A DNA stretch of 64,000 nt. It comes from Bdellovibrionales bacterium. Its GTDB lineage: Bacteria; Pseudomonadota; Alphaproteobacteria; UBA9219. Made by a program: the position numbers and the translations under genes. The notes under the pieces were generated by a model. The model did not search any database, was not told the origin of the DNA, and was given only the letters and a program-made list of their open reading frames with translations. Below, one piece after another: positions 1 through 64,000 of this stretch. Where the stretch lies: positions 70,694 to 134,693 of the forward strand of contig JBAZNY010000002.1 of assembly GCA_041649025.1 (NCBI GenBank), in the 5' to 3' direction. Position 1 is the first letter of the stretch. Each line of letters begins with the position of its first letter.

Positions 1-1
1 T

Positions 2-1168
2 CGGCGAGTCGGCGCCTATCTGGTCGTCAACATCGACAAGATGTCCTTCGTCAACGAGGCTATAGGTCCCGAAGCGGGCGATTCCGTCCTTAAGGGCGTC
101 GCGAACCGTTTGTCTCAAATCATCCCGACACGCGCCATTCTGGGCCGCGTCGGCGGCGACGTTTTCGGCATCCTTTTGCCGGAACCTTTAGGTAACGACC
201 TGCAGACGCTTGCGGAGCGCGTTATCGATGATTTTCGGAACTCTCCGCTTGTCGTCGCCAATGCGCCGCTGCACGTCGCCGTTTCCGTCGGCGGCGTACG
301 CGTGCCGACCGTTGCCAAAAACGCCAACGAGGCGATGATTTTCGCCGAACAGGCTTTGCACATGGCGCGCCAACGCGGACCAAATAATTTTATCGAATAT
401 ATCGACAGCCCCGAGCGCGTTCAGGAAAATCGCCAGCTTTTGGAGCTGGGCGAGCGCATCAAGCGCGCCTTCAAAAACAACGGTTTTCGCCTTGCCTACC
501 AGCCGATTGTCGAGGCTTCCTCCGGCAAGCCGATTTGCCATGAAGCCTTGGTTAGAATGCTTACTGATAACGATCAACCGGTTGCGGCAGCTTTATTCGT
601 GCCCATGATCGAACAGATGGGGCTTGCGAGCGAGCTTGACAGGTTGGTGCTCACGATGGCCGTTCGCGACATGGAGGCCATTCCGTCACTTAATCTGGCA
701 ATCAACGTTTCCGGCTTTACAGCGTCGCAATCCGATTGGCCGGATTATGTCAGGCAAGTTCTGGAGACGCGCCCCGACGTCGCAAAACGATCGATCATCG
801 AAATTACAGAAACGGCCGTTCTTGTCGATGTCGGAGAAACAAAACGCTTTGTCAATACGCTGAAAGAGCTTGGCGTGCGCGTTTCTCTCGACGATTTCGG
901 AGCAGGTTCGACCTCCATCCGTTATTTGAGGGAATTGGGGCTGTCGATCATGAAGATCGACAAAGACCTTTTGAAAGACATTCTTACCAACCGCGAGCAG
1001 CAACATCTTGTTTCCGTGTTGATCGATCTGGCTCACGGTCTTGGCATTCAAACGGTGGCCGAAGGCGTCGAGACGGTTGAGGTCGCCGATTGGCTGCGCA
1101 AAACCAAGGTCGATTATCTGCAAGGCTATTTCTTCGGAAAGCCTACGCTTGAGCGTCCGACGAGCTAA
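2..1168 (+). CDS. GGDEF(degenerate)-EAL domain protein, likely c-di-GMP phosphodiesterase; 5' end lies outside the window
   Basis: The frame is open from base 2 (AYLVVNIDKMSFVNEAIG resembles a GGDEF domain). The GGDEF site reads GGDVF. EAL-domain motifs HEALVRM, DDFGAGSTSIRYL, EGVET and QGYFFGKP are present. Confidence 0.85.
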   Translation, partial: RRVGAYLVVNIDKMSFVNEAIGPEAGDSVLKGVANRLSQIIPTRAILGRVGGDVFGILLPEPLGNDLQTLAERVIDDFRNSPLVVANAPLHVAVSVGGVRVPTVAKNANEAMIFAEQALHMARQRGPNNFIEYIDSPERVQENRQLLELGERIKRAFKNNGFRLAYQPIVEASSGKPICHEALVRMLTDNDQPVAAALFVPMIEQMGLASELDRLVLTMAVRDMEAIPSLNLAINVSGFTASQSDWPDYVRQVLETRPDVAKRSIIEITETAVLVDVGETKRFVNTLKELGVRVSLDDFGAGSTSIRYLRELGLSIMKIDKDLLKDILTNREQQHLVSVLIDLAHGLGIQTVAEGVETVEVADWLRKTKVDYLQGYFFGKPTLERPTS

Positions 1169-1563
1169 TCTTCTTCACTCTCCTCGTCTTTTTTCTTTTT
1201 CTTGAGGTCTTTCGCCACCTCGGGCGCGAGAAGGATTTTCTCTATCCGATGCGCCTCATCGAAGCTTTCGTCGGCGACGAATTTAAGCTTCGGCACATGG
1301 CGCAACAAGACCGCTTTCCCCACCGCATAGCGAAAAAAGCCGACGCCCTCATTCATCGCAGAGACGACCTCTTTCATCATTTTTCCGCCCAGCGGCATGA
1401 CATACACCGTCGCGTTCTTCAGATCGGGGCTGATTTTAACTTCCGTGACCGTCACCGTGGGCGACTTTAACCTCCGCGGCCACGGAATGTCGCCCCGCAT
1501 CAGAACAAGCGCCAACGCGTGGCGGATTTCTTCGCCGACGCGAAGCTGTCTTTGTGTACGCAT
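1165..1563 (-). CDS. rbfA: ribosome-binding factor A
   Basis: 132 aa. The N-terminus RQLRVGEEIRHALALVL and the segment VTVTEVKISPDLKNATVYV are typical of RbfA. The tail is acidic and lysine-rich. Confidence 0.85.
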   Translation of the reverse strand: MRTQRQLRVGEEIRHALALVLMRGDIPWPRRLKSPTVTVTEVKISPDLKNATVYVMPLGGKMMKEVVSAMNEGVGFFRYAVGKAVLLRHVPKLKFVADESFDEAHRIEKILLAPEVAKDLKKKKKDEESEED

Positions 1564-1797
1564 ATGACCTATCCAAACTTCAAAAAACCGACGGTGGAAT
1601 ATAACCCCGTTTTGCCCATAAATACTACATTTCCGAAAGGGAATAATCTCAATTTAAGGGTTTTTTTCTCGCCATAGCCCCATCCGCCTATGCTAAAGCT
1701 TCGGCGGACTTGTTTTACCCCCCCCCGTCCGCAGCTCTAGCTAAGACAGGGTTGCGGCAAACAAAAACAGCCGCTATACCCCTCTTTCCTGAATTAT

Positions 1798-1872
1798 TGG
1801 GGCGTAGCCAAGCGGTAAGGCAGTGGATTTTGATTCCACCATTCGGAGGTTCGATCCCTCCCGCCCCAACCA
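1798..1872 (+). tRNA. tRNA-Gln (anticodon UUG)
   Basis: A cloverleaf can be read by eye: acceptor tggggcg/cgcccca, anticodon stem gtgga/tccac with loop ttTTGat, T-arm ggagg-ttcgatc-cctcc, and an encoded CCA. Confidence 0.9.
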
Positions 1873-2054
1873 CATATTTTTCTTAGTGAGCGCAGCGAGC
1901 TTAGAAAAATAGTGCCCCGGCGGAAGCCGGGGCCCAGATTGAAAACTTTAATTCTTTTCAACAATCCTTGACTCATATGCGCCGCTGACGCGGCGTTCTG
2001 GACTCCGGCTTTCGCCGGAGTGACGGGCTTATTAATGCCTCAAGAACTTCCGAA

Positions 2055-2621
2055 TTACGCGTGCTGCAATTTTTCTGCCTTTGGCTCGGAAGAGACGACA
2101 TTTTTTCTCAGATTCTCCACCATGATGACGGCATGGCTCACACTTCCGGGAAACGGCACAACCACGTTCGCCCCGGCGTCCATCAGCTCTGAGGGAATGG
2201 CGTCGTCCGACATGACGCCGATGACAAGGAACCCCAGATGGTGCGCCACACGGATGCACCTTGTGCTGCTTAATATCATGATCGTATTCGATGGATTAAT
2301 ATTGTGCGCGTTTTTAATCATTTGATTATCGCGAAATCGCCGAAAGATATCGGCCCACGCAATAAATTCGCCTTGAAAAGCGGTTCCATGAACATCTTCG
2401 AAGCAATCCAGAATGCCTCCGTCCTCGGCCAATTTCCTTGCCGTTTCCGTATCTCTATCCGTTACGATAAACAAGTTCTTTTTGCTTTGTTTCATTTCCT
2501 GAAGCACACCGGGAATGTCTTCGCACACCACGGCGGCGCATGGGGCGTTTTTCAAGGAACATCCCTTTTCCTTCCAAAGAACATTGTCCGCTTCGATGAC
2601 GACGTGTAAAATTTTACTCAT
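2055..2621 (-). CDS. HAD-superfamily-like protein with degenerate motif I
   Basis: 188 aa. The C-terminal half (IMILSSTRCIRVAHHLGFLVIGV...AGANVVVP) resembles HAD phosphatases. The nucleophile motif reads EADN rather than DxDxT. Confidence 0.4.
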   Translation of the reverse strand: MSKILHVVIEADNVLWKEKGCSLKNAPCAAVVCEDIPGVLQEMKQSKKNLFIVTDRDTETARKLAEDGGILDCFEDVHGTAFQGEFIAWADIFRRFRDNQMIKNAHNINPSNTIMILSSTRCIRVAHHLGFLVIGVMSDDAIPSELMDAGANVVVPFPGSVSHAVIMVENLRKNVVSSEPKAEKLQHA

Positions 2622-3288
2622 GTCGCGGCTCCGTCGCGAAGCGTTGTGTCATAAAGAGCAATACGATTTGTCACAGAACAAACTCCCCCTTGAAGAGGTT
2701 AAATAAAAAGACCGATGCTATGGGTGAGACGTTCTGTGTTTCCTGCTTTACGCAGGAATAATAATGGCGGCAATAATGATTGCGGACACGAGCGAACCCC
2801 GCGCCTTAAAGGCGCTTTGCGTCAAAACAGACGTGGGCAGGAAGGTGTTGCTCATGGGGGCATTTTATGCCGTCGCTCGTTATAAAGGCAAGAAAATTGG
2901 TGTAACTGTTTTGTTGAACGAGCTTTTTTCCATTAACAATACAAACGTTTCTTATGCGTAATTTTTACAATTAACATTCTTCTGAGCATGATTTTTCTAC
3001 ATATCCCCAACTTTATCTCAAAATTAACCAGAGAGTGCTTGGCTTGGATTCTTGCTTCCTTTACAATCGATTCTCTAGCAAACAAAGGAACGTCGCATGC
3101 CCGTTATCACAGAAAAAAAGCGTCCTGAAGCGAAGACTCCCTTTAATTTCACTTATGATAGAAGCCAATACGTTGTCCTTTCCTCCAGCATTAGAAGAGA
3201 GGCAGAAACTGGACGCCTCGTTTCTCAACCCAGACAAGCCAAAAATCAAAGCCCAGCAAAGAGCACGGGCAATAAGCGGTAATATGCT

Positions 3289-4194
3289 ATGCCCAATATC
3301 GCGATTGTTTGGGACTTTGATGGAACATTAACCCCGGAAGATTCGACTATTAAAACTGTCGATGTTCTTGAAGGACGGGATGGTGGAGGGCGTGCTTTTT
3401 TTGATAACGTCAAAAAATTAAAAGGAGACAAAAAACAGCCTAAGTGGGAACATGTACTTGCGATGGATGCGCCTATTTGGATGTATTCATTATCAAAGCT
3501 TGCCAGAGAGAAAAACGTCCCTTTAAATGAACAGTTCTTTCAACATTTCGTTCTTCCCCAAATATCTCTTTTTCCAAATGTCGTTGAATTTTTGCATAAA
3601 ATTAAAGCGTTAGAAAAAACGAAGCCTTTCAAGAACGTAAATCTTAAAATTCATCATTTTATCATCACGGCAGGCCTTAAAGATTTAGTAGAACAGGTTT
3701 TTCCTCGTGGCCTTATTCGTATGACTTTTGGATGTCGTTACACGGTTGTTATTGACCCATTAAACCCCGATGCTCCGCCTGAAAGCGTTCCTGTTTTTTG
3801 CATGGATGAAACTGTCAAAACTCGCTCTCTATTTGAAATATCAAAAGGATCCTTTCGTAATAAAAAAATCAAGGTGAATACAAGAATTCGCAATGATAAG
3901 TATTGGGCTCCTTTTAGCGACATGATTTACATCGGAGATGGAGATACAGACGTTCCATCCTTATCTTTAGTCAGAAGCAAAGGGGGGATGGGTGTAGCAG
4001 TTTACAATTCGCAAAAATCCGCTACTGAAATTCAAAACCGTCTTCATAATATGAGTTTAGATAAACGAGCAGATTTCATCACTCCTGCTGATTTTTCATT
4101 TGATGGAGCTCTTCTAAAATTCATTGAATCTCGATGCATTCAAATCCGTCAACGTTGTGAAGCAGCAAAATTTAATTTAGAACAAACTGCTTAG
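3289..4194 (+). CDS. HAD-superfamily hydrolase
   Basis: Motif I is IVWDFDGTLT at the N-terminus and motif IV is YIGDGDTDVPS. The gene and its flanks look AT-rich by eye. Confidence 0.6.
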   Translation: MPNIAIVWDFDGTLTPEDSTIKTVDVLEGRDGGGRAFFDNVKKLKGDKKQPKWEHVLAMDAPIWMYSLSKLAREKNVPLNEQFFQHFVLPQISLFPNVVEFLHKIKALEKTKPFKNVNLKIHHFIITAGLKDLVEQVFPRGLIRMTFGCRYTVVIDPLNPDAPPESVPVFCMDETVKTRSLFEISKGSFRNKKIKVNTRIRNDKYWAPFSDMIYIGDGDTDVPSLSLVRSKGGMGVAVYNSQKSATEIQNRLHNMSLDKRADFITPADFSFDGALLKFIESRCIQIRQRCEAAKFNLEQTA

Positions 4195-4200
4195 ACGCCC

Positions 4201-4926
4201 ATGATCGAAAGCGCGCAAAACGACACGTTCAAGAAGCTGCTCAGCCTTACGTCCTCCAAAGGACTTAAAGAGGAAGGGTTGTTTCTGTTGTCCGGCGAAA
4301 AGCTGATACGCGAATTTCTGAAAAAGCCCCATTTAAAAATCGTTTCGGAAATTCCGGCTCCCCATCAAAGCCCCTTGGTCAAAGATGCGGTACAGGTGGA
4401 GCTTGCCGCTCCCCTCTTCAACCAAATCGACGTGCTGGGCACGCATTTCAATATTCTGGTTCTGGAACAGCCCCCCGTTCCCGCCTTAACCGCCGCGGAT
4501 ATGGCTTCTTACAAACCTAAGGGCATTGAGGTTGTCGCGCCTATCGGAGATCCCGGAAATCTCGGCGCGCTCATCCGCAGTTGCGAGGCTTTTTCCGTTC
4601 CGCGCGTTATTTTGTCGCGCGAGGCGGCGCATCCTTTTCTTCCGAAATCCGTCAAGGCCTCGGCGGGCAGCGTCTTGCGCGTGCCTTTAGCGCGCGGGCC
4701 TGCACTGAATGAATTTCCTTCCACGTGCATCGCGCTTGACATGCACGGCGCTTCCATCAACGATTTTGCATGGCCTAAGAGCGGGTTGCTGCTTTTGGGC
4801 GAAGAAGGCCCCGGCTTGGATGCGACAAAATTTCAGACCCGCGTTCGCATCCCCACATCAGGCGTTGAAAGCCTGAATGTCGTCGTCGCCGCAAGCATCG
4901 CTTTGTCGCGGATTCCCCTGCGCTAA
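4201..4926 (+). CDS. TrmH/SpoU-family RNA 2'-O-methyltransferase
   Basis: SPOUT motifs GDPGNLGALIRSCEAF, LLLGEEGPGL and IPTSGVESLNVVVAASIAL are present. Confidence 0.8.
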   Translation: MIESAQNDTFKKLLSLTSSKGLKEEGLFLLSGEKLIREFLKKPHLKIVSEIPAPHQSPLVKDAVQVELAAPLFNQIDVLGTHFNILVLEQPPVPALTAADMASYKPKGIEVVAPIGDPGNLGALIRSCEAFSVPRVILSREAAHPFLPKSVKASAGSVLRVPLARGPALNEFPSTCIALDMHGASINDFAWPKSGLLLLGEEGPGLDATKFQTRVRIPTSGVESLNVVVAASIALSRIPLR

Positions 4927-4932
4927 GCGTCT

Positions 4933-6252
4933 TTATTCTTTTTTTTCTTCTTCTTTTTTCAGAAGATCTTTAAGCACCTTTTTTTGTTCCGCATCAAGCT
5001 GCGTGCCGTCCAAATTGGCGCCCTTGAAATCGGTACCCGTCACGTCCGCCCCGCGCAAATCGGCATCGCACAGATCGGCGTCGCGCAGAATGACATCCCT
5101 AAGATTTGCCTTGGCCAAACTGGCGTGGCGCAGAGAAACGCCCGTCAGATTGGTTCTCATGACATGCCCTTCGGACAAAGTCAGTTTTTGCAAACGCGCG
5201 CCCTGAAGGTTGGCGTTTCTCAGTTGAGCCTTGCTGAAATTTGCGCCGCGCAAATCGGCCCCGCTAAAATTGACGCGACGTAAGTCGGCCTCGCGGAAAT
5301 CGGCCCCCTGCAACTGGGATTTGGAAAAATCGAGTTCATAGAGAACAGCCCCTTTTCCCTTCATCAAAATCAGACATTGACCGTTGAATCCGGTGCTTCC
5401 GCGCAAGTCGAAACCGCTGACATCAAATTGTTTGCCGATGCTGCCGTTGTTTTCAACCCACTGTCTGTGAGTTTGCAAAAGCTGATCAACCGGCACAGCC
5501 AAATCCTTAATCGTGCGCCCGACGGGCGCGGCCATCATCGCACCCTCCAGATTCTCTTTGGGAACCTGACTCAGATTAATCGCGGTTCCCGACAGAACGG
5601 CCCCGCGCAAAATCACATTTTCCAGATCGCATTCGCTAAAATCGGCGTTTTCCAAGTTTGTGCCGCTAAAGTCGGCATCCCTGAGGCTCGCTTTTTTGAC
5701 CTTGGCGCCCTTCATCGTCGCATCGCTGAAATTGCTCCCTACCGCGACTGCGCCTGACATTTTGGCGTTGTCGAGTTTGGCTCCGCTGAGATTAGCGCCT
5801 CCCTTATCTGAAACTGTCAGTTCGTCGTGCGCTTCCTTGAGTTCGCCTTTGCTGTCCGCGCTTGAAAGAGAGCCTTCCCGCAAATCGATCCCGACCATAT
5901 TGGCGCCGACCAAATTGGCGCCGCGTAGCGAGGCTCCGCGCAAATCGGCGCTTTTCAAGCTGGCGCCATAAAGATTGGCTTTTCGCAAATCGGCGCAATA
6001 AAAAGTTGCGCGATCTAATTTTGCTTCCGAAAAATCAGCCTCACTCAGATAGGCTCCGGTAAAATCGGCATCGGATAGATTCCGACCAGAAAAAACACGT
6101 CCTTCAAGGTTGTAATTGGCCAAGCAGGCGCGCAATCCCCCCTTACGCCCGGAGATGTAGTCTTCATGCAATTTAATAACGGCATCCAATTCCGTTTGAT
6201 TCAGGATGCGTTCTTTTTCATCGCTCTTTTCTTTATCTTCTTCAGTTTTCAT
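4933..6252 (-). CDS. pentapeptide-repeat protein
   Basis: Long runs of A(D/N)LxG-type pentapeptides (ADLRGANFSKAQLRNANLQGARL and similar). Both termini are K/E-rich. Confidence 0.85.
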   Translation of the reverse strand: MKTEEDKEKSDEKERILNQTELDAVIKLHEDYISGRKGGLRACLANYNLEGRVFSGRNLSDADFTGAYLSEADFSEAKLDRATFYCADLRKANLYGASLKSADLRGASLRGANLVGANMVGIDLREGSLSSADSKGELKEAHDELTVSDKGGANLSGAKLDNAKMSGAVAVGSNFSDATMKGAKVKKASLRDADFSGTNLENADFSECDLENVILRGAVLSGTAINLSQVPKENLEGAMMAAPVGRTIKDLAVPVDQLLQTHRQWVENNGSIGKQFDVSGFDLRGSTGFNGQCLILMKGKGAVLYELDFSKSQLQGADFREADLRRVNFSGADLRGANFSKAQLRNANLQGARLQKLTLSEGHVMRTNLTGVSLRHASLAKANLRDVILRDADLCDADLRGADVTGTDFKGANLDGTQLDAEQKKVLKDLLKKEEEKKE

Positions 6253-6608
6253 CGGCTTTTCAACCTATGGGGCGCAAAAACCATCATTGATCATGACTGG
6301 GTCGTCACAACGGAAGGGTTCTGTTTTTTGCATATGGAGAGCTATTATACCAAAGAAAACCTTAAAAAAGAGATTATGTTCTACCGATAATTGAGCAAAT
6401 AATTAGCAAAAATGCGTGTTTTTTGTCTTTTTTCTGCGCAAGCGCACTCCACCGTATTTGAGCCGCAAGGACGAAAAATTCGTGATTTGCAGCCCAAAAA
6501 CGCTCCTTTGGTGATACGCCAGATGAAAAAACCCTCTATTTGAATTTTCGTAATATATGCTATTCCTCATCGCTGTTTGTTACAGGCAGAATCTTCAGAG
6601 ACATACTT

Positions 6609-9278
6609 ATGACCAAAACGCTTTCCGACATCCGTTCGACCTTTCTTGATTACTTTGTGTCCCAAGGACATACGCGCATTGACTCCAGCCCTTTGGTTCC
6701 GCGCAACGATCCTACTTTGATGTTCACGAACGCGGGCATGGTTCAATTCAAAAACGTCTTCACAGGCGCGGAAAAACGCCCTTATACGAGAGCGACAACA
6801 GCCCAAAAATCGGTACGCGCGGGCGGTAAACATAATGATTTGGAAAATGTCGGCTATACGGCGCGGCATCATACTTTCTTTGAAATGCTTGGTAATTTCT
6901 CGTTTGGCGATTATTTCAAGCCTGAAGCGATTGACTTCGCATGGACTCTCGTCACAAAGCATTTTGGACTGAATAAAGACCGCCTGCTTGTCACGGTTTA
7001 TCATGAGGACGAACAAGCCGCCCAGTTATGGAAGAAAATTGCGGGATTTCCCGATTCCAAGATCATCCGTATCAAAACCGACGCCAACTTTTGGCGCATG
7101 GGCGATGTTGGCCCGTGCGGGCCATGTTCCGAGATATTTATCGATCAAGGCGACAAGCTTCAGGGAGGCCCGCCGGGAAGCAAAGACGAAGACGGCGACC
7201 GTTTCCTTGAATTCTGGAACCTTGTTTTTATGCAATCCGAGGAACTTCCGGGCGGCAAACGCATCAATCTGCCCAAGCCTTCCGTCGATACAGGCATGGG
7301 ATTGGAGCGCATCGCCGCCATTCTGCAAGGCGTCACGTCCAACTATGACATCGATTTGTTCCGCGCGATCATCGGCGGACTCGCAGATATGGTCGATATC
7401 GATCCCGAAGGCGCGCAGAAACCATCCTTCCGCGTCATTGCCGACCACTTGCGCGCGGTTTCCTTCCTTATCGCCGACGGCGTTTTGCCGAGCAACGAAG
7501 GACGCGGCTATGTCCTTCGCCGCATCATGCGCCGCGCCATGCGCCACGCCCATATGCTGGGCGCCAAAGATCCGCTGATTTACCGCCTCGTTCCCGAATT
7601 GGTCAAACAGATGGGAACGGCATATCCCGAACTGGTTTGCGCCCAAGACCTCGTTATGGAAACTTTGAAGCTCGAAGAAACCCGCTTTAAATCGATGCTT
7701 GACCGCGGGCTGAAGTTGCTCGATGACGAAACGAAAAAGATCAACAAAAACGGCCTGTTGCCGGGCGACGTTGCCTTCAAGCTTTATGATACTTTCGGCT
7801 TTCCCCTCGACCTGACGCAGGACGTTCTGCGCGGCCAAGGCCAGAAGGTGGATACGGCGGGGTTTGATGCCGCCATGGCCAAACAACGGGCAACCGCGCG
7901 CGCCGCGTGGGCGGGATCGGGCGACACAAAGACGGAAAAAATCTGGTTCGACTTGCGCGAGGAATTGGGCGCGACGGAGTTTCTGGGTTACAGCACCGAA
8001 GAAGCCGAAGGGAAGATACTCGCGCTCATTCAAAACGGCGCGCGCGTCAACGAGGCCAAGTCCGGATCGAACGTGGATGTCGTCGTCAACCAAACGCCGT
8101 TCTATGGCGAATCCGGCGGCCAGATGGGCGATACGGGAATTATCAAAACGGCGGGCGGCGCCGTCATTGCCGTTACGGATACGCAGAAAGAGGCCGACGG
8201 CGTCATCGTCCATCGCGGAAAAGTTCAAAGCGGCGTTGTCAAAACAGGCGACGACGCAACATTGGCGGTTGACGGCGACTATCGCGCGGCCTTGCGCGCC
8301 CATCATTCGGCCACGCATTTGCTGCACGAAGCCTTACGCCGCAAACTCGGCGAGCACGTCGCACAGAAGGGTTCGCTCGTCGCGCATAACCGCTTGCGCC
8401 TCGACTTTGCCCAAAACACTGCCATTCCTCCCGAAGTCTTGGCCAAGATCGAGGCCGAGGTGAATAAGCGCATTCGCATGAACACCGAAGTCGAAACGCG
8501 CCTTATGTCGCCTGAGGAAGCCATCGGCCACGGTGCACGCGCTCTCTTCGGCGAGAAATACGGAGATGAAGTCAGAGTTTTATTTATGGGCGGCCATGAA
8601 TTTGAAGACGCGCACGAGAAAAAGCATTTCTCGGTCGAGCTGTGCGGCGGCACGCATGCCAAGCGGACGGGCGATATCGGTTTGTTTAAGATTATCTCGG
8701 AAAGCGCAGTGTCGGCAGGCGTTCGGCGCATCGAAGCCGTCGTGGGCGCTGCAGCGCTGGCGTGGCTTGATGCGCAAAGCGGGTTGCTTAAAGCGGCCGC
8801 AGAGGCTCTTAAGGCATCGCCTTCGGACGTTCCGGCGCGCGTCGCGCAACTCGTCGACGACCGCAAAAAAATGGAGCGCGAAATTGCGGACTTACGCAAG
8901 CAAGCCGCGCTTGGCGGAGCCGCCGCAGGCGCGTGCGATGCGCCACGTTTTATCAACGGCATCAACTTCATCAGCCGCGTTTTAACGGACGTTCCCGCCA
9001 AAGACCTGAAGCCGATGGCTGACGAATTCAAGGTAAAGATAAAATCGGGCGTCGTCGCTTTGGCCTCAAGTTTTGAAGGCAAAGTGTCGCTGGTTGTCGC
9101 CGTCACGCCGGATTTGATTAAGCGTATCAGCGCCGTCGATCTCGTGAAAGCGGGAGCCGAACAACTCGGCGGCAAAGGGGGCGGAGGCCGCCCCGACATG
9201 GCTCAAGCCGGAGGCGCGGACGCCGCAGCTATGCCTAAGGCAATTGAGGCGATTGAGAAGGCGCTCGAGAAAAAATAA
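6609..9278 (+). CDS. alaS: alanine--tRNA ligase
   Basis: [67 protein letters not shown], the editing-domain motif HSATHLLH and a C-terminal GGGG segment. I prefer the ATG at 6609 to the upstream ORF start at 6540. Confidence 0.97.
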
Positions 9279-9289
9279 GCCGCACACGT

Positions 9290-9514
9290 TTATTGATGAA
9301 GAAGCGCTTTTAACATTTCGGCATGTATGCCCCTGGGATAGAGCAAGGCATCCCTTACGCCTGCGCCCTTTCCTTGAGGGTTCGGTTTTAAGAGTTCTTC
9401 CTCAACATGTTCGGTTTGGTTTCCAAAATCAATCCAACCGGAAAACTTCGAATTTCTCGGGATTTCATGGGCGGCGCTTTTCCTCGCGCTTGCGTCGAAA
9501 TTTTTGTTCATCAT
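9290..9514 (-). CDS. hypothetical small protein
   Basis: ORF only, 74 aa. It is co-directional with the genes at 9568-10528 and has no recognisable motif. Confidence 0.25.
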   Translation of the reverse strand: MMNKNFDASARKSAAHEIPRNSKFSGWIDFGNQTEHVEEELLKPNPQGKGAGVRDALLYPRGIHAEMLKALLHQ

Positions 9515-9567
9515 ATTTCCCCTAAAAAATTTTTGCCCAGCGCCATCCCGTTTGAACGCTTAAAAAA

Positions 9568-9756
9568 TTATTTGTCAAAACACGTTCCCGCCAGCTGTGT
9601 TTTTTCGCGAGAATTTTCTTTCGGATGCGACGGCGCCTGTTTTACGTTTTTTTCGGCCTCAATCTGGGCTATCGTTTGTTCGACAATCCGCTTTATGTCG
9701 GTTCTTAGAATACCAAGACGGGAACGCTCCGGCGCATCTTTTATTGTCAACATCAT
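9568..9756 (-). CDS. hypothetical small protein
   Basis: ORF only, 62 aa. It starts 8 bp after the stop of the upstream NTF2-like gene. Confidence 0.25.
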   Translation of the reverse strand: MMLTIKDAPERSRLGILRTDIKRIVEQTIAQIEAEKNVKQAPSHPKENSREKTQLAGTCFDK

Positions 9757-9763
9757 ATCCCCC

Positions 9764-10528
9764 TTAAAACTTGACGCTCTTGCTCTCGTAATGGCGGCCT
9801 AAAAAGGCGGGAAGCTTGCCGCCCGACTGCGAGCCGGGGAAATTCGCCATCTGGTACGAAGCATCCGTGCGGGTGCGCGTACTCCACAAAGCGTCGGGGT
9901 TCTGATGATAGAATATATCCGACGCGCTTTCCGTGCGCGCGAAGTCGAGAATTTCCTTGCGGTGCATGATCTTCCACACGCCTGCAGAACCCGAAGGACG
10001 GCGCTCGAAACGATCGAGATCGCGCCCGCCGAGGAACACGTCTTCGCGGCCTATCGGCTTTTCGATGCGGATATGAAGATGGAAGTAGGATTCAACCAAC
10101 GCTGAATCGCCGTCAAGCTCGACGCGAACATTGCCGATCAGGTGATGCGAGGAACGAACGCCCTGATAAACACCCAGGATCCAATGCACAAAATCGCCGC
10201 CCATTCCCTGAAAAACGCCGGGCCCGAGATCAAGCGTCGCATCGTGATACAGAACCGAGCGCAAAAGATTTTCATCAAGGCGGTCTATGCCTCGCGCAAA
10301 CTTGGCAAGAACTTCGGCAATCTCGCTTTTGTCGATGGCGGCCTGTAGCCGGGGAGGCAAATGTTCGCCCCTGCCCGACAATTGCGCCGCCATGCTGGGA
10401 CGCGGAAACTTCAGAAGAGAAAGAGCAGACTTGCTTCTGGTGTGAATCGCTGGTTTTTTCAATTTAGCTGGCTTTTTCTGCGCTGCCTGTTTTTTTACAG
10501 CAGCGCCTTTGTGTTGAGCAGTCATCAA
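9764..10528 (-). CDS. NTF2/SnoaL-like fold protein with a basic N-terminal extension
   Basis: The core LLRSVLYHDATLDLGPG...SSHHLIGNVRVELDGDSALVESYFHLHI is typical of SnoaL_4/NTF2-like domains. The N-terminal roughly 60 aa is K/A-rich. Confidence 0.55.
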   Translation of the reverse strand: MMTAQHKGAAVKKQAAQKKPAKLKKPAIHTRSKSALSLLKFPRPSMAAQLSGRGEHLPPRLQAAIDKSEIAEVLAKFARGIDRLDENLLRSVLYHDATLDLGPGVFQGMGGDFVHWILGVYQGVRSSHHLIGNVRVELDGDSALVESYFHLHIRIEKPIGREDVFLGGRDLDRFERRPSGSAGVWKIMHRKEILDFARTESASDIFYHQNPDALWSTRTRTDASYQMANFPGSQSGGKLPAFLGRHYESKSVKF

Positions 10529-10961
10529 GCCTCTCTCCTGCTTTCGATTTTTCTTAAGGACAACATTACGCCTCTAGCGAGGTGCCTTGAGGCAATATTC
10601 GTCCGGCCACCGGAACGATTAGCACGTCTGTTGTCTTTTTGCACGAAAATACAGAGGGTTAGCAAAAATTCCTTTAAAGAACACAAAATTGCACCATTTT
10701 TTCAACGAATTATATGGTAAAATTGACGTTTACAAGTAAAAAATAGCAGATTTTTGACGTTTTATCAGGAGAAAGAGTCAATTTTTTACAAACACGGCTT
10801 TTGAACGTGTGTTTTTATGACCTTAATGACTATAAATGCCCTTCAAACAGATAAAATTTCCTTTGAACATCATGAAACGATCATTGAACACCCTTTTTTG
10901 GCCTTTTCGCGTTTAGTCTTTGCGATATCGGAACAAAGAAGCAACAGACATTTACGAGCGT

Positions 10962-11156
10962 CTATTGAACCCTGAAAAGCGCAAAAAAGAGAACATAAAG
11001 CCAGCTGAACCAGCCATGAATGATCATCCAAAGAATGGAGTTGTTGACGCTATAAGACAAAATCATCGCCGCAACAGCGCCATAGCCAATCCCGTACTTT
11101 ATAAAAGCAGGGCCAAACGAGCCGAACCTGTGTTCTACGATATAAGTCATTGTCAC
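10962..11156 (-). CDS. small hydrophobic membrane protein
   Basis: 64 aa with two predicted hydrophobic helices (GIGYGAVAAMILSY and WMIIHGWFSWLYVLFFALF). Confidence 0.4.
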   Translation of the reverse strand: MTMTYIVEHRFGSFGPAFIKYGIGYGAVAAMILSYSVNNSILWMIIHGWFSWLYVLFFALFRVQ

Positions 11157-11179
11157 CTCCTAAGGGAAAAATGAAGCCG

Positions 11180-11929
11180 TTATATTACTAAGCCACGCTC
11201 GACGTTACGCAATGTCTTTCTGCGCGCTTTATAGTCGGGCATGGCTTGAGCAAGAAAATTCCAAAAACCGGCTGAATGGTTTTTGTGCCGGATATGGCTC
11301 AGCTCATGCGCCACGACATAGTCGAGGATCGGCAAGGGCGCCATAATGAGCCGCCAGTTTAACCGGATGGCGTTATCCCTGCTGCAGCTTCCCCACCGGC
11401 GCTCAGGGTTTGTGACGCTAAATTTCTTATATTTTACGTCCAGCTTTTTTGCCCAAAAGTCGAGCCGTTTCTGCATTTTCGTCCGCGCCCGTTTTTTAAT
11501 CCATATTAAAATTTCCAACCGGACTTCCTGCCACAAACTATCGGGCGACAGGCCTTCTTCCGCTATGTGCACATGCATGACTCGCGACGAAAGGCGGCAT
11601 GAGGAAGGCGCCGCCGCCCCTTCTGTAACCCGCAAGACACATGGATATCCGAGGTAAGAAAAAGACGCGCCGTCCTTAAATTCTGTTTTTCCGATTTCTT
11701 TCTTTCGCGCCGTTCGTTCGCGCATAATCCACGACGCCCGATAATGCAGGATCTTTTCTATCCTGCCGATAGGAGACGAATAGGGCGCCAGAACACGTAT
11801 GGTTCCATCGCACTCAATTCTAAAGGCTATCGTCCTTTTCCTTCTTTTCGATCTGGAAATGGAAAAAGGAACCTGCTCTCCGTTAAGAGTTATTAAGCCT
11901 GACTCGATGCTGGAAATCACTTTAGGCAT
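11180..11929 (-). CDS. YgjP-like (DUF45/M48-type) metal-dependent hydrolase
   Basis: A C-terminal HELSHIRHKNHS zinc motif (HExxH) sits in YgjP-like context. The start is taken at the internal Met (MPKVISS), because the upstream extension runs into a palindromic repeat. Confidence 0.7.
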   Translation of the reverse strand: MPKVISSIESGLITLNGEQVPFSISRSKRRKRTIAFRIECDGTIRVLAPYSSPIGRIEKILHYRASWIMRERTARKKEIGKTEFKDGASFSYLGYPCVLRVTEGAAAPSSCRLSSRVMHVHIAEEGLSPDSLWQEVRLEILIWIKKRARTKMQKRLDFWAKKLDVKYKKFSVTNPERRWGSCSRDNAIRLNWRLIMAPLPILDYVVAHELSHIRHKNHSAGFWNFLAQAMPDYKARRKTLRNVERGLVI

Positions 11930-12005
11930 ACCTAAGCATATCAAACAGAGCTTGGCTTTCCGAAGCAATTTTTCAAGAGGGTTTCCCACACTATTTCTAT
12001 CCCTA

Positions 12006-12034
12006 AGCCCTCTCCTGCCCAACAGGAGAGGGCT
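12006..12034. repeat. perfect 12-bp-stem palindrome
   Basis: agccctctcctg-cccaa-caggagagggct, read directly from the sequence in a divergent intergenic region. Confidence 0.8.
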
Positions 12035-12115
12035 TTGTTATGCGCCCGATAGGTGGTACTGAGGACTATTACAAGTCAGCGCATGAACTAGCCCGCGAAA
12101 AATGCGAGAGAGAAC

Positions 12116-12240
12116 TTCCCCTCCCCCCTGCGGGGAGGGTTAGGGAGGGGGGAGCTCAGCAGGAAAGGCGTTTCTTGATTCTGAACCGCACTGTCGGCGT
12201 CTCTCCCCCTCCCCTGACCCCTCCCGCGAGGGGAGGGGAA
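12116..12240. repeat. pair of inverted copies of a G/C-rich palindromic element (GGGGAGGGG family)
   Basis: ttcccctcccccctgcggggagggttagggaggggggag at 12116-12160 is the approximate reverse complement of ctccccctcccctgacccctcccgcgaggggaggggaa at about 12203-12240. The same element recurs at 54963-55066. Confidence 0.8.
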
Positions 12241-12315
12241 TATTTTTTCGCTTCACGAGTCGTTTCATGAGCAGATTAATATCATCGCTTCCACACCCCC
12301 TTAGAGGAGATTTCC

Positions 12316-12864
12316 ATGCCCGCCTTCAAAATCGCCGTTCTTGTCGGAAGCCTTAGGAAAGAGTCTTTCAACCGCAAGCTGGCCGATGCCCTTGCAGTTA
12401 TGGCGCCGCCCGATTTTTCGTTCAAGCAACTGCAAATCGGGGATTTGCCTCTTTACAATCAGGATGACGATTCAAATCAGGCGCCTTCCGTTAAACGCCT
12501 GAAAAAAGAAATTCAGGACTCTCAGGGCGTTTTGTTCGTCACGCCGGAATATAACCGCTCGGTTTCCGGCGTTCTTAAAAACGCCATTGACCACGCCTCG
12601 CGCCCCTATGGGCAAAGCGCATGGGCGCACAAGCCTGCCGCAGTCATCGGCGTGTCGCCGGGGGCAGTCGGAACAGCAGTCGCGCAGCAACACCTGCGCA
12701 ACATTCTCGTCACGATCAACATGCCGACGCTTGCCGCGCCGGAAGCTTTTATTCAGGCGACAGATGCCCTGTTCGACGCGTCGGGAAACATCGGCGAAGG
12801 CAGCAAAAAGTTCCTTGAAAAATGGATGAGTGCCTACGTCGCGTGGATTAAAAAGAACGCTTGA
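12316..12864 (+). CDS. NAD(P)H-dependent FMN reductase (ChrR/YieF-like)
   Basis: KIAVLVGSLRKESFNRKLA and LFVTPEYNRSVSGVLKNAIDHASRP are typical of the FMN_red family. Confidence 0.8.
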   Translation: MPAFKIAVLVGSLRKESFNRKLADALAVMAPPDFSFKQLQIGDLPLYNQDDDSNQAPSVKRLKKEIQDSQGVLFVTPEYNRSVSGVLKNAIDHASRPYGQSAWAHKPAAVIGVSPGAVGTAVAQQHLRNILVTINMPTLAAPEAFIQATDALFDASGNIGEGSKKFLEKWMSAYVAWIKKNA

Positions 12865-12869
12865 TCCCC

Positions 12870-13430
12870 TTACGAATCCAATCGCCATAACTCAAGCCTC
12901 CAGGTTTTCCAAAGTGGCGTTGGATAGCTCTTGGAGTCGGGGTATCTTTCGCGATTTTTTTTCACGATCTCAATATACGTTTTGATCTTCACATGCATGT
13001 TATCAGAAGCTTCTTTTCTTATGCCTTCGGCATTAGGAGCTATTTTCCCATCCGAGTAGAATTGTGAAGAAATAATGTTTTGTGGATAGAAAGCTTCATT
13101 CACCGAATGGGCATACCACCCGAGAACAAGAGCCGAAACGGCAAGCCCGGAACCCAAAAAAATCAAACGCTGCTCGCCCGTAGCGGACATCCCCCCTGCC
13201 AAAAGAGCCGCGGCAGTGATAATCCCGACTGTAAATCCTGCAACACCTTTTAGGCCTAAAGGCTTTACTACCTCATCCGCAGCGGCGCAAAAAGCTCCGG
13301 CAACAGTCTCCAAAGCCTTTTCTTTGGAAAGGCCTAACTTTTCCAACTCTTCCCGATAACCATATTGCGTCAAAAACTTATAAAGATTATCGCCTTGCTC
13401 GGCTTGTCCCAGATTAAAAAGAGCCCCCAT
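12870..13430 (-). CDS. hypothetical membrane protein
   Basis: 186 aa ORF with a central hydrophobic segment (GFTVGIITAAALLAGG...LGSGLAVSALVLGWY). No recognised motif. Confidence 0.4.
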   Translation of the reverse strand: MGALFNLGQAEQGDNLYKFLTQYGYREELEKLGLSKEKALETVAGAFCAAADEVVKPLGLKGVAGFTVGIITAAALLAGGMSATGEQRLIFLGSGLAVSALVLGWYAHSVNEAFYPQNIISSQFYSDGKIAPNAEGIRKEASDNMHVKIKTYIEIVKKNRERYPDSKSYPTPLWKTWRLELWRLDS

Positions 13431-13583
13431 ATCAATCTCCTTAAAATAATTTCCAAAAATTCTAATATAAAAAACATGGGCTGTCTCTATACCTTTTTAC
13501 AAAAAAACGCTTAAAAATAAGGGCTTGTTTGCAAGAACTAATAATTCTAATTTCCACCAATTCATATTTCTGGAGATACTCAC

Positions 13584-14354
13584 GTGCACGACGTTCCCGA
13601 TGACCATCCCCGCGCCGCCTCTTTGCGCTTACGACACGCTATCGCAGAGCATCACGCGACGGGGCTTGTCGCGGAAACGGGACCCATCGCGCACGGGCGC
13701 GGCGAAGCGTTCGATTACATATTGGGCGAGGCAACCCCTGCCCCCGTTTTGGACGACATCACATCGGCGGCGGCGCTTCTGCTTCAAGCAAAATATCCCG
13801 TCATCAGCGTCAACGGAAACACGGCGGCTCTTGCGCCGGAGTCTCTTATCGCCTTGGCGGACACAATTCCGGCCAAGCTGGAGGTCAACGTTTTCTATGG
13901 CCGGACGGCGAACCGCGAAAAAATGATCGCGGAGTTTCTTCAGTCGCACGGAGCGAAGGACGTGCTAGGCGTCAATGCAAAGGCGCGCGTTCCGCACCTG
14001 ACGTCAGCGCGCGCCAGCGTGGACAAGGACGGCATCGCCAAAGCCGACGTCGTGATCGTTCCCCTTGAGGACGGCGACAGGACGGAAGCCCTTATCGCGT
14101 GGGGAAAGAAAGTCATTTCCATCGACCTTAACCCCCTGTCGCGCACGGCGCAGGCCGCAACCATCAACATCTGCGATAACGTCACGCGCGCGCTGCCCTT
14201 GCTGGCAAAAGCCGTCGAAGAACTCAGGGGCAATGAGCGGGAAATCGCCAAGCGCGTCAAAGGCATCGATAACGCATTGACAAGCGCGCGAGTCCTTGCC
14301 TTCATGCGGGAACGGCTCGCCACATTAGAAAAACAGCTTTGCCGTAAACGCTGA
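13584..14354 (+). CDS. archaeal-type phosphopantothenate synthetase homologue (COG1701 / 4-phosphopantoate--beta-alanine ligase family)
   Basis: A GTG start, then HPRAASLRLRH, IAHGRGEAFDYILGE, PVISVNGNTAALAP, LEVNVFYGRT, VIVPLEDGDRTEALI and SIDLNPLSRTAQAA. As I recall them, these are the hallmark blocks of the archaeal PPS family. Confidence 0.75.
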   Translation: MHDVPDDHPRAASLRLRHAIAEHHATGLVAETGPIAHGRGEAFDYILGEATPAPVLDDITSAAALLLQAKYPVISVNGNTAALAPESLIALADTIPAKLEVNVFYGRTANREKMIAEFLQSHGAKDVLGVNAKARVPHLTSARASVDKDGIAKADVVIVPLEDGDRTEALIAWGKKVISIDLNPLSRTAQAATINICDNVTRALPLLAKAVEELRGNEREIAKRVKGIDNALTSARVLAFMRERLATLEKQLCRKR

Positions 14355-14372
14355 AAACAAAGGGAATTGCAA

Positions 14373-15185
14373 ATGCTTTTAGCCCTGGACGTCGGAAACA
14401 CGAATGTCGCGATGGGATTTTATCGCGGGCGCGGCAAGGACGCCAAGCTTGTCGCGGATTGGCGCCTCAGCACCATCAGAACCCGCACGGCGGACGAATA
14501 CGGCGCGGTCGTGCTTGGCTTTCTGATTTCAAGCGGCCTGAAATTGGAAGACGTCAAACACGTCGCCATTTCGAGCGTCGTGCCGCAGACCAACAGAGAC
14601 CTGACCGAATTCTCCCGCCGCTATTTTCATACCGAGCCGTTTTTTGCCACCGCCGATGCGGATTTGGGCATGAAGATACGCTACAACACGCCGCCCGCCG
14701 TCGGGGCCGACCGCATATGCAACGCAGTGGGCGCTTTCCATAAATACGGCGGCCCTTTGATCATCATCGACTATGGTACGGCGACAACGTTCTGCGCCAT
14801 CGCCAAAAACGGCGATTATCTGGGCGGCGCTATCGCCCCGGGCATCAACATTTCTATGAACGCTCTGTTTCAAAGCGCGGCAAGGCTTTATCCCGTCGAG
14901 TTCAAAACGCCGCCTGCGGCCATCGGCAAAAACACCATCCACTCCATGCAAAGCGGCGCGGTTTTCGGCTTTGCCGGACAAACGGATGCTTTGGTCAGAC
15001 GCATTCAAAAAGAGCTTGGCGGAAAAAAGGCCAAGGTCATTGCGGCCGGAGGGCTTGCCACGCTCATTAAGCACGAAAGCGAAACCATCGACGTCGTCGA
15101 TCAAATGATCACGCTGGAGGGCCTTCGGATTTTGTTCGAGCGGCACACGGAAAAAGCCGCCAAAAAGAAGCAGAAAAAGAAATAA
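14373..15185 (+). CDS. coaX: type III pantothenate kinase
   Basis: MLLALDVGNTN, IIIDYGTATTF and GGLA motifs are present. The ATG at 14373 is preferred over the TTG at 14367. The tail is lysine-rich. Confidence 0.9.
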   Translation: MLLALDVGNTNVAMGFYRGRGKDAKLVADWRLSTIRTRTADEYGAVVLGFLISSGLKLEDVKHVAISSVVPQTNRDLTEFSRRYFHTEPFFATADADLGMKIRYNTPPAVGADRICNAVGAFHKYGGPLIIIDYGTATTFCAIAKNGDYLGGAIAPGINISMNALFQSAARLYPVEFKTPPAAIGKNTIHSMQSGAVFGFAGQTDALVRRIQKELGGKKAKVIAAGGLATLIKHESETIDVVDQMITLEGLRILFERHTEKAAKKKQKKK

Positions 15186-15338
15186 CCCCCTTTAGATTAA
15201 GCCTTTTACAAGGCTCGACTCTGCCTTTAAGTCTGATATAAAGGCCGAACTCGATCTGCCCCCTGTTTGGATATAAGGAGCGAGCGCGTATTTTTTGCTT
15301 GATAGCCAAAAGCAGAAAATGTTTATTATCAATGGATT

Positions 15339-15432
15339 GGAGACGTGGCCGAGTGGCTGAAGGCGGCGGTTTGCTAAACCGTTATACGTTTGAAAAGATG
15401 TATCGAGGGTTCGAATCCCTCCGTCTCCGCCA
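15339..15432 (+). tRNA. tRNA-Ser (anticodon GCU)
   Basis: Acceptor ggagacg/cgtctcc, anticodon loop ttGCTaa, a long variable arm, T-arm gaggg-ttcgaat-ccctc and an encoded CCA. Confidence 0.9.
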
Positions 15433-15478
15433 ATTACCTTTTGTCCGACCCGGACACATGGGTAACAGAACGTACCGG

Positions 15479-16028
15479 CTACATAGGTGACACCCGCGAG
15501 CCAAACGGGTTGTCCAGGGGTTGCAAGATCTTCTCCTCCAAGTCGATATAACCTGGATCATAATCCATAAAACTGACAAGCCAAGTGCCTTCTTCGACCT
15601 CTTTGAGGCCGACAGCTTGTCCTGCGAACACGGTCGATAAATTGATTTTTTTTGCGGTGTAAACAGATCCGACCACAATGGGTAACGTTCGCGCTCAGGT
15701 CGTGGAGAGGATACACAAGTTCTGGAAGACCAGTATACACGCGTGGGGAAGGTTTATAAATCTCGGCCGGATACTTCATGCCCAAGGCTTCATGCGGACG
15801 GTCGTTGTTGTATTCTTCGATGAAGTCATCGAACTTGGCTTGCTGTTGGAAGATATTCTCTCCGGGTGGACGCGTAGCTTCTTTCTTCAGCGTCAGATGC
15901 ATGCGTTCATGGCGACCATTCTGTTGAGGATGTGCGCAAATACTGCTCATCCCGCGCTCGTGAGCCAACACAAAGCAAATATTTTTGGGCCGATCTCGCA
16001 ATTTCAGTGTTTGCGGCAATAATCTCAT
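15479..16028 (-). pseudogene. IS481-like DDE transposase remnant (N-terminally truncated and frameshifted)
   Basis: Two overlapping frames carry HPQQNGRHERMH (P-Q-x-N-G-x-x-E-R motif), NNDRPHEALGMKYP and the C-terminal LAGQAVGLKEVEEGTWLVSF. There is no N-terminal HTH or catalytic DD region. Confidence 0.75.
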
Positions 16029-16494
16029 GCGCAGATGTTAGCAGACGAAGCGTTTTGCCTTTTGCGGGCTGCTGGACAAGCGCGCTCGGTTCGAGCTTAA
16101 AAAAAGCTGCAAGGGCAGCAAGCGTTCCTGCGCGGCAACTATAGTTTGGATTGCTTTCCAGATTGCGAATAGTTTTTAAAGAAATTCCGGTTAGATCAGA
16201 TAGCCTTTCCTGCGAAATACCGCTGAGTTTGCGGTATCGCTTTATTTCAATGAAGCTTGGTTTGATTTTTCCGTCGTCTTTAATGACAAGCTCAGGAGCT
16301 AATTGATCTTGAGTATCTTTTTCGCGCTTATGTTGACGCGCAATGTCCGTAAGCATTGAAAAAGATTCTTCTTCACCAAAATCGCCGTTTTTAAAAACCT
16401 CCTTCTGGTTTTCAACACTGGCCCCTTGGTCCAACGGCTCTCGAAGCAAACTCCGGTTCCCCTGTACCATGACTTGCCACACCGCCCCGCGCAC
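15907..16494 (-). CDS. XRE-family HTH protein, apparently 3'-disrupted by the IS remnant (start uncertain)
   Basis: HTH segment LSGISQERLSDLTGISLKTIRNLESN. The ORF runs out of frame into the transposase fragment. It is paralogous in type to 28694-29344 and 30192-30857. Confidence 0.4.
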   Translation of the reverse strand: MRGAVWQVMVQGNRSLLREPLDQGASVENQKEVFKNGDFGEEESFSMLTDIARQHKREKDTQDQLAPELVIKDDGKIKPSFIEIKRYRKLSGISQERLSDLTGISLKTIRNLESNPNYSCRAGTLAALAAFFKLEPSALVQQPAKGKTLRLLTSAHEIIAANTEIARSAQKYLLCVGSRARDEQYLRTSSTEWSP

Positions 16495-16771
16495 AGATTA
16501 AAACCTTGCCAAAACCTTGCACCGCAGCATGCATACTCCATAACATACCTGCGTGTTTTTGGGAACGGGGGCAAACCAACCAAGAAAATCGCTATTTTCC
16601 ATGTATTCTTGATTGCTTCTTTACCTACTTCAAATAGGTCTATCGGTTAAAAACACAGCTTTCAGAAGAGAAAATCGGATGCACAGACATATCCAATAGC
16701 CGAACATCTTAATCTCCTACTAACTATAGGTTCGTCTTTTAAACTCCCATTTCAAGTTCTTTGCTCAGATT

Positions 16772-17245
16772 TTAATTCCACCCAATTTCACAGTATGGCT
16801 TCGGAGAAAGCGATCTGGCGATTCCTTCACGAACATAAGGAACCATGTTCTTGGGGAGCTTATTTACAGGGAAGAAGCGCAAGCCTCCGCATTTGTGAGG
16901 CTCCTTATTACAAATCTCGTTTTTCCATTTCTTGCAGACATAAAAGAGGTCGATTGACTCCCGATCAGGCGAAAAGCGATGAACAATACAAGAAAAGGCC
17001 ATGTCCTTCGGGCGAACAACAATGTCCGCTTCTTCAAAGGCTTCCCGAACCATCGCCGCCGTTGAGCTTTCTCCCCCATCAAGATGTCCCGCGATGACAC
17101 TATAGCTTCCGTCGCAGAAGCCTGTGTTCTGCCGAAGGAGAAGCAGAACCTCTTTTCCCTTAAGCAAAACCAAATGAACGGCAACAGGCATTTCAAAATG
17201 CTTAGACGGAGATTTCTTTTTGGCTTTGCCAACGATCTTACTCAT
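16772..17245 (-). CDS. Nudix hydrolase
   Basis: The Nudix box GHLDGGESSTAAMVREAFEEADI fits Gx5Ex7REuxEExxu. The start is taken at MSKIVGK, which makes an ATGA overlap with the upstream gene stop at 17242-17245. Confidence 0.8.
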   Translation of the reverse strand: MSKIVGKAKKKSPSKHFEMPVAVHLVLLKGKEVLLLLRQNTGFCDGSYSVIAGHLDGGESSTAAMVREAFEEADIVVRPKDMAFSCIVHRFSPDRESIDLFYVCKKWKNEICNKEPHKCGGLRFFPVNKLPKNMVPYVREGIARSLSPKPYCEIGWN

Positions 17246-18225
17246 GACTTCCCCCTGAACTTTTTCGCGAAGCTGTCCGTCGCTCTCACCGTCGCATCCA
17301 AAATGCCCGGATCGTTGTAAACGTGCGCAGCAACCTCCACCATGACCCATTGTGAAGAAGGCCAATTCTTGTGGAGTTCCCATGCCGTCGTCGCTGGGCA
17401 TACGGCATCGTAGCGTCCTTGAATAATTATGCCGGGAATGTTCTTCAGCTTTTTGGCCCCCTTAATAAGAGCACCTTCCTTCATAAATCCCGCGTTCAGG
17501 AAGTAATGGTTCTCAATAGCGGCGAAAGCTAACGCGAATTTATCTCTGGATTTATCGATAGTGTATTCCCCCTTCGGGATAAGGCACATCGCATCGCCTT
17601 CCCAGTCAGACCATGCCCGCGCAGCTTCAATTCTTGTTGCCCGCTTCTTTGAGGCCAATCTTTTCCGATAGGATTTCATAATGTCTTTTTGCTCGGCACG
17701 CGAAAGGATGCCGATAAAGCGATCCCAAGCTTCTGGAAACAGATAAGAAGCGCCCTCCTGATAAAACCACTTCAGCTCTTTCTTTCTGAGCATAAAGGTG
17801 CCTCTTAATATCAGACCGAGTACATTGCGCGGATACCGCTCAGCATAAGCCAAGGCAAGAGTGCTTCCCCATGAGCCTCCCAACATGATCCATCGATTAA
17901 TCCCCAAAAGATGGCGAAGCTTCTCAATATCGGCGACAAGATGCTGTGTTGTGTTTGCCTTCAAACATGTATGAGGGGTGCTGCGCCCACAGCCGCGTTG
18001 ATCAAATAGAATTATCCGATACTTCTTTGGATCAAATAAGCGCCGATGGTCTTTACCGCAGCCGCCGCCAGGCCCACCATGTATAAAGAGAGCTGGAATT
18101 CCGTTCGGATTGCCGCACGTCTCCCAATAAATCTTGTGTCCGTCCCCCACGGAAAGCATGCCGTGATCGTAGGGTTCGATGGAAGGAAAGAAGGAACGCA
18201 AAGATGGGGTTTTATGGGAATTCAT
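17242..18225 (-). CDS. prolyl-aminopeptidase-family (S33) alpha/beta hydrolase
   Basis: YWETCGNPNGIPALFIHGGPGGG, FDQRGCGRS and the nucleophile elbow GGSWGSTLALAYAERYP. The start is taken at MNSHKT, giving an ATGA overlap at 18222-18225. Confidence 0.8.
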   Translation of the reverse strand: MNSHKTPSLRSFFPSIEPYDHGMLSVGDGHKIYWETCGNPNGIPALFIHGGPGGGCGKDHRRLFDPKKYRIILFDQRGCGRSTPHTCLKANTTQHLVADIEKLRHLLGINRWIMLGGSWGSTLALAYAERYPRNVLGLILRGTFMLRKKELKWFYQEGASYLFPEAWDRFIGILSRAEQKDIMKSYRKRLASKKRATRIEAARAWSDWEGDAMCLIPKGEYTIDKSRDKFALAFAAIENHYFLNAGFMKEGALIKGAKKLKNIPGIIIQGRYDAVCPATTAWELHKNWPSSQWVMVEVAAHVYNDPGILDATVRATDSFAKKFRGKS

Positions 18226-18773
18226 GGCGATGGAGCATCCTTTTTTAAACCAATGTGAAAAGCGCGGGAGGGTTCTTTCATGAACTTTGAAACTTCTGGA
18301 TCGCTGTGACAACTATAACCGGCATCATATGTTTTTGCATGCCCCATGTTGCACCAGAAAGAAATCTGGCCTATCCGCATCATCGGATAAACCCTAAAGG
18401 GATGAGCTGACACGATTTCCAGCGTCCACTGGTGACAAGAGCCGGTGTGCCCAAGGTTTGCAGAAATCTGTAAAAACAAGCCGAGCCGCCCCAGAGAGCT
18501 GCGTCCGATTAAGGACATTGCGTATTCTTTGCTGCCCAGAGTCTCATGGGTATGTCCCAGATAGACCGTGTGAGGCTCTAGGACATAGCCCTCCTCAGGA
18601 ATTTTTATCTCTTTGAATCCATAAAGGCGTTCTTCGTCATATTCGGGAACAAGAAGCTTCGGCCCAAGCCTATAGTTATAGCTGTTGGGATTGATTTGAT
18701 CGTCGTTGAACGGAACAATCGTAATATCGCCCGCATCGACCATCTTCTTAATTTCTGTTCCCGTCAAAATCAT
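18222..18773 (-). CDS. dCTP deaminase/dUTPase-fold protein, divergent copy 1
   Basis: MILTGTEI, NPNSYNYRLG, GRSSLGRLGLFL and WTLEI. The Glu equivalent to E. coli Dcd E138 is retained, and DPGW is replaced by HTGS. Confidence 0.7.
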   Translation of the reverse strand: MILTGTEIKKMVDAGDITIVPFNDDQINPNSYNYRLGPKLLVPEYDEERLYGFKEIKIPEEGYVLEPHTVYLGHTHETLGSKEYAMSLIGRSSLGRLGLFLQISANLGHTGSCHQWTLEIVSAHPFRVYPMMRIGQISFWCNMGHAKTYDAGYSCHSDPEVSKFMKEPSRAFHIGLKKDAPSP

Positions 18774-18778
18774 ACTAG

Positions 18779-19870
18779 TTACGCAAAATCCACGGCAAGT
18801 TTTGTAAGTCTCTTATTAAGTATCGCCCTGTCAGGCCCCATTTTTTCTTTCAAATCTTGATAAGAGGAAACGTATGCCGCGATTAAGCCGCCAGCGCTTT
18901 TAGATGCCGTTCCGAAGCAGACCTTTTCCATCTGTTTTGATGCGCGCTCAAGATCGGCTGGCGTTGACATCGTGCGAGGCAATAGCTCGGCGATGCCCTG
19001 AAGATAACTGCGCAAAACCCGTCCGCGCCCGTCCGCAACGGGTTTTATTCCCGATCTCATAATGAAAGTGCTTGCAGCAACGGCATCCGCGATTTTCAAT
19101 TCGTCGTTGGTTTCAGTCGGCAGAAATTCTGCGATAGGAGCTGCATGAATGGGGGTCGGCAGCCCCGTCATTCTGCTGATTGCCGTCTCCACCCCGAAAG
19201 CCATTTCCACCCCAAGCTTTCGTTCACCAGCTTCGATGATGATAATATTTCCAATATCCCCGTACTCCTCGGAATATGGCCCTTTGATTGCAATGTTGCA
19301 GTTTCGCCCCGTTATGCCGTCAATGCCAAATTTATGCGTGTAGTAAACGGGTTCTTTCGTGTCGAACACCAAATACTGGTCGAGCCCAAGGTTTTTCCAG
19401 AAATCAACCAGATCAACGTCCGAGCTGGCGATATGAATCTTGATGGTGTTTGGGTTCAAACACAGCCGTTCCGTCAAAAACTGCCAGAAAAGTTTGGATA
19501 CTTTTTCGACATCATCATATTGCGACAGCGTCCCTGTGCTGAGAAACATGGATGACCAGTTGGGCACATAATTATTGTCTTGAATTCGCCTGGAGTTTTG
19601 CGTCCGCAAACAATCTTGAACCATAAACAGGCCGTTAGGAGGAATGCTCCCGCTAAGAAGAACCGGCTTCAAAGTGCTTATCGTTGAGCCGGTAAAAAGA
19701 ACAGAAGCATCATCCTTAGGAACTAATTTTCCGGCAGGAGCTTGTGAAAACCCATTCTCCAGAAAGAATGACTGAAAATGTGTCGAGAACTCGTTTCTCA
19801 ATCTGCGCAATATCGTTTTGTCGTCGTAATCCTCTATCGCGCGCGTTAGAAGGGAATTATAGTTTGTCAT
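18779..19870 (-). CDS. stand-alone AlaRS catalytic-core-like protein (class IIc aaRS paralogue)
   Basis: 363 aa, collinear by eye with the AlaRS N-terminal domain: FQSFFLENGF.. (vs [10 protein letters not shown]), LVPKDDASVLFTGSTI (vs [16 protein letters not shown]), QDCLRTQN (vs QKSVRAGG), and VEMAFGVETAISRMTG (vs [16 protein letters not shown] in the alaS of this window). No tRNA-recognition, editing or C-Ala domains. Confidence 0.6.
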   Translation of the reverse strand: MTNYNSLLTRAIEDYDDKTILRRLRNEFSTHFQSFFLENGFSQAPAGKLVPKDDASVLFTGSTISTLKPVLLSGSIPPNGLFMVQDCLRTQNSRRIQDNNYVPNWSSMFLSTGTLSQYDDVEKVSKLFWQFLTERLCLNPNTIKIHIASSDVDLVDFWKNLGLDQYLVFDTKEPVYYTHKFGIDGITGRNCNIAIKGPYSEEYGDIGNIIIIEAGERKLGVEMAFGVETAISRMTGLPTPIHAAPIAEFLPTETNDELKIADAVAASTFIMRSGIKPVADGRGRVLRSYLQGIAELLPRTMSTPADLERASKQMEKVCFGTASKSAGGLIAAYVSSYQDLKEKMGPDRAILNKRLTKLAVDFA

Positions 19871-19873
19871 AAT

Positions 19874-20419
19874 TTATGGCTCCGGCTTTTGTTGTGCACT
19901 CTTCTTAAAATCCCTAAATACTTCGGAAGACCTTGGCCCATTTGCCCCCTGATATTTGCCTTTGTAGAGAACGATCTCTCCCTTCGGAACCCAGAAGGAC
20001 ACTTGCCCGACGAGCATTCCTGGATAAAGCCGAATGGGCAGCGTTGCGTAGAGCTGAAACGACAGATTTCCGTGCATACCGAGATCGACGAGATCGGCTG
20101 TTACATGAACAAACAGCCCAAGCCGAGCGATGCTGGAACGCGCGTGAATAATTGGGACAAAGTAGTCGCTTCCAACTTTTTCCTGTGTATGTCCCACAAG
20201 AAAATCCCCCTTCTTCATCAAGATTCCCTTTTCATCTGCGATGATCTCTCGGAACTCCGGCGGATTTCGGGGATCGATAACTGGCGATGTGTACTGGATG
20301 AACTTATTGCCCAGCCGCAGATCATATGAATTTGTCGTCGCCCGTTCAGGATCGAAGGGGCAAATTTCAATCTTTCCCAAGTTCCACTGATTGATAATTT
20401 CTTTTCCGGTCAAAATCAT
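19874..20419 (-). CDS. dCTP deaminase-like protein, copy 2 (catalytic Glu replaced by Gln)
   Basis: MILTGKEI, TNSYDLRLGNKF, ARSSIARLGLFVHVTADLVDLG and RLYPGMLVGQVSF are close to canonical Dcd. The VLEF position reads SFQL. Confidence 0.7.
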   Translation of the reverse strand: MILTGKEIINQWNLGKIEICPFDPERATTNSYDLRLGNKFIQYTSPVIDPRNPPEFREIIADEKGILMKKGDFLVGHTQEKVGSDYFVPIIHARSSIARLGLFVHVTADLVDLGMHGNLSFQLYATLPIRLYPGMLVGQVSFWVPKGEIVLYKGKYQGANGPRSSEVFRDFKKSAQQKPEP

Positions 20420-20493
20420 CGTCGTCTCTATCGCTTGTTAAAATATACCCCGCAGTCGTTTGAATAACCGCAACTGCGGGGCCATTATTATAT

Positions 20494-21594
20494 TTATGGC
20501 GCAGGGCCTTCTTTTCTCTTCTTTTCCCATTGGAGCTTTTTCAGCCAAACGGGCTCATTCTGACGCGGCTTAAAGGAAACGCACAAAGGAACAAACTCAC
20601 CAAAATGATTCCCCTTGTTCTGATTGGTGCACGGAGTGTCCTTGGTCATGTCGTGGCCAAGAAGTTCATTCGTCGGCGTGTTGTTCCAATAGATTTTTTT
20701 GCTATCGTAAAAACCGATGCCGTAAGGAGTCCCAATCATGAGAGAGCAAAGACGGAGCATCCCATTCGGAAAAGCTAGAATACGATCGAACTGCTTGGCG
20801 GAGCAGTATCCATAATATTCCTTGTTTCTCTCAAATTCCTCCTTGACCGTAACGCACTGGGGCATCCGAACATCGATGCCCTTCTCTGTCTCTTTGTACT
20901 TTTGCACTTCTGCAAAGGCCTCCATGTATTCCTTGACGCTGGTATTGATATTATTTGACCAAACGTCGCGCGGAATTCCGCCCTTGAACAAATCATGCAT
21001 GTTGAGCGTCTTGACCCCAAGACCCTTCATAAATTCGATCATGTTGATAAGAGCGAGCTGTCCGTTTTCGGCTTGTGCAGTAAGCCCTTTGTGCACGCAG
21101 CTTGTTACGTGAACGTTGTAGCCCTTTTCGATGGCTTTCTTGATGTTTGAGGTACAGTTTTTGAAGCTACCTTTGCCACGGATGGCATCGTTCATTTCCT
21201 CCGTATAGCCGTCCAGGCTGAACGTAATTTCATCAAGCTCGCGGAAATAGGGATTGTCGAGCAAGGACGGATTGAACATCCCGTTCGTATCGATGCGAAC
21301 GTGCGAATACCCCATTTGCTTCGCTTCATGAATGAGTTCCGGCAGCTTCTTGTATAAAGTCGGCTCTCCTCCCATAAACGTCATCTTAATTGCGCCAAGT
21401 TCGCGCATATTTTTCATGAGATTTAACGCGTCGCCATATTCCATTTCCTTTTTCTGAAGCTGGAATGTGAGTTCAGGCTTGTACAAGCACTGCACGCACC
21501 TCAAATTGCAGGTGTCAGTGAGATACATAAAAACCTGTCCAATTTTATTGTTGAACGCCTGATAAAATTGTTCGTCAATTTCCATTTCGCTCAT
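20494..21594 (-). CDS. radical SAM enzyme with a Cys-rich C-terminal region
   Basis: CNLRCVQC (CX3CX2C) near the N-terminus, then MTFMGGEPTLY, VRIDTNGMF and ITFSLDG. There are additional C-terminal cysteines, possibly an auxiliary cluster domain. Confidence 0.75.
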   Translation of the reverse strand: MSEMEIDEQFYQAFNNKIGQVFMYLTDTCNLRCVQCLYKPELTFQLQKKEMEYGDALNLMKNMRELGAIKMTFMGGEPTLYKKLPELIHEAKQMGYSHVRIDTNGMFNPSLLDNPYFRELDEITFSLDGYTEEMNDAIRGKGSFKNCTSNIKKAIEKGYNVHVTSCVHKGLTAQAENGQLALINMIEFMKGLGVKTLNMHDLFKGGIPRDVWSNNINTSVKEYMEAFAEVQKYKETEKGIDVRMPQCVTVKEEFERNKEYYGYCSAKQFDRILAFPNGMLRLCSLMIGTPYGIGFYDSKKIYWNNTPTNELLGHDMTKDTPCTNQNKGNHFGEFVPLCVSFKPRQNEPVWLKKLQWEKKRKEGPAP

Positions 21595-21721
21595 ATTCGC
21601 CCCCTAAAAATTTATTTCCAAAATGAGAAGCGCTCATTTTGTGTTTGAAAATTAGTGGGTGCCGGTTTTACCCGCATCCCCCGTTCGGGGGTTTTTGATG
21701 TCTCTTCGATAAAAAGAGGTC

Positions 21722-23830
21722 TTAGTTTTTATCTAACGACGAAGTGTTAGATGACGAGTGCGATGCCGGCCTTGTCGGATCGCAGGAAGGCGCGCGTGCT
21801 TTGATTGCTTTCAGGTCGCCAACATCATCGAAGAAACGTTGAAGCCAAATAAGCATCCCTATTCTATTTTCTCTGATGCTTACGTTGTCATCGTTGATGC
21901 GAACGTTTTCAAAAAACTCCGTAACAGTTGTCTCGGTCTCGCTTAAGCGTTGTAGCTTTGCTCCGTAGTCCAGCACAGGAAATTGCAGCGTCATCTTCGC
22001 CAACATCCCGCACATGCGCACATCATAATCCGAAGCCAAGAGCTTGCTGCTTGTGGCATACTCTTTGGTAGCCCAGTCCTTCGGCAATATCTTGCGAACG
22101 CGCGTAGCTACCGCCAATAATTTTGCCCCTTCCGGAGTTTTCATAAACTCCCGAATGGCAGTGCCGCGCTCAAACAAACGGCTTACGTTGTTGGTCTTGT
22201 CGTTATTTAATACCGATGAAATCACATCTTCGGGCAACCCGCGTTCCAGGAACGTTGACCTGATCCGATCCCGCATAAAATCGTCAATCCCTTCAGGAAA
22301 CTTTGCACTGTAAAGTTCCGAAGAAAGAGCAATACCTTCGGAAAGATCATAATCAATATTGTTTTCCAAAAGAATTCTGACCATCCCCAATGCCGTCCGC
22401 CTTAATGAAAATGGGTCGCGGCTGGAGCTAGGTATTTCTCCGATGCTGAAAAAACCGGTCAATGTGTCGATCTTATCTGCCAGCGCTATGGTTGCCGCCG
22501 TCTTCTCTTTCGGGCAAGCATCGCTTGGGCCGAGAGGCGCATAATGGCTTCTTATTGCTTCGGCAACGATTGGGGTTTCCCCCTGCTGCAAAGCACATCT
22601 ATATCCGACAATCCCTTGCAATTCTGGAAATTCATAAACAAGCGATGTGGTGAGATCGGCTTTTGATAAATTGGCCGCATGCTGAACTAAAGAAACGTCA
22701 GCCCCTAGCTTCCGCGCAATTGCCTTTGACAAAGCGGCAACGCGCTGCGTTTTGTCATACATGCTGCCCAATTTGTTATGGAACTTGAGCGTTTGAAGAT
22801 TCTGGACTCTATCGATAAGCGGAACGCTGACATCCTTTGACCAGAAGAAAAGTGCGTCCGACAAACGCGCAGAAATTACTTTCTCATTGCCGACAACGAC
22901 CGTTTTTCCTCCATCCTCTGTTACAGTTCCTGCGGCAAATATAAAGTTGGAAGAAAGGCCTCCATTCTCCTTCTTTAACGAGAAATACTTTTGGTTTGCC
23001 TTCATTGAGGTTGTGATAACCTCCGGAGGAACGTTCAAGAATCTTTCTTCAAACTGCCCAAGCAAAACAATGGGCCATTCTGTCAATCCGGCAACTTCCT
23101 CCAGAAGATCATTATCTTCATTAAGATGCAGTCCCTGTGCTTCTGCTATCCTTTGCGCATCGTTATAAATAATCGATTTGCGTTCGTTTCTATCTATTAC
23201 AACATGTCTCAATGCCAATTCATTTTTGTATTGTGCAAAATCTGTAATACAAAACGACTCTGGATTTAAGAACCTGTGTCCCACAGATTGATTTGTGTAT
23301 TCGAGATTAGTGCCGTTTCCGAGGTCAAAAGCTCCTTCTACGGCCTTGCCGTCAAAAACAACCGAGATGCTTTTCAGAGGACGCGCCCAACGGAACGTAG
23401 TTGATCCCCAACGCATGGATTTCTTCCATGACATCTCCCTTATCGACTTATCGATAACGACTGCCAAAACCTGCTTTGTTTCTCGTTCCTGGACTACCTT
23501 GTTCAAAACATAACATTCCCCTTTTGAAGTGTTCTTTGTTGACAGGTTTGTCTTTTGAGACCCCGTTGCTTTCAAAAAAGCGGAGATAATTTTCTCATTG
23601 CTATTTGTTTTTGGCCCTAATCTTTCAATATTTCTCGCTGGCAAGACGGTTGGAATTCCTTCGATTGCCACAACAAGCCGCCGTGGAGTCGATCCCCGAT
23701 GTAACTCTCCCATGGGGACGCCCGCATCCGAAAGTTCTTTACACAAAATGCTGGCAAATTGTTCTTCCGCTGCTGCTTGCACGTTTGCAGGAAGTTCTTC
23801 CGATAAAAGCTCAACGAGTAATTCCGACAT
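21722..23830 (-). CDS. glyS: glycine--tRNA ligase beta subunit
   Basis: MSELLVELLSEELPAN at the N-terminus, about 700 aa, directly downstream of glyQ (18 bp gap). The start is taken at the internal Met of the ORF. Confidence 0.9.
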   Translation of the reverse strand: MSELLVELLSEELPANVQAAAEEQFASILCKELSDAGVPMGELHRGSTPRRLVVAIEGIPTVLPARNIERLGPKTNSNEKIISAFLKATGSQKTNLSTKNTSKGECYVLNKVVQERETKQVLAVVIDKSIREMSWKKSMRWGSTTFRWARPLKSISVVFDGKAVEGAFDLGNGTNLEYTNQSVGHRFLNPESFCITDFAQYKNELALRHVVIDRNERKSIIYNDAQRIAEAQGLHLNEDNDLLEEVAGLTEWPIVLLGQFEERFLNVPPEVITTSMKANQKYFSLKKENGGLSSNFIFAAGTVTEDGGKTVVVGNEKVISARLSDALFFWSKDVSVPLIDRVQNLQTLKFHNKLGSMYDKTQRVAALSKAIARKLGADVSLVQHAANLSKADLTTSLVYEFPELQGIVGYRCALQQGETPIVAEAIRSHYAPLGPSDACPKEKTAATIALADKIDTLTGFFSIGEIPSSSRDPFSLRRTALGMVRILLENNIDYDLSEGIALSSELYSAKFPEGIDDFMRDRIRSTFLERGLPEDVISSVLNNDKTNNVSRLFERGTAIREFMKTPEGAKLLAVATRVRKILPKDWATKEYATSSKLLASDYDVRMCGMLAKMTLQFPVLDYGAKLQRLSETETTVTEFFENVRINDDNVSIRENRIGMLIWLQRFFDDVGDLKAIKARAPSCDPTRPASHSSSNTSSLDKN

Positions 23831-23848
23831 AATTGTTCTCAACCAAAG

Positions 23849-24715
23849 TTATGGATTTGCTTTAAGAAGCGTCTCGCAACATGCCTTCGCCAAATTTCTC
23901 ACGCGCCCTATATATGCTTGTCTTTCCTGTGGACTGATGACGCCGCGCGCATCAAGCGAATTAAACGTGTTTGCGGCCAAAACACATTGCTCATAGGCCG
24001 GAATTGGAAGTCTCTTCTTTAACAATTCCTCACATGTTTCTTCAAAATCATTGAAGTGCAAGAACAGTTTTTGAGGATTTGAGTGTTCAAAATTATAGGC
24101 CGACATCTGTTTCTCGTTTTCGAGATAAACGTCGCCATATGTCAGGCCTGAATTGTTGTAAGGAAGATCGTAAACGTTGTTCACGTCTAGTACATACATA
24201 GCAAGACGCTCTAACCCATAGGTAAGTTCAAGCGTCACGGGGGAACACTCCAAACCGCCCATTTGCTGAAAATATGTGAACTGCGAGATTTCCATCCCGT
24301 CACACCAGACTTCCCAACCAAGGCCGCTGGCTCCTAAGGTTGGGCTTTCCCAGTCATCCTCAACAAATCGGATATCGTGCAACGCTGGCGTTATCCCGAT
24401 CTCCTTGATGCTGTCCAAATACAATTCCTGGGAATTAGCCGGAGATGGCTTTATCACGACCTGGAATTGATGGTGCATTTGCAGCCGGTTGGGATTCTCT
24501 CCGTATCTGCCGTCTGTCGGACGCCTTGCCTGCTGCACATACGCAGCTTTCCATGGCTTCCCTCCGAGCACCCTAAATACCGTTGCGGGATGATATGTGC
24601 CCGCGCCCATTTGCATATCGTAGGGCTGAAGAAGTGCGCACCCCTTCGATCCCCAGTATTTTTGCAAACCAAGAATAATGTCTTGGTAGCAGCGCAGCTT
24701 TTTGGAATCCTGCAT
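23849..24715 (-). CDS. glyQ: glycine--tRNA ligase alpha subunit
   Basis: [60 protein letters not shown], and [22 protein letters not shown]. Confidence 0.93.
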
Positions 24716-24807
24716 TGCAATTCGTCCTAAAGTTGTTTTTTAATGAATGTGTCTGAATTGATCTGAGGCCACATCCCCCTTTTGGGGGTTTCTGTGCCAA
24801 AAACGCT

Positions 24808-26835
24808 TCAAAGCGCGCTAGTTAATGACAGCAGAGGAAACACCGGTTTTTTCAAGCGAGCCCTTAGTTCATTGAAGTGTTTTCCAGCAAGATCAAACCC
24901 CCCTTTGCTCAGCATCGCGGAACTAATAAAATAGCCATCCCCTTTAACATTCTGCTCATCAACTGCTTTAGCGATGTCATCATGCGTAAGGAGACCAGCA
25001 ACACAGATATTTCCGCCAAAGTGTTGGTTAGACGCGGCAATTATGCGTAAATTACGAACTTTTTCATCAGGACGAAGCAGCTCCGTTGCTGCGTCTAAAA
25101 AAGGCTTCATGATAGAGCTTGTGACAAGAACGGGTTGTTGCAATTCATACTGCCGTTGGTGCGCAGCAATACGCCGGAAAATTGAGAAATCCACATCGTC
25201 ATTCATGAGGATTCCCCATGTTCCGACCTTCTTATCAACCAGCGTTCGCGCCCGCTTCAGTGACTTATAGGCAGAAAGCTCCACATCTCTTTGCATTCCC
25301 CTCGGGTCTCGCACAGCGACGACCATCTTGTTGGCTTGAAGATCATTTAATAGCTGAAGTGCTTCGGTTCGTGACCGTGGAGTTTTCCCATTAACTTCGA
25401 TGATTGTTGATCCCGCTTCGATGCCAGCTTGATCGGCGTTTGATCCTTCAATGACATCTTCTATCGTTGGCGTAAGCCCAGTTCGATTTAGCAATCCTAC
25501 CGTTACAATTATGGCTGTTTTGACAGATGGGCGTAGAGCGGTGACAAATGAATCAATCCGTGCCAATTCTTCTGGTGACAAAAGCAGTTTTGGATTGTGA
25601 TGAAGCGTGCCCGCCGGAAGAGCAACTCGTATATATGACGTCGGCTCATACTTGTCCGCATAACGAATTGTATGCTCGATGTCCTCTAATGGTATCCAAC
25701 TCGTGGCTGCAACAAGAGAAACATCAAACTGAATTCCCAAATCGTGCATTAGCGGTAATGATTGAATAGCAACTTCATGTTGTTCAGGTCTGCCCCCAGG
25801 CATAAGTATTTTTCTGTAGGCAGGGTCCGCGCTGTTCAGCGAGACTTGGAACAGGACTTGCTGGCGAAGCTGATCGTCTTCTGCAATTGCCTTAAGAAGC
25901 TTCTGTTTTAGGTTTCCGCCATGTGTCAGGATGGGGACTTGCGCCTTAGGATCAGCGGCGCATATAAGCTTCAGAACCTTTAGAAATTCAGGATGTTCCG
26001 TTGGCTCCCAATCCATCAGCGCATAACGTAACGGCGGATGCCCAAAACGAGTATTTGCGTCGTAGGAATTTAGAGCGTCCTTAATGTCATCAAGCGATCT
26101 CGCCCATCCGCGCGGGTATCTGACCGTCGAAAAACCTCGATCAACATAACAGAACCGGCATCCCTGATTGCAGTTATTCCATACGAAAGGAATTGCTGCA
26201 TTTTGAGCCGACCCAATAGGAACTTGAAGGGCTTGGGCATCAACGACTTTTGCCACACCTGGTTCAGAAAAATCAAATGTATTCAAAAGCCACTTCCGTA
26301 CCACAGCCTCAAGCGTATCGTTATTATGAACACTCGGTAATGGAATTGCCGGAGAAGGAAATGTTGCCCCGCCAAGAATATGTTGTACCGCCGCTACGCG
26401 CCCATTTAGCACACCCCCTTCATTGAGAAGTTCCACATCGTGCAATAGGGCAAAAGAAATATCTCCCCAATTGATTTGGGCTTTACCTGGATTAGATGCA
26501 GCTCCTGCTTCGAAAGAGCCTTTTCCTAAACGCATATAGGCATCGCATAACAATACTATGGGAGATTCAAACCCAAAAAGTTGACCCTGAACGCTTTGCA
26601 TTTCTTGTTGAGGGATAGGTTTGCTGAGATCGTTAGTACTATTTGAAACTCGAATACGATCAGGAACTAGGATATTGCCGTGAGCATCAAAAAACTGCGA
26701 AAACAGTATGACTGCTTGTGCCAAACCAAGAAAACGAGATTCTTTCGACCCAGCATCGTCAAGAAGACCATATTTCTGAATTTCGATAGCCTTTATCGTT
26801 GAAGAAAATTGTTTTGGCAGCGCGTTATTTACCAT
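24808..26835 (-). CDS. radical SAM / PDZ / DUF512-like multidomain protein with an unassigned roughly 230 aa N-terminal domain
   Basis: CNQGCRFC (CX3CX2C) at about residue 232. A PDZ-like segment IEDVIEGSNADQAGIEAGSTIIEVNGK. The C-terminal FGGNICVAGLLTHDDI resembles DUF512. Confidence 0.6.
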   Translation of the reverse strand: MVNNALPKQFSSTIKAIEIQKYGLLDDAGSKESRFLGLAQAVILFSQFFDAHGNILVPDRIRVSNSTNDLSKPIPQQEMQSVQGQLFGFESPIVLLCDAYMRLGKGSFEAGAASNPGKAQINWGDISFALLHDVELLNEGGVLNGRVAAVQHILGGATFPSPAIPLPSVHNNDTLEAVVRKWLLNTFDFSEPGVAKVVDAQALQVPIGSAQNAAIPFVWNNCNQGCRFCYVDRGFSTVRYPRGWARSLDDIKDALNSYDANTRFGHPPLRYALMDWEPTEHPEFLKVLKLICAADPKAQVPILTHGGNLKQKLLKAIAEDDQLRQQVLFQVSLNSADPAYRKILMPGGRPEQHEVAIQSLPLMHDLGIQFDVSLVAATSWIPLEDIEHTIRYADKYEPTSYIRVALPAGTLHHNPKLLLSPEELARIDSFVTALRPSVKTAIIVTVGLLNRTGLTPTIEDVIEGSNADQAGIEAGSTIIEVNGKTPRSRTEALQLLNDLQANKMVVAVRDPRGMQRDVELSAYKSLKRARTLVDKKVGTWGILMNDDVDFSIFRRIAAHQRQYELQQPVLVTSSIMKPFLDAATELLRPDEKVRNLRIIAASNQHFGGNICVAGLLTHDDIAKAVDEQNVKGDGYFISSAMLSKGGFDLAGKHFNELRARLKKPVFPLLSLTSAL

Positions 26836-26901
26836 GTTGAAATTCCAAAAATGAAATGCTTTAAAAACAATCCGCTCATGTAACCCTTATAAAGAACGTG
26901 T

Positions 26902-27339
26902 TTATAACCCCCTTTGGGGGGTATAAGTTTCAACAAAACAGCGCGTCCCCTCTATTGCATAAGGGGAGATCAAGCCAAGCGTACATGCAATCGAAACGGC
27001 GTTTGCCTTGTTAACCGCGTTAAGCTTGTTCGATATTTTCCGGTGATAATCTTTGACTGTCTCTTCAGATAGACAAACAATGTCCGATATTTCTTTCCGT
27101 GTTTTTCCCCTTGCCGTCCAAGTCAGGATTTCTGCTTCTCTCGCTGTTAGAGGTTCGATGAGGAAGGACTCTGATGAATTCGGTGTGGCATTAGGATAAG
27201 CCAAATATAGCGTGGCCAGATGGGTGCGAACACGAACGCTGGAGCCGTTTTTGCGCAGCGCTGTATGACCAGAGCGGATTTCCTCTACTGGAAACCTTCC
27301 CCCGGACACGTTGCTCAAATTTTCAAAAAGCTCGTCCAT
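26902..27339 (-). CDS. LuxR/FixJ-type HTH transcriptional regulator
   Basis: The C-terminal LTAREAEILTWTARGKTRKEISDIVCLSEETVKDYHRKISNKLNAVNKANAV is a GerE/LuxR HTH. The N-terminal roughly 70 aa is unassigned. Confidence 0.8.
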   Translation of the reverse strand: MDELFENLSNVSGGRFPVEEIRSGHTALRKNGSSVRVRTHLATLYLAYPNATPNSSESFLIEPLTAREAEILTWTARGKTRKEISDIVCLSEETVKDYHRKISNKLNAVNKANAVSIACTLGLISPYAIEGTRCFVETYTPQRGL

Positions 27340-27416
27340 TTATCTTCTTTTGCAAATAGATTAATTTAGTATTCCCGTTGTTAGACAGGTGAATTAATAA
27401 GTTATTGCGTTCTTTC

Positions 27417-27755
27417 CTAAGCAAACAACGCCTTTATCTGTTGGTTTTCCATATTCAGTGTATGTATTTTCAGTGCTTTGGAAGGAGTCATTGTTTTCCG
27501 ATATCTTCCATCATTATTTTTCATTAACCGCTGCTCGACATCAGCCATCGCGTTCGCCATGTGCCACAGCTCGTCGATTTCTTCTTTTGAAAAACCGAGG
27601 AGCAGTAAATCCTGCGGCAAACAGCCCCCATTCTTATGCGTCAGGTCGATAATGACGGTCGCCATGCGTTGATACGGAGCAAATTTGCTATCAAACTCGG
27701 TACTGATATGATCGATTGCTTGCGGAATGAGGCTTGTTTGTAATGCGGATTTCAT
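27417..27755 (-). CDS. hypothetical protein (third gene of a 3-gene overlapping set)
   Basis: 112 aa ORF. Its start overlaps the upstream stop by 4 bp (27752-27755). No recognised motif. Confidence 0.45.
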   Translation of the reverse strand: MKSALQTSLIPQAIDHISTEFDSKFAPYQRMATVIIDLTHKNGGCLPQDLLLLGFSKEEIDELWHMANAMADVEQRLMKNNDGRYRKTMTPSKALKIHTLNMENQQIKALFA

Positions 27756-28189
27756 TGGGGAGTCTCCGCATTCGTGTCTTCGATTTCTTCATCGAGATAT
27801 TTCAGCACCAGATCAGCAACTTTTCCTTGCTTTGCCGTAGCGTAGAGTTGCCACTGCATCCGGCGCGATTTTCGCGTTTGGAGCCGATCATAAAGTTGGA
27901 TGAGGGATTCCTTGTCTTGGGGAATTTGTGTCGAGCCTTTCGTTTTACGTTCTTCAATATATGTCGCAATTGCGTCGTCGATTTTCGCGGCGTCCTCGTC
28001 ATCAACAAAATTGATGGTTCCTGAAGGAAATGCTTGGAAAATATTGAGATTACAGAACTCATCCATGCGCTTGGCAAATTTCACAACCCTTTTTGCCATA
28101 TCCGGTGTTTTGCCTGCCTTCCCGTCGGCAATAACGGTTTGAAAAGCCAGCATAAGGCAAAGGCGCTGATAGAGGATATTCGACGTCAT
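27752..28189 (-). CDS. hypothetical protein (second gene of a 3-gene overlapping set)
   Basis: 145 aa ORF with 4 bp overlaps at both ends. No recognised motif. Confidence 0.45.
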   Translation of the reverse strand: MTSNILYQRLCLMLAFQTVIADGKAGKTPDMAKRVVKFAKRMDEFCNLNIFQAFPSGTINFVDDEDAAKIDDAIATYIEERKTKGSTQIPQDKESLIQLYDRLQTRKSRRMQWQLYATAKQGKVADLVLKYLDEEIEDTNAETPQ

Positions 28190-28473
28190 TTGGATTTCTC
28201 CTCGTTCGCCTTTGCTTCCTTGAATTTGGCAAGAAGGCGCGAAAATGAGCCAATCGCCGGACGGTCGGTCGGCGGCTCAATGAAATTCGCGGAACTCAGT
28301 ATGCTAAGGCCCGTGTGCGAGAAAGCCTGAAGAAACGCTTCACGGGCTGCTGAAGAGTCGAAAGTTCCCTGAAGAATGACGCTGTAGCGCAACTGAGGGT
28401 TTAACGAAGGAGCGACACGCGATGCTGCATCTTCTTTATGTAACGAGAAGGCTACTGTGTTGTCCCTCATCAT
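28186..28473 (-). CDS. hypothetical protein (first gene of a 3-gene overlapping set)
   Basis: 95 aa ORF with a 4 bp overlap to the downstream gene. No recognised motif. Confidence 0.4.
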   Translation of the reverse strand: MMRDNTVAFSLHKEDAASRVAPSLNPQLRYSVILQGTFDSSAAREAFLQAFSHTGLSILSSANFIEPPTDRPAIGSFSRLLAKFKEAKANEEKSK

Positions 28474-28693
28474 ATAAACCCTGAAATAGCGTTTAATTAA
28501 TGAGGCTAGTGTCTGCCGCCCAAGATAGAAGTTCCACGTTCCATCTCGTTGTTTTTCGTCAATTTCGGCTGGAAGAATTGACGAAAAACACTGTTTGTAT
28601 TTATTCGTCGTTTGTGAGGACTGTTCTTGTGAAGAAAAGAATGAAAACGCGGCAAGTAGATTTGCCGCGTTGGGATGCTTTATCAGAATATGG

Positions 28694-29344
28694 TTAGAAA
28701 CTTATCGCCGACGCTTCATTCCAGAGAGACAGAAAGTCTTTTCGTTCGCCTTGAGCGACCCAGGCGATATCGTAAATAACCGCCATGTAATTCAATGCGC
28801 CGTCCGTCAGAACATGGGCGTACTTATTCCCGTAGATAAACATCGAAACTGCGCCGCAGGGGCGATGATCAACCATCCGGCAAGGAAAGAAAGGCTTCTG
28901 AAACGAAGGCTTCGCGATGTCAGACATCAAACACTTGATATCAACAACGGCGCGCAGGGCTTCCAACCGATCCATATTGCTGAGAAAATCGACACCGCAT
29001 TTCCGTGTTAGAATCTTGTCATCCTTCGTAAATACGAGGATTTCTTTCTGTTCCTGATCGATGGTCTTGCAAATATCTTCAAAGAACAGATCGCAACTAT
29101 CGACCCCTCTCAACGTACACACGCCGAAATCGCGGCGGCGAACGCCCTCGCCTTCCGTAAATTCAAGCCCATTGTCCTGAAGCGTCGTGCAAATATCTTG
29201 CAAGGTAGTAATGCGCGGAATTTTTCCAAGTTCCATCGTCCTGATGGTCGAAATGGAAACGCAAGACTTCTCTGCCAGGTCTTCTTGAGACCAGTCGAGC
29301 AAGGCTCTTGCCGCCTTGATTTGTCCTGCACTGACTGGACGCAT
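28694..29344 (-). CDS. XRE-family HTH regulator with an unassigned C-terminal domain
   Basis: N-terminus IKAARALLDWSQEDLAEKSCVSISTIRTMELGK...GLEFTEGEGVRRR. Paralogue of 30192-30857. Confidence 0.7.
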   Translation of the reverse strand: MRPVSAGQIKAARALLDWSQEDLAEKSCVSISTIRTMELGKIPRITTLQDICTTLQDNGLEFTEGEGVRRRDFGVCTLRGVDSCDLFFEDICKTIDQEQKEILVFTKDDKILTRKCGVDFLSNMDRLEALRAVVDIKCLMSDIAKPSFQKPFFPCRMVDHRPCGAVSMFIYGNKYAHVLTDGALNYMAVIYDIAWVAQGERKDFLSLWNEASAISF

Positions 29345-29373
29345 ATTATAAATCCTTCAAAAAAATTCAAAAA

Positions 29374-29727
29374 TCAGTTCATCGCCATTCGAGGATCGAG
29401 ATCAACGAGATAAGCAACGGCTTTGTCAAAATCATTCCGACGAATCTTTTGAATGTCGTCGGTTCTAAAATAATCTTCTACAAGGGAACGAATAACGACT
29501 TCATTGAACTTGTGGGTATATGCAACATAGTCAATAAGCGCGCGAACCGAAGATAATTCCAAACCATTCAGAGTTGGTTCATCGGAACACAAGCCTTCCA
29601 GTGCAGCGTGCAACGCCTTGATAGCAGGATGAAAAACATCTTCTTTCTGGGCAGACACCGACAGCTCGGATTCCTTATTATCGTTGGAAGGGCCTTCTGA
29701 AGAATTGGTGTTGTGCGTTTTGCTCAT
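29374..29727 (-). CDS. hypothetical protein
   Basis: I prefer the internal start MSKTHNT of the 227 aa ORF. The upstream part of that ORF overlaps a better-looking 61 aa ORF in another frame. Confidence 0.35.
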   Translation of the reverse strand: MSKTHNTNSSEGPSNDNKESELSVSAQKEDVFHPAIKALHAALEGLCSDEPTLNGLELSSVRALIDYVAYTHKFNEVVIRSLVEDYFRTDDIQKIRRNDFDKAVAYLVDLDPRMAMN

Positions 29728-29732
29728 GATGA

Positions 29733-29918
29733 TTATCTGGCAACCGCCGTCATGGGCAGAAATTCGGTTGTATCGGGATGGGATAAAAGCGAGGCCCAAC
29801 GTTTTTCCAAGGGAATATTTGTATTGGCAACAATGCCTTGGTAGCGCTCCATACGCTCGATCAAATCTTGAACGCCAAATTCTCCATGGCGCATCATAAA
29901 ATCGTGATAATCCGGCAT
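29733..29918 (-). CDS. hypothetical small protein
   Basis: 61 aa ORF (MPDYHDFMMRHGEFGVQDLIERMERYQ...) that ends 6 bp before the MSKTHNT start. Confidence 0.3.
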   Translation of the reverse strand: MPDYHDFMMRHGEFGVQDLIERMERYQGIVANTNIPLEKRWASLLSHPDTTEFLPMTAVAR

Positions 29919-30191
29919 AATAAGGCTCCGTAATAATTATTTTTGTCTTCCAATATTGGGCAATATATATGGCGGTCTCACTGAAAGCAATTAGAAATTG
30001 TGTTTCATATCGTCCCGCGCTTGATCTCATATCAACTTCAATGGTTGGCATGCCCACAGTAGTTAACAGAAGTTAATTATAAAACTACCTTTTTTGGGTA
30101 GGAACATGCCTTTTGGAGGTAAAAAACATATTGTTCTTGAGTTTTTCAAAAAATAATTTTATAACAAGCGCCACTTGATGTGGGGTATATA

Positions 30192-30857
30192 ATGCCAACA
30201 GGAAAACAAATACGAGCTGCACGCGTTCTGGCTGGGTGGGACATAAAAGACCTCGCCCCACGCGCGGGACTGAGTGTAACCGCCGTTCAGAACATTGAAA
30301 CGGGCGTAGTTCCCAAAACATCTACAATTGAAAGAATCGTCAGAGCATTTTCTGGTGCAGGAATTGAGTTCACTGACAATGAAGGTGTGCGTCGTCGCCC
30401 TCAAGGTGTGGAGATATTTGAAGGCCAAGAGCGTTTCGAGGAATTTACAAATTTTGTTTATGAGCAAATCAAAGAGCACGGTGGACATATTTGTTTGAGC
30501 GTGACTGACGAGCGATTGTTTTCAAAGTATCGCACGAATACCATAGACTACTATGAAAGAATGAAGGATTTGTTCAATCGAGGAGTGATTAAATCCTTTC
30601 GCATATTGGCTAACAAGAGCAACTTTGCAACGAAGTATACTTATAGCACCTACAAGTGGCAGCCTGAAACAACAATGGCACCAACGGCTTTTTATACGTT
30701 TGCCGATTACCTTGCACTTATATCCTTTGAACATAGCAATCCCCCATACGTCCTAGTTATTCAATCAGCGGCTTTGGCTGATTCCTATCGTCGCGCTTTT
30801 GAGATCGCTTGGGCGGCGGGGAAAGAACCTCCGAAAACAAAGGGGGGTAAATCTTGA
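30192..30857 (+). CDS. XRE-family HTH regulator with an unassigned C-terminal domain
   Basis: MPTGKQIRAARVLAGWDIKDLAPRAGLSVTAVQNIETG...GIEFTDNEGVRRR. The stop overlaps the start of the downstream GNAT gene. Confidence 0.7.
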   Translation: MPTGKQIRAARVLAGWDIKDLAPRAGLSVTAVQNIETGVVPKTSTIERIVRAFSGAGIEFTDNEGVRRRPQGVEIFEGQERFEEFTNFVYEQIKEHGGHICLSVTDERLFSKYRTNTIDYYERMKDLFNRGVIKSFRILANKSNFATKYTYSTYKWQPETTMAPTAFYTFADYLALISFEHSNPPYVLVIQSAALADSYRRAFEIAWAAGKEPPKTKGGKS

Positions 30858-31531
30858 CCTGTGTCCAAATCCAATCAGTAGGCGCAGCCTCTTTGCCACA
30901 ACAATTTGAGCTTAGGCCTTTAACCGGGAATGACACTTCGGCTTATTTTGAGCGGCGTGATCATATTTTGAAAATCGGCGAAGGTCATTTTTTCAGCGAT
31001 TCATACGAGCGAGAAGATAAATTAATAACTGAACAGAAACGACGCGATTGGTGCACAGAAAAGCACGATCATTGTATTTTGGGCGCATTTGCCGACCGGA
31101 ATCTTGTTGGTTTTGTTATGATTACGCAATACGGCCCGCCAGCGGACAAAACCGTTGAGTGGGAGGCCGCTTGGGTTGATCCTCGCTATCGCGGCACCGG
31201 ACTTACAAAAGCACTTTATGAAGAAGTGGAAAAGTGGACCGTCTCTGAGGGATACCGCTTTGTTAAATCGTTTATCCGAGAAGATAACAAACGTTGGTTA
31301 GACATTCGCCGCAGGACGGGGTTTGTCGAAATCGGCACCAAATATGTTTCTCACTGGGCGGATAACACAGACGGAAACATGGTTATCCTCATACGTGATC
31401 TTTCTGTTCCAAAACCTCAGCAACAGAAATCGCTCCATTTTCTTGAAGACACCATTTCTTCTTTGGAGGGTCTTCCTGCTGTTTCGCACGGCATAGTAAG
31501 AGCGCGAAAGGTGCAGGCGTTAGGTCTATAG
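30854..31531 (+). CDS. GNAT-family N-acetyltransferase
   Basis: LVGFVMITQY...AAWVDPRYRGTGLTKALYEEVEKW is an acetyl-CoA-binding (R/Q-x-x-G-x-G/A type) motif. The TTG start overlaps the upstream stop (TTGA). Confidence 0.65.
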   Translation: MTCVQIQSVGAASLPQQFELRPLTGNDTSAYFERRDHILKIGEGHFFSDSYEREDKLITEQKRRDWCTEKHDHCILGAFADRNLVGFVMITQYGPPADKTVEWEAAWVDPRYRGTGLTKALYEEVEKWTVSEGYRFVKSFIREDNKRWLDIRRRTGFVEIGTKYVSHWADNTDGNMVILIRDLSVPKPQQQKSLHFLEDTISSLEGLPAVSHGIVRARKVQALGL

Positions 31532-31743
31532 CGGATCACATATTATTTTTCAGAAGACTGAAGAAGAAATTTGTTGTAGTCTGTTCGTAACTCAGGGGGA
31601 GAGAAAAAAATCGAGACCTCAAGTTTTAGGGATTTGAATTCTCGGTTTTCAGGAAATCCCTTTTGGGGATATAAGTGGGGGCATAAGAGGAAATTATGAT
31701 CGGTGATTGTTTAGCAATATCAATCTAATACAAGCCGCGTCCT

Positions 31744-31762
31744 AATCCCTCCGTCTCCGCCA
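31744..31762 (+). repeat. direct repeat of the tRNA-Ser 3' end (att-like, exact 19/19)
   Basis: aatccctccgtctccgcca is identical to 15414-15432 inside tRNA-Ser. Confidence 0.9.
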
Positions 31763-31801
31763 TTCTCATCCGACCCGCCGATTGGCGGGTCGGATGAGAA
31801 T
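31762..31801. repeat. perfect 18-bp-stem hairpin abutting the att-like repeat
   Basis: attctcatccgacccgcc-gatt-ggcgggtcggatgagaat, read directly. Confidence 0.85.
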
Positions 31802-31939
31802 GGAGAAAGCGGGATTCGAACCCGGCAAAAGGGTTCGATGGCAAGCCATTCAAATAGCGTTCGCGGAAGCTCCGCGAACGCACAAAAACAAAAATTTATG
31901 GCGCAGACAGGGCGAGCGGCGCGACAGCGCCGAGAAGCC

Positions 31940-31958
31940 AATCCCTCCGTCTTCGCCA
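31940..31958 (+). repeat. second direct repeat of the tRNA-Ser 3' end (18/19)
   Basis: aatccctccgtcttcgcca differs at one position from 15414-15432. Confidence 0.8.
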
Positions 31959-32070
31959 TAAATATAAGGGACGCTTGGCTCTTTTTTATTATGACATAGT
32001 GGGTTTCGAAACCGACAAAAGGGTTGATGGCAATCTTAGCTTAGAGGTAAGACAATCACGTTAAAGTTTT

Positions 32071-32724
32071 ATGCGGGGCTACTCAATGACAGAACAAGAG
32101 CTTTTAGATATTCTGAAAGAGACGGGCGGGTATATTACAGGAAGCCACATTGTCACGACTTCCGGAAAACATATTGATACCTACCTGAACAAGGATGCAA
32201 TCTATCCGCATACGCATGTCACTTCTGCGGTGTGCAAAGCAATGGCCGAACTGTTTGTGGATTCGAATATCGAAGCGGTGGTCGGACCAGCGCTTGGGGG
32301 CATCATCCTGTCGCAGTGGACCGCCTATCACCTGAGTGAGCTCACGGGAAAGGAAGTCCTCGGCATCTATGCTGAGAAGACAGCAAATAAGGATCAAATC
32401 CTCACGAGAGGATATGACGCCCTCGTTCGCGGAAAGCGGGTTCTTGTTGTTGAAGATATTCTTACTACGGGACAATCACTTGCGAAGGTCGTTCGCAGTG
32501 TTAAGGAGGTTGGAGGGATAGTCGTAGCTGCGTGCGCAATGATAAACAGGGCTCCTGACAAGGTCGATTCGACCGTTGTCGGCGCTCCTCTTAAAACCCT
32601 TGCCGAGCTTCGCCTGCCCGCTTGGGACAAGGCCGATTGCCCCCTGTGCAAAAACAACGTTCCAATTAATACGACAGTCGGCAAAGGCCGTGAGTATCTT
32701 GCACAACTTCAGCAAAAAGATTAG
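32071..32724 (+). CDS. type I phosphoribosyltransferase, orotate-PRTase-like
   Basis: PRPP-binding loop VLVVEDILTTGQSL. The N-terminus LLDILKETGGYITGSHIVTTSGKHIDTYL resembles the PyrE-like subfamily. The start could be the Met at 32086. Confidence 0.6.
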   Translation: MRGYSMTEQELLDILKETGGYITGSHIVTTSGKHIDTYLNKDAIYPHTHVTSAVCKAMAELFVDSNIEAVVGPALGGIILSQWTAYHLSELTGKEVLGIYAEKTANKDQILTRGYDALVRGKRVLVVEDILTTGQSLAKVVRSVKEVGGIVVAACAMINRAPDKVDSTVVGAPLKTLAELRLPAWDKADCPLCKNNVPINTTVGKGREYLAQLQQKD

Positions 32725-32826
32725 CCACAGTATAATCGCCCTTTACCATAAATAACATTTTTGAAAGAATTGCGCCTACGCTACACTTGCCTCCATTGGT
32801 TTTTTTCATTTTGAACAGAGAGAATT

Positions 32827-33855
32827 ATGCAGGACCTTCGTATTCCAAAAAATTCAGCCGATGTTTATTCGTACGCAAAAGAGTGGGAAGCCCTCTACGG
32901 CGACGATTTCTTTTTCGTCACCGGAAACGTCAAGAGCCTTCCCGACCGGCCGCGCCTTATGGATTATTCCATTCTCGGAAATACCGTTTTCACCCTGTCC
33001 GATAAGGTCGCCGTCAATCCCCACATCTCCGGCTTCGGCCTGACGCAAGACCAGATGGCGCGACGCGAGATATTTTTTGAGCTCCGCGAAGACGGAAAGC
33101 AAAGCGGCGTGCCGCAAGACAGGTTTCCTACGATTGCCGATGTGCGCAAGCAGAAAGAATCCGGAAAGGGCGTCACTCTTTTCTCGGGCGGCGCAGAGGT
33201 TTTTGTTCGTCAGGAAGAAGAGCGCGGCCCCGCCTATCGCTGGGGGCTCTTTGCGCGCACGGAATCCTCGACCTACGGCATGCTTACGGGGCCGAACGGC
33301 CTTTGCTCCGGCCCGCACACGGCGGAGATCGAGGCCGTTGATGAGTTCACCCCTGTGGACGTCAAATCCGAAAATGAGTCTATCGTCTATGGCCTTGTCT
33401 TCGACGATCGGCTTCAAAGCCTTCAAACGACCAAATCCGTCAAGCATAGGCAAGCGAGCGTCATCTCAAAAAATCTCATGGCGGAGGGTTTTTCCGGTAA
33501 ATTGAAATGCGGCACGCTGACGACATCGCCTCTTACGATCAAAGGATTAACGGTCAACCGCCATGCGGCGATATGCGATGGGTCAGGCAACTATTGCAGC
33601 ATAGATTATGGGTTTCTGGTTTTCGAGCACGACCAAAGCACGGTCAACCTGCGCAAGATCGTTGGCGTCACGCCGCCTAAAGATGCCGTCATTCACTTGA
33701 CCGACGGAGAGTATTTATCTCCGGGCAACAGACCGGGCAAATTGTATGATTCGGATTCTCTTGAGGTTGCCGTCAGGGATAACGGGGCTTTGTCCTCACT
33801 ACTCGCACTCCAAGAACATCTCAAAAAACACGAAAGCTGGCCGCAACCTTTGTAA
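32827..33855 (+). CDS. hypothetical protein
   Basis: 342 aa ORF with good coding appearance and no recognised motif. Confidence 0.5.
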   Translation: MQDLRIPKNSADVYSYAKEWEALYGDDFFFVTGNVKSLPDRPRLMDYSILGNTVFTLSDKVAVNPHISGFGLTQDQMARREIFFELREDGKQSGVPQDRFPTIADVRKQKESGKGVTLFSGGAEVFVRQEEERGPAYRWGLFARTESSTYGMLTGPNGLCSGPHTAEIEAVDEFTPVDVKSENESIVYGLVFDDRLQSLQTTKSVKHRQASVISKNLMAEGFSGKLKCGTLTTSPLTIKGLTVNRHAAICDGSGNYCSIDYGFLVFEHDQSTVNLRKIVGVTPPKDAVIHLTDGEYLSPGNRPGKLYDSDSLEVAVRDNGALSSLLALQEHLKKHESWPQPL

Positions 33856-33914
33856 TCAGAATAAGTCGGCTGGCTTACGGCGCGCCCTGTGGGTAGACTG
33901 CGTTTCGACTCAAC

Positions 33915-34478
33915 ATGGAAGCCTTTCTTGTCTCAACGGGCATTGTGGCCCTTGCCGAAATCGGCGACAAAACCCAGCTTTTGTCCTTCATTCTGGCTGC
34001 GAAATTCCGCAAGCCATGGCCGATTATGATCGGCATCCTTCTGGCGACTTTGGCCAACCACAGTTTTGCCGGCGCGATCGGTTCGTGGATCACCACGCTT
34101 GTTGAGCCGGATACGCTCCGTTGGATTCTCGGCCTTTCCTTTATCGCCATGGCGGCATGGACTCTCATTCCCGATACGTTCGATGAAAAAGACGCGGGCG
34201 CGGCGCGTTTTGGCGTTTTCGGCACGACGCTTGTCGCCTTTTTCCTTGCTGAAATGGGCGACAAAACGCAAATCGCGACAGTCGCCCTTGCCGCTCACTA
34301 CAAAAACCTGTTTGCCGTCGTCGCCGGAACGACCCTTGGCATGATGCTGGCGAACGTCCCCGCCGTCATTTTAGGCAATAAAATAGCCGACAAAATGCCC
34401 GCAAAGTTGGTGCACAGAATCGCCGCCGCAACCTTTATCGCGCTTGGGGTTGCGACTCTTCTCGGTACCGGCGTATAA
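33915..34478 (+). CDS. UPF0016 (GDT1/TMEM165/MneA-like) cation transporter
   Basis: Two copies of the E-x-G-D-K-T motif (AEIGDKTQLL and AEMGDKTQIAT) in a roughly 6-TM protein. Confidence 0.85.
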   Translation: MEAFLVSTGIVALAEIGDKTQLLSFILAAKFRKPWPIMIGILLATLANHSFAGAIGSWITTLVEPDTLRWILGLSFIAMAAWTLIPDTFDEKDAGAARFGVFGTTLVAFFLAEMGDKTQIATVALAAHYKNLFAVVAGTTLGMMLANVPAVILGNKIADKMPAKLVHRIAAATFIALGVATLLGTGV

Positions 34479-34507
34479 GCGTTAGTTCTCTCTTTTGCGG
34501 TGTTCTC

Positions 34508-35863
34508 ATGTTCGAAACGGCTTATTCTTGGGTTGGTCCCGCGATCCTCATTGTGTTTGTTCTTGCCTACGGATTTGTCTTTGCGGAAGAGAAGCTTCAC
34601 TTGCGCAAATCAAAGCCCATGATGATCGGCGCTGGCTTGATATGGATATTTGTCGCCATCGCCTTTCATGCCGAGGGACGCCAGAGCGAGGTTGCCCAAA
34701 AACTTAACGTCATTTTGGTCGAATACACGGGCTTACTCTTGTTCCTTTTATCCGCCATGAGCTTTGTCAACACGATGGTGGAGCGAAACGTTTTCGAATC
34801 CTTGCGTTCGCGCCTTATGGCGGCAAGGTTTTCGACGCGGAGTATCTTCTGGATCACGGGAGCATCAGCGTTTTTTCTTTCCCCTATTGCGGACAATCTT
34901 ACAACCGCGCTCGTGCTGGGCACTGTTATTTTATCCTGTCTGGCAGGAGATAAAAAAGCGACGGCAGGCGCCTTGGTCAGCGTCGTCGTCGCGGCCAATG
35001 CCGGCGGCACTTTTTCGCCGTTCGGCGACATTACGACCCTGATGATTTGGCAAAAAGGCGTTGTGGAATTTCAACAGTTCTTTGCCCTCTTCCTTCCCGT
35101 TCTTGTATGCTGGCTTGTCCCCGCCGCGCTTATTTCAATAACGCTTAAAGACAAACCTTCGACGGCTTCGTGCGAAATTGTCAAAGTCCGCAAAGGCGGA
35201 TACGTCGTTGTCGGCCTTTTTCTGGCGACCATCGCGACAACAGTGCTTCTGGATCATGAACTGGGGCTGCCCCCGTTCCTCGGCATGATGATGGGCTTCG
35301 GCGCCCTTAATCTGTACGGTTATTTTCTTCACGGCTCAGAATCCCGCCTCCTGTCCGAAACGCCCATCGCGTCGGCCTCCTCTCCCCATAACGGGGCTTC
35401 ATGGCCTTCGCGCAAGCCTTTTGATATTTCCGATATTCTGGAAAAGATCGAATGGGACACTCTGCTGTTCTTTTATGGCGTCATGCTGTGTATCGGCGGC
35501 ATCGGCGCCATGGGATATCTGGATAACTTCTCAAAAATTCTTTACACCGACCTTGGAAGCACAACGGCGAATATTTCCGTCGGCATTCTGTCGGCCATCG
35601 CGGGCAATATCCCGTTGACCTTTGCCGTTTTGACGATGAACCCGCCCATGGATTTGGGACAATGGCTGCTTATGACGTTAATGGTAGGCGTCGGCGGCTC
35701 TCTTTTGTCGATAGGATCGGCGGCGGGAGTCGCTTTGATGGGCATCGGCAGAGGAACCTATACATTCGCCTCTCACTTAAAATGGACATGGGCAATTTTG
35801 TTGGGCGTTGCCGCAAGCGTCGCCGTTCATTTCGCAATCAACAAGGCTTTGTTCTTGCTCTGA
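34508..35863 (+). CDS. NhaD/ArsB-superfamily ion transporter (NhaD-like Na+/H+ antiporter)
   Basis: 451 aa polytopic membrane protein. The N-terminal FVFAEEKLHLRKSKPMMIGAGLIW resembles NhaD. Confidence 0.65.
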   Translation: MFETAYSWVGPAILIVFVLAYGFVFAEEKLHLRKSKPMMIGAGLIWIFVAIAFHAEGRQSEVAQKLNVILVEYTGLLLFLLSAMSFVNTMVERNVFESLRSRLMAARFSTRSIFWITGASAFFLSPIADNLTTALVLGTVILSCLAGDKKATAGALVSVVVAANAGGTFSPFGDITTLMIWQKGVVEFQQFFALFLPVLVCWLVPAALISITLKDKPSTASCEIVKVRKGGYVVVGLFLATIATTVLLDHELGLPPFLGMMMGFGALNLYGYFLHGSESRLLSETPIASASSPHNGASWPSRKPFDISDILEKIEWDTLLFFYGVMLCIGGIGAMGYLDNFSKILYTDLGSTTANISVGILSAIAGNIPLTFAVLTMNPPMDLGQWLLMTLMVGVGGSLLSIGSAAGVALMGIGRGTYTFASHLKWTWAILLGVAASVAVHFAINKALFLL

Positions 35864-36013
35864 TGCGCCGCGTTTTGGCCTTATATTTCTTTCTGCAACG
35901 CTTGCTGTGCCGATTCCCAAGTGTTACGATTTGCGTCGATTCTACCTCAGGTGGTTTCAAGCGCGTAAAGGCCTTAATATCCCTCCCCCTTTTTGTCCTA
36001 AGGTTTTCTGTAA

Positions 36014-38965
36014 ATGGCTGCAGTTATCATTCTGGACGAAGTCAAATGCGTCGGATGCAACAAGTGTATTGCAGAGTGCCCTGTCGAAGGGGCCAACGTT
36101 TCCTATCTCAAAGACGGCCGCAGTAAAGTTCGGACTAATCAGGATGCCTGCATTCTTTGCGGTCGATGCGTCGACGTATGCGACCACGGAGCCCGCGATT
36201 ATCGGGACGATACGGAAGCCTTTTTCAGAGATTTGGCCAACGGGGAGCGAATTTCCGTCATTGCCGCGCCCTCTATCCGTTTTAATATTTCCAATTACAA
36301 AAAGCTGTTCGGCTACCTGTCGCAACTCGGAAGCAATCTGATCTACGACGTTTCGTTCGGCGCCGACATATGCACGTGGAGCTATCTTAGGTGCGCCGAG
36401 CAAAAACATCTCGATTCCTTCATCTCCCAAGCTTGTCCGGCCATTGTTTCGTACATTGAAAAACATTGCCCCGAGCTTATCGACCGCCTTGCCCCCTCTC
36501 ACAGCCCGATGCTTTGCACCGCCATTTATTTGAGAAAATACAAGAACATAACGAACAGAATCGCCTTTCTTTCCCCCTGCATCGCCAAGGAGCAAGAGTG
36601 CATCGATACCGACGGCCTTATTTCCTACAACGTCACTTTTAAAAAAATTAAAGCGTATCTTTCAAAAAACAACATCGCCCTCGATATGTATCCCGAAAAG
36701 GATTTCGACGACATCGGATGCGGCTTGGGCGTCGCCTTCAGCCGCCCCGGAGGCTTGCGTGAAAACGTCGAATACCATACGAACAACCAGGCTTGGATAC
36801 GTCAGGTCGAAGGCGTCCGCCCCGCCTGCGATTATCTGAGAAGATATGCCGCACGCGTGAAGACGGGAGAAAAATTACCTTTCCTTATCGACATTCTGAA
36901 TTGTTCGCACGGATGCAATCTTGGAACGGGCACCTGCAAAGAAATCAACGTCGACGACATCGACGCAAAAACGGATCAGCTCAAGAAAGAAAAGCTGAAA
37001 GAGAAGGAAATCGATAGATCGGGAAAAATCATCTACTCTTTGTTTGAAACGTTCGACAAAGAGCTTAGCCTTCAGGATTTTTCGCGAACGTACAAAAACA
37101 AATTGGTTTCGGGCAAACAAAGAGAGTTTACCGAAAGAGAATACGATAAAATGTTCAATGATCTCTACAAGTTCGACGCTGAAAGCCGCCGCATCAATTG
37201 TTTTGCCTGCGGCTATGGCAACTGCAAGGACTTCGCCAAAGCCGTTCTCAGCGGAGACAACCACCCCGGCAATTGCATCAACTACAACCGCGCCGTGGCC
37301 AAAGCGGAACATCAGGAAGTAATGCAACAAAAGCTGAAGGCCGAGGCGGCGACAAGGGCGAAAAGCGACTTTTTAGCCAATATGAGCCATGAAATCCGCA
37401 CGCCTCTCAACGCGGTTCTCGGCATGACCCAGCTTCTTCTCGACACGGAGATGTCTCAGGAACAGCACACATGGGCCCAAATCATCAACCAATCCGGAGA
37501 AAGCCTTCTTGGGTTGATCAACGACATTCTCGATCTCACGAAAATCGAAGCCGAACACCTCAATCTCGAAAGCGTAGACTTTAATCTGTGCTCCGCCGTT
37601 GCCGAAGTGACCGACACGCTCTCCATCAAAGCCCGCGAAAAAGGTCTGGAGATGATCGTTTCTTTCGTCGGCGAGGTACCGGAATATATTAAAGGAGACC
37701 CCGGCAGATTTAAGCAGATTCTTTACAACCTGATCGGCAACGCGACAAAATTCACCCAGAACGGACATATACTGACGCGGATCGTTTCGGAAAAAGTCAA
37801 TAATGACATAATGCTTAAAATTGACGTTGAAGACACGGGCATCGGCATTCCGGAAGAGAAGCTCGCCTACATCTTTGAAAAATTCGCGCAGGGCGAAGAG
37901 TCGACAACGCGCCGTTTCGGCGGAACCGGACTTGGCTTGGCAATCTCGCAAAAGCTTATTCGTCTTATGGGCGGCGAAATCAACGTTACAAGCAAGGAGG
38001 GCCTGGGATCGACATTCTCTTACACCATCCGCATGCGCCCGGGTTCCTCTGAAAACACCATTCAGGAAGTACCCGATGTCTCCCTTAAAAATAAGCGCGC
38101 CCTTATCGTCGACGATTATCTTTTTGGCTGCGAAATCACCAAAGGATGCCTGGATGGTTTTGGCATCAGAGCCGACATCGCAACGACGAAAAAAGAAGCC
38201 CTACAGAAGGTTCTGGACGCGCTGAAAGCCAAGGATCCTTATGATTTTATGATCCTTGATTATAAGCTCGGCGAAGAGAACGGGCTTACGCTATGCGACG
38301 ATATCGCGTTCGCGAAAGGCAGCGCCCTTATGCCTATGATTATTATGGTCACGGCGTACGGATACTTTTCAACGCTTGAAAATCTGGCGGCTCACGGCGT
38401 TATGGGCTTTATGGTCAAACCGTTCTATCCCGCTCAAATGGAAACGACGCTCAAGCTGATTTTGAACGGACGATTGAAAAACATTCCTTTACCGGTCGTC
38501 ACGCGCCACACCGTGTGCAAGATTTTGCATGACGATCTGGCTTCGGAAAATTTAGAAACGGAATCATTTAAAGGCACAAAAATTCTCGTCGTCGAGGACA
38601 TGCCCTTCAATCAGCTTCTTATGACTAAAATTTTGAATAAATTCGGGTGCAACGTCGATATGGCGTCGGACGGATCACAAGCACTGCAGAAAGTCAAAAA
38701 AGTTGATTACGATATCGTCTTTATGGATTGCCAGATGCCGGTTATGGACGGCTATGTTGCAACGCGAGAAATTAGAGAAATTGAAAATAAACTCAATAAA
38801 CACACGCCCATTATCGCCCTGACCGCCGACGCCATGACGGAAGATCGCGAGAGGTGTTTTCAAGCCGGCATGGACGATCATCTTGGCAAGCCCTTTAAAC
38901 AGGAGCAGATTGTGGAGATGATTAAAAAATACAAACCCAAAGATAATTCAGGAAACCCCGCTTGA
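36014..38965 (+). CDS. hybrid sensor histidine kinase with an N-terminal 2x[4Fe-4S] ferredoxin plus [FeFe]-hydrogenase-like domain, HisKA, HATPase_c and two receiver domains
   Basis: CVGCNKCIAECP and CILCGRCVDVC are ferredoxin motifs. H-cluster-like motifs are SQACPAIV (L1 variant), SPCIAKEQE (L2, PCxxKxxE) and NCSHGCNLGTG (L3, CxxGCxxG). H-box SHEIRTPLN; N/G boxes NLIGNATKF and DTGIGI...GGTGLGL. REC domains have ILDYKL and VFMDCQMPVMDG. Confidence 0.85.
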   Translation: MAAVIILDEVKCVGCNKCIAECPVEGANVSYLKDGRSKVRTNQDACILCGRCVDVCDHGARDYRDDTEAFFRDLANGERISVIAAPSIRFNISNYKKLFGYLSQLGSNLIYDVSFGADICTWSYLRCAEQKHLDSFISQACPAIVSYIEKHCPELIDRLAPSHSPMLCTAIYLRKYKNITNRIAFLSPCIAKEQECIDTDGLISYNVTFKKIKAYLSKNNIALDMYPEKDFDDIGCGLGVAFSRPGGLRENVEYHTNNQAWIRQVEGVRPACDYLRRYAARVKTGEKLPFLIDILNCSHGCNLGTGTCKEINVDDIDAKTDQLKKEKLKEKEIDRSGKIIYSLFETFDKELSLQDFSRTYKNKLVSGKQREFTEREYDKMFNDLYKFDAESRRINCFACGYGNCKDFAKAVLSGDNHPGNCINYNRAVAKAEHQEVMQQKLKAEAATRAKSDFLANMSHEIRTPLNAVLGMTQLLLDTEMSQEQHTWAQIINQSGESLLGLINDILDLTKIEAEHLNLESVDFNLCSAVAEVTDTLSIKAREKGLEMIVSFVGEVPEYIKGDPGRFKQILYNLIGNATKFTQNGHILTRIVSEKVNNDIMLKIDVEDTGIGIPEEKLAYIFEKFAQGEESTTRRFGGTGLGLAISQKLIRLMGGEINVTSKEGLGSTFSYTIRMRPGSSENTIQEVPDVSLKNKRALIVDDYLFGCEITKGCLDGFGIRADIATTKKEALQKVLDALKAKDPYDFMILDYKLGEENGLTLCDDIAFAKGSALMPMIIMVTAYGYFSTLENLAAHGVMGFMVKPFYPAQMETTLKLILNGRLKNIPLPVVTRHTVCKILHDDLASENLETESFKGTKILVVEDMPFNQLLMTKILNKFGCNVDMASDGSQALQKVKKVDYDIVFMDCQMPVMDGYVATREIREIENKLNKHTPIIALTADAMTEDRERCFQAGMDDHLGKPFKQEQIVEMIKKYKPKDNSGNPA

Positions 38966-39045
38966 ATGGACTGGTGCAGGACGCGCCAACGGCGTTGGGT
39001 CTTAATGTTTGCTTTAACTCTTGAAGAAATGCACGGATCCCTTTC

Positions 39046-40446
39046 ATGCGCAAAGAAACCGACATTTTAGGAAACGTAGAAATCGATGATTCCGCTTTGT
39101 GGGGCATTCATACAGAGCGCGCCCTGCAAAATTTTGCCGTTTCAGAACGGCGTGTTCCTTTTTCTCTGATTGCAGCCATCGTCACAGTCAAACAGGCGGC
39201 GGCACAGGCCAACGGAGAGCTGGGATATCTTCCACAAAACATCGCCGACGTCCTTGTGGCAGCCTGCGGCAAAATTTGCGGAAATGAAAACGACACGATG
39301 GCTTCTTTTCCCCTCGACGCGTTGCAGGGCGGCGCCGGCACATCCACGAATATGAACGTCAACGAAGTCATCGCCAATGTCGCGCTTCAGGCGATGGGGA
39401 AAAAAGCAGGCGCTTACGACGCCCTCCATCCGCTTAACCACGTCAATCTGCATCAATCGACGAACGACGTGTATCCGACGGCTCTCAGGATCGCCGCCAT
39501 ATCCGGCCTGAGGTCGCTTTCGGACGCGCTCGCAAAACTTCAGGGCGCGATGCAGAACAAGGAAAAAGAATTTCACGACATCCTTAAAATGGGGCGCACG
39601 GAATTGCAGCCTGCCGTGCCGATGACGCTGGGACAGGAGTTTTCCGCCTATTCCGAAGCCGTCGCGCGCGACCGCTGGCGCACGTTTAAATGCGAAGAAC
39701 GCCTGCGCATGGTCAACATAGGAGGAACAGCTATCGGAACGGGTCTGACGGCGCCCAGGGACTATATCTTCCGCGTCATTGAAATACTGCGCTCGCTCAC
39801 GGGCATGGGGCTTGCGCGAAGCGAAAACGTCATCGACGGCACGGCAAACGCCGACGTTTTTGTCGAAGTTTCCGGCATTTTAAAAGCCGCCGCGACGACG
39901 ATGGCCAAAATCGCGGGAGATTTGCGCCTTCTGCATTTTTTGGGCGAAATCGCCCTGCCGCCCATGCAAACCGGATCGTCCATCATGCCGGGAAAAATTA
40001 ATCCCGTCATGACGGAAAGCGTGATGCAAGCAAGTCTTGTCGTCCGCGCTAACGATTTTATGATCGCCGAGTGCGCGGCACACGGTACGCTTCAGATCAA
40101 CGAGTTTATGCCGCTCATTGCCAGCGCCCTTCTTGAATCCATCGATATCCTGAAGAATTCAGCCCTTGCGCTCGCGCCGCATATCGACGCTATCAAGGCC
40201 GACGCCGAACGCTGCCGCAGTTTCGTCGAAAACAGCCCCGCCCTGATGACGGCTTTGCTGCCGCACGTCGGCTATGAAAAGACGCTGCTTCTGATGAACG
40301 AATTCAACGCCCTTAAAAAGAAAAACGCCGAAACTTTCATTACGAGCTTTCTCGCCGAAAAACTAGGCAACGAGATCGCCAAAACCGTTTTATCCACGAC
40401 GAATTTTATCGGCCTTGGATACGTGAAAAAGGAACATAAAGAATGA
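39046..40446 (+). CDS. aspA: aspartate ammonia-lyase family (class II fumarase/aspartase superfamily) protein
   Basis: Collinear by eye with AspA: DILG...YGIHTERALQNF, GGAGTSTNMNVNEVIAN, HQSTNDVYPTA, KMGRTELQPAVPMTLGQEF and the signature GSSIMPGKINPV. Confidence 0.8.
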   Translation: MRKETDILGNVEIDDSALWGIHTERALQNFAVSERRVPFSLIAAIVTVKQAAAQANGELGYLPQNIADVLVAACGKICGNENDTMASFPLDALQGGAGTSTNMNVNEVIANVALQAMGKKAGAYDALHPLNHVNLHQSTNDVYPTALRIAAISGLRSLSDALAKLQGAMQNKEKEFHDILKMGRTELQPAVPMTLGQEFSAYSEAVARDRWRTFKCEERLRMVNIGGTAIGTGLTAPRDYIFRVIEILRSLTGMGLARSENVIDGTANADVFVEVSGILKAAATTMAKIAGDLRLLHFLGEIALPPMQTGSSIMPGKINPVMTESVMQASLVVRANDFMIAECAAHGTLQINEFMPLIASALLESIDILKNSALALAPHIDAIKADAERCRSFVENSPALMTALLPHVGYEKTLLLMNEFNALKKKNAETFITSFLAEKLGNEIAKTVLSTTNFIGLGYVKKEHKE

Positions 40447-41699
40447 TCGACCAGACTCCCAACACTCCGAAAGCGATGCGCCTGCATATTGGAATCATGG
40501 GCAGAATGAACGTCGGAAAGTCTTCGTTCTTGAATATGGTGGCCGGACAAGATGTCGCCATTACTTCGCCTGAGGCTGGAACGACGACGGATGTCGTTGA
40601 AAAGACTATGGAATTGTTGCCTTTGGGGCCTGTCGTTTTGCTGGATACGGCGGGGATCGACGACACGTCCGCGCTCGGCATCGCGCGTGTCGATAAGGCG
40701 AAAAAAGCCGTCCAGCGCATGGATGTTCTTGTGCTTATCGTCACGCCCAACGACTGGAGCGAATTCGAAGACGCCTTGGTGAACGAGGCTCATGCCCACA
40801 ACATTCCGGCGCTTGTCGTCATCAACAAGACCGATTTGGCGGAACCTTCGACCGATTTTCTCGCCCTTCTGGACGTCAAAAAACTTTCTTGGGTCGCAGG
40901 AAGTTCGACCGACGAATCCAAAAAAGAAGATTTCAAAAATGAATTCAAGCAAAGCCTGCGCGCTATGCTTCCCCGCCTTTTCGCCGCGCCGCAATCCCTT
41001 ATCGGCGACTTGCTGCCGCCCGGAGGCATGGCGGTTTTTGTCGTTCCCATCGATCTTGGCGCGCCGCAGGGGCGCCTTATCGTTCCTCAAGTGCAGGCGT
41101 TGCGCGATCTTCTCGACAACGACGCGTCAGCCCTTGTCGTCAAAGACAGGGAATACGCCGCGACGCTTGCGCGGCTTAAAAAAATGCCCGATCTCGTCGT
41201 GTGCGACTCTCAGGTGGTCGCGCGCGTCGTCGCGGATACGCCTGAAAGCGTTCCCCTGACGACTTTTTCCATTCTTTTCTCGCGCTTTAAGGGAGATCTC
41301 GCGCTGCAAGCCGAAGGCGCGGCAGCGCTTGAAAAATTGAATGACGGAGACAAGGTTCTGATTGCGGAAGGATGCTCGCACCATCCGATGGAGGATGACA
41401 TCGGGCGCATCAAAATCCCGCGCTGGCTTAAGCAATATAGCGGAAAAAACATTACGATTGAGTCTTCCGCAGGGCACGATTTCCCCGCGAATTTACAGGA
41501 TTATAAGGTCGTCATTCATTGCGGCGGCTGCGTCATGACAAAGCAGGAAATGTCGTCGCGCCTGTCCATCGCCAAAGGAAAATCCGTGCCGATGACAAAC
41601 TACGGCATTGCGATTTCCGCCCTGCAGGGGGTTTTGAAGCGCGCCCTGTCCCCCTTCCCCGCCGCGCTCGCAGCCTATGAGAAGGCAAAGAAATTTTAG
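40443..41699 (+). CDS. hydF: [FeFe]-hydrogenase H-cluster maturation GTPase HydF
   Basis: GTPase motifs GRMNVGKSS, TTD, DTAG and NKTD. C-terminal cluster motif CSH...(about 50 aa)...HCGGC, i.e. CxH-x(n)-HCxxC. The ATGA overlap with the aspA stop is at 40443-40446. Confidence 0.85.
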   Translation: MIDQTPNTPKAMRLHIGIMGRMNVGKSSFLNMVAGQDVAITSPEAGTTTDVVEKTMELLPLGPVVLLDTAGIDDTSALGIARVDKAKKAVQRMDVLVLIVTPNDWSEFEDALVNEAHAHNIPALVVINKTDLAEPSTDFLALLDVKKLSWVAGSSTDESKKEDFKNEFKQSLRAMLPRLFAAPQSLIGDLLPPGGMAVFVVPIDLGAPQGRLIVPQVQALRDLLDNDASALVVKDREYAATLARLKKMPDLVVCDSQVVARVVADTPESVPLTTFSILFSRFKGDLALQAEGAAALEKLNDGDKVLIAEGCSHHPMEDDIGRIKIPRWLKQYSGKNITIESSAGHDFPANLQDYKVVIHCGGCVMTKQEMSSRLSIAKGKSVPMTNYGIAISALQGVLKRALSPFPAALAAYEKAKKF

Positions 41700-42301
41700 T
41701 GCCTCAGGCTTTCAGGGTTAAGGCCTTTTAGTCTATCCACGAACGTATTTCTCTGATCTTCCGGCTCCGAGATTCCGGATGCCTTCAATATCATAGAACG
41801 AGCGGACGCGATATGCATCTCATCTCTCTTCCCGATATACGGATCTCCCGCACCCTCTTTCACAACGCCATACGCGACATTTGCAAGATGCGGGTTGCGT
41901 TTCAAAACGGAGCTTAACGGATCACGCTTCCCCATGACATGGGGTGTCGCGGTCGCCTGTGATAAAATAGGTAACAACCTATCATCAGCACCCGGAAATT
42001 TTTGCAGAAGCTCGTCAACAAAATCCAGCGCAGCGCCAAGAGAAAAATTCCGATCCTCCGCCTTAGCCTGCATAATATTTCGTTGGACACCCTTTTCAAT
42101 TGCATCGCCAATCAGAGTCTCGCCCATCACTCTCGGATTATTTTCTATCCTATTCATGATATGTTGGCGCAGTTTATCAAATCCTGAGGTCTGACCGAGA
42201 GCCGCATCTGGGTCCCCCATCCAAGCGAATAGATGTTCCATATCTTTTGTGAGTTCTTCGATCGCAGAATTTGTAATTAAATGGTCGTTCATTTTCTTCA
42301 T
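41696..42301 (-). CDS. hypothetical protein
   Basis: 201 aa ORF, convergent with hydF (4 bp stop overlap). No recognised motif. Confidence 0.45.
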   Translation of the reverse strand: MKKMNDHLITNSAIEELTKDMEHLFAWMGDPDAALGQTSGFDKLRQHIMNRIENNPRVMGETLIGDAIEKGVQRNIMQAKAEDRNFSLGAALDFVDELLQKFPGADDRLLPILSQATATPHVMGKRDPLSSVLKRNPHLANVAYGVVKEGAGDPYIGKRDEMHIASARSMILKASGISEPEDQRNTFVDRLKGLNPESLRH

Positions 42302-42464
42302 CCATATAAAATGAAAGAAATTAAATATGGGATGGATATTACCATGGATTCATGAAAGTAAAGATAACAGCCAGAAACCCATTGGTTTGTTTATATAATA
42401 TTTGTCTAAATCTTATTCCGCATCCACGCGTTTTCTGTAATGCGTATGCAGAAGCTTGTGCGCT

Positions 42465-42752
42465 TTACTGTGCTTTGCAGGTGGGCAGGCAGCTTTTGAG
42501 CGCGTTGCGGCATTCGCCGCTGGCGCCATATACGCCCGAAGGGCCGATGACGCCGCTGTTGTTATCGCCGGCGGCGCGGGAGTCCATGCAACGGGAATAG
42601 CTTTCGTTGCAGGAACGGCGGCAGGTTTCGCTGTCGCTTTCAATAAATGTTGTAAGGCCGTCTTTACCGACGTACGTATCCGCCGGTTTCGTTCCCGACA
42701 CGCATCCGATCAGCATTCCCATAACCATGATTATGAGAACGCGTTTCGTCAT
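42465..42752 (-). CDS. small Cys-rich lipoprotein
   Basis: Signal peptide plus lipobox MVMGMLIGC. Six further Cys occur in about 75 aa. The start ATG overlaps the rplQ stop (ATGA at 42749-42752). Confidence 0.6.
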
Positions 42753-43288
42753 GGGGTCACTCTATTTCCGGCAGGCTTGGCTACTGTTGCCGCTTTGGCA
42801 TGTTTTGCCGCTTTATCCGGTTTTGCCGTTTTCACGGGCTTTGCCGGTTCGGCCGTCTTCTCGGCCTTTTCGGCTTCCACCGGAGCTTCCGTGGCCTTCA
42901 ACGCGCGTTGCTTGGCGCCTTTGGCTTCAACGTCGCGGTCGATAAATTCGATCATCGCCATCGCTGCGGCGTCGCCGTAGCGGAATCCCGCCTTGATAAC
43001 GCGGGTGTAGCCGCCTTGGCGGCTCTTGTAGCGTTCGGCGAGCGCACCGAACAGTTTCTTGATGGCGGCTTCGTCGCGCAAGATCGACAGCGCGCGGCGG
43101 CGATTGGACAAACCGCCCTTTTTGCCGAGCGTAATCAGGCTTTCGATGACGGGGCGCATTTCCTTGGCTTTGGGCAAGGTCGTCGTGATCTGTTCGTTTT
43201 CGATCAGGGCTACAGCCATATTGGCGAACATAGCCTTGCGGTGTGTCGATGTCATCCCAAGCTTACGATATTGATTTCCGTGACGCAT
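42749..43288 (-). CDS. rplQ: 50S ribosomal protein L17 with a Lys/Ala-rich C-terminal extension
   Basis: [24 protein letters not shown]...[11 protein letters not shown]. The C-terminal roughly 45 aa is of [19 protein letters not shown] type. Confidence 0.95.
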
Positions 43289-43466
43289 GTTCTTCTTCCT
43301 TTATATGGCCGCGACTACTCTGCGGTACGCTTGCTTCGCAAGCTCCCCGCAACCGTGACTGCGGCGCTGCTTGGCTCTGTGATTTCGTCCTTATGACGCT
43401 CTTGCAGAAACCGGTTGTACATAAGTCCCGCGCCTGATCTCAGCACGCAGGACTATCCTCACTACC

Positions 43467-44483
43467 TCAGAACGGCTCTTCCATTCTTTTCGCAAGGTCT
43501 TCGATATTCTCTGGCGGCCAATTGGGAATTTGCATGCCCAAGGTCAGCCCCATCTGGGTCAACACTTCCTTGATCTCGTTCAGGCTCTTGCGGCCAAAGT
43601 TCGGCGTGCGGAGCATTTCGCTTTCGGACTTTTGAACCAGATCGCCGATGTAGACGATGTTATCGTTCTTGAGGCAGTTGGCCGAACGAACCGACAATTC
43701 AAGCTCGTCCACCTTGCGGAGCAAGTTGCGGTTGAAGGGCAGATCGGTGGCAGCTTCCGGCGCAACGGCCACGGCGTGGGGTTCTTCGAAGTTGATGAAG
43801 AACTGCAATTGGTCTTGCAGAATACGGGCGGAAATCGCCACGGCGTCTTCCGGCAAAATCGAGCCGTCCGTTTCGACCGTCAACATCAGCTTGTCATAGT
43901 CGGTCACTTGGCCGACGCGGCTGTGTTCGACCTTATAAGCGACCTTGCGGACGGGGCTGAACAACGCGTCAATCGGCAGCAGGCCGATGGGCGTGTCTTC
44001 CTTGCGCAACGCGGCGGCGGGAATGTAGCCGCGACCCGTTTCGACCATCAATTCCATCGACAGCTTGGCGCCCTTGTCGAGCGTGCAAACGACGAGTTCG
44101 GGATTCATGATCTCGACATCGGATCCCGTTTCGATTTGCTTGGCCGTCACTTCTCCGGGGCCTTCGGCGCGCAGACGCACGCGACGCGGAACGTCGTTAT
44201 GCGCACGCAAAGAGAGGCTCTTGAGGTTCAGGATGATGTCGGTAACGTCTTCTCTGACGCCCGGGATCGACGAGAATTCATGAAGCACGCCTTCGATCTG
44301 CACGGACGTAACGGCAGTTCCCTGCAAAGACGAAAGCAATACGCGGCGCAGCGCGTTGCCTAAAGTCATGCCAAAGCCGCGCTCCAGAGGCTCAATGACC
44401 AACGTCGCAATATTGGGATTGGCTTCGGCGGCAGAGATATTTTTTGTCGGCTGAATCAGCGACTTCCAATTTTTTTGTAACAC
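43467..44483 (-). CDS. rpoA: DNA-directed RNA polymerase alpha subunit
   Basis: [24 protein letters not shown], plus the C-terminal domain [22 protein letters not shown]. Confidence 0.97.
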
Positions 44484-44531
44484 GGCAGAACCCTTTCGGT
44501 TTATTTCAACTTAAACAAAACACTATGTCTC

Positions 44532-44960
44532 TTACACGCGACGACGTTTACGCGGACGGCATCCATTATGCGGGATGGGCGTCACGTCGCGGATCGATGT
44601 GATCGAAAAACCAACGGCTTGCAGCGCGCGCAAAGCGGATTCGCGACCGGCGCCCGGGCCTTTGACTTCGACCTCAAGCGTACGCACGCCGTTATCCATC
44701 GCTTTTTTGCCCACGTCTTCGGCGGCCATCTGCGCGGCATAAGGCGTCGACTTACGCGAGCCCTTAAAGCCCATCAACCCCGAAGACGACCAGGCAATGG
44801 TATTGCCCTGCGCGTCGGCGATCGTGATGATTGTGTTGTTGAAACTTGCATTGACATGCGCTGTAGCATTGACAATGTTTTTACGCTCTTTGCGGCGTCT
44901 GACCGGGGTTGCCTTTTCTTTGTTTTCGGCTTTGCCTTCAGTCTTTTCTGCTTTTGCCAT
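44532..44960 (-). CDS. rpsK: 30S ribosomal protein S11 (with a short basic N-terminal extension)
   Basis: [28 protein letters not shown]...[11 protein letters not shown]...[13 protein letters not shown]. Confidence 0.95.
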
Positions 44961-45109
44961 TTTTCTTTCTTTTCCCTGTTACTCCCCGGGAATAATTCCC
45001 GGAGCTTGCACTTCATCCCGCTACTTAGTAAGCAATCCGGCTTCGCAAAATTGCTTCGCCGGATGAGATTTTTCTAAGGCTTGCCAATCGGCAAGCCGTA
45101 AGAAAAAAC

Positions 45110-45490
45110 TCACTTCTTGGTAGCGATCTTCTTGCCGGCAATCGGCCTGGCCTTGCCCTTGCGGGTGCGCGCATTGGTATGCGTGCGTTGTCCGCGGACG
45201 GGAAGGCCCTTACGATGGCGCAGGCCGCGGTAGCAGCCCAAATCCATCAAACGCTTAATGTTCATTGAAACTTCACGGCGCAAATCGCCTTCGACTTTAT
45301 AGTTCTTGTCGATGTCTTCGCGCACTTTCAGAATTTCGCCTTCGGTCAACGTATTGACTCGCTTTGTCGGATCGATGCCGACACGGGCGCAGATTTCCAG
45401 GGCATTCGTCGGCCCAATGCCGAAGATGTAACGTAACGCAATGTGCAACGGCTTTGCCGCCGGAATATTAACGCCTGCAATACGAGCCAC
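45110..45490 (-). CDS. rpsM: 30S ribosomal protein S13
   Basis: (V)ARIAGVNIP...ALRYIFGIG...[26 protein letters not shown]. The GTG start at 45490 is preferred over the long upstream ORF extension. Confidence 0.93.
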
Positions 45491-45653
45491 TTTGTTCTCC
45501 AAAAAAACAACAAAAACACCGCATTGGCGAGAGATGCCTCGCGCGCCAAAACGGAGTTCATTTGCATAAGTTTTTAGCCCCAATCCCGAAGCTAAGGTGG
45601 CGCAGTATAGGGATTGATCGACCAGAGTCAAGCACGGAAGAAGCATTTAGGGG

Positions 45654-45771
45654 TTAGCATTTAGCATCTAGGGATTAGCATTCAGCATTTAGGGAAATAA
45701 TAACAAAGATGCTTGAATATCAATAGGTTGACAAAACGTTTCTTCCTTATCCTTAAATGCTAAATGCTAAC
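45654..45771. repeat. 21-bp repeat, two tandem direct copies plus one inverted copy, upstream of rpsM
   Basis: ttagcatttagcatctaggga (45654-45674), ttagcattcagcatttaggga (45675-45695), and tccttaaatgctaaatgctaac (about 45749-45771), which is the reverse complement. Confidence 0.8.
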
Positions 45772-45806
45772 TCGTAACTGCTACCCCTCCCCTGAATGCC
45801 CCACCC

Positions 45807-47540
45807 TCATATCGAAAGCATATAGGGCACACGAATCTCGAACTTTGTTCCGAGGTTTAGCTCGGAAAAGACCTCCAGAGTGCCGTTAAGATTGTCGACC
45901 TCGCGCTTGACGACGTTCATGCCGACTCCGCGACCGGATAGTTCCGAGACGTTTTCGCGCGTCGAAACGCCAAACGTAAATACGTTTTGGATGATGGCGT
46001 GATCATCCAGATCGTTCCATGGCTTCCCCGGCTCCATTTGCATAAGTTTTTCGCGAACGCGCGCAGGATCAATGCCGCCGCCGTCGTCGGAAATGGTTAT
46101 GGTGAGCCATTGTTTTTCGGTCTCTTTGTCCTGAACAACGTTCGTTTCAACCGAAACAAGCCCCGCAGGGTCTTTTCCCCGCGCAAGACGCGTCACCGTC
46201 GGTTCGATGCCGTGATCGATGATGTTGCGGCAAACGTGGGTCAAAGAAAAAAGCAACGACTGATATTCCCGCATTAGGATCGGCGGATTCGATCCGGAAT
46301 AACGAACGGGTTTTATTTGCTTGCCCGTAATCTCGGCGAGGTCGAGCAGTTCGCGTTCAAACTGGCGGAAACAATCCTGAATGGGAACCGCCACGATAAA
46401 CCGTAAATAATGATCGATGACGTCATGACCAATTCCCGATACGCTCATGACAAGCGCAAAATTATATAAAGCGCTTTCTTCGATTTCACGCGTATTGCCG
46501 CGCCGTTCGTAATCCTGCCCGATAAGGTCTTTGATGCCGTCAAGCACGGCGGTTAGTTCTTTATCGACGCAAAGGCGTCCCGCTTCCAAAACCTTATTGA
46601 ATTCTTCATCGGAGTCTATCGCTTCGCTGCGCAACTCGGACTCCAACCCATGCACCGTGTCGGCGAGATTTTTGAGATGAAAGTGTTTGACGGCCGCTTT
46701 CAGCGTATGAAGAAGCCGCAACAACGGCGTCGAGTCTTTGCGGGTAATGGACGCCGCCGCCTGCTCCAAAAACGTCCGCACATGGGTGATTGTCGCGAGG
46801 AACTGGTTGCGCTCGCGGAAGATGCGGCAAATCATGTCGGCATATTCCTGCCGCTGCTTGGCAAGCTCTTGCGCTTCGTATTCTTCCGTCACGTCGGTCG
46901 CGATCAAAACGACGCGCATCAGCGCATGCCCTTTCGCATAAATCGGCTTGTAGACAAGATTGACCCGCCGTTTTTTCGGATGGGGGAAAAGCTGCGGTAA
47001 AAAATTGATGACGTCGGGAAATCCAAGCGCGTGATCCGGCATAAACAATATCTCTAGCCATCCCTTGAAATCGGCGCGCGCTTCTTCGGAAACCCGCAGG
47101 ACATCCAAGATATCCTTGCCGCCAGGATCCGTTCCCAATAACTCAAGGCAAGCCTGGGAATAGACTTTGTCGCATATGCCGTCCCGCCCGAAAGACAGGA
47201 AGCCCTGCCCCAAGCTGTTGACAAGAACCTCGTTCAGGCGGTCATGATCGCTGACGAGCTTATACACGGCGTAGTTAAGGTAAGAGAGATAACTTATGCC
47301 CCCAAACGTTGCGGCCAATATGACAAAAAAACTATTTTTGTGCGTCACAGGCTCATATCCGAAAACAGGCAAGGCGACGGCGAAAAGCAGGATCAAGATG
47401 ATCGCCACCATTCCCGCTAACGACGTGTGCAAAAGGCTAAAACGGCGCGCCGCTTCGGTTACGACAGATTTCCCGTCTGCAGGTACCGGCTGCGCCGCCA
47501 TATCAGGCAGAATCTTGAGCCTATCCTTTGAATCAAACAT
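45807..47540 (-). CDS. membrane-anchored CheA-like histidine kinase (Hpt plus HATPase_c, no CheW-like domain recognised)
   Basis: N-terminal TM helices. Hpt-like LLHTLKAAVKHF. ATPase boxes NIIDHGIE, ISDDGGGID and GRGVGMNVVKREVDNLNGTLEV. Confidence 0.65.
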   Translation of the reverse strand: MFDSKDRLKILPDMAAQPVPADGKSVVTEAARRFSLLHTSLAGMVAIILILLFAVALPVFGYEPVTHKNSFFVILAATFGGISYLSYLNYAVYKLVSDHDRLNEVLVNSLGQGFLSFGRDGICDKVYSQACLELLGTDPGGKDILDVLRVSEEARADFKGWLEILFMPDHALGFPDVINFLPQLFPHPKKRRVNLVYKPIYAKGHALMRVVLIATDVTEEYEAQELAKQRQEYADMICRIFRERNQFLATITHVRTFLEQAAASITRKDSTPLLRLLHTLKAAVKHFHLKNLADTVHGLESELRSEAIDSDEEFNKVLEAGRLCVDKELTAVLDGIKDLIGQDYERRGNTREIEESALYNFALVMSVSGIGHDVIDHYLRFIVAVPIQDCFRQFERELLDLAEITGKQIKPVRYSGSNPPILMREYQSLLFSLTHVCRNIIDHGIEPTVTRLARGKDPAGLVSVETNVVQDKETEKQWLTITISDDGGGIDPARVREKLMQMEPGKPWNDLDDHAIIQNVFTFGVSTRENVSELSGRGVGMNVVKREVDNLNGTLEVFSELNLGTKFEIRVPYMLSI

Positions 47541-47576
47541 ATAAAAAATCTTTCAATCTGAAAGCCTCGACGATTC

Positions 47577-48086
47577 TCATCCCAATTCATGAGAGTCATG
47601 CAAGGCGACATAAACTTGGAACAATTTCCCATCAAGATGGAAGGGAACGATCATGTATTTGCCGCGATGAAACTGACAGACAAAATGCCCCTTGCCAGTC
47701 ACAACACAGGGAATACCAAGCTTGATCTGGTGTTTTCTTTGGTTCAGCTCGTTTTTGACTTGTCCAAAGATCATGTTCGTCAATTCGCCGACGGCATCGA
47801 TGGTCATTTCCTGCGTGACGGTAATGGACTTCCCCAGCACCTGCGGCAAAATGTCGCGTAACGTTTCGGACGTCATGCACAGAATCAACGTCCCGTCCAA
47901 TTGCGACTGAACCAAACCGATAAGGCCGGAAATATCGCCGACGAGCGACACCATGCCTTCGCCAAATTCGGGCTTTCCTGCAACAACGGTGCAGCTGAAC
48001 ATCTCGCTCATCGAACGAATGACGGCTTTAGTAATGTCTTTGGCTAAGACGTCATCGAGAGAAATGGGTGTTTGCTCATCGGACAT
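47577..48086 (-). CDS. CheX/CheC-like chemotaxis phosphatase family protein
   Basis: ISGLIGL...GTLILCM...DAVGELTNMIFGQVKNEL resembles CheX. Confidence 0.6.
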   Translation of the reverse strand: MSDEQTPISLDDVLAKDITKAVIRSMSEMFSCTVVAGKPEFGEGMVSLVGDISGLIGLVQSQLDGTLILCMTSETLRDILPQVLGKSITVTQEMTIDAVGELTNMIFGQVKNELNQRKHQIKLGIPCVVTGKGHFVCQFHRGKYMIVPFHLDGKLFQVYVALHDSHELG

Positions 48087-48098
48087 GGGAAACTCCTT

Positions 48099-48587
48099 TT
48101 AATTAAAAATTCCGCTCGAAACCTGACGCTTACGTTTGAGCCATTCGTTGATTTCAAAAAGCTTCTTACCCAAATCCGAAGGAGAAACGGGCTTGACAAT
48201 ATATGAGGTCGCTCCGGCCTTAATGGCCTTCATAATGTTCTGTTGTTCCGATTCCGCCGTCAGCATAACGAAGGCGGTATCCGAATATTCGGGTTTAGCC
48301 CGAAAATAACTCAGCACCTCCAATCCCGAAATCGTGGGCATATTCCAATCAAGGAAAACAATGTCAAAGGGTTGCCCTGCGAGCTTCGACTTCTGGACGA
48401 GATCTATTGTCTCGTTACCGTCCGCCGCCGTTTGCACGTTTTCAATCTTCGACTCTTTCAAAGTGTTGCGAACAAACTGCCGTATTAAAAAATGGTCATC
48501 GGCAATAAGCACGTTCAGACTAGCCAGTTGACTCACGTTTGTTCTCCTCAACAGGTATGGATCGTTTTCGATCCCCCGCTCGTTCAC
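48099..48587 (-). CDS. single-domain CheY-like response regulator
   Basis: VLIADDHFLIR, DIVFLDWNMPTISGLEV, MLTAES and YIVKP. Confidence 0.85.
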   Translation of the reverse strand: MNERGIENDPYLLRRTNVSQLASLNVLIADDHFLIRQFVRNTLKESKIENVQTAADGNETIDLVQKSKLAGQPFDIVFLDWNMPTISGLEVLSYFRAKPEYSDTAFVMLTAESEQQNIMKAIKAGATSYIVKPVSPSDLGKKLFEINEWLKRKRQVSSGIFN

Positions 48588-48973
48588 GAAAAGGGCGTAG
48601 CTAAAGGGACGGGGATTCTCGAAGATAAAGCCGTTGATTCATGCCATAAAAACCTTGCTGCATGGTTAAGAGCCGGAAAGCATAAAGGCTTGGAAAGACG
48701 TTTCAAACATTAGACAACGCCTTGATATGTATAAAAGAATAGAGCCAATTGGAAGCCGCCGCGAGTCTCCTAAAGGACGCACTAAACGCTAAAATCGATA
48801 AACCTTAGGCTTGGCTGTTTGTCTTCGAAACGTGCGGGGGGGGAGTTGGAATATATCAGTTAACACAAAGTCCTGACGCACGTTTTTCGAGTCTTGAGAC
48901 GGTTAATCTTGAGTTAATTCTTCCCATTCCTTTATAATCGTCCCTTGCGTGATTCGAGCGTCAGGGAAACGTT

Positions 48974-49585
48974 ATGACTTTCGTTTTAAGGGTAATTTTG
49001 CTCGCTGTTTTTGCGGTTGCGGCTTCCTCCGGAGCGCACGCCGAAGGCGATTTTATGTCCGAGCGCTCTTTGGGCAAAAAAGAGGCGCCGATCAGGGTTG
49101 ACGAATATACGTCAATGACGTGCATTCATTGCGCCGATTTTACCCTCACTATCTTACCGGAACTTGAAAAACGCTATATCGATACTGGTAAAGTGCTTTT
49201 CGTGATGCACGATTTTCCTCTCAGCGCCTTCAGCCTCAAAGCCGCCGTCGTCGCGCGGTGCATGCCTAAAGATACTTATCTTCCTTTTATCAAGGTTCTT
49301 TACGGAGCTTTGAGAGAAGGAAAACTTAACGAGGGCACTTCCGAAGATATGTTGTACCAATACGCCGCGCTGGGCGGTTTAGCCGCCGATAGAGCCAAAG
49401 CCTGCGCTAACGACCCTGCGTTGCAAAATGAAATTATCGCAGGACGCACGGAAGCCACGGCAAAATATAACATTCAAGCGACGCCGACTTTCGTGATCAA
49501 CAACGGCGTAGAGACAATCAACGGCGCCGTGAACGCGGATTCTTTTTCCGCCGTATTCGACCGTTTGCTCGCGGCCAAGAAGTGA
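48974..49585 (+). CDS. DsbA-family thiol:disulfide oxidoreductase (secreted)
   Basis: Signal peptide, CIHC (CxxC) active site, and the thioredoxin-fold C-terminal region QATPTFVINNG. Confidence 0.8.
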   Translation: MTFVLRVILLAVFAVAASSGAHAEGDFMSERSLGKKEAPIRVDEYTSMTCIHCADFTLTILPELEKRYIDTGKVLFVMHDFPLSAFSLKAAVVARCMPKDTYLPFIKVLYGALREGKLNEGTSEDMLYQYAALGGLAADRAKACANDPALQNEIIAGRTEATAKYNIQATPTFVINNGVETINGAVNADSFSAVFDRLLAAKK

Positions 49586-49630
49586 AATGTTTTCTTGGTT
49601 CGCCGTTCGGCGGCCTTAGAAAACATTTCA
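49583..49630 (+). terminator. long hairpin overlapping the dsbA-like stop codon (possible terminator or regulatory stem)
   Basis: tgaaatgttttct ... agaaaacatttca are 13-bp arms enclosing an inner cgccg-tt-cggcg stem. No clear T-tract follows. Confidence 0.35.
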
Positions 49631-49679
49631 TCCCTGTGAAAACGGGGATCCATACCATAGAAAAGGATAGAGGTTTGTT

Positions 49680-52600
49680 GTGAATTTTACTCGTTTACGT
49701 CTTCAGGGTTTTAAGTCTTTTGTCGAACAGACCGATCTTCATATCGGCGCCGGCATGACGGGCATTGTCGGGCCGAACGGCTGCGGCAAATCGAACCTCG
49801 TCGAGGCCTTACGCTGGGTCATGGGCGAAAACTCCGCCAAAAATCTGCGCGGCGGCGAAATGGACGACGTTATTTTCGGCGGCACCGCCATGCGTCCCTC
49901 GCGCAACGTGGCCGAAGTCACGCTCGAGCTCGACAACGCCAATCACAGCGCCACGGCCGAGTTCAATAACGATGAGACGTTGCATGTCACGCGCAAAATC
50001 GAACGTGGGGAAGGTTCCGATTACAGGGTCAACGGAAAGCCCGTGCGCCGCCGCGACGTGCAGCTCTTGTTTGCCGATCAATCGACAGGGTCGCATTCGA
50101 CCAATCTCGTCGGACAAGGACAAATCGACGCGCTGATCCGCGCCAAACCGCAGGACCGCCGCCAAATTCTGGAGGAAGCCGCCGGAACTTCGGGTCTTCA
50201 GGCGCGCCGGCATGAGGCCGAACTAAAGCTCAATGCCGCCGAGCAAAACCTGACCCGCGTCGACGACGTTCTGCAAGCTTATGACGCGCAGTTGCGCGGC
50301 CTTAAAACCCAGGTGCGCCAAGCTTCCCGTTATCGGAATCTTGCCGACCATATCCGCAGAACCGAAGCCGCTCTTCTTCATTTGCGCTGGCTTGAAGCCG
50401 GACAAAACGACGCGACGGCGAAGGCCGCCCTGCAAGCCGCAGAAGCCCGTGTGAGCGAATTGCTGGCTGTCGTGACGCAGGATAACGCCGCGCGCGCCGA
50501 AATCGCCGCCGAACTGCCTCCCATGCGCCAGGCGGAAGCCGTTGCCGCCGCCATCGTGCAAAAACTGACTCTTGCCCGCGAACAAATCGACGCCGAATTG
50601 AAACGCGTCGCCTTTGAAACGCGCGAACAGGAACAAAGGCTGGAACAGGCTAAGGGCGACCGCGACCGCGAACACGCCCGAAGCAAGGATAGCGAAGCCG
50701 CCATCGTCAAATTGCAGGAAGAAGCCGCTCAACTGGTGAAAACGCAGGCTTCACTCGACGAGGAAATTCCCCGCGCTTCCGAAGCTTTGGTCGCCATCTC
50801 TCAGGAAGTCGAAGCGATGGATATCGCGTTCAACAAGCTGATGCAGGAAACGGCGAATGCGGCAGCTCATAAAAACGCGCTGCAAAAAGAAACGGATTCT
50901 CTTGGGACAAGACGCGCGCAGATGATCCAAAGATGCGATCAGCTCAAGGCGCAGTACGCCTCTTTGAAGGCGGAAGCCGCCGCACGTCCCGATCTTGCCA
51001 TGGCGGCCTCTCTCGTCGAAGCGACCGAGACCGAGCTGGCCAAGCGCCAGGAACAGGCTCACACGGCGGAAGGCTATTATCGTGACGCGGAAGTCTTGCA
51101 AAATCAGGCTCGTGAGCTTGCTCAAAACGCGCAGGATGAAGTAACGAAGCTTCAGGCCGAGAGCGACGCCTTGACCTCTCTCTTGCAAACGCATGACGAC
51201 AACAACGAGCAAGTCATCGACTTAATCTCGGTAACACCGGGTCTGGAAAACGCTTTGGCCGTCGCCGTCGGCGAAGCTTTGACGGCAGCGCTCGACCCCT
51301 CTGCCGCCAAGCACTGGCGCGACGTGGGGCCTTTGGTCAACGCGCCTGCGTTGCCCATCGGCGTGATGTCCCTTGCGCAATACGTGAAGGCGCCCCCTGC
51401 CCTCGCCCGCTGCCTTTCGCAAATCGGCTTGGTCGAAAATGCGGCGGCGGGAGAAGCCGTCGCGCATACGCTCAGAGCCGGACAAATTCTCGTCAGCCGC
51501 GACGGGTGGGCTTGGCGTTGGGACGGCTTTACGCTGACGCCGGAAGCCAAAACGGCAACCGCTTTGCGCCTTCAACAACGCAACCGCGTCGAGGCGTTGC
51601 AGGAGCTTATCGAGAAAGCCGCAGCGGAAGCGCAGATAGCGCAGGGCACGCTGACCGACTCCAGCGCCTTTTTGGCGCAGCGCCAAAACGAAGACCTTCA
51701 GGCGCGCGAAGCCTTGCGCGCCGCCTTTGCCGCGTTGAACGATGCGCGTTCGACTTACGCCGAACAGGAAAAAGAAGTGGTCGGAATTACGTCGAAGATT
51801 TCCGCTTTGGACGACACTTTGCATCAAGTCGACGCGGATATCGGCCTTCTTGAGGCGCGTAAAGCAGAAGTCGAACAAGAACAAAAGGCATTGCCGGACC
51901 TTGACGCGGCGCGCATGACGATCAGCGAGAAACGCGCCGTCCTTGCGGATCAGCGCAACCAACAGGCCATGTGCCAAAGCGAATGCGACCGCCTGTCGCG
52001 CGAGATGGAAGCAAGTTTATCCCGCGCCAAGGCTGTCACGACGGAAATCGAGGAGTGGCAGGCGCGCCTTGAAAACGCCAACCAGCAAATCGGCGATCTG
52101 ACGTCGCGCATCGCCGACATTGACGCCCGCTTGGAAAATCTGCGCGGACGCCCTGCCGAATTGGAAACGTCGCGCGGAACTCTTTTGACCGAGCTTTCCG
52201 ACGCCGAGGCCAAACGCAAGGAAGCCGCCGATCTTTTGATCTCAACGGAACAAAATTTGAGCGGCGTCGAACAGCGCTTGAAGCACGATGAAAACGCGTT
52301 GACCGAAGCGCGCGAGTCCCGCGTCCGCGCCGAGGGCGCCGTGCAGGCTTCGGCGGAACACTTCAATACGTTGCGCGAACGCATGACGGAAAAGCTGAGC
52401 TGCGGCCCGGAAGAACTTCCGGCTCTTGCCGAATTTTCAGAAAGTCAGCCGTTGCCCGTTGTGGCCGATCTGGAACAAACGCTTTCCCGCTATATTCACG
52501 AGCGCGACAATATGGGCCCCGTCAATCTGCGCGCCGACACGGAAAGCCAGATGCTGCAAAACCAGATCGATACGCTCACCAAGGAAAGAAACGATCTGGT

Positions 52601-53174
52601 CGCCGCCATCGCCAAACTGCGGCAGGGAATTACGCATCTCAACACCGAAGCCCGCGATCGCCTGATCGGCGCGTTTACGAGCGTCAACGAGCATTTCCAG
52701 GAATTGTTCAAGGGCCTGTTCAACGGCGGCCGCGCTTACCTGGAGCTTATCGACAACGAAGACCCGATGAACGCCGGACTTGAGATTTTTGCGGCTCCTC
52801 CCGGCAAGAAGATGCAGGCTTTGTCTCTGTTGTCCGGCGGCGAACGCACGCTCACGGCGCTCGCGCTTTTGTTCGCCGTTTTCCAGACGCATCCCTCGCC
52901 CATCTGCGTCCTCGACGAAGCCGAGGCCGCGCTCGACGAAAGCAACATCGACCGCTTCTGCGGACTGGTTGAGAGAATTTCCAAGGAAACGGGGTCGCGC
53001 TTTATCATCATCACGCATCAACGCGTCACCATGGCGCGCATGGATCGCCTGTACGGCGTCACGATGGGCGAAAAAGGAGTCTCGCAGCTGGTTTCGGTCG
53101 ATCTGGATTCCGCCGTGGCCATCCGCGACGGCAGCAAGGCCGAAGAAGCGTTGCGCGGAGTCAGGGCGGCTTAA
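49680..53174 (+). CDS. smc: chromosome segregation protein SMC
   Basis: GTG start. Walker A GPNGCGKSN, long coiled coils, signature LSGGERTLTALALLFA and Walker B VLDEAEAALD. Confidence 0.95.
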   Translation: MNFTRLRLQGFKSFVEQTDLHIGAGMTGIVGPNGCGKSNLVEALRWVMGENSAKNLRGGEMDDVIFGGTAMRPSRNVAEVTLELDNANHSATAEFNNDETLHVTRKIERGEGSDYRVNGKPVRRRDVQLLFADQSTGSHSTNLVGQGQIDALIRAKPQDRRQILEEAAGTSGLQARRHEAELKLNAAEQNLTRVDDVLQAYDAQLRGLKTQVRQASRYRNLADHIRRTEAALLHLRWLEAGQNDATAKAALQAAEARVSELLAVVTQDNAARAEIAAELPPMRQAEAVAAAIVQKLTLAREQIDAELKRVAFETREQEQRLEQAKGDRDREHARSKDSEAAIVKLQEEAAQLVKTQASLDEEIPRASEALVAISQEVEAMDIAFNKLMQETANAAAHKNALQKETDSLGTRRAQMIQRCDQLKAQYASLKAEAAARPDLAMAASLVEATETELAKRQEQAHTAEGYYRDAEVLQNQARELAQNAQDEVTKLQAESDALTSLLQTHDDNNEQVIDLISVTPGLENALAVAVGEALTAALDPSAAKHWRDVGPLVNAPALPIGVMSLAQYVKAPPALARCLSQIGLVENAAAGEAVAHTLRAGQILVSRDGWAWRWDGFTLTPEAKTATALRLQQRNRVEALQELIEKAAAEAQIAQGTLTDSSAFLAQRQNEDLQAREALRAAFAALNDARSTYAEQEKEVVGITSKISALDDTLHQVDADIGLLEARKAEVEQEQKALPDLDAARMTISEKRAVLADQRNQQAMCQSECDRLSREMEASLSRAKAVTTEIEEWQARLENANQQIGDLTSRIADIDARLENLRGRPAELETSRGTLLTELSDAEAKRKEAADLLISTEQNLSGVEQRLKHDENALTEARESRVRAEGAVQASAEHFNTLRERMTEKLSCGPEELPALAEFSESQPLPVVADLEQTLSRYIHERDNMGPVNLRADTESQMLQNQIDTLTKERNDLVAAIAKLRQGITHLNTEARDRLIGAFTSVNEHFQELFKGLFNGGRAYLELIDNEDPMNAGLEIFAAPPGKKMQALSLLSGGERTLTALALLFAVFQTHPSPICVLDEAEAALDESNIDRFCGLVERISKETGSRFIIITHQRVTMARMDRLYGVTMGEKGVSQLVSVDLDSAVAIRDGSKAEEALRGVRAA

Positions 53175-53175
53175 G

Positions 53176-53976
53176 TCAGCGCGGCGCCGTTGCCGGAGAA
53201 ATGCCGGATTGAGGAACGGGGCCCCGAACGATGAACGCGGTGATATCTTCCCATTTTATCGATAAATCCTCATCGTCGGGCGTCTCCGGCTTCAGGTGAT
53301 CGGCCAGATCAAGCCTGAGCCCCAAGGCGTGCATGCCGAAGCTTCTGGCCTTGTCCCGATATTCCTTTTTGTTTTCAAGGACGAGGAAGTTTTCGCGCTT
53401 GAGGGGCGGCAAGTTATTGGCGAGGCGCTCTTTGTTTATTTCATTGAAAATATCATCATACGCATTCCCGTCTTTGCGCTTGCCGAGAACAACGTCTTTC
53501 CGCTTGCCGGAAACGGGGTCTTTGTTCCAGAGCGCCGTGCCGATTTCGGATTTAATACGGTCAAGTTGCATGTCGGCGAGCTCTCCGGTCGCATGCGTCA
53601 CAACGATGAACCTGACTCCGAAGCGGGTCAGCATGTCGATGGCATCGGCTTCGCCTTCCAGAAACTGTGCCGCATAGAAGTGCTTCAGATAATATTTATT
53701 GATTTGTTCCCGAACCACTTCCCATTTAGGAAGTTTTTTCGATGTCGGCGCGTTTGCCTGAAGTTTTTTGTAAACCGCCTCATCGCCGATGCCGATGAGT
53801 TGCGATTTCCACAATTTTCTGAATCCCTCTTCCGTGTATCCGGCTCGAAGGGCTATGCGCTCCCACTTTTCATAATGGAGCTGTTCCGTATTGACGAGCT
53901 GCCCTTCGATGCCGACGATAATAACGCGGATGTCGAGCGGCGAGCCGTCGTCGTTTTGAAAAGGTGTTGTCATCAT
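53176..53976 (-). CDS. hypothetical protein
   Basis: 266 aa ORF with coding-like composition and no confident motif. It is convergent with smc. Confidence 0.45.
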   Translation of the reverse strand: MMTTPFQNDDGSPLDIRVIIVGIEGQLVNTEQLHYEKWERIALRAGYTEEGFRKLWKSQLIGIGDEAVYKKLQANAPTSKKLPKWEVVREQINKYYLKHFYAAQFLEGEADAIDMLTRFGVRFIVVTHATGELADMQLDRIKSEIGTALWNKDPVSGKRKDVVLGKRKDGNAYDDIFNEINKERLANNLPPLKRENFLVLENKKEYRDKARSFGMHALGLRLDLADHLKPETPDDEDLSIKWEDITAFIVRGPVPQSGISPATAPR

Positions 53977-54460
53977 TTCTCATCCAGAATGGGACGAAGT
54001 TTATCACTCTGCCAAGTCGCGCCGCAACAGAGCCGATTAGTTCCAAAGGACGGAAACGGAAGTATATGTATCTTATTGAAAAGAATGTTCTTTTAAGTCA
54101 TTTGTCGATCCTTTAAAAAATTACTTCATAAAAAACTTCTTTAAAAATAGGTGGCGCGCGCCCCCTTCTTGCGGGTGATAATCGCAAGCCGGCAGCTGAC
54201 TACCATTCCAGTCCTTCTCCGTTTTTTTCCCACATCTGCTAGCCGAGTGGGCACGAAGTCAAACCGGATGCACCTTTCTTAAGGGTGCAAAGCCAATATA
54301 ATACAGGTCAAACGGAATGTCAAGGGATGTATCACATTAAATAAGGATATTTCTGTTAACCAACGAAGGGGTTGAAAGGATGTGATGTTTCCTTTGTATG
54401 GGAGGGGACGAAGGTGTTGAGGTGGGGAATGCAGCGTTATTGCAATGGTCGTTGTCCTTT

Positions 54461-54692
54461 TGCCGCGCGGACGCGCGGCGCTGGATTCCCGCTTTCGCGG
54501 GAACGACGAAGAAGATAAGGCGCGTTCAGGAATGACGAAAAAAAGAAAACAAATGGGGTCCCCGCCTTCCGGCTTCGCTAAGGCTACGCCGGACAAGTCG
54601 CGGGGATGACGAAGAAGAAAGAAAACAAAATCGGATTCCGCATAAATTCGCATTTTGCGATTTGCAAAAAGCGAATTTTGCGGAATGACAAA
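54461..54692. repeat. cluster of palindromic units of the ggattcc...ggaatgacgaa family
   Basis: ttgccgcgcggacgcgcggcgctggattcccgctttcgcgggaacgacga and ggattccgcataaattcgcattttgcga...gcaaaaagcgaattttgcggaatgac. Near-identical copies lie at 62639-62825. Confidence 0.85.
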
Positions 54693-54699
54693 AGTAAGA

Positions 54700-56640
54700 T
54701 TACTCTTTCAGAGAGGCTTTGAGTTCTTCGAGTTCCAGCCAACGCTCTTCGGCAGCGTGGAGCGACTCCAGCGCCTTGCCAAAGTCGCGCGTAAGCTTGT
54801 CAAACAACTCGGCGTCGCGCGTGTAAAGACCGTGGTCGGTAAGTTGGTCTTCGAGATACGCGATTTCTTTTTCGAGCGCCTTAATTTTTGCCGGTAGCTT
54901 TTCAAGCTCGTGCTGTTGGGTGAAGGACAGCTTTCCTTTATCTGAGGGCTTTCTTGCGGAACGCCCCCCTCCCTGACCCTCCCCGCGAGGGGGAGGGAAA
55001 TTGTTTATGTTTTCATCTGTTGTTCTATCATTGCCATCTGATTTTCCCCGCGAGGGGGAGGGGATTTCTTTCTTATCTTTCGCCTTCTGCTTGGTTGCAG
55101 GTTGGGGTTTTTCTTTGCCTTTGCGCTTGGCGAGATAGTCCTGATAGCCGCCGATGACGGCTTCGATTTTGCCGTCGCCTTCAAACGCCAAAACCTTCGT
55201 CACCGTCTGGTCGAGAAAGTCGCGGTCATGGCTGACGACAAGCAATGTCCCTTTGTATGCCGCCAGCATGTCTTCCAACCTGTCGAGCGTGTCCATATCG
55301 AGATCGTTCGTCGGCTCGTCGAGAATGAGGAGGCTTTGGGGATTGGCCATGATCTTGGCCAACATCAGGCGGTTTTTCTGCCCGCCCGACAGGGCGCTGA
55401 CGGGATGATGAACCATCTTCGGGTCAAACAGAAAATCTTTCAGATAGCCGCAGACGTGGCGCGTTTTACCCATCACATCGACGTAATCGCTGCCGTTCGG
55501 GCACAAGACGCGCTGCATCGTATGATGCGGGACAAGGTCTTTGCGCTTTTGGTCGAAGTACGAGAATTGCAAATCCTTCGCGACCTTCACCTTGCCCATA
55601 GAGGGCTTTAATTCGCCCACCAGCATGCGTAAAAAGCTTGTTTTGCCGCTTCCGTTCTTGCCGATGACGCCGATGCGGTCGCCGCGCAGAATGCGCAAAT
55701 TAAATTTATCGAGGATGATTTTTTCGCGCCCGCCTTCGTTAAACGATAGATGCACGTTGTGGAAATCGGCGGCGATTTTCGAGGAGGCTTCAGCCACTTC
55801 GCCCGGCGTGTACTCGATTTTCGCCAGCATGCGGGAGAGCGCGTTTTTGTCGGCGCGGAGCTTGTCGCGTTCCGCCTTCATCAGTTCGACACGGCGGACG
55901 TTGCGCTTGCGGCGCGCTTTGACTCCCCTACTCGCCCATTCGACTTCGTAATCCAAAACTTTCTGGCGGTTGTGAAGCTCGCGCTCTTCCTGCTCCAGAA
56001 TCATCGTCGCCCATTCATCGAAGAACGAGAACCCGCGCGGACAAACTCTTAACTTGCCGCGATCGAGCCAGAAAATTTCTTCCGATACATTGGCGAGAAA
56101 AGTTTTGTCGTGGCTGATGCACATGACAGCGCCGATATAGGATTTTAAATAGGTTTCAAGCCATTCGATAACGTCGAGATCAAGGTGGTTCGTCGGCTCG
56201 TCGAGCAGCAGAACGTCGGGTTCCTCCACCAGCGCCCGCGCCAACGCGGCGCGGCGCAATTGCCCGCCAGATAAATTCGTCATTTGATCTTCGAGATGGA
56301 GCTCCAGAGGTTCGACGACGCGTTCGATCTTGTAGTCGTGGCTGCCGTCCTGATTGTTAAGCGCGGCAAAGATAAACTCGTGGACCGTCTGGCCGGGTAT
56401 GGGCACGACTTCCTGTTGCAGGTAGCCGATGGTTGAGCCTTGCAGTTGCCAGCGCGTGCCTGCGTCAAGTTCTCGTTCGCCCTTGATGATGTTCATCAAG
56501 GTGGTTTTGCCCGCGCCGTTCTGACCGATGAGGCAGACTTTTTCGCCCTGTCGGATGTTGAACGTCAGGCCGTCAAACAGCGTTTTGTCGCCGAACTGAA
56601 TGACGCCGTCCTGAACGGTAAGGAGAAGGGTTGAGGCCAT
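54700..56640 (-). CDS. uup: ABC-F family ATPase (Uup-like)
   Basis: Two ABC cassettes (GQNGAGKTT...LSGGQLRRAALARAL...LLLDEPTNHLD; GKNGSGKTS...LSGGQKNRLMLAKIM...LILDEPTNDLD) and a C-terminal coiled coil. The start is taken at MASTLL (56640). Confidence 0.9.
   Translation of the reverse strand: MASTLLLTVQDGVIQFGDKTLFDGLTFNIRQGEKVCLIGQNGAGKTTLMNIIKGERELDAGTRWQLQGSTIGYLQQEVVPIPGQTVHEFIFAALNNQDGSHDYKIERVVEPLELHLEDQMTNLSGGQLRRAALARALVEEPDVLLLDEPTNHLDLDVIEWLETYLKSYIGAVMCISHDKTFLANVSEEIFWLDRGKLRVCPRGFSFFDEWATMILEQEERELHNRQKVLDYEVEWASRGVKARRKRNVRRVELMKAERDKLRADKNALSRMLAKIEYTPGEVAEASSKIAADFHNVHLSFNEGGREKIILDKFNLRILRGDRIGVIGKNGSGKTSFLRMLVGELKPSMGKVKVAKDLQFSYFDQKRKDLVPHHTMQRVLCPNGSDYVDVMGKTRHVCGYLKDFLFDPKMVHHPVSALSGGQKNRLMLAKIMANPQSLLILDEPTNDLDMDTLDRLEDMLAAYKGTLLVVSHDRDFLDQTVTKVLAFEGDGKIEAVIGGYQDYLAKRKGKEKPQPATKQKAKDKKEIPSPSRGKSDGNDRTTDENINNFPPPRGEGQGGGRSARKPSDKGKLSFTQQHELEKLPAKIKALEKEIAYLEDQLTDHGLYTRDAELFDKLTRDFGKALESLHAAEERWLELEELKASLKE
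54963..55066. repeat. GGGGAGGGG-family palindromic element copies inside the uup coding sequence
   Basis: gcccccctccctgaccctccccgcgagggggagggaaa (54963-55000) and ttccccgcgagggggaggggattt (about 55044-55066). These match the elements at 12116-12240. Confidence 0.8.
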
Positions 56641-56703
56641 GGAGGAACAATCCTTTTTAGGAAAAGCATTCACCCAAGCGATTTCGGACAAATGAGCGCT
56701 TAC

Positions 56704-57195
56704 TTATGATAGAGCCGCCTCTGCTTCTTTCATGGAAATCATAAGGAGCCACGAGTTAATCGGAGACTCGCGAAATCCGGACTGTTCATAGAAATGCTTG
56801 GCTCTGTGGGAAAGGGCGCGCACGAAGATTCCCCTTATGCCAACAATGGCTGCAGCTTCTGTCGTTCGCCAAACGGCGTCCCGAAGAAGCGCTCGTCCTA
56901 GTCCTTGGCGTTGATGCTCTTGATCGACAGCAAGGCGTCCAAACAACATCATCGGAATCGGATCAGGCATATTGCGTTTTATGTTTTTGTAAGCTTCGTT
57001 TATTTGGACGGCTCCGGCTGAAAGACAATAGTAACCTATAACTCGATCGGCCTCGCAGATCACATAAGTTTTCGAAGCTCCGCTTTTTTGATTGGCGAGC
57101 GCTCTTTGTCGCAACCACATATCAAGAACGGATTCACCGCAGCTAAACAAGGTTATATCATGATCTTCCGTCAAAAGTTTGGGGGCTAATATCAT
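56704..57195 (-). CDS. GNAT-family toxin of a TacT/AtaT-like type II toxin-antitoxin pair
   Basis: 163 aa. FSCGESVLDMWLRQRALAN..., LAVDQEHQRQGLGRALLRDAV, directly downstream of a DUF1778-type gene. Confidence 0.8.
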   Translation of the reverse strand: MILAPKLLTEDHDITLFSCGESVLDMWLRQRALANQKSGASKTYVICEADRVIGYYCLSAGAVQINEAYKNIKRNMPDPIPMMLFGRLAVDQEHQRQGLGRALLRDAVWRTTEAAAIVGIRGIFVRALSHRAKHFYEQSGFRESPINSWLLMISMKEAEAALS

Positions 57196-57208
57196 GAATT
57201 GAGTTCTT

Positions 57209-57511
57209 TTACTCCCAAGGAGCCGCTGTTTGCATCAGTTTACGCAACTCTGCATTACTCCCTGCGGGAGCATCAAGCATAGCGACAAATTTCTTGTAGA
57301 CCCCCGGATCAACCTGAAAAAGGGTTTTATTTAGAATAGTGTTTATCGCTTCGCGGCGGGCAGCTTCAAGCATGAAATCGGAACGTGTTTTACCCTCGGA
57401 TTCCGCAGCTTGATCAATAAGCGCGCGATCACAAATCTTCGCGCGGATATTGATAACTCCGGTACGCTTGAGCATAGGCTTTTGTTTCAACAAATTCGAT
57501 GATTTTGCCAT
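57209..57511 (-). CDS. DUF1778 (TacA-like) antitoxin
   Basis: INIRAKICDRALIDQAAESEGKTRSDFMLEAARREA...FVAMLDAP is the typical DUF1778 pattern. Confidence 0.8.
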   Translation of the reverse strand: MAKSSNLLKQKPMLKRTGVINIRAKICDRALIDQAAESEGKTRSDFMLEAARREAINTILNKTLFQVDPGVYKKFVAMLDAPAGSNAELRKLMQTAAPWE

Positions 57512-57616
57512 AAGTCCTCCATGTATAAATTATACACCAAATGTATTGACAATGTGTATACAATTATTAGATACGCAGAAAAGAAGCAACTTATTGTTAT
57601 AACAACATAAATTTGC

Positions 57617-60262
57617 TTATTGACCTGTGAGCTTTTTCCACCAGCCGCCCTTGGGTTTGTCCGTTTCCGGGTTGGTGACTTCATACGGCGACGGGGGAGG
57701 CGCAAATTTCATGGGCTTGTTCGGCTGAGCCGGAGGCAAGCGGGTCGGAGCCGCAGAAATCGGAGCTCGAGGAGCCGAGACCGGCGCCGAAGCGCGGGGA
57801 TCGCGCGGCGTCGTATCGAGTTCGTGAACGCTCACGGGGATCACCGGCGGAATATAGGGACTTTGCGGCTCTCCGCCGTAGCTGGGGCGGCCTTCGTTTC
57901 TGTTGTCGGGGCGTATATCGTCCCGATTATCGCGCGACCCGTTATGGCGGTTACGGCCTCCGCGACGACCGCGACGGCGGCTTTGACGGCGGGGATCCTG
58001 ATGATCGTCGCTGTACGGCGTATTGGTGGGGACGCCCTCGCCCACAACGCCGGGCACAAAGGTATTGCCGATATTGTCTTCGAGTTGCGTTTCGGGAACA
58101 ATGGGATTGCCGCTGGGATCGACTTGCGGCTGTTGGTCCTGGACGGGGCCTGCGTGCGGGGCGCGATTGCGGTCGCCGCGATCGCGGCCACGGCCAAAGC
58201 GGCCTCTGCCACGACGAGGCGCGCGTTCGCGGTCGCCTTCGGGACGCGGCGCGGGTTGATAGTCCGCGCTTTCGGCGACACGCGTAACTTCTCCATCCGC
58301 AGGCGCCTCGGCAAAAACCTGATCGCTATCAACGGCAGGAGCATGGATTTTATTTTCGCCGCTTCCGGTCTTTGCGCGTTCGAGGCGGCAATCGGGAGGC
58401 ACTAGCGTATCGTCGCTGTGCAAAAACACCTGAAGAGTGTAGCGGGCTTCGATATCGTGAAGCAGGCCGCGCTTCTGGTTCAGAATATAAAGAGCGACGT
58501 TCGTCGGCACGTGAAGAATAATCTCACCGCCCGGCTGACGAAGCGCTTCTTCTTCGATCTGGCGCAAGATGGATATTGCGGAAGAGTCCACCGAACGGAT
58601 CATTCCCGTGCCTGCGCAATGCGGGCATTTCTCAAAATTAATTTCCGTCAGACTGGGGTGAAGGCGCTGGCGCGAAAGTTCCATGAGACCAAAAGCCGAC
58701 AAACGGCCTATTTGCAGGCGCGCGCGGTCGGATTTCATCGCTTCTTTCATGCGACGTTCGACGGCGGCGTTGTTGCGCCCGTCTTCCATGTCGATGAAGT
58801 CGATGACGATAAGCCCCGCCAGATCGCGCAAGCGCAATTGCCGCGCGACTTCGTCAGCCGCTTCCAAGTTCGTTTTAAGAGCGGTTCCTTCGATGTGCCT
58901 TTCGCGCGTCGCGCGTCCGGAGTTCACGTCGATGGAGACGAGGGCTTCCGTCGGGTTGATGACGATGTAGCCGCCCGAACGCAATTGCACGACGGGATTA
59001 TAAAGCCCGTCAATCTGCTTTTCGACGTTGTAGCGGAAAAACAAAGGAACGGGGTCTTCGTAAAGCTTAATCTTCTCGGCGTCTTCCGGCATGATCGAGC
59101 GCATAAATTCGTGCGCCAGCTCAAAGCCTTTGCTTCCCGCCACCAGAATTTCGGCAACTTCGGGCGCGTACAAATCGCGGATGGAGCGCTTGATCAGATT
59201 GGCTTCTTCGTAAATCAATGTCGGCGCGGTCGAAACAAGCGTCTGCTCGCGGATGTTGTTCCAGAGGCGCAAGAGATGTTCCAGATCGCGCTGAATTTCG
59301 GATGTTTCCTGCTCCATGCCTGCGGTGCGCAGGATGACCGCCATGCCTTCCGGCGTTTCAAGCTTGTCGAGGATTTCCTTCATCCGACGGCGATCCTGAT
59401 GGCTTGTAATCTTGCGGCTGACTCCGCCGCCGCGATCGGTGTTGGGCATAAGGACGCAATAGCGGCCTGCGAGCGACAAGAAGGTGGTCAATGCCGCGCC
59501 TTTGTTGCCGCGTTCTTCTTTGACCACCTGGATCAACATGATCTGGCGGCGCTTGACGACTTCCTGAATTTTATAGCGCGGGCGGCGTTGGCGCGGACGT
59601 TCTTCGATTTCTTCCGCTTCGACCCCATGGCCGCCGACGGTTTCGACGGGCGCCGGAATAAACGGAGGTTCGACAACGGCGTTGCCGAAGTCGGTGATAA
59701 GCCCCAAATCGTCGGCTACTGCGCCAAGATCTGCGGGTTGTTGTTCCAAAACCGCTGTCGATGCCAAAGGCGTCACGGGAGCGATGTTTTCGTCAATAAG
59801 GGCGGCGGGCGCTTCCGAAGGAAGGGGCGCTGCGGCTGTTTCCGAAACCGGAGAGTCGGAAGCTTGATCCTGGATATGGCCGTGTTCTTCGTCGTGTTCG
59901 ACGGCTTCGTTCTGGTAGGCGCTCATCTCCTCGGCATAGGCTTCGGGAGAAATTTCGACTTCATCCTCGCCGCCTTCTTCTTCCTCTTCACCTTCGTCGT
60001 GAGGGCGATCCGCCATCGGGATGCGGAAATAGTCGGGATGAATTTCGGTAAAGGGCAGGAAGCCATGGCGATTGCCGCCATATTCCACAAACGCCGCTTG
60101 CAGGGACGGCTCGATCCTTATGACCTTCGCCAGATAAATATTGCCTTTGAGTTGTTTTTTGCTGGCGCTCTCGAAGTCGAAATCTTCTAAACGGCGCTCA
60201 TCAACAATTGCTACACGTGTTTCTTCCGGATGCGTCGCATCCACCAACATACGCTTCGTCAT
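57617..60262 (-). CDS. rne: ribonuclease E
   Basis: MTKRMLVDATHPEETRVAIVD...GNIYLAKVIRIEPSLQAAFVEYG, GGYIVINPTEALVSIDVNSG, and a long Arg/Pro-rich C-terminal scaffold. The start is taken at the internal Met (60262). Confidence 0.95.
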   Translation of the reverse strand: MTKRMLVDATHPEETRVAIVDERRLEDFDFESASKKQLKGNIYLAKVIRIEPSLQAAFVEYGGNRHGFLPFTEIHPDYFRIPMADRPHDEGEEEEEGGEDEVEISPEAYAEEMSAYQNEAVEHDEEHGHIQDQASDSPVSETAAAPLPSEAPAALIDENIAPVTPLASTAVLEQQPADLGAVADDLGLITDFGNAVVEPPFIPAPVETVGGHGVEAEEIEERPRQRRPRYKIQEVVKRRQIMLIQVVKEERGNKGAALTTFLSLAGRYCVLMPNTDRGGGVSRKITSHQDRRRMKEILDKLETPEGMAVILRTAGMEQETSEIQRDLEHLLRLWNNIREQTLVSTAPTLIYEEANLIKRSIRDLYAPEVAEILVAGSKGFELAHEFMRSIMPEDAEKIKLYEDPVPLFFRYNVEKQIDGLYNPVVQLRSGGYIVINPTEALVSIDVNSGRATRERHIEGTALKTNLEAADEVARQLRLRDLAGLIVIDFIDMEDGRNNAAVERRMKEAMKSDRARLQIGRLSAFGLMELSRQRLHPSLTEINFEKCPHCAGTGMIRSVDSSAISILRQIEEEALRQPGGEIILHVPTNVALYILNQKRGLLHDIEARYTLQVFLHSDDTLVPPDCRLERAKTGSGENKIHAPAVDSDQVFAEAPADGEVTRVAESADYQPAPRPEGDRERAPRRGRGRFGRGRDRGDRNRAPHAGPVQDQQPQVDPSGNPIVPETQLEDNIGNTFVPGVVGEGVPTNTPYSDDHQDPRRQSRRRGRRGGRNRHNGSRDNRDDIRPDNRNEGRPSYGGEPQSPYIPPVIPVSVHELDTTPRDPRASAPVSAPRAPISAAPTRLPPAQPNKPMKFAPPPSPYEVTNPETDKPKGGWWKKLTGQ

Positions 60263-60683
60263 TTTAATCTCCCGCCGGAATGTCGCCCTGAGGGTGAGTA
60301 CAAAACCCTCTGGCGCCAGAATCGGCAAATTGGTTGTCTACACTACCGAAGTCCCCAAATTCGGGTCTTTCGGCACTTTGCGCGCCCCCTGCTCACCAAG
60401 AGCAAAACGAGGCCGCTTCTTTAATCTGTCCGTTGACGAGGATAACTCTATGAATTTCCTGCCTTTAACCCCGATGCGCGAACCATTCGCACAAAAAGGG
60501 CCGGAAAGCGAAGGCATGATAGACGGAACGTGGCGGAAGAGCAACACGCAATTTTTACCGTTTATTTTCCAGATAAAGCGTTACGCAATGGTCGCTTAGC
60601 ATGAATTGGCTCGTTTCTGTTATTTAGTTTCAATGTATTCCGATATAATAGCCCGCATAGTTAATTTCATATTGAGGATTTAA
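60263..60683 (-). promoter_or_regulatory. long untranslated region upstream of rne (candidate autoregulatory 5' leader)
   Basis: About 420 bp with no credible ORF between the rne start and the divergent gene. Long structured rne leaders are known in other proteobacteria. No structure was verified here. Confidence 0.3.
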
Positions 60684-61055
60684 ATGACCCCGACTGTTGC
60701 AGATCATACCCAGCAACTCTCTGTCCCTGCAGAAATTGGGAAAACCGCAGAAAATCTGTTTGCGGCTGGCATGGGCATTGGAACGGCGCTCGTTAGCGCC
60801 GATGCTTTTATTTCTGCCTCTAATATTATGTTTTCCAATGTTCCCGGCGCGGGGTCTTTGGTCAATCCGCCGAATATTCTTGGACTTTCTGCGGCCAGCC
60901 CGGCGCTTACGGCCGCGGTCGTTATTGTCAGCGTGCCGGTCGGGATGCTTGGACTCGGCGCCTTTCTTGCTTACGGCGCGGGTGCAGAAGCCTGTGTCAG
61001 GAGAGCAGGCGCGGCAATTTTAAATAAAATCAATCCCCTCACAAACGTTCTTTAA
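60684..61055 (+). CDS. hypothetical Gly/Ala-rich membrane protein
   Basis: 123 aa with hydrophobic Gly/Ala-rich stretches. The C-terminal half resembles that of the next ORF. Confidence 0.4.
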   Translation: MTPTVADHTQQLSVPAEIGKTAENLFAAGMGIGTALVSADAFISASNIMFSNVPGAGSLVNPPNILGLSAASPALTAAVVIVSVPVGMLGLGAFLAYGAGAEACVRRAGAAILNKINPLTNVL

Positions 61056-61180
61056 CAACACGAGAAAAAATGATGTCGGACAATAGCAATACAAATAACA
61101 ACCAAAATGATCACCTGTCATTAGCGGGAAGCATTGCGTGATTAGTTCCGTCAGGGGCGGCTCTTTATGCAGGCGCCAGC

Positions 61181-61465
61181 ATGTTTGGCGGCACTCTTCG
61201 AGCGACTAACGGCAACCTCTTTCAAACGGCCAAACCCGCAACGATCAATCTTGTTACCGATCCTACCCTGTTGCCAAATATTGCGGCTGCTACCTGGAAA
61301 TTCGTCGCAGCGAATCCCGGTGCTGCGCCTATCGTCGGCATCCTTGGCATGGCCATCATGGCCGCCGGTTTTGTTTGCGGAAGCGAATGTGTTGTGATCG
61401 CAAGTGATGCCGTCAATAGGCTGCGTTTAAGAAAAAATGCTGTCCAAACGCTCGGGGCTCATTAA
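61181..61465 (+). CDS. hypothetical Gly/Ala-rich membrane protein
   Basis: 94 aa. ILGMAIMAAGFVCGSECVV compares with LGLGAFLAYGAGAEACV in the preceding ORF. Confidence 0.35.
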   Translation: MFGGTLRATNGNLFQTAKPATINLVTDPTLLPNIAAATWKFVAANPGAAPIVGILGMAIMAAGFVCGSECVVIASDAVNRLRLRKNAVQTLGAH

Positions 61466-61486
61466 GCGACAATAAAATCTACGCCA

Positions 61487-61641
61487 GTTTTTTGATCTGC
61501 TTCGCAATCAGGTGAAGGACTTCCTTGACGCGCGTATGGGCGACGGCAAAGAGGGCGTGGACGGGTTTTTTCGTCACTTTCTTGAGCGCGGCGACTTTCT
61601 TTTTAATTTCGGCGGCGTCTAAGGCACTGCATTTGTTGAAG
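61487..61641 (-). pseudogene. displaced duplicate of the obg 3' end (last roughly 50 codons)
   Basis: About 155 bp aligns by eye with 62851-63005 at roughly 85-90 percent identity (gttttttgatctgcttcgcaatcaggtgaag...ggcggcgtctaaggc). Confidence 0.8.
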
Positions 61642-61821
61642 TTAGCTTTTACTGCAAAGCCATTTTTAAAGCGCCCTTTTTATCCACAGCTTATTTCAGA
61701 CCTAATTTTATTTCTCGCGTTGACAAAAAATAGCAACAATGCAATCGAAAGGCGTTTGAATTTATTGATGCGGATTCATTTTTCGAAATGAAACGTTCCT
61801 TATCACTCCAGATCGAGGGAA

Positions 61822-62511
61822 ATGACAATGAAGAAATTATTACTCGCTGTTCTTGCCGTTCTGGCGCTGACGGCTCCCGCACAAGCGGCAACGGTAGGCA
61901 TCGCGTCAGTCGGCGCGCTTGGCACGACCGATACTTATGATTGGGGCCAATTGGGAGACGCTTTCCAAGAGCTTTCAAGCCCACAGAACGTCACATCGAA
62001 CGGCGGGGCAACGGCTGTTGTCAGTTCGGATGGGGCTCTCGCACGGTTTGATCAAGGCATAGAGTGGAGCGGAAATTTTCCGAACGGCGAAAAGCTACTT
62101 TACAGCAGCCCTTACGGCTTTGCTTTCTCGCTTACGAATCCCGTTCAAGGCATTGGTATGCAGATTCAGCCTAATTACTTCGGTTCGTTTGTCGCCGAGA
62201 TTACGGCTTATGATTCAAACGATACGGTTCTCGGAACCTTTATGGAACCCGGTTCTTCCACCTACAATGAAATTGGCGACGGTATTTTTCTCGGTGTTTT
62301 GAGCGATCTGATAAACATCTCGAAAATTGGACTCGTTGTGTACGACCCTGCCGCCTTTCAAGAGGATGGCTCTATAGAACCCGGTTATCTGTTAGATTTT
62401 GCCGTCGGCACTGTTTATACCACCGTGCCCGCCGTGCCCCTTCCGGCTGCCCTGCCCCTGTTTGCGGGCGGATTGCTGGGCTTGGGCTTGTTCAAGCGCA
62501 GGAAGGCGTAA
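61822..62511 (+). CDS. secreted protein with a VPLPA-CTERM (PEP-CTERM-like) sorting signal
   Basis: Signal peptide MKKLLLAVLAVLALTAPAQA. The C-terminus VPAVPLPAALPLFAGGLLGLGLFKRRKA has the motif, a TM helix and a basic tail. Confidence 0.8.
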   Translation: MTMKKLLLAVLAVLALTAPAQAATVGIASVGALGTTDTYDWGQLGDAFQELSSPQNVTSNGGATAVVSSDGALARFDQGIEWSGNFPNGEKLLYSSPYGFAFSLTNPVQGIGMQIQPNYFGSFVAEITAYDSNDTVLGTFMEPGSSTYNEIGDGIFLGVLSDLINISKIGLVVYDPAAFQEDGSIEPGYLLDFAVGTVYTTVPAVPLPAALPLFAGGLLGLGLFKRRKA

Positions 62512-62541
62512 AAAAGCCCGTTTAGGCTTTCTGAAGAAATT

Positions 62542-62574
62542 CTCCCCGCACGGAAACGAGCGGGGAGTTTTTTT
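62542..62574 (+). terminator. rho-independent terminator
   Basis: ctccccg-cacggaaacga-gcggggag followed by ttttttt, 30 bp after the stop of the VPLPA-CTERM gene. Confidence 0.8.
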
Positions 62575-62638
62575 GTCTTTTTGGCGCGGGTCGATGCGGA
62601 CATTATCGCGGCGGCGGAGAGAGATAAAAAAAACAAAT

Positions 62639-62825
62639 TGGATTCCGGATAAATTCGCATTTTTGCAAGAGCAAAAAAGCGAATTTTCCGGAATGACGAA
62701 GGAGGAGTGGAGGCGAATTATTTCTGTTTGCAAAAGAAACGACTCTTGCCGCGCGGACGCGCGGCGCTGGATTCCCGCTTTCGCGGGAATGACGATAGCG
62801 GGGAGCGCGAACGTCGGAATGACGA
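62639..62825. repeat. second cluster of ggattcc...ggaatgacgaa-family palindromic units
   Basis: ggattccggataaattcgcatttttgcaagagcaaaaaagcgaattttccggaatgacgaa and cttgccgcgcggacgcgcggcgctggattcccgctttcgcgggaatgacga. Confidence 0.85.
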
Positions 62826-62843
62826 GACTTTACGACCCGTTAA

Positions 62844-63998
<1,155 letters not shown>

Positions 63999-64000
63999 CA

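What the first reader, a model, noticed from the sequence alone, without database searches (positions are those of the whole stretch)
36014..41699. Putative H2/redox-sensing hybrid histidine kinase built on an [FeFe]-hydrogenase-like domain, in an operon with an aspartase-family lyase and the maturase HydF
Seen: the 983 aa kinase starts with two ferredoxin-type CxxCxxCxxxCP motifs, followed by a domain carrying the three [FeFe]-hydrogenase H-cluster signatures. L2 is intact (SPCIAKEQE, i.e. PCxxKxxE, near 36568-36598) and L3 is intact (NCSHGCNLGTG, i.e. CxxGCxxG, at 36901-36930). L1 reads SQACPAIV (near 36424-36447) instead of TSCCPxW. It therefore retains the cluster-ligating Cys but has Ala at the proton-relay Cys position. 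HisKA, HATPase and two receiver domains follow. The aspA-like gene begins 80 bp downstream, and its stop overlaps (ATGA, 40443-40446) the start of a convincing hydF with GTPase motifs plus CxH...HCxxC.

Established knowledge: HydF is a dedicated scaffold for H-cluster assembly, together with HydE and HydG. As I recall, loss of the proton-relay Cys is a feature of putative sensory [FeFe] hydrogenases (HydS-type). I also recall, unverified, that aspartase-like genes sometimes accompany hydEFG.

Inference: the kinase domain probably binds a real H-cluster and signals H2 or redox state directly through phosphorelay. Described HydS-type sensory hydrogenases use a PAS domain, whereas this fuses the hydrogenase-like domain directly to a histidine kinase, which I have not seen characterised. 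The lyase might supply ammonium for the azadithiolate bridge, which is speculative. No catalytic hydA, hydE or hydG is in the window.
Basis: partly seen in the sequence, partly recalled or inferred. Interest (0 to 1): 0.75.

Follow-up and report, generated by a model that had tools for sequence, protein, structure and literature searches.

The report
Hydrogenase-like sensor fused to histidine kinase
A soluble signalling kinase uses a "sensory-type" [FeFe]-hydrogenase domain as its input and sits just upstream of two genes that help build the hydrogenase cofactor; it probably senses H2 or redox state, but it belongs to a large, already catalogued, biochemically untested family.

Summary
ORF 36014-38965 (983 aa) has this architecture:
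- two ferredoxin-type [4Fe-4S] motifs
- an [FeFe]-hydrogenase H-domain with L1 SQACPAIV, L2 SPCIAKEQE and L3 NCSHGCNLGTG
- a Cx2Cx4Cx16C cluster motif
- HisKA, HATPase and two receiver domains, with no PAS domain

An aspartase-like gene starts 80 bp downstream. Its stop overlaps (ATGA) the start of a clear hydF.

The active-site signature matches characterised "sensory" hydrogenases: Ala at the relay-Cys position as in TmHydS, and Ser and Leu at the M353 and M497 positions as in TamHydS. The AlphaFold model (pLDDT 89) matches only [FeFe]-hydrogenases.

The fusion is not unique:
- About 70 of the best 150 50%-identity cluster representatives carry the same sensor module on a histidine kinase.
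- The nearest sensor relatives are fused to chemoreceptor (MCP) outputs, so the module is a swappable input.
- HydDB already lists kinase-linked (C1) and chemotactic (C2) putative sensory groups.
- The aspA-hydF link and ammonium supply for the azadithiolate bridge were published in 2024.

Linkage of the sensor gene to aspA-hydF is specific to this lineage. Seven related sensor loci lack it, and a syntenic relative has aspA-hydF without the kinase. hydE, hydG and hydA are absent from about 80 kb of the contig. The rest of the genome could not be checked.

Verdict: a new member of a known, uncharacterised kind, of moderate interest.

The parts
36014..38965 (+). Gene for a 983-aa soluble hybrid histidine kinase with an [FeFe]-hydrogenase-like sensor module
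   Evidence: ORF and translation. Pfam domain set. No hydrophobic segment reaches transmembrane level: maximum Kyte-Doolittle 19-mer score is 1.5. The identical protein occurs in ENA, JGI, Logan and NCBI (MFA4993986.1).
36026..36196 (+). Two ferredoxin-type [4Fe-4S] motifs (aa 5-61; C12, C15, C18, C22 and C46, C49, C52, C56)
   Evidence: Fer4 family hits. All eight Cys are invariant or at least 90% conserved in alignments A1 and A2.
36251..36943 (+). H-domain (aa 80-310). Ligands: L1 A140-C141, L2 C189/K192/E195, L3 C297/C301. Position equivalent to M353 is S187; position equivalent to M497 is L295.
   Evidence: PF02906 at 1.7e-27. Residue-level alignments to TmHydA and CbA5H. AlphaFold model pLDDT 89.2. 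Foldseek top 50 hits are all [FeFe]-hydrogenases, best E 8e-19.
37193..37279 (+). C-terminal Cx2Cx4Cx16C Fe-S motif (C396, C399, C404, C421), the accessory cluster typical of group C and D sensory hydrogenases
   Evidence: PF04060 at 6.7e-07. Motif coordinates. The four Cys are invariant among 40 kinase-fused relatives. Described for the M2e and M2f subclasses in PMC8163306.
37277..37357 (+). Predicted continuous helix (aa 422-448) linking the last cluster Cys to the HisKA domain. There is no room for a PAS domain.
   Evidence: The model has helix 422-442, running to the end of the modelled fragment. Only 37 residues separate C421 from H459.
37358..38035 (+). Kinase core: HisKA (aa 449-514; phospho-acceptor H459 at 37388-37390) and HATPase_c (aa 561-674; N box NLIGNATKF, G1 DTGIGI, G2 GGTGLGLAI)
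   Evidence: Pfam. Motif positions. H459, N572, N576, D607, G609, G611, G637, G639 and G641 are invariant in alignment A2.
38096..38458 (+). Receiver domain 1 (aa about 695-815; D700/D701, D749, T780, K802)
   Evidence: One of the two Response_reg stretches. Motif positions.
38582..38926 (+). Receiver domain 2 (aa 857-971; D862, D905, T937, K959)
   Evidence: Response_reg best stretch 857-971. D905 and K959 are at least 90% conserved in alignment A2.
38966..39045 (.). 80-bp spacer between the kinase and the lyase gene
   Evidence: Sequence. The consensus scan finds no promoter-like or terminator-like site in it. Co-transcription is plausible but not shown.
39046..40446 (+). Aspartate ammonia-lyase-like gene (466 aa) of the hydF-associated type
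   Evidence: Lyase_1 at 5e-74. NCBIfam PRK12273 scores 543 bits, above its cutoff of 510. The TIGR00839 aspA equivalog scores 438, below its cutoff of 681. GSSIMPGKINP loop is present. Orthologues (69% and 66% identity) lie directly upstream of hydF in L095 and in Rhizomicrobium palustre.
40443..41699 (+). hydF, the H-cluster maturation GTPase and scaffold (418 aa); its start overlaps the lyase stop (ATGA)
   Evidence: TIGR03918 scores 514 bits against a cutoff of 325.55. HydF_dimer and HydF_tetramer domains are present. GTPase and CxH...HCxxC motifs are present.
41706..41726 (+). Terminator-like hairpin just after hydF; weak, consensus-level evidence only
   Evidence: Terminator-like sites in the region number 16 against 10.4 +/- 2.7 in shuffles, so a single site carries little weight.

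Best explanation
The gene encodes a cytoplasmic hybrid histidine kinase whose input is a sensory-type [FeFe]-hydrogenase module. This module resembles HydDB group C/D: two N-terminal [4Fe-4S] clusters, an H-cluster site lacking the catalytic proton-transfer residues, and a C-terminal Cx2Cx4Cx16C cluster.

Proposed mechanism (inferred):
1. The H-cluster reacts slowly and reversibly with H2.
2. The resulting redox or conformational change at the H-cluster and the adjacent C-terminal cluster passes through the helix that runs straight from C421 into the DHp bundle.
3. This changes autophosphorylation at H459.
4. Phosphoryl groups pass to the receiver domains (D749, D905) and on to an unidentified Hpt protein and response regulator.

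The two downstream genes are H-cluster maturation genes. HydF is the scaffold and carrier of the [2Fe] precursor. The aspartase-like lyase supplies ammonium for the dithiomethylamine bridge.

Shown here: domain identities, ligand conservation, fold, family size, and gene order.
Inferred: [2Fe]H binding, H2 responsiveness, the route of signal transmission, and co-transcription.
For: Sensor module:
- Domain architecture and motifs.
- Residue-level alignment to solved hydrogenases places all four H-cluster Cys and K358/E361 correctly.
- These residues are invariant across 51 MCP-fused and 40 kinase-fused relatives, as are A85-P86 and the F242...P245-G246-G247 pocket segments.
- The fold matches only [FeFe]-hydrogenases.

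Sensory signature:
- A140 is at the C299 position, as A131 is in TmHydS (PMC10055695).
- S187 and L295 are at the M353 and M497 positions, as in TamHydS (PMC8163306).
- E279 has no counterpart in either alignment, and neither alignment places Glu at E282 (Y124 against CbA5H, a gap against TmHydA). A160 sits at the S319 position by my own residue counting from S164-P165 (S323-P324).
- TmHydS and TamHydS bind a real H-cluster and react with H2 (PMC8163306, PMC10055695).

Output and context:
- The kinase and receiver catalytic residues are intact.
- A genuine hydF lies 1.5 kb downstream on the same strand. The gaps are short or overlapping, and the scan predicts no terminator between the genes.
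- AspA-type lyases support DTMA synthesis in vitro and cluster with hydF (PMC11736057).
- The same sensor module is used with MCP, kinase, kinase+PAS/GAF and Hpt-containing outputs, as expected for a portable input domain.
Against: - No member of the kinase- or MCP-fused clades has been characterised. H2 sensing is only 'putative' even for group C (PMC8924675, PMC5037454).
- Most family members have Pro, not Ala, at the relay position (55 of about 70). Its effect on [2Fe] binding is unknown.
- Linkage to hydF is not conserved in seven related sensor loci.
- The aspA-hydF pair exists without the kinase in a syntenic relative.
- hydE and hydG were not found in the 80 kb examined, and their presence in the genome is untested.
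- No cognate Hpt protein or response regulator, and no regulated target, was identified.
Confidence: 0.6

Rival explanations
1. The adjacency is a lineage-specific juxtaposition, not a dedicated maturation operon. On this reading, aspA-hydF is a conserved two-gene unit that mainly serves catalytic (group A) hydrogenases encoded elsewhere, and the sensor-kinase gene simply landed upstream of it. This is compatible with the kinase still being an H2 sensor.
For: - L095 is a close relative (RpoA 91%, HydF 80%, AspA 69% identical) with the same order aspA-hydF-...-rplQ-rpoA-rpsK-rpsM-cheA-like-cheX-cheY-dsbA. It has ComEC, not a sensor kinase, upstream of aspA.
- In Rhizomicrobium palustre the orthologous pair follows hydA (two copies), hydB, hydC and hydE (TIGR03956, 344 bits).
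- Another MAG has hydG-hydCBA-aspA-hydF-hydE.
- Kinase homologues P0124, P0125 and P0126, and MCP homologue P0001, have no hyd genes within their flanks.
Against: - The genes share a strand, the gap is only 80 bp, and no predicted terminator lies in it.
- The arrangement is identical in three independent assemblies, but these carry the same sequence.
- Placing a protein that needs an H-cluster next to its maturase is functionally coherent.
Confidence: 0.5
2. The module binds only [4Fe-4S] clusters and no [2Fe] subsite, like Nar1/NARF-type proteins. It would then act as a redox, O2 or ferredoxin-pool sensor and not as an H2 sensor.
For: - The relay Cys and the proton pathway are absent.
- Pro at the relay position predominates in the family.
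- Most related loci have no hyd maturase nearby.
- No biochemical data exist for this clade.
Against: - Residues that contact the [2Fe] subsite in catalytic enzymes are retained and invariant: K192 (K358), the bridging Cys C301 (C503), A85-P86-S87 (A230-P231-S232), and F242 (F417).
- Group C and D enzymes with the same substitutions do bind an H-cluster (PMC8163306, PMC10055695).
- hydF lies immediately downstream.
- The closest relatives come from lineages that carry hydEF and hydA.
Confidence: 0.2
3. The hydrogenase module is catalytic, producing or consuming H2, and the kinase part is regulated by something else.
For: All cluster ligands are intact, and the N-terminal ferredoxin-like clusters could act as an electron relay.
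Against: - The canonical proton-transfer pathway is missing at C299, E279, E282 and S319.
- There is no partner subunit and no Fe_hyd_SSU domain.
- Characterised enzymes with this signature have low turnover (PMC8163306, PMC10055695).
- No other input domain is available for the kinase.
Confidence: 0.03

Closest known systems
TmHydS (Thermotoga maritima; HydDB group C, subclass M2f), a putative sensory [FeFe]-hydrogenase
   Same: Two N-terminal [4Fe-4S] motifs. An H-domain with Ala at the relay-Cys position (A131 there, A140 here). A small residue at the M353 position. No canonical proton pathway. A C-terminal Cx2Cx4Cx16C cluster (PMC10055695, PMC8163306).
   Different: TmHydS continues into a PAS domain and has no kinase. 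Here the cluster motif runs through about 37 residues of helix directly into HisKA. The M497 position is Ser in TmHydS and Leu here.
TamHydS (Thermoanaerobacter mathranii; group D, subclass M2e)
   Same: No PAS domain. Identical pair of substitutions (M353 to Ser, M497 to Leu). The same accessory clusters (PMC8163306).
   Different: [quoted passage not shown] Here the output is fused. Direct sequence comparison was not possible because the sequence is not held.
HydDB group C2 'chemotactic' and C1 'histidine kinase-linked' putative sensory [FeFe]-hydrogenases
   Same: All 120 best matches to the sensor module are MCP-fused proteins of about 637 aa (52-69% identity), which is the C2 concept. Dozens of 50%-identity clusters carry the module on a histidine kinase, which is the C1 concept.
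   Different: In several published cases of C1, 'linked' means a neighbouring kinase gene and not a fusion (PMC6163223). This protein's sensor nests within the MCP-fused clade in a neighbour-joining tree. The HydDB classifier itself could not be run.
[NiFe] regulatory hydrogenase HoxBC with histidine kinase HoxJ (HydDB [NiFe] group 2b)
   Same: The same logic: a low-activity hydrogenase used as an H2 sensor that controls a histidine kinase (PMC5037454, PMC8163306).
   Different: The metal centre and fold are unrelated. The sensor and kinase are separate subunits, and HoxJ has a PAS-like domain.
aspA-hydF association in hyd operons (Pagnier et al., J Biol Chem 2024)
   Same: An aspartate ammonia-lyase gene lies immediately upstream of hydF. 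It is proposed, and shown in vitro, to supply ammonium for the dithiomethylamine ligand (PMC11736057).
   Different: In this window the pair is not accompanied by hydE, hydG or hydA. It follows a sensory hydrogenase-kinase gene instead.

Membership tests
[FeFe]-hydrogenase H-domain (Pfam PF02906) | Significant match to Fe_hyd_lg_C and a hydrogenase fold | tested here: met
   PF02906 at 1.7e-27, 97 bits against a cutoff of 22.1. Foldseek top 50 hits are all [FeFe]-hydrogenases, E down to 8e-19, TM about 0.65.
[FeFe]-hydrogenase H-domain (Pfam PF02906) | Four Cys ligands of the H-cluster (L1 C300, L2 C355, L3 C499 and C503 in CpI numbering) plus the L2 Lys and Glu | tested here: met
   C141, C189, C297, C301, K192 and E195 align to these positions. 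They are invariant or at least 90% conserved in alignments A1 and A2.
[FeFe]-hydrogenase H-domain (Pfam PF02906) | Catalytic proton-transfer pathway (C299, E279, E282, S319) of prototypical group A enzymes | tested here: not met
   A140 replaces C299. The segment around E279 and E282 is 3-5 residues shorter: E279 has no counterpart, and E282 falls on Y124 (CbA5H alignment) or in a gap (TmHydA alignment). A160 at the S319 position comes from my own residue counting. The NCBIfam group-A model gives no hit; only FeFe_hydrog_B1 matches, at 137 bits against a cutoff of 450.
[FeFe]-hydrogenase H-domain (Pfam PF02906) | Binds a [2Fe]H subcluster and turns over H2 | not testable with these tools
   Requires maturation followed by FTIR, EPR or activity assays.
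Putative sensory [FeFe]-hydrogenases (HydDB group C/D; subclasses M2f/M2e) | [quoted passage not shown] | tested here: met
   Fer4 hits at aa 5-61. PF04060 and the exact spacing C396-x2-C399-x4-C404-x16-C421. Definition taken from PMC8163306.
Putative sensory [FeFe]-hydrogenases (HydDB group C/D; subclasses M2f/M2e) | Relay Cys lost; M353 and M497 replaced | tested here: met
   A140, S187 and L295. Compare TmHydS A131/G177/S267 and TamHydS Ser/Leu (PMC10055695, PMC8163306).
Putative sensory [FeFe]-hydrogenases (HydDB group C/D; subclasses M2f/M2e) | PAS domain after the C-terminal cluster (the usual textbook definition of group C / M2f) | tested here: not met
   No PAS hit. Only 37 residues separate C421 from H459. 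Among 40 kinase-fused relatives, at most 6 have any PAS family hit.
Putative sensory [FeFe]-hydrogenases (HydDB group C/D; subclasses M2f/M2e) | Assignment to C1, C2, C3 or D by the HydDB k-NN classifier or a reference phylogeny | not tested
Nearest neighbours are MCP-fused (C2-like) proteins.
Hybrid sensor histidine kinase (HisKA / HATPase_c / REC) | H box, N, G1 and G2 boxes, and receiver Asp and Lys residues | tested here: met
   HisKA 1.5e-20, HATPase_c 5e-27, two REC domains. H459, N572/N576, D607-G611, G637-G641, D749, D905 and K959.
HydF (NCBIfam TIGR03918) | Score above the equivalog cutoff; GTPase motifs; HydF dimer and tetramer domains; CxHx(n)HCxxC | tested here: met
   514 bits against a cutoff of 325.55. 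PF18128 at 1e-37 and PF18133 at 3.5e-46. Motifs are visible in the translation.
Aspartate ammonia-lyase (class II fumarase/aspartase superfamily) | Family model above cutoff and the GSSxMPxKxN signature loop | tested here: inconclusive
   The PRK12273 subfamily model scores 543, above its cutoff of 510. The aspA equivalog TIGR00839 scores 438, below its cutoff of 681.2. GSSIMPGKINP is present. Substrate specificity cannot be tested here.
Nar1/NARF-type hydrogenase-like proteins (no [2Fe] subsite) | Loss of the residues that contact the [2Fe] subsite, and occurrence without HydEFG (definition from my own knowledge) | tested here: not met
   K192, A85-P86-S87, F242 and the bridging C301 are retained and conserved. 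hydF is adjacent. No direct alignment to Nar1 sequences was made.

The most novel reading that the evidence does not exclude
This would be a self-contained [FeFe]-type H2-sensing phosphorelay kinase. A matured H-cluster in a portable input module would control autophosphorylation directly through the helix that leaves the C-terminal [4Fe-4S] site, with no PAS domain. The same module would drive chemotaxis when fused to MCP outputs. The gene order here, sensor followed by aspA-hydF, would be the first genomic hint that these kinase- and MCP-fused clades need the [2Fe] maturation machinery. If the genome had no catalytic hydrogenase, that machinery would be kept solely for a sensor.
Probability: 0.45. 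Interest if true: 0.6.

Novelty: new member of a known kind. Interest (0 to 1): 0.4.

Why it matters
How [FeFe]-type "sensory" hydrogenases pass on a signal is unresolved. [quoted passage not shown]

A one-polypeptide sensor-kinase offers a direct and easily measured readout, namely H2-dependent autophosphorylation. The family is large, so the result would generalise. The family also shows that the same input module has been moved between chemotaxis and phosphorelay outputs.

This particular gene adds little beyond another member. Its one distinctive point is the unusual adjacency to aspA-hydF.

Tried and rejected
1. Single-sequence AlphaFold run on aa 1-443: pLDDT 33, unusable. Repeated with a 51-sequence alignment.

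2. The search for related loci in genome contigs with the full-length protein.

3. The search for related loci in metagenome contigs with alignment A1. Only 4 loci were returned, none with hydF or aspA.

4. Two contig look-ups failed because I trimmed the wrong end of minus-strand ORFs or picked the wrong start. The same error affected RpoA.

About 41 kb of the 123-kb ENA contig, and the rest of the MAG, were therefore not examined.

6. Search for hydE of the same MAG, using Rhizomicrobium palustre HydE as query. One hit labelled 'Bdellovibrionales bacterium' belongs to a different assembly (MGE4350796.1, GCA_050252315.1). Ten unnamed NCBI hits carry no accession. Presence of hydE and hydG in this genome remains unknown.

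7. The two radical SAM genes in the window (20494-21594 and 24808-26835) were checked and rejected as hydE or hydG. There is no TIGR03956-type hit, and all other hits are far below cutoffs.

8. The Nar1-like and catalytic-enzyme readings were considered and ranked low (see rival explanations).

9. The Greening 2016 ISME J paper that defined group C is not held, so group definitions rest on the HydDB paper and later reviews.

Full report
**1. Observation**

The ORF at 36014-38965 (+) encodes 983 aa. Pfam finds the following:
- two ferredoxin-type 4Fe-4S motifs (aa 5-61)
- Fe_hyd_lg_C (aa 80-304, E 1.7e-27)
- PF04060 'putative Fe-S cluster' (aa 394-422)
- HisKA (aa 449-514)
- HATPase_c (aa 561-674)
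- two receiver domains, with no PAS domain

- L1 SQACPAIV at 36425-36448
- L2 SPCIAKEQE at 36572-36598
- L3 NCSHGCNLGTG at 36899-36931

This is exactly the accessory-cluster motif described for sensory [FeFe]-hydrogenases (PMC8163306).

The lyase gene (39046-40446) begins 80 bp after the kinase stop. Its TGA overlaps the hydF ATG at 40443-40446. hydF is unambiguous: TIGR03918 scores 514 bits against a cutoff of 325.55, the HydF dimer and tetramer domains are present, and so are the GTPase and CxH...HCxxC motifs. The lyase passes the NCBIfam aspartate ammonia-lyase subfamily cutoff (543 against 510) but not the aspA equivalog cutoff (438 against 681). It has the GSSIMPGKINP loop.

**2. Is the hydrogenase-like module a real H-cluster domain?**

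HMMER alignments to solved enzymes (TmHydA 7p5h, CbA5H) give these correspondences:

| Here | Catalytic enzyme |
|---|---|
| A140-C141 | CC of TSCCP |
| S187-P-C189-x-x-K192-x-x-E195 | MPCxxKxxE |
| D-I-L295-N-C297-x-x-G-C301 | ExMxCxxGC |
| A85-P86-S87 | APA/APS pocket segment |
| F242-x-x-P-G-G | FGxxGG pocket segment |

All these residues are invariant or nearly so in 51 MCP-fused and 40 kinase-fused relatives.

A single-sequence AlphaFold run failed (pLDDT 33). With a 51-sequence alignment the model reached pLDDT 89.2 and pTM 0.88. Its 50 best Foldseek matches in the PDB are all [FeFe]-hydrogenases, including TkHydA, CbA5H, TmHydA, DdH and CpI, with E down to 8e-19.

The canonical proton pathway is absent:
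- Ala replaces C299.
- The E279/E282 segment is 3-5 residues shorter: E279 has no counterpart in either alignment, and neither alignment places a Glu at E282.
- Ala sits at the S319 position, by my own counting back from S164-P165.

This combination matches the characterised sensory enzymes. TmHydS has A131 at the relay position, G177 at M353 and S267 at M497 (PMC10055695). TamHydS has Ser at M353 and Leu at M497 (PMC8163306), the same pair as S187 and L295 here. Both enzymes bind a bona fide H-cluster. I therefore regard a Nar1-like module with no [2Fe] subsite as unlikely but not excluded.

**3. Source and surroundings**

The exact protein is on record as NCBI MFA4993986.1, 'MAG: response regulator [Bdellovibrionales bacterium]'. 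It is also present in ENA, JGI and Logan assemblies. The window corresponds to about positions 8293-72292 of a 123-kb ENA contig.

Flanking genes:
- Upstream, same strand: GDT1-like and CitMHS transporters.
- Downstream, opposite strand: rplQ-rpoA-rpsK-rpsM, then a cheA-like/cheX/cheY set.

Called genes across contig positions 1581-82140 include no hydA, hydE or hydG. The two radical SAM genes in the window are not HydE or HydG. The remainder of the contig and of the MAG could not be read. An attempt to find the MAG's own HydE through a homologue search failed.

**4. How common is the architecture?**

A word-index search with aa 1-432 returned 3,674 relatives. The best 120 are all MCP-fused proteins of about 637 aa, at 52-69% identity. 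This is HydDB's 'chemotactic' C2 concept.

An exhaustive HMMER search of 1.84 billion cluster representatives with the full-length protein showed that the fusion to a kinase is also common. About 70 of the best 150 representatives carry the L1, L2, L3 and Cx2Cx4Cx16C signature plus a HisKA H box.

A Pfam scan of 40 of these representatives gave the following counts:

| Pfam family | Members (of 40) |
|---|---|
| Fe_hyd_lg_C + HisKA + HATPase_c | 40 |
| Response_reg | 36 |
| Hpt | 17 |
| any single PAS family | at most 6 |
| GAF | 4 |

The closest relative, P0124 (991 aa, 64% identity), has the same architecture and the same QAC L1 motif. Most others have Pro at the relay position (55 QPC, 3 QAC plus 1 SAC, 3 QSC).

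In a neighbour-joining tree of 191 sensor modules, the window protein groups with P0124, P0125 and P0130. This small kinase clade is nested within a 123-member MCP clade, which is itself nested among other kinase-fused lineages. Parsimony requires at least five output switches. The tree has no support values, and sampling is biased by how the sequences were retrieved.

The sensor is thus a portable input module. The kinase half has its own closest relatives (58-62% identity) in proteins with other N-termini (P0129, P0131, P0132).

**5. Is the 'operon' conserved?**

It is not conserved on the kinase side. Loci encoding P0124, P0125, P0126, the closest MCP-fused protein P0001, and three metagenomic relatives contain no hydF or aspA in the available flanks.

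From the hydF side:
- The nearest HydF homologues (about 80% identity) come from MAGs labelled Alphaproteobacteria, and Rhizomicrobium palustre HydF is 70% identical.
- A JGI contig (L095) is clearly syntenic, with RpoA 91%, RpsM 96%, HydF 80% and AspA 69% identical. It has the order aspA-hydF-...-rplQ-rpoA-rpsK-rpsM-cheA-like-cheX-cheY-dsbA, but ComEC instead of the sensor kinase upstream.
- In R. palustre the orthologous aspA-hydF pair follows two group-A hydA genes, hydB, hydC and hydE.
- Another MAG has hydG-hydCBA-aspA-hydF-hydE.

So aspA-hydF is the conserved unit, normally attached to catalytic hydrogenase genes. Its position behind a sensor kinase is peculiar to this lineage.

The consensus scan finds no promoter-like or terminator-like site in the 80-bp spacer, and a weak terminator-like hairpin follows hydF. 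Co-transcription is plausible but unproven.

**6. Literature**

- HydDB already defines C1 (histidine kinase-linked), C2 (chemotactic) and C3 (phosphatase-linked) putative sensory [FeFe] groups (PMC5037454).
- 'Linked' can mean a neighbouring gene (PMC6163223), but fused kinase-type domains have been reported (PMC11406978).
- Reviews and biochemical papers still describe group C as PAS-containing, and call the sensory role putative (PMC8924675, PMC11216029, PMC13104023).
AspA or SdaA with their substrates can supply the nitrogen of the dithiomethylamine bridge in vitro. 79% of authentic hydF genes have an ammonia-lyase gene within 20 ORFs, and aspA tends to lie especially close (PMC11736057).

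**7. Mechanism**

Shown here:
- a soluble protein, with no transmembrane segment
- intact cluster ligands
- an intact kinase and two intact receiver domains (H459, D749, D905)
- a predicted helix running from C421 towards the HisKA domain
- a maturase gene next door

Inferred:
- The module is matured by HydEFG.
- H2 binding and oxidation shift the redox or conformational state of the H-cluster and C-terminal cluster region.
- The helix transmits this change to the DHp domain, as it would to the MCP coiled coil in the C2 relatives.
- A phosphorelay follows, to an unknown Hpt protein and response regulator.

A caveat is that in TamHydS the C-terminal cluster is not reduced under H2 (PMC13104023). 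Transmission may therefore be conformational and not redox-based.

**8. Verdict**

The sensory reading is reasonable and consistent with all the sequence and structural evidence. However, the architecture is a member of a large, already catalogued family, the lyase idea is published, and the operon is a lineage-specific juxtaposition.

I rate novelty as a new member of a known kind, and interest as moderate (0.4). The protein's main value is as a convenient experimental system for the open question of how [FeFe] sensory hydrogenases signal.

Noticed in passing
window 18222-21594 (-): An odd four-gene cluster: a dCTP-deaminase-like gene, a truncated AlaRS-like gene (tRNA-synt_2c, 363 aa), a second dCTP-deaminase-like gene, and a 366-aa radical SAM gene whose MoaA- and viperin-like hits are all far below cutoffs. 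It may be a nucleotide-modification or defence-type module.
   Followed up: no
window 45807-48587 (-); L095 16524-20867: A CheA-like protein (Hpt + HATPase_c, 577 aa), CheX and a CheY-like receiver lie directly beside the rpsM-rpoA-rplQ operon. The arrangement is conserved in the syntenic relative L095, which has an additional MCP-CZB gene. No link to the sensor kinase was found.
   Followed up: partly
window 45458-45562 (-): An Rfam Alpha_RBS (alpha-operon leader) hit of 42.5 bits lies inside the 5' end of the mechanical ORF 45110-45646. The Pfam S13 match starts at aa 55 and tblastn identity starts at aa 45. The real rpsM start is therefore internal, and the upstream part is the regulatory leader.
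   Followed up: partly
window 56704-57511 (-): A TacA1-like antitoxin (PF08681) is paired with a GNAT acetyltransferase, which looks like a TacAT-type toxin-antitoxin pair (L004 16374-17145).
   Followed up: no
whole window; L095, L096, L099: The taxonomic label is doubtful. NCBI names the MAG 'Bdellovibrionales bacterium'. The nearest HydF, AspA and sensor-module relatives, however, come from Alphaproteobacteria and Rhizomicrobium, and the locus of the closest MCP-fused homologue carries GcrA, which to my knowledge is an alphaproteobacterial regulator.
   Followed up: partly
tool behaviour: The word-index homologue search with aa 1-432 did not return the query's own protein or the 64%-identical kinase-fused P0124, although both are in the collection. 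Taken alone, it would have suggested wrongly that only MCP fusions exist.
   Followed up: yes
window 24808-26835 (-): A large (675 aa) protein combining radical SAM, PDZ and DUF512 domains, with no NCBIfam hit above cutoff.
   Followed up: no
L098 (GCA_050252315.1, JBFWLD010000011.1): A different MAG labelled 'Bdellovibrionales' carries a complete hydG / hydC-hydB-hydA-aspA-hydF-hydE cluster. MAGs given this label therefore can encode catalytic [FeFe]-hydrogenases.
   Followed up: partly

What the first reader, a model, noticed from the sequence alone, without database searches (positions are those of the whole stretch)
54958..55070. Palindromic G/C-rich repeat element inserted in frame inside the ABC-F (uup-like) coding sequence
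Seen: the sequence gcccccctccctgaccctccccgcgagggggagggaaa (54963-55000) and a half-copy ttccccgcgagggggaggggattt (about 55044-55066) lie within the continuous uup ORF. There they encode the odd, low-complexity stretch ...KEIPSPSRGKSDGNDRTTDENINNFPPPRGEGQGGGRSARKP..., between the second ABC cassette and the C-terminal coiled coil. The same element occurs in non-coding DNA at 12116-12240.

Established knowledge: Rickettsia palindromic elements (RPEs) are the classic case of selfish palindromic repeats inserting in frame into protein-coding genes.

Inference: this looks like an analogous phenomenon in this organism, tolerated in a linker region.
Basis: partly seen in the sequence, partly recalled or inferred. 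Interest (0 to 1): 0.55.

Follow-up and report, generated by a model that had tools for sequence, protein, structure and literature searches.

The report
Triplex-motif repeat inserted inside uup gene
A short G/C-rich repeat of the known BoxC/"triplex motif" family sits in frame in a floppy linker of a ribosome-associated ATPase gene, adding 34 amino acids; the same repeat arms bracket small DUF559 nuclease genes in many bacteria, which may explain how they spread.

Summary
Window 54955-55056 is a 102-nt (34-codon) in-frame segment of an intact ABC-F/Uup gene. Its closest orthologues (81-86% identical) lack it, and it lies in a predicted disordered linker. It holds one complete and one decayed copy of a repeat unit that also forms an inverted pair at 12116-12240. 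At least four more copies, all intergenic, lie in the next 10 kb of the same genome.

The unit is not specific to this organism. It meets the sequence definition of a G/C-rich class II intrastrand triplex motif, the BoxC/PIT/TM family (PMC4666352). That paper reports the E. coli subtype (TMECO) as always intergenic and without mobility genes. A coding, in-frame copy is therefore an unusual member, comparable to Rickettsia palindromic elements but not one of them.

The Uup linker has also been hit independently, in two other lineages, by a second, unrelated palindromic repeat.

In other genomes two inverted arms bracket small DUF559 (Vsr-like) nuclease genes. A strict triplex motif lies upstream of 23 of 71 genes and downstream of 27 of 74. 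The rest of the same contigs holds 0.085 per kb. E. coli ycjD lies about 170 nt from TMECO no. 9. I found no report of this link.

How the element moves is still inferred.

The parts
54700..56640 (-). ABC-F (Uup-type) gene, 646 aa, intact reading frame
   Evidence: Pfam: ABC_tran twice (E 2.4e-51) and ABC_tran_CTD (E 2.4e-16). Identical to database protein P0001. Best solved relative is Uup 9nlj, E 2e-111.
54955..55056 (-). Lineage-specific in-frame segment: 102 nt, 34 codons (P0001 residues 529-562, PSRGKSDGNDRTTDENINNFPPPRGEGQGGGRSA)
   Evidence: A single 34-aa gap in 13 of 15 orthologues. A single 102-column gap in the DNA alignment with three orthologous loci. Coordinates computed. The edges are uncertain by a few nt because the linker is poorly conserved.
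54949..55001 (-). Complete repeat unit (arm plus genome-specific tail CGTTCCGCAAGAAAG)
   Evidence: 52-nt match at 85% to 12116-12167. Arm profile E 5e-8. The same tail occurs at L207 5754-5771.
54966..54997 (-). Perfect class II intrastrand triplex motif: CCCTCCCC / CTCGC / GGGGAGGG / TCA / GGGAGGGG. It also matches a G-quadruplex pattern.
   Evidence: No mismatches in the Watson-Crick stem or in the mirror third strand. G4 pattern match.
55002..55043 (-). AT-rich (30% GC) stretch between the full unit and the half unit
   Evidence: GC computed. It aligns weakly with the G-block and tail of a unit after many G-to-A changes (read directly).
55044..55067 (-). Decayed half unit (TCCCCTCCCCCTCGCGGGGAAAA on the sense strand), in direct orientation to the full unit and 65 nt upstream of it
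   Evidence: 18 nt identical to the 5' part of the full unit. Arm profile E 0.075.
12116..12167 (+). Intergenic unit A (arm plus tail). Triplex motif at 12119-12150.
12168..12203 (.). Spacer between the two inverted intergenic units
   Evidence: The whole 12110-12246 stretch folds as single-stranded DNA at -39.1 kcal/mol, z = -3.8.
12204..12242 (-). Intergenic unit B, inverted relative to A. Triplex motif at 12207-12238.
12008..12032 (.). Related pyrimidine/purine hairpin of the CTCTCC type (CCCTCTCC-N9-GGAGAGGG), about 85 nt from unit A
   Evidence: No third strand was detected, so it is a hairpin only.
63934..64000 (-). Decayed or interrupted unit cut by the window end (TTCCCCTCCCCTTGAGGG ... 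GGTTAGGGGAGGGG)
   Evidence: Read in L207 9836-9915, which is identical to the window where they overlap. GGGGAGGG at 63939-63946.

Best explanation
Shown: the segment is a copy-and-a-half of an interspersed G/C-rich repeat unit. The unit is an 8-bp CCCTCCCC/GGGGAGGG hairpin, a 3-nt loop (TTA or TCA) and a mirror-image G block. It lies inside the uup reading frame and adds 34 residues to the linker between the second ABC domain and the C-terminal coiled coil. [quoted passage not shown] Close orthologues lack the segment, so it arose after this lineage split from them. Other copies in the same genome are intergenic, single or in inverted pairs. In many other genomes two inverted arms bracket a small DUF559 (Vsr-like) nuclease gene, or once a T5orf172 gene. 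The two arms of one such cassette resemble each other more than they resemble arms of other cassettes.

Inferred: this is selfish or neutral repeat DNA with no designed function in Uup. The copy survived because it landed in a disordered, length-variable linker, has a length that is a multiple of three, and is free of stop codons in that frame. The upstream unit has since lost most of its pairing through G-to-A (C-to-T) changes. Short arm-only elements like those in this window are most likely non-autonomous relatives or leftovers of arm-nuclease-arm cassettes. They would be spread or copied through DNA breakage and repair at the arms. The enzyme and the reaction are not shown.
For: Insertion and frame. 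An intact CTD downstream keeps the frame.

Disordered linker: residues 511-568 have pLDDT below 50 and no secondary structure, flanked by helices 499-510 and 573-600. The solved Uup chain aligns only up to residue 504.

Repeat family within this genome.

Family identity: perfect triplex motifs. The family's pattern, its E. coli copy list and its inverted pairs are given in PMC4666352. The arm profile matches TMECO no. 9 of E. coli over its full length.

In 109 of 133 hits, bases outside the search pattern continue the G block.

The linker tolerates insertions: two other Uup lineages carry a different palindromic repeat in frame at the same place.

In-frame copies of the arms in other genes: MutS has 67 extra residues compared with E. 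coli MutS, and copies also occur in an EamA transporter and in GlyS.

Nuclease link:
- Two inverted arms flank a DUF559 gene in Hoeflea, Microvirga and a Candidatus Peribacteria genome.
- In 80 DUF559 loci from metagenomes, arm-profile hits number 2.28 per kb next to the gene against 0.073 per kb elsewhere.
- A perfect pyrimidine/purine hairpin lies upstream in 53 of 72 loci, against 2 of 220 control windows.
- A strict triplex motif lies upstream in 23 of 71 and downstream in 27 of 74, against 0.085 per kb in the rest of the contigs.
- The left and right arms share the same loop in 14 of 42 cassettes, against 2.4% for arms of different cassettes.
- In L072 a truncated copy (an arm plus about 60 nt of the gene's 3' end) lies beside a full cassette.
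Against: No DUF559 gene or other nuclease gene was found in the 74 kb available from this genome. The rest of the genome could not be searched.

No target-site duplication or exact junction can be read, because the linker is too diverged.

The uup copies are in direct orientation, unlike the inverted pairs seen elsewhere.

DUF559 genes between glyQ-glyS and pheS-pheT recur in several contigs. This looks like stable inheritance rather than recent movement.

The DUF559 sample was seeded with four proteins taken from motif-bearing loci, which may favour one sub-clade. The control windows are mostly coding; corrected per intergenic region, the enrichment is nearer 5-10 fold.

Holder et al. found no mobility genes near the 23 E. 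coli copies (PMC4666352). Only one of those copies lies near a DUF559 gene.

Nothing tested here excludes some effect of the 34 residues, or of the mRNA hairpin, on Uup.
Confidence: 0.8

Rival explanations
1. The segment arose locally, by replication slippage or duplication of low-complexity linker sequence, and only happens to resemble the intergenic repeat.
For: The Uup linker varies in length and is rich in K, E and P. The segment contains an internal direct repeat with a 65-nt period, so at least one local duplication may have occurred after insertion.
Against: There is 85% identity over 52 nt with a copy 43 kb away, including a non-palindromic tail shared with a third copy. The arm profile gives E 5e-8. 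The three-part triplex architecture is perfect, against 0 in shuffles. The arm is 69% GC and the gene 54.5%.
Confidence: 0.04
2. The insert is kept because it does something. One possibility is an mRNA hairpin or G-quadruplex that slows or regulates translation of uup. Another is a new peptide loop that changes how the C-terminal domain behaves.
For: The sense-strand RNA keeps the 8-bp CCCUCCCC/GGGGAGGG hairpin and contains one of only four G4-pattern matches in the window. The frame has stayed open. RPE insertions have been argued to be compatible with protein structure (PMC10969869).
Against: The segment is absent from all close orthologues. Only one sequence carries it, so no selection test is possible. 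The upstream unit is decaying towards less structure. The overall RNA fold is not unusual, z = -1.5. Identical units lie in intergenic DNA in both orientations. For the E. coli family members no promoter, terminator or in-vivo polymerase effect was found, and purine-motif triplexes do not form in RNA (PMC4666352, introduction).
Confidence: 0.1
3. The units are REP/REPIN elements moved by a RAYT (IS200/IS605-like tyrosine transposase) encoded elsewhere in the genome.
For: The intergenic element at 12116-12240 is an inverted doublet of hairpin-bearing units, which is the REPIN architecture. Copy density is high, about one per 8-9 kb.
Against: In 120 motif-bearing loci of 8 kb each, no transposase-like gene family was shared by three or more loci. 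The shared families were housekeeping enzymes and DUF559. The genes found between inverted arms are DUF559 and T5orf172, not a Y1 transposase. REP sequences are usually specific to a species, whereas this unit is nearly the same across phyla.
Confidence: 0.05
4. The insert is an assembly artefact of a metagenome bin, with a repeat collapsed or mis-joined into uup.
For: The source is a metagenome-assembled genome, and repeats are where assemblers fail.
Against: The reading frame is preserved exactly, with conserved sequence on both sides. The same sequence is present in a separately deposited ENA assembly contig of 123 kb, with no mismatch over the 11,005 nt compared (the obg-side overlap with L207). 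The uup ORF including the insert is found as an exact substring of L004 and L207. The two assemblies may, however, rest on the same reads.
Confidence: 0.02

Closest known systems
[quoted passage not shown] 2015, PMC4666352; BoxC in PMC2267715)
   Same: The three-part architecture is the same: a C-rich stem, a 3-6 nt loop, a complementary G-rich stem, a 3-nt loop that is often TTA, and a mirror G-rich stem. The elements are interspersed and multi-copy, occur singly or as close inverted pairs, have conserved stems with variable loops, and are widely distributed. My arm profile aligns with TMECO no. 9 over its full length.
   Different: The stems are CCCTCCCC/GGGGAGGG, not the TMECO consensus CCCTCNCCC/GGGNGAGGG. 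The host is an uncultured alphaproteobacterium-like MAG. One locus lies inside a coding sequence and in frame, whereas TMECO is reported as always intergenic. Units in this genome carry an extra conserved tail of about 15 nt.
Rickettsia palindromic elements (RPEs)
   Same: Both are short palindromic repeats found in intergenic DNA and in frame inside unrelated genes, adding a peptide without destroying the protein. No transposase is known for either (PMC10969869).
   Different: RPEs are elements of roughly 100-150 bp, in ten families confined to Rickettsia. [quoted passage not shown] Here the unit is about 40-55 nt, occurs across phyla, and only 1 of about 5 loci seen in this genome is coding. 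Sequence relatedness to RPE families was not tested.
REP / REPIN elements with their RAYT gene
   Same: Hairpin units occur as inverted doublets. In other genomes a small nuclease-type gene sits between two inverted units, just as a RAYT gene is flanked by REPs.
   Different: The flanked gene is a DUF559 (Vsr-like PD-(D/E)XK fold) gene, or once a T5orf172 gene, not a Y1 transposase. The unit sequence is conserved across phyla rather than specific to a species. No activity on the arms has been shown.
Free-standing homing endonuclease genes, in particular the Vsr-like EDxHD family (I-Bth0305I; PMC3239194, PMC3384342, PMC3424549)
   Same: DUF559 is classified in the same PD-(D/E)XK clade as Vsr and the EDxHD homing endonuclease. 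The arm-flanked DUF559 genes are small and lie between conserved genes (glyQ/glyS, pheS/pheT), as free-standing phage homing endonuclease genes do (the phage comparison is from my own knowledge). E, D, H and D residues are invariant in the four proteins aligned.
   Different: No cleavage site, homing event or intron/intein context is known for these DUF559 genes. Flanking triplex-type inverted repeats are not a feature of described homing endonuclease genes.
Intragenic MITEs (ERIC, Correia and others)
   Same: They are small non-autonomous repeats with terminal inverted repeats that sometimes make in-frame fusions (PMC10969869).
   Different: No target-site duplication and no parent insertion sequence with a transposase were found here.

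Membership tests
G/C-rich class II intrastrand triplex motif (BoxC / PIT / TM) | A C-rich stem of 8 nt or more, a 3-6 nt loop, and a complementary G-rich stem | tested here: met
   Three window arms have CCCTCCCC or CCCCTCCC, a 5-nt loop and a perfect complement.
G/C-rich class II intrastrand triplex motif (BoxC / PIT / TM) | A short second loop followed by a second G-rich stem that mirrors the first (G*G-C and A*A-T or T*A-T triads) | tested here: met
   The loop is TTA or TCA. The third strand GGGAGGGG is the exact mirror of GGGGAGGG, with no mismatches in all three arms and 0 such motifs in 20 shuffled windows.
G/C-rich class II intrastrand triplex motif (BoxC / PIT / TM) | Strict TMECO consensus CCCTCNCCC-N3-6-GGGNGAGGG-N3-GGGNGAGGG | tested here: not met
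   The stems are CCCTCCCC/GGGGAGGG. This is a G/C-rich TM variant, not TMECO in the strict sense.
G/C-rich class II intrastrand triplex motif (BoxC / PIT / TM) | Interspersed and multi-copy, single or in close inverted pairs | tested here: met
   About 8-9 arms in 74 kb, with an inverted pair at 12116-12240. Of 139 hits, 42 had a candidate second inverted arm within about 110 nt by a relaxed pattern; the arm profile found 27 convergent pairs with spacers of 14-106 nt.
G/C-rich class II intrastrand triplex motif (BoxC / PIT / TM) | Intergenic location (reported as invariable for TMECO in E. coli K-12) | tested here: not met
   The uup copy is coding and in frame. All other copies seen in this genome are intergenic.
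G/C-rich class II intrastrand triplex motif (BoxC / PIT / TM) | The single strand forms a stable triplex in vitro (CD, NMR) | not testable with these tools
   Shown for TMECO oligonucleotides only (PMC4666352).
Rickettsia palindromic elements | A palindromic repeat present in frame inside ORFs and absent from orthologues | tested here: met
Rickettsia palindromic elements | Sequence membership of one of the RPE families, with a Rickettsia host | not tested
The closest Uup relatives are annotated as uncultured Alphaproteobacteria or 'Bdellovibrionales' MAGs, not Rickettsia.
REP / REPIN-RAYT | Inverted doublet of hairpin units | tested here: met
   12116-12240.
REP / REPIN-RAYT | A cognate RAYT (Y1 transposase) gene flanked by the units | tested here: inconclusive
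   None was found in 74 kb of this genome, and no such gene cluster appeared in 120 motif-bearing loci. The whole genome was not available.
MITE | Terminal inverted repeats, a target-site duplication, and a parent IS with matching ends | tested here: inconclusive
   Inverted arms are present at 12116-12240. No target-site duplication can be read. No IS parent was found; the only arm-flanked genes are DUF559 and T5orf172.
ABC-F protein, Uup type | Two ABC ATPase domains, an inter-domain linker and a C-terminal coiled-coil domain (ABC_tran_CTD), with no membrane domain | tested here: met
   Pfam, PDB Uup 9nlj at E 2e-111, and the model's secondary structure.
Arm-DUF559-arm cassette (grouping proposed here) | A DUF559 gene lying between the two inverted arms | tested here: not met
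   A DUF559 profile found no such ORF in the window or in L004, which overlaps it. For the 10 kb beyond the window (L207) the precomputed Pfam list shows no DUF559. The window elements are arm-only. Cassettes were seen in other genomes.

The most novel reading that the evidence does not exclude
BoxC/PIT/triplex-motif repeats have been described for 30 years as orphan repeats with no mobility gene. They may be the terminal inverted arms of a cross-phylum family of small DUF559 (Vsr-like, EDxHD-type) nuclease cassettes. Arm-only singles and inverted pairs, such as those in this window, would then be non-autonomous derivatives that the nuclease, or repair of its breaks, spreads. These derivatives can land in frame in genes such as uup, mutS, glyS and an EamA transporter gene.
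Probability: 0.4. Interest if true: 0.8.

Novelty: new variant of a known kind. Interest (0 to 1): 0.6.

Why it matters
The finding matters on three levels.

- It shows that triplex-motif (BoxC-like) repeats can live inside coding sequence and add peptide segments to conserved proteins, as RPEs do in Rickettsia. They were thought to be strictly intergenic. This cautions against reading such low-complexity loops as lineage-specific protein innovations.
- The Uup linker has been hit independently by two unrelated repeat families in three lineages. That marks it as a natural site where insertions are permitted.
- The strong co-location of the arms with DUF559 genes, including E. coli ycjD next to TMECO no. 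9, gives a testable candidate partner enzyme for a repeat family whose origin and spread are unexplained. It also gives a first functional lead for a very large domain family of unknown function.

Tried and rejected
- Rfam: nothing was found at gathering threshold in the window or in 20 DUF559 loci. At permissive E-values only generic hairpin matches to miRNA precursors appeared, far below their cut-offs.
- Literature searches for the exact DNA strings and for the encoded peptides gave no hits. The family was found only through the E. coli ycjD locus and the word 'BoxC'.
- Shared neighbour genes: all-against-all clustering of ORFs from 120 motif loci gave only housekeeping families plus DUF559. 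No transposase, integrase or RAYT was found.
- Long-range pairing of the G block of one arm with the C block of its partner as a conserved stem: rejected. In several pairs the two blocks are not complementary, for example T-type against A-type in L008. The arms behave as independent units.
- Target-site duplication at uup: the candidate AAGAAAG turned out to be part of the unit's tail, since it is shared with the intergenic copies.
- 'Long ORF spans the motif' as a count of coding copies: rejected as unreliable in high-GC genomes. Only cases with recognisable proteins on both sides were kept.
- My first script for second arms had a faulty complementarity check and was replaced.
- The look-up of the left-edge window protein found nothing, so the genome could be extended on one side only.
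- PADLOC gave only marginal matches for the DUF559 proteins, the best at E 5e-4.
- G-quadruplex formation is a pattern match only. I did not adopt it as the explanation, because the published in-vitro work on the family shows a triplex.
Full report
**1. The observation**

They lie in a minus-strand ORF whose product has two ABC_tran domains and the ABC_tran_CTD coiled-coil domain. The true start is probably the ATG at 56640, because the 646-aa product is identical to database protein P0001. The intergenic copy at 12116-12240 is also real. Positions 12116-12167 and 54949-55000 are 85% complementary over 52 nt. GGGGAGGG occurs 10 times in the window against 1.2 expected from shuffles.

**2. The insertion is lineage-specific and in frame**

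- The closest relatives are 611-612 aa long, against 646 aa here.
- In a 16-sequence alignment, 13 of 15 orthologues have one clean 34-residue gap opposite PSRGKSDGNDRTTDENINNFPPPRGEGQGGGRSA. These include the two closest, at 86% and 81% identity.
- A DNA alignment with three orthologous loci shows a single 102-column gap.
- The segment is P0001 residues 529-562, window 54955-55056. The edges are uncertain by a few bases because the linker is poorly conserved.
- An AlphaFold model built on that alignment (mean pLDDT 76) gives pLDDT below 50 and no secondary structure for residues 511-568. That stretch lies between the last helix of ABC domain 2 (499-510) and the coiled coil (573-645).
- The solved Uup chain 9nlj aligns only up to residue 504.
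- An ENA assembly contig shows no mismatch with the window over the 11,005 nt compared (the obg side). The uup ORF including the insert is present as an exact substring of the loci taken from that contig.

**3. Anatomy of the repeat**

On the uup sense strand the complete unit reads TTTCCCTCCCCC TCGC GGGGAGGG TCA GGGAGGGGGG CGTTCCGCAAGAAAG. It consists of an 8-bp hairpin, a 3-nt loop, a G block and a tail.

- The tail is shared with intergenic unit A (AGCTCAGCAGGAAAG) and with a further copy just outside the window (AGTGCAGCAAAAAAG).
- Sixty-five nt upstream on the sense strand is a second unit in the same orientation. Its first 18 nt are identical, but its G-rich parts have decayed to A (GGGGAAAATCAGATGG...). 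The stretch between the two units is only 30% GC. A profile of the family scores this second unit at E 0.075 only.
- Only two of the six frames are open across the 123-nt region. One of them is the frame in use.
- The intergenic element has two units in inverted orientation around a 36-nt spacer. As single-stranded DNA it folds at -39.1 kcal/mol, z = -3.8. It lies between divergently oriented genes.

**4. Copy number in this genome**

A look-up of the obg product gave 10 kb beyond the right end of the window. That stretch holds three more perfect motifs and one imperfect motif, all between called genes. A decayed copy straddles the window end. In total there are about 8-9 arms at 5 or 6 loci in 74 kb, and only the uup locus is coding.

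**5. What the unit is**

These came from Hyphomicrobiales, cyanobacteria, Dehalococcoidia, Planctomycetota, Bacteroidota, delta-, beta- and gammaproteobacteria, and a Candidatus Peribacteria genome. Positions outside the pattern are also conserved: in 109 of 133 hits the G block continues as G0-2, then T or A, then GGG.

*Route to the published family.* I looked at E. coli K-12 because its ycjD gene encodes a DUF559 protein (see section 7). There I found CCCTCGCCCCTCTGGGGAGAGGGTTAGGGTGAGGGG about 170 nt downstream of ycjD. A sensitive search finds a median of 19 such places per E. coli genome. That copy number and length recalled the BoxC repeat (56 bp, 22-32 copies; PMC2267715).

*The published description.* A search on that name led to Holder et al. 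2015 (PMC4666352). [quoted passage not shown] The pattern is CCCTCNCCC-N3-6-GGGNGAGGG-N3-GGGNGAGGG. There are 23 copies in K-12, five inverted pairs and 3610 copies in 262 proteobacterial genomes, with related G/C-rich motifs in cyanobacteria. The authors report stable triplex formation by the single strand in vitro. They report that the copies are 'always located intergenically'. They found no promoter or terminator activity and no mobility genes nearby, and they link the motifs to local genomic instability. Their Table 1 lists the ycjD-proximal copy as TMECO no. 9 at 1,351,204-1,351,239. My arm profile aligns with it over its full length.

*Test on the window.* Applying the triplex definition directly, all three full arms are perfect. 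Each has an 8-nt C stem, a 5-nt loop, an 8-nt G stem, a TTA or TCA loop and an exact mirror G stem. Twenty shuffled windows gave none. The stems differ from the strict TMECO consensus. This is therefore a variant within the wider G/C-rich TM family.

**6. Comparison with RPEs, and the generality of in-frame copies**

The behaviour matches what is described for RPEs and some intragenic MITEs (PMC10969869).

The arms also occur in frame in other proteins within the small sample of loci fetched:
- A Rhizobiaceae MutS carries 67 extra residues containing both arm translations. They replace three residues of E. coli MutS just before the Walker A motif.
- The neighbouring EamA transporter has a similar insert in its central loop.
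- A GlyS has one as well.

The Uup linker itself has been hit again in two other lineages by a different repeat, GTCATTCCCGCGAAAGCGGGAATCCAGC..., which is also present three times in this window. P0081 carries it in the SFPRKRESS frame, confirmed at DNA level. P0097 carries it in the VIPAKAGIQ / WTPAFAGVT frame.

**7. The nuclease link (beyond the original finding)**

*First sightings.* Clustering the ORFs of the 120 motif loci gave no shared transposase. It did give a small DUF559 (PF04480) cluster. In Hoeflea, Microvirga and the Peribacteria genome, the DUF559 gene of about 120 aa lies exactly between two inverted arms, with the G blocks on the gene side. In one further locus the arms bracket a T5orf172/MUG113 gene.

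*Test of generality.* I used the one metagenome scan to fetch 80 DUF559 loci.
- Arm-profile hits number 2.28 per kb within 150-200 nt of the gene and 0.073 per kb in the rest of the flanks.
- 53 of 72 loci have a perfect pyrimidine-to-purine hairpin of at least 7 bp upstream on the sense strand, against 2 of 220 control windows. The stem sequences vary but remain complementary.
- Strict triplex motifs lie upstream in 23 of 71 loci and downstream in 27 of 74. If the second loop is allowed up to 30 nt, the figures are 43 of 71 and 48 of 74; this is needed because many loci have a small extra hairpin there. The far flanks hold 0.085-0.155 per kb.
- The two arms of a cassette share the same loop in 14 of 42 cases, against 2.4% for arms of different cassettes. 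They therefore behave as true terminal inverted repeats.
- In many loci the G block ends within about 10 nt of the start codon, the position of a ribosome-binding site (read directly; not tallied).
- In L072 and in E. coli a truncated gene 3' end lies next to an arm, as expected if short elements arise by internal deletion.

*What is known about DUF559.* It is classified with Vsr and with the EDxHD homing endonuclease I-Bth0305I (PMC3424549, PMC3384342). The four proteins aligned keep invariant E, D, H and D residues. The closest solved structure is the uncharacterised 3hrl. Holder et al. mention neither DUF559 nor any endonuclease. Twenty papers containing 'intrastrand triplex' together with 'bacteria' gave no such link. 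This shows only that I found no report in the library searched.

*Caveats.*
- The DUF559 sample was seeded from motif-bearing loci.
- The controls are mostly coding DNA, so a per-intergenic-region correction brings the enrichment to roughly 5-10 fold.
- Several DUF559 genes sit at conserved positions between glyQ-glyS and pheS-pheT, which looks like old, stable residence.
- This window and the 10 kb beyond it contain no DUF559 gene.

**8. Mechanism**

*Shown:* the insertion, its family, the disordered context and the co-location of the arms with nuclease genes elsewhere.

*Inferred:* the copy in uup is a passenger. It was retained because it is in frame, free of stop codons and in a floppy linker, and it is decaying. 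Arm-only elements are non-autonomous relatives of arm-nuclease-arm cassettes.

*Unknown:* the enzyme acting on the arms, the reaction, and whether the arms are the ends of the mobile unit or its target.

A regulatory role for the mRNA hairpin cannot be excluded. Nothing found here favours it, and purine-motif triplexes do not form in RNA (PMC4666352).

**9. Verdict**

The element family is already known as BoxC/PIT/TM, and the phenomenon of in-frame palindromic repeats is also known. The coding location is unusual for this family. The link between the arms and DUF559 genes is a new, testable lead.

Noticed in passing
window 1974-2026, 54457-54509, 62743-62795; also L207 3420, 11060, 19346: A second repeat family with two adjacent hairpins (GTCATTCCCGCGAAAGCGGGAATCCAGCGCCGCGCGTCCGCGCGGC). 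It is part of a module of about 250 nt that recurs downstream of uup (54457-54692) and downstream of obg (62626-62795). The same family is inserted in frame in the Uup linker of two other lineages: P0081 in the SFPRKRESS frame and P0097 in the VIPAKAGIQ/WTPAFAGVT frame.
   Followed up: partly
L010 3857-4320; L019 93-575; L072 265-1022; L125-L204; E. coli K-12 NC_000913.3 1351201-1351760 (L209 5202-5761): DUF559 (Vsr-like) genes are bracketed by inverted BoxC/triplex-motif arms in many bacteria. In E. coli K-12, TMECO no. 9 lies about 170 nt downstream of ycjD, with a truncated second DUF559 3' end between them.
   Followed up: yes
L062 1863-2746: A T5orf172/MUG113 (GIY-YIG-like) gene lies between two inverted arms, so the arms are not tied to one nuclease family. 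This is a single case.
   Followed up: partly
L027 2286-3359 and 3173-6316; L096 3-2264: In-frame arm insertions in other conserved genes. MutS has 67 extra residues just before the Walker A motif. Inserts also occur in the central loop of an EamA/DMT transporter and in the glycyl-tRNA synthetase beta subunit.
   Followed up: partly
L128, L135, L139, L148, L202 (before glyS); L131, L146, L150 (before pheT): DUF559 genes recur between the two subunit genes of GlyRS and of PheRS. In the pheT cases the stop codon appears to overlap the pheT start codon. This is reminiscent of free-standing homing endonuclease genes lodged between conserved genes.
   Followed up: no
window 15339-15432, 31739-31762, 31935-31958: The 3' 24 nt of tRNA-Ser(GCT) recur at 92% and 79% identity about 16.3 kb downstream. 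GC is 0.45-0.47 between the copies and about 0.52-0.53 in the flanking bins. A DDE transposase fragment lies at 15558-16028. This is probably an integrated island of about 16 kb with att-like repeats.
   Followed up: partly
window 61487-61639 and 62852-63004: A 153-nt direct repeat at 90% identity, spaced 1365 nt apart. The second copy overlaps the 3' end of obg (62844-63848, minus strand). This may be the footprint of an insertion next to obg.
   Followed up: no
window 4933-6252 (-): A 439-aa pentapeptide-repeat protein. It explains the family of direct repeats with 15-nt periodicity at 5048-6085.
   Followed up: partly
window 45642-45782 and 45783-45806: An inverted repeat made of TTAGCATTTAGGG-like units, followed by a G4-pattern match. 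Both lie just beside the Alpha operon ribosome-binding-site leader (Rfam hit at 45458-45562).
   Followed up: no
window about 56704-57475 (L004 9166-9937): A TacA-like antitoxin and GNAT acetyltransferase (TacT-like) pair immediately upstream of uup. An HTH/Gp49 (HigBA-like) pair lies just beyond the window's right end (L207 7060-7691; L004 1-483).
   Followed up: no
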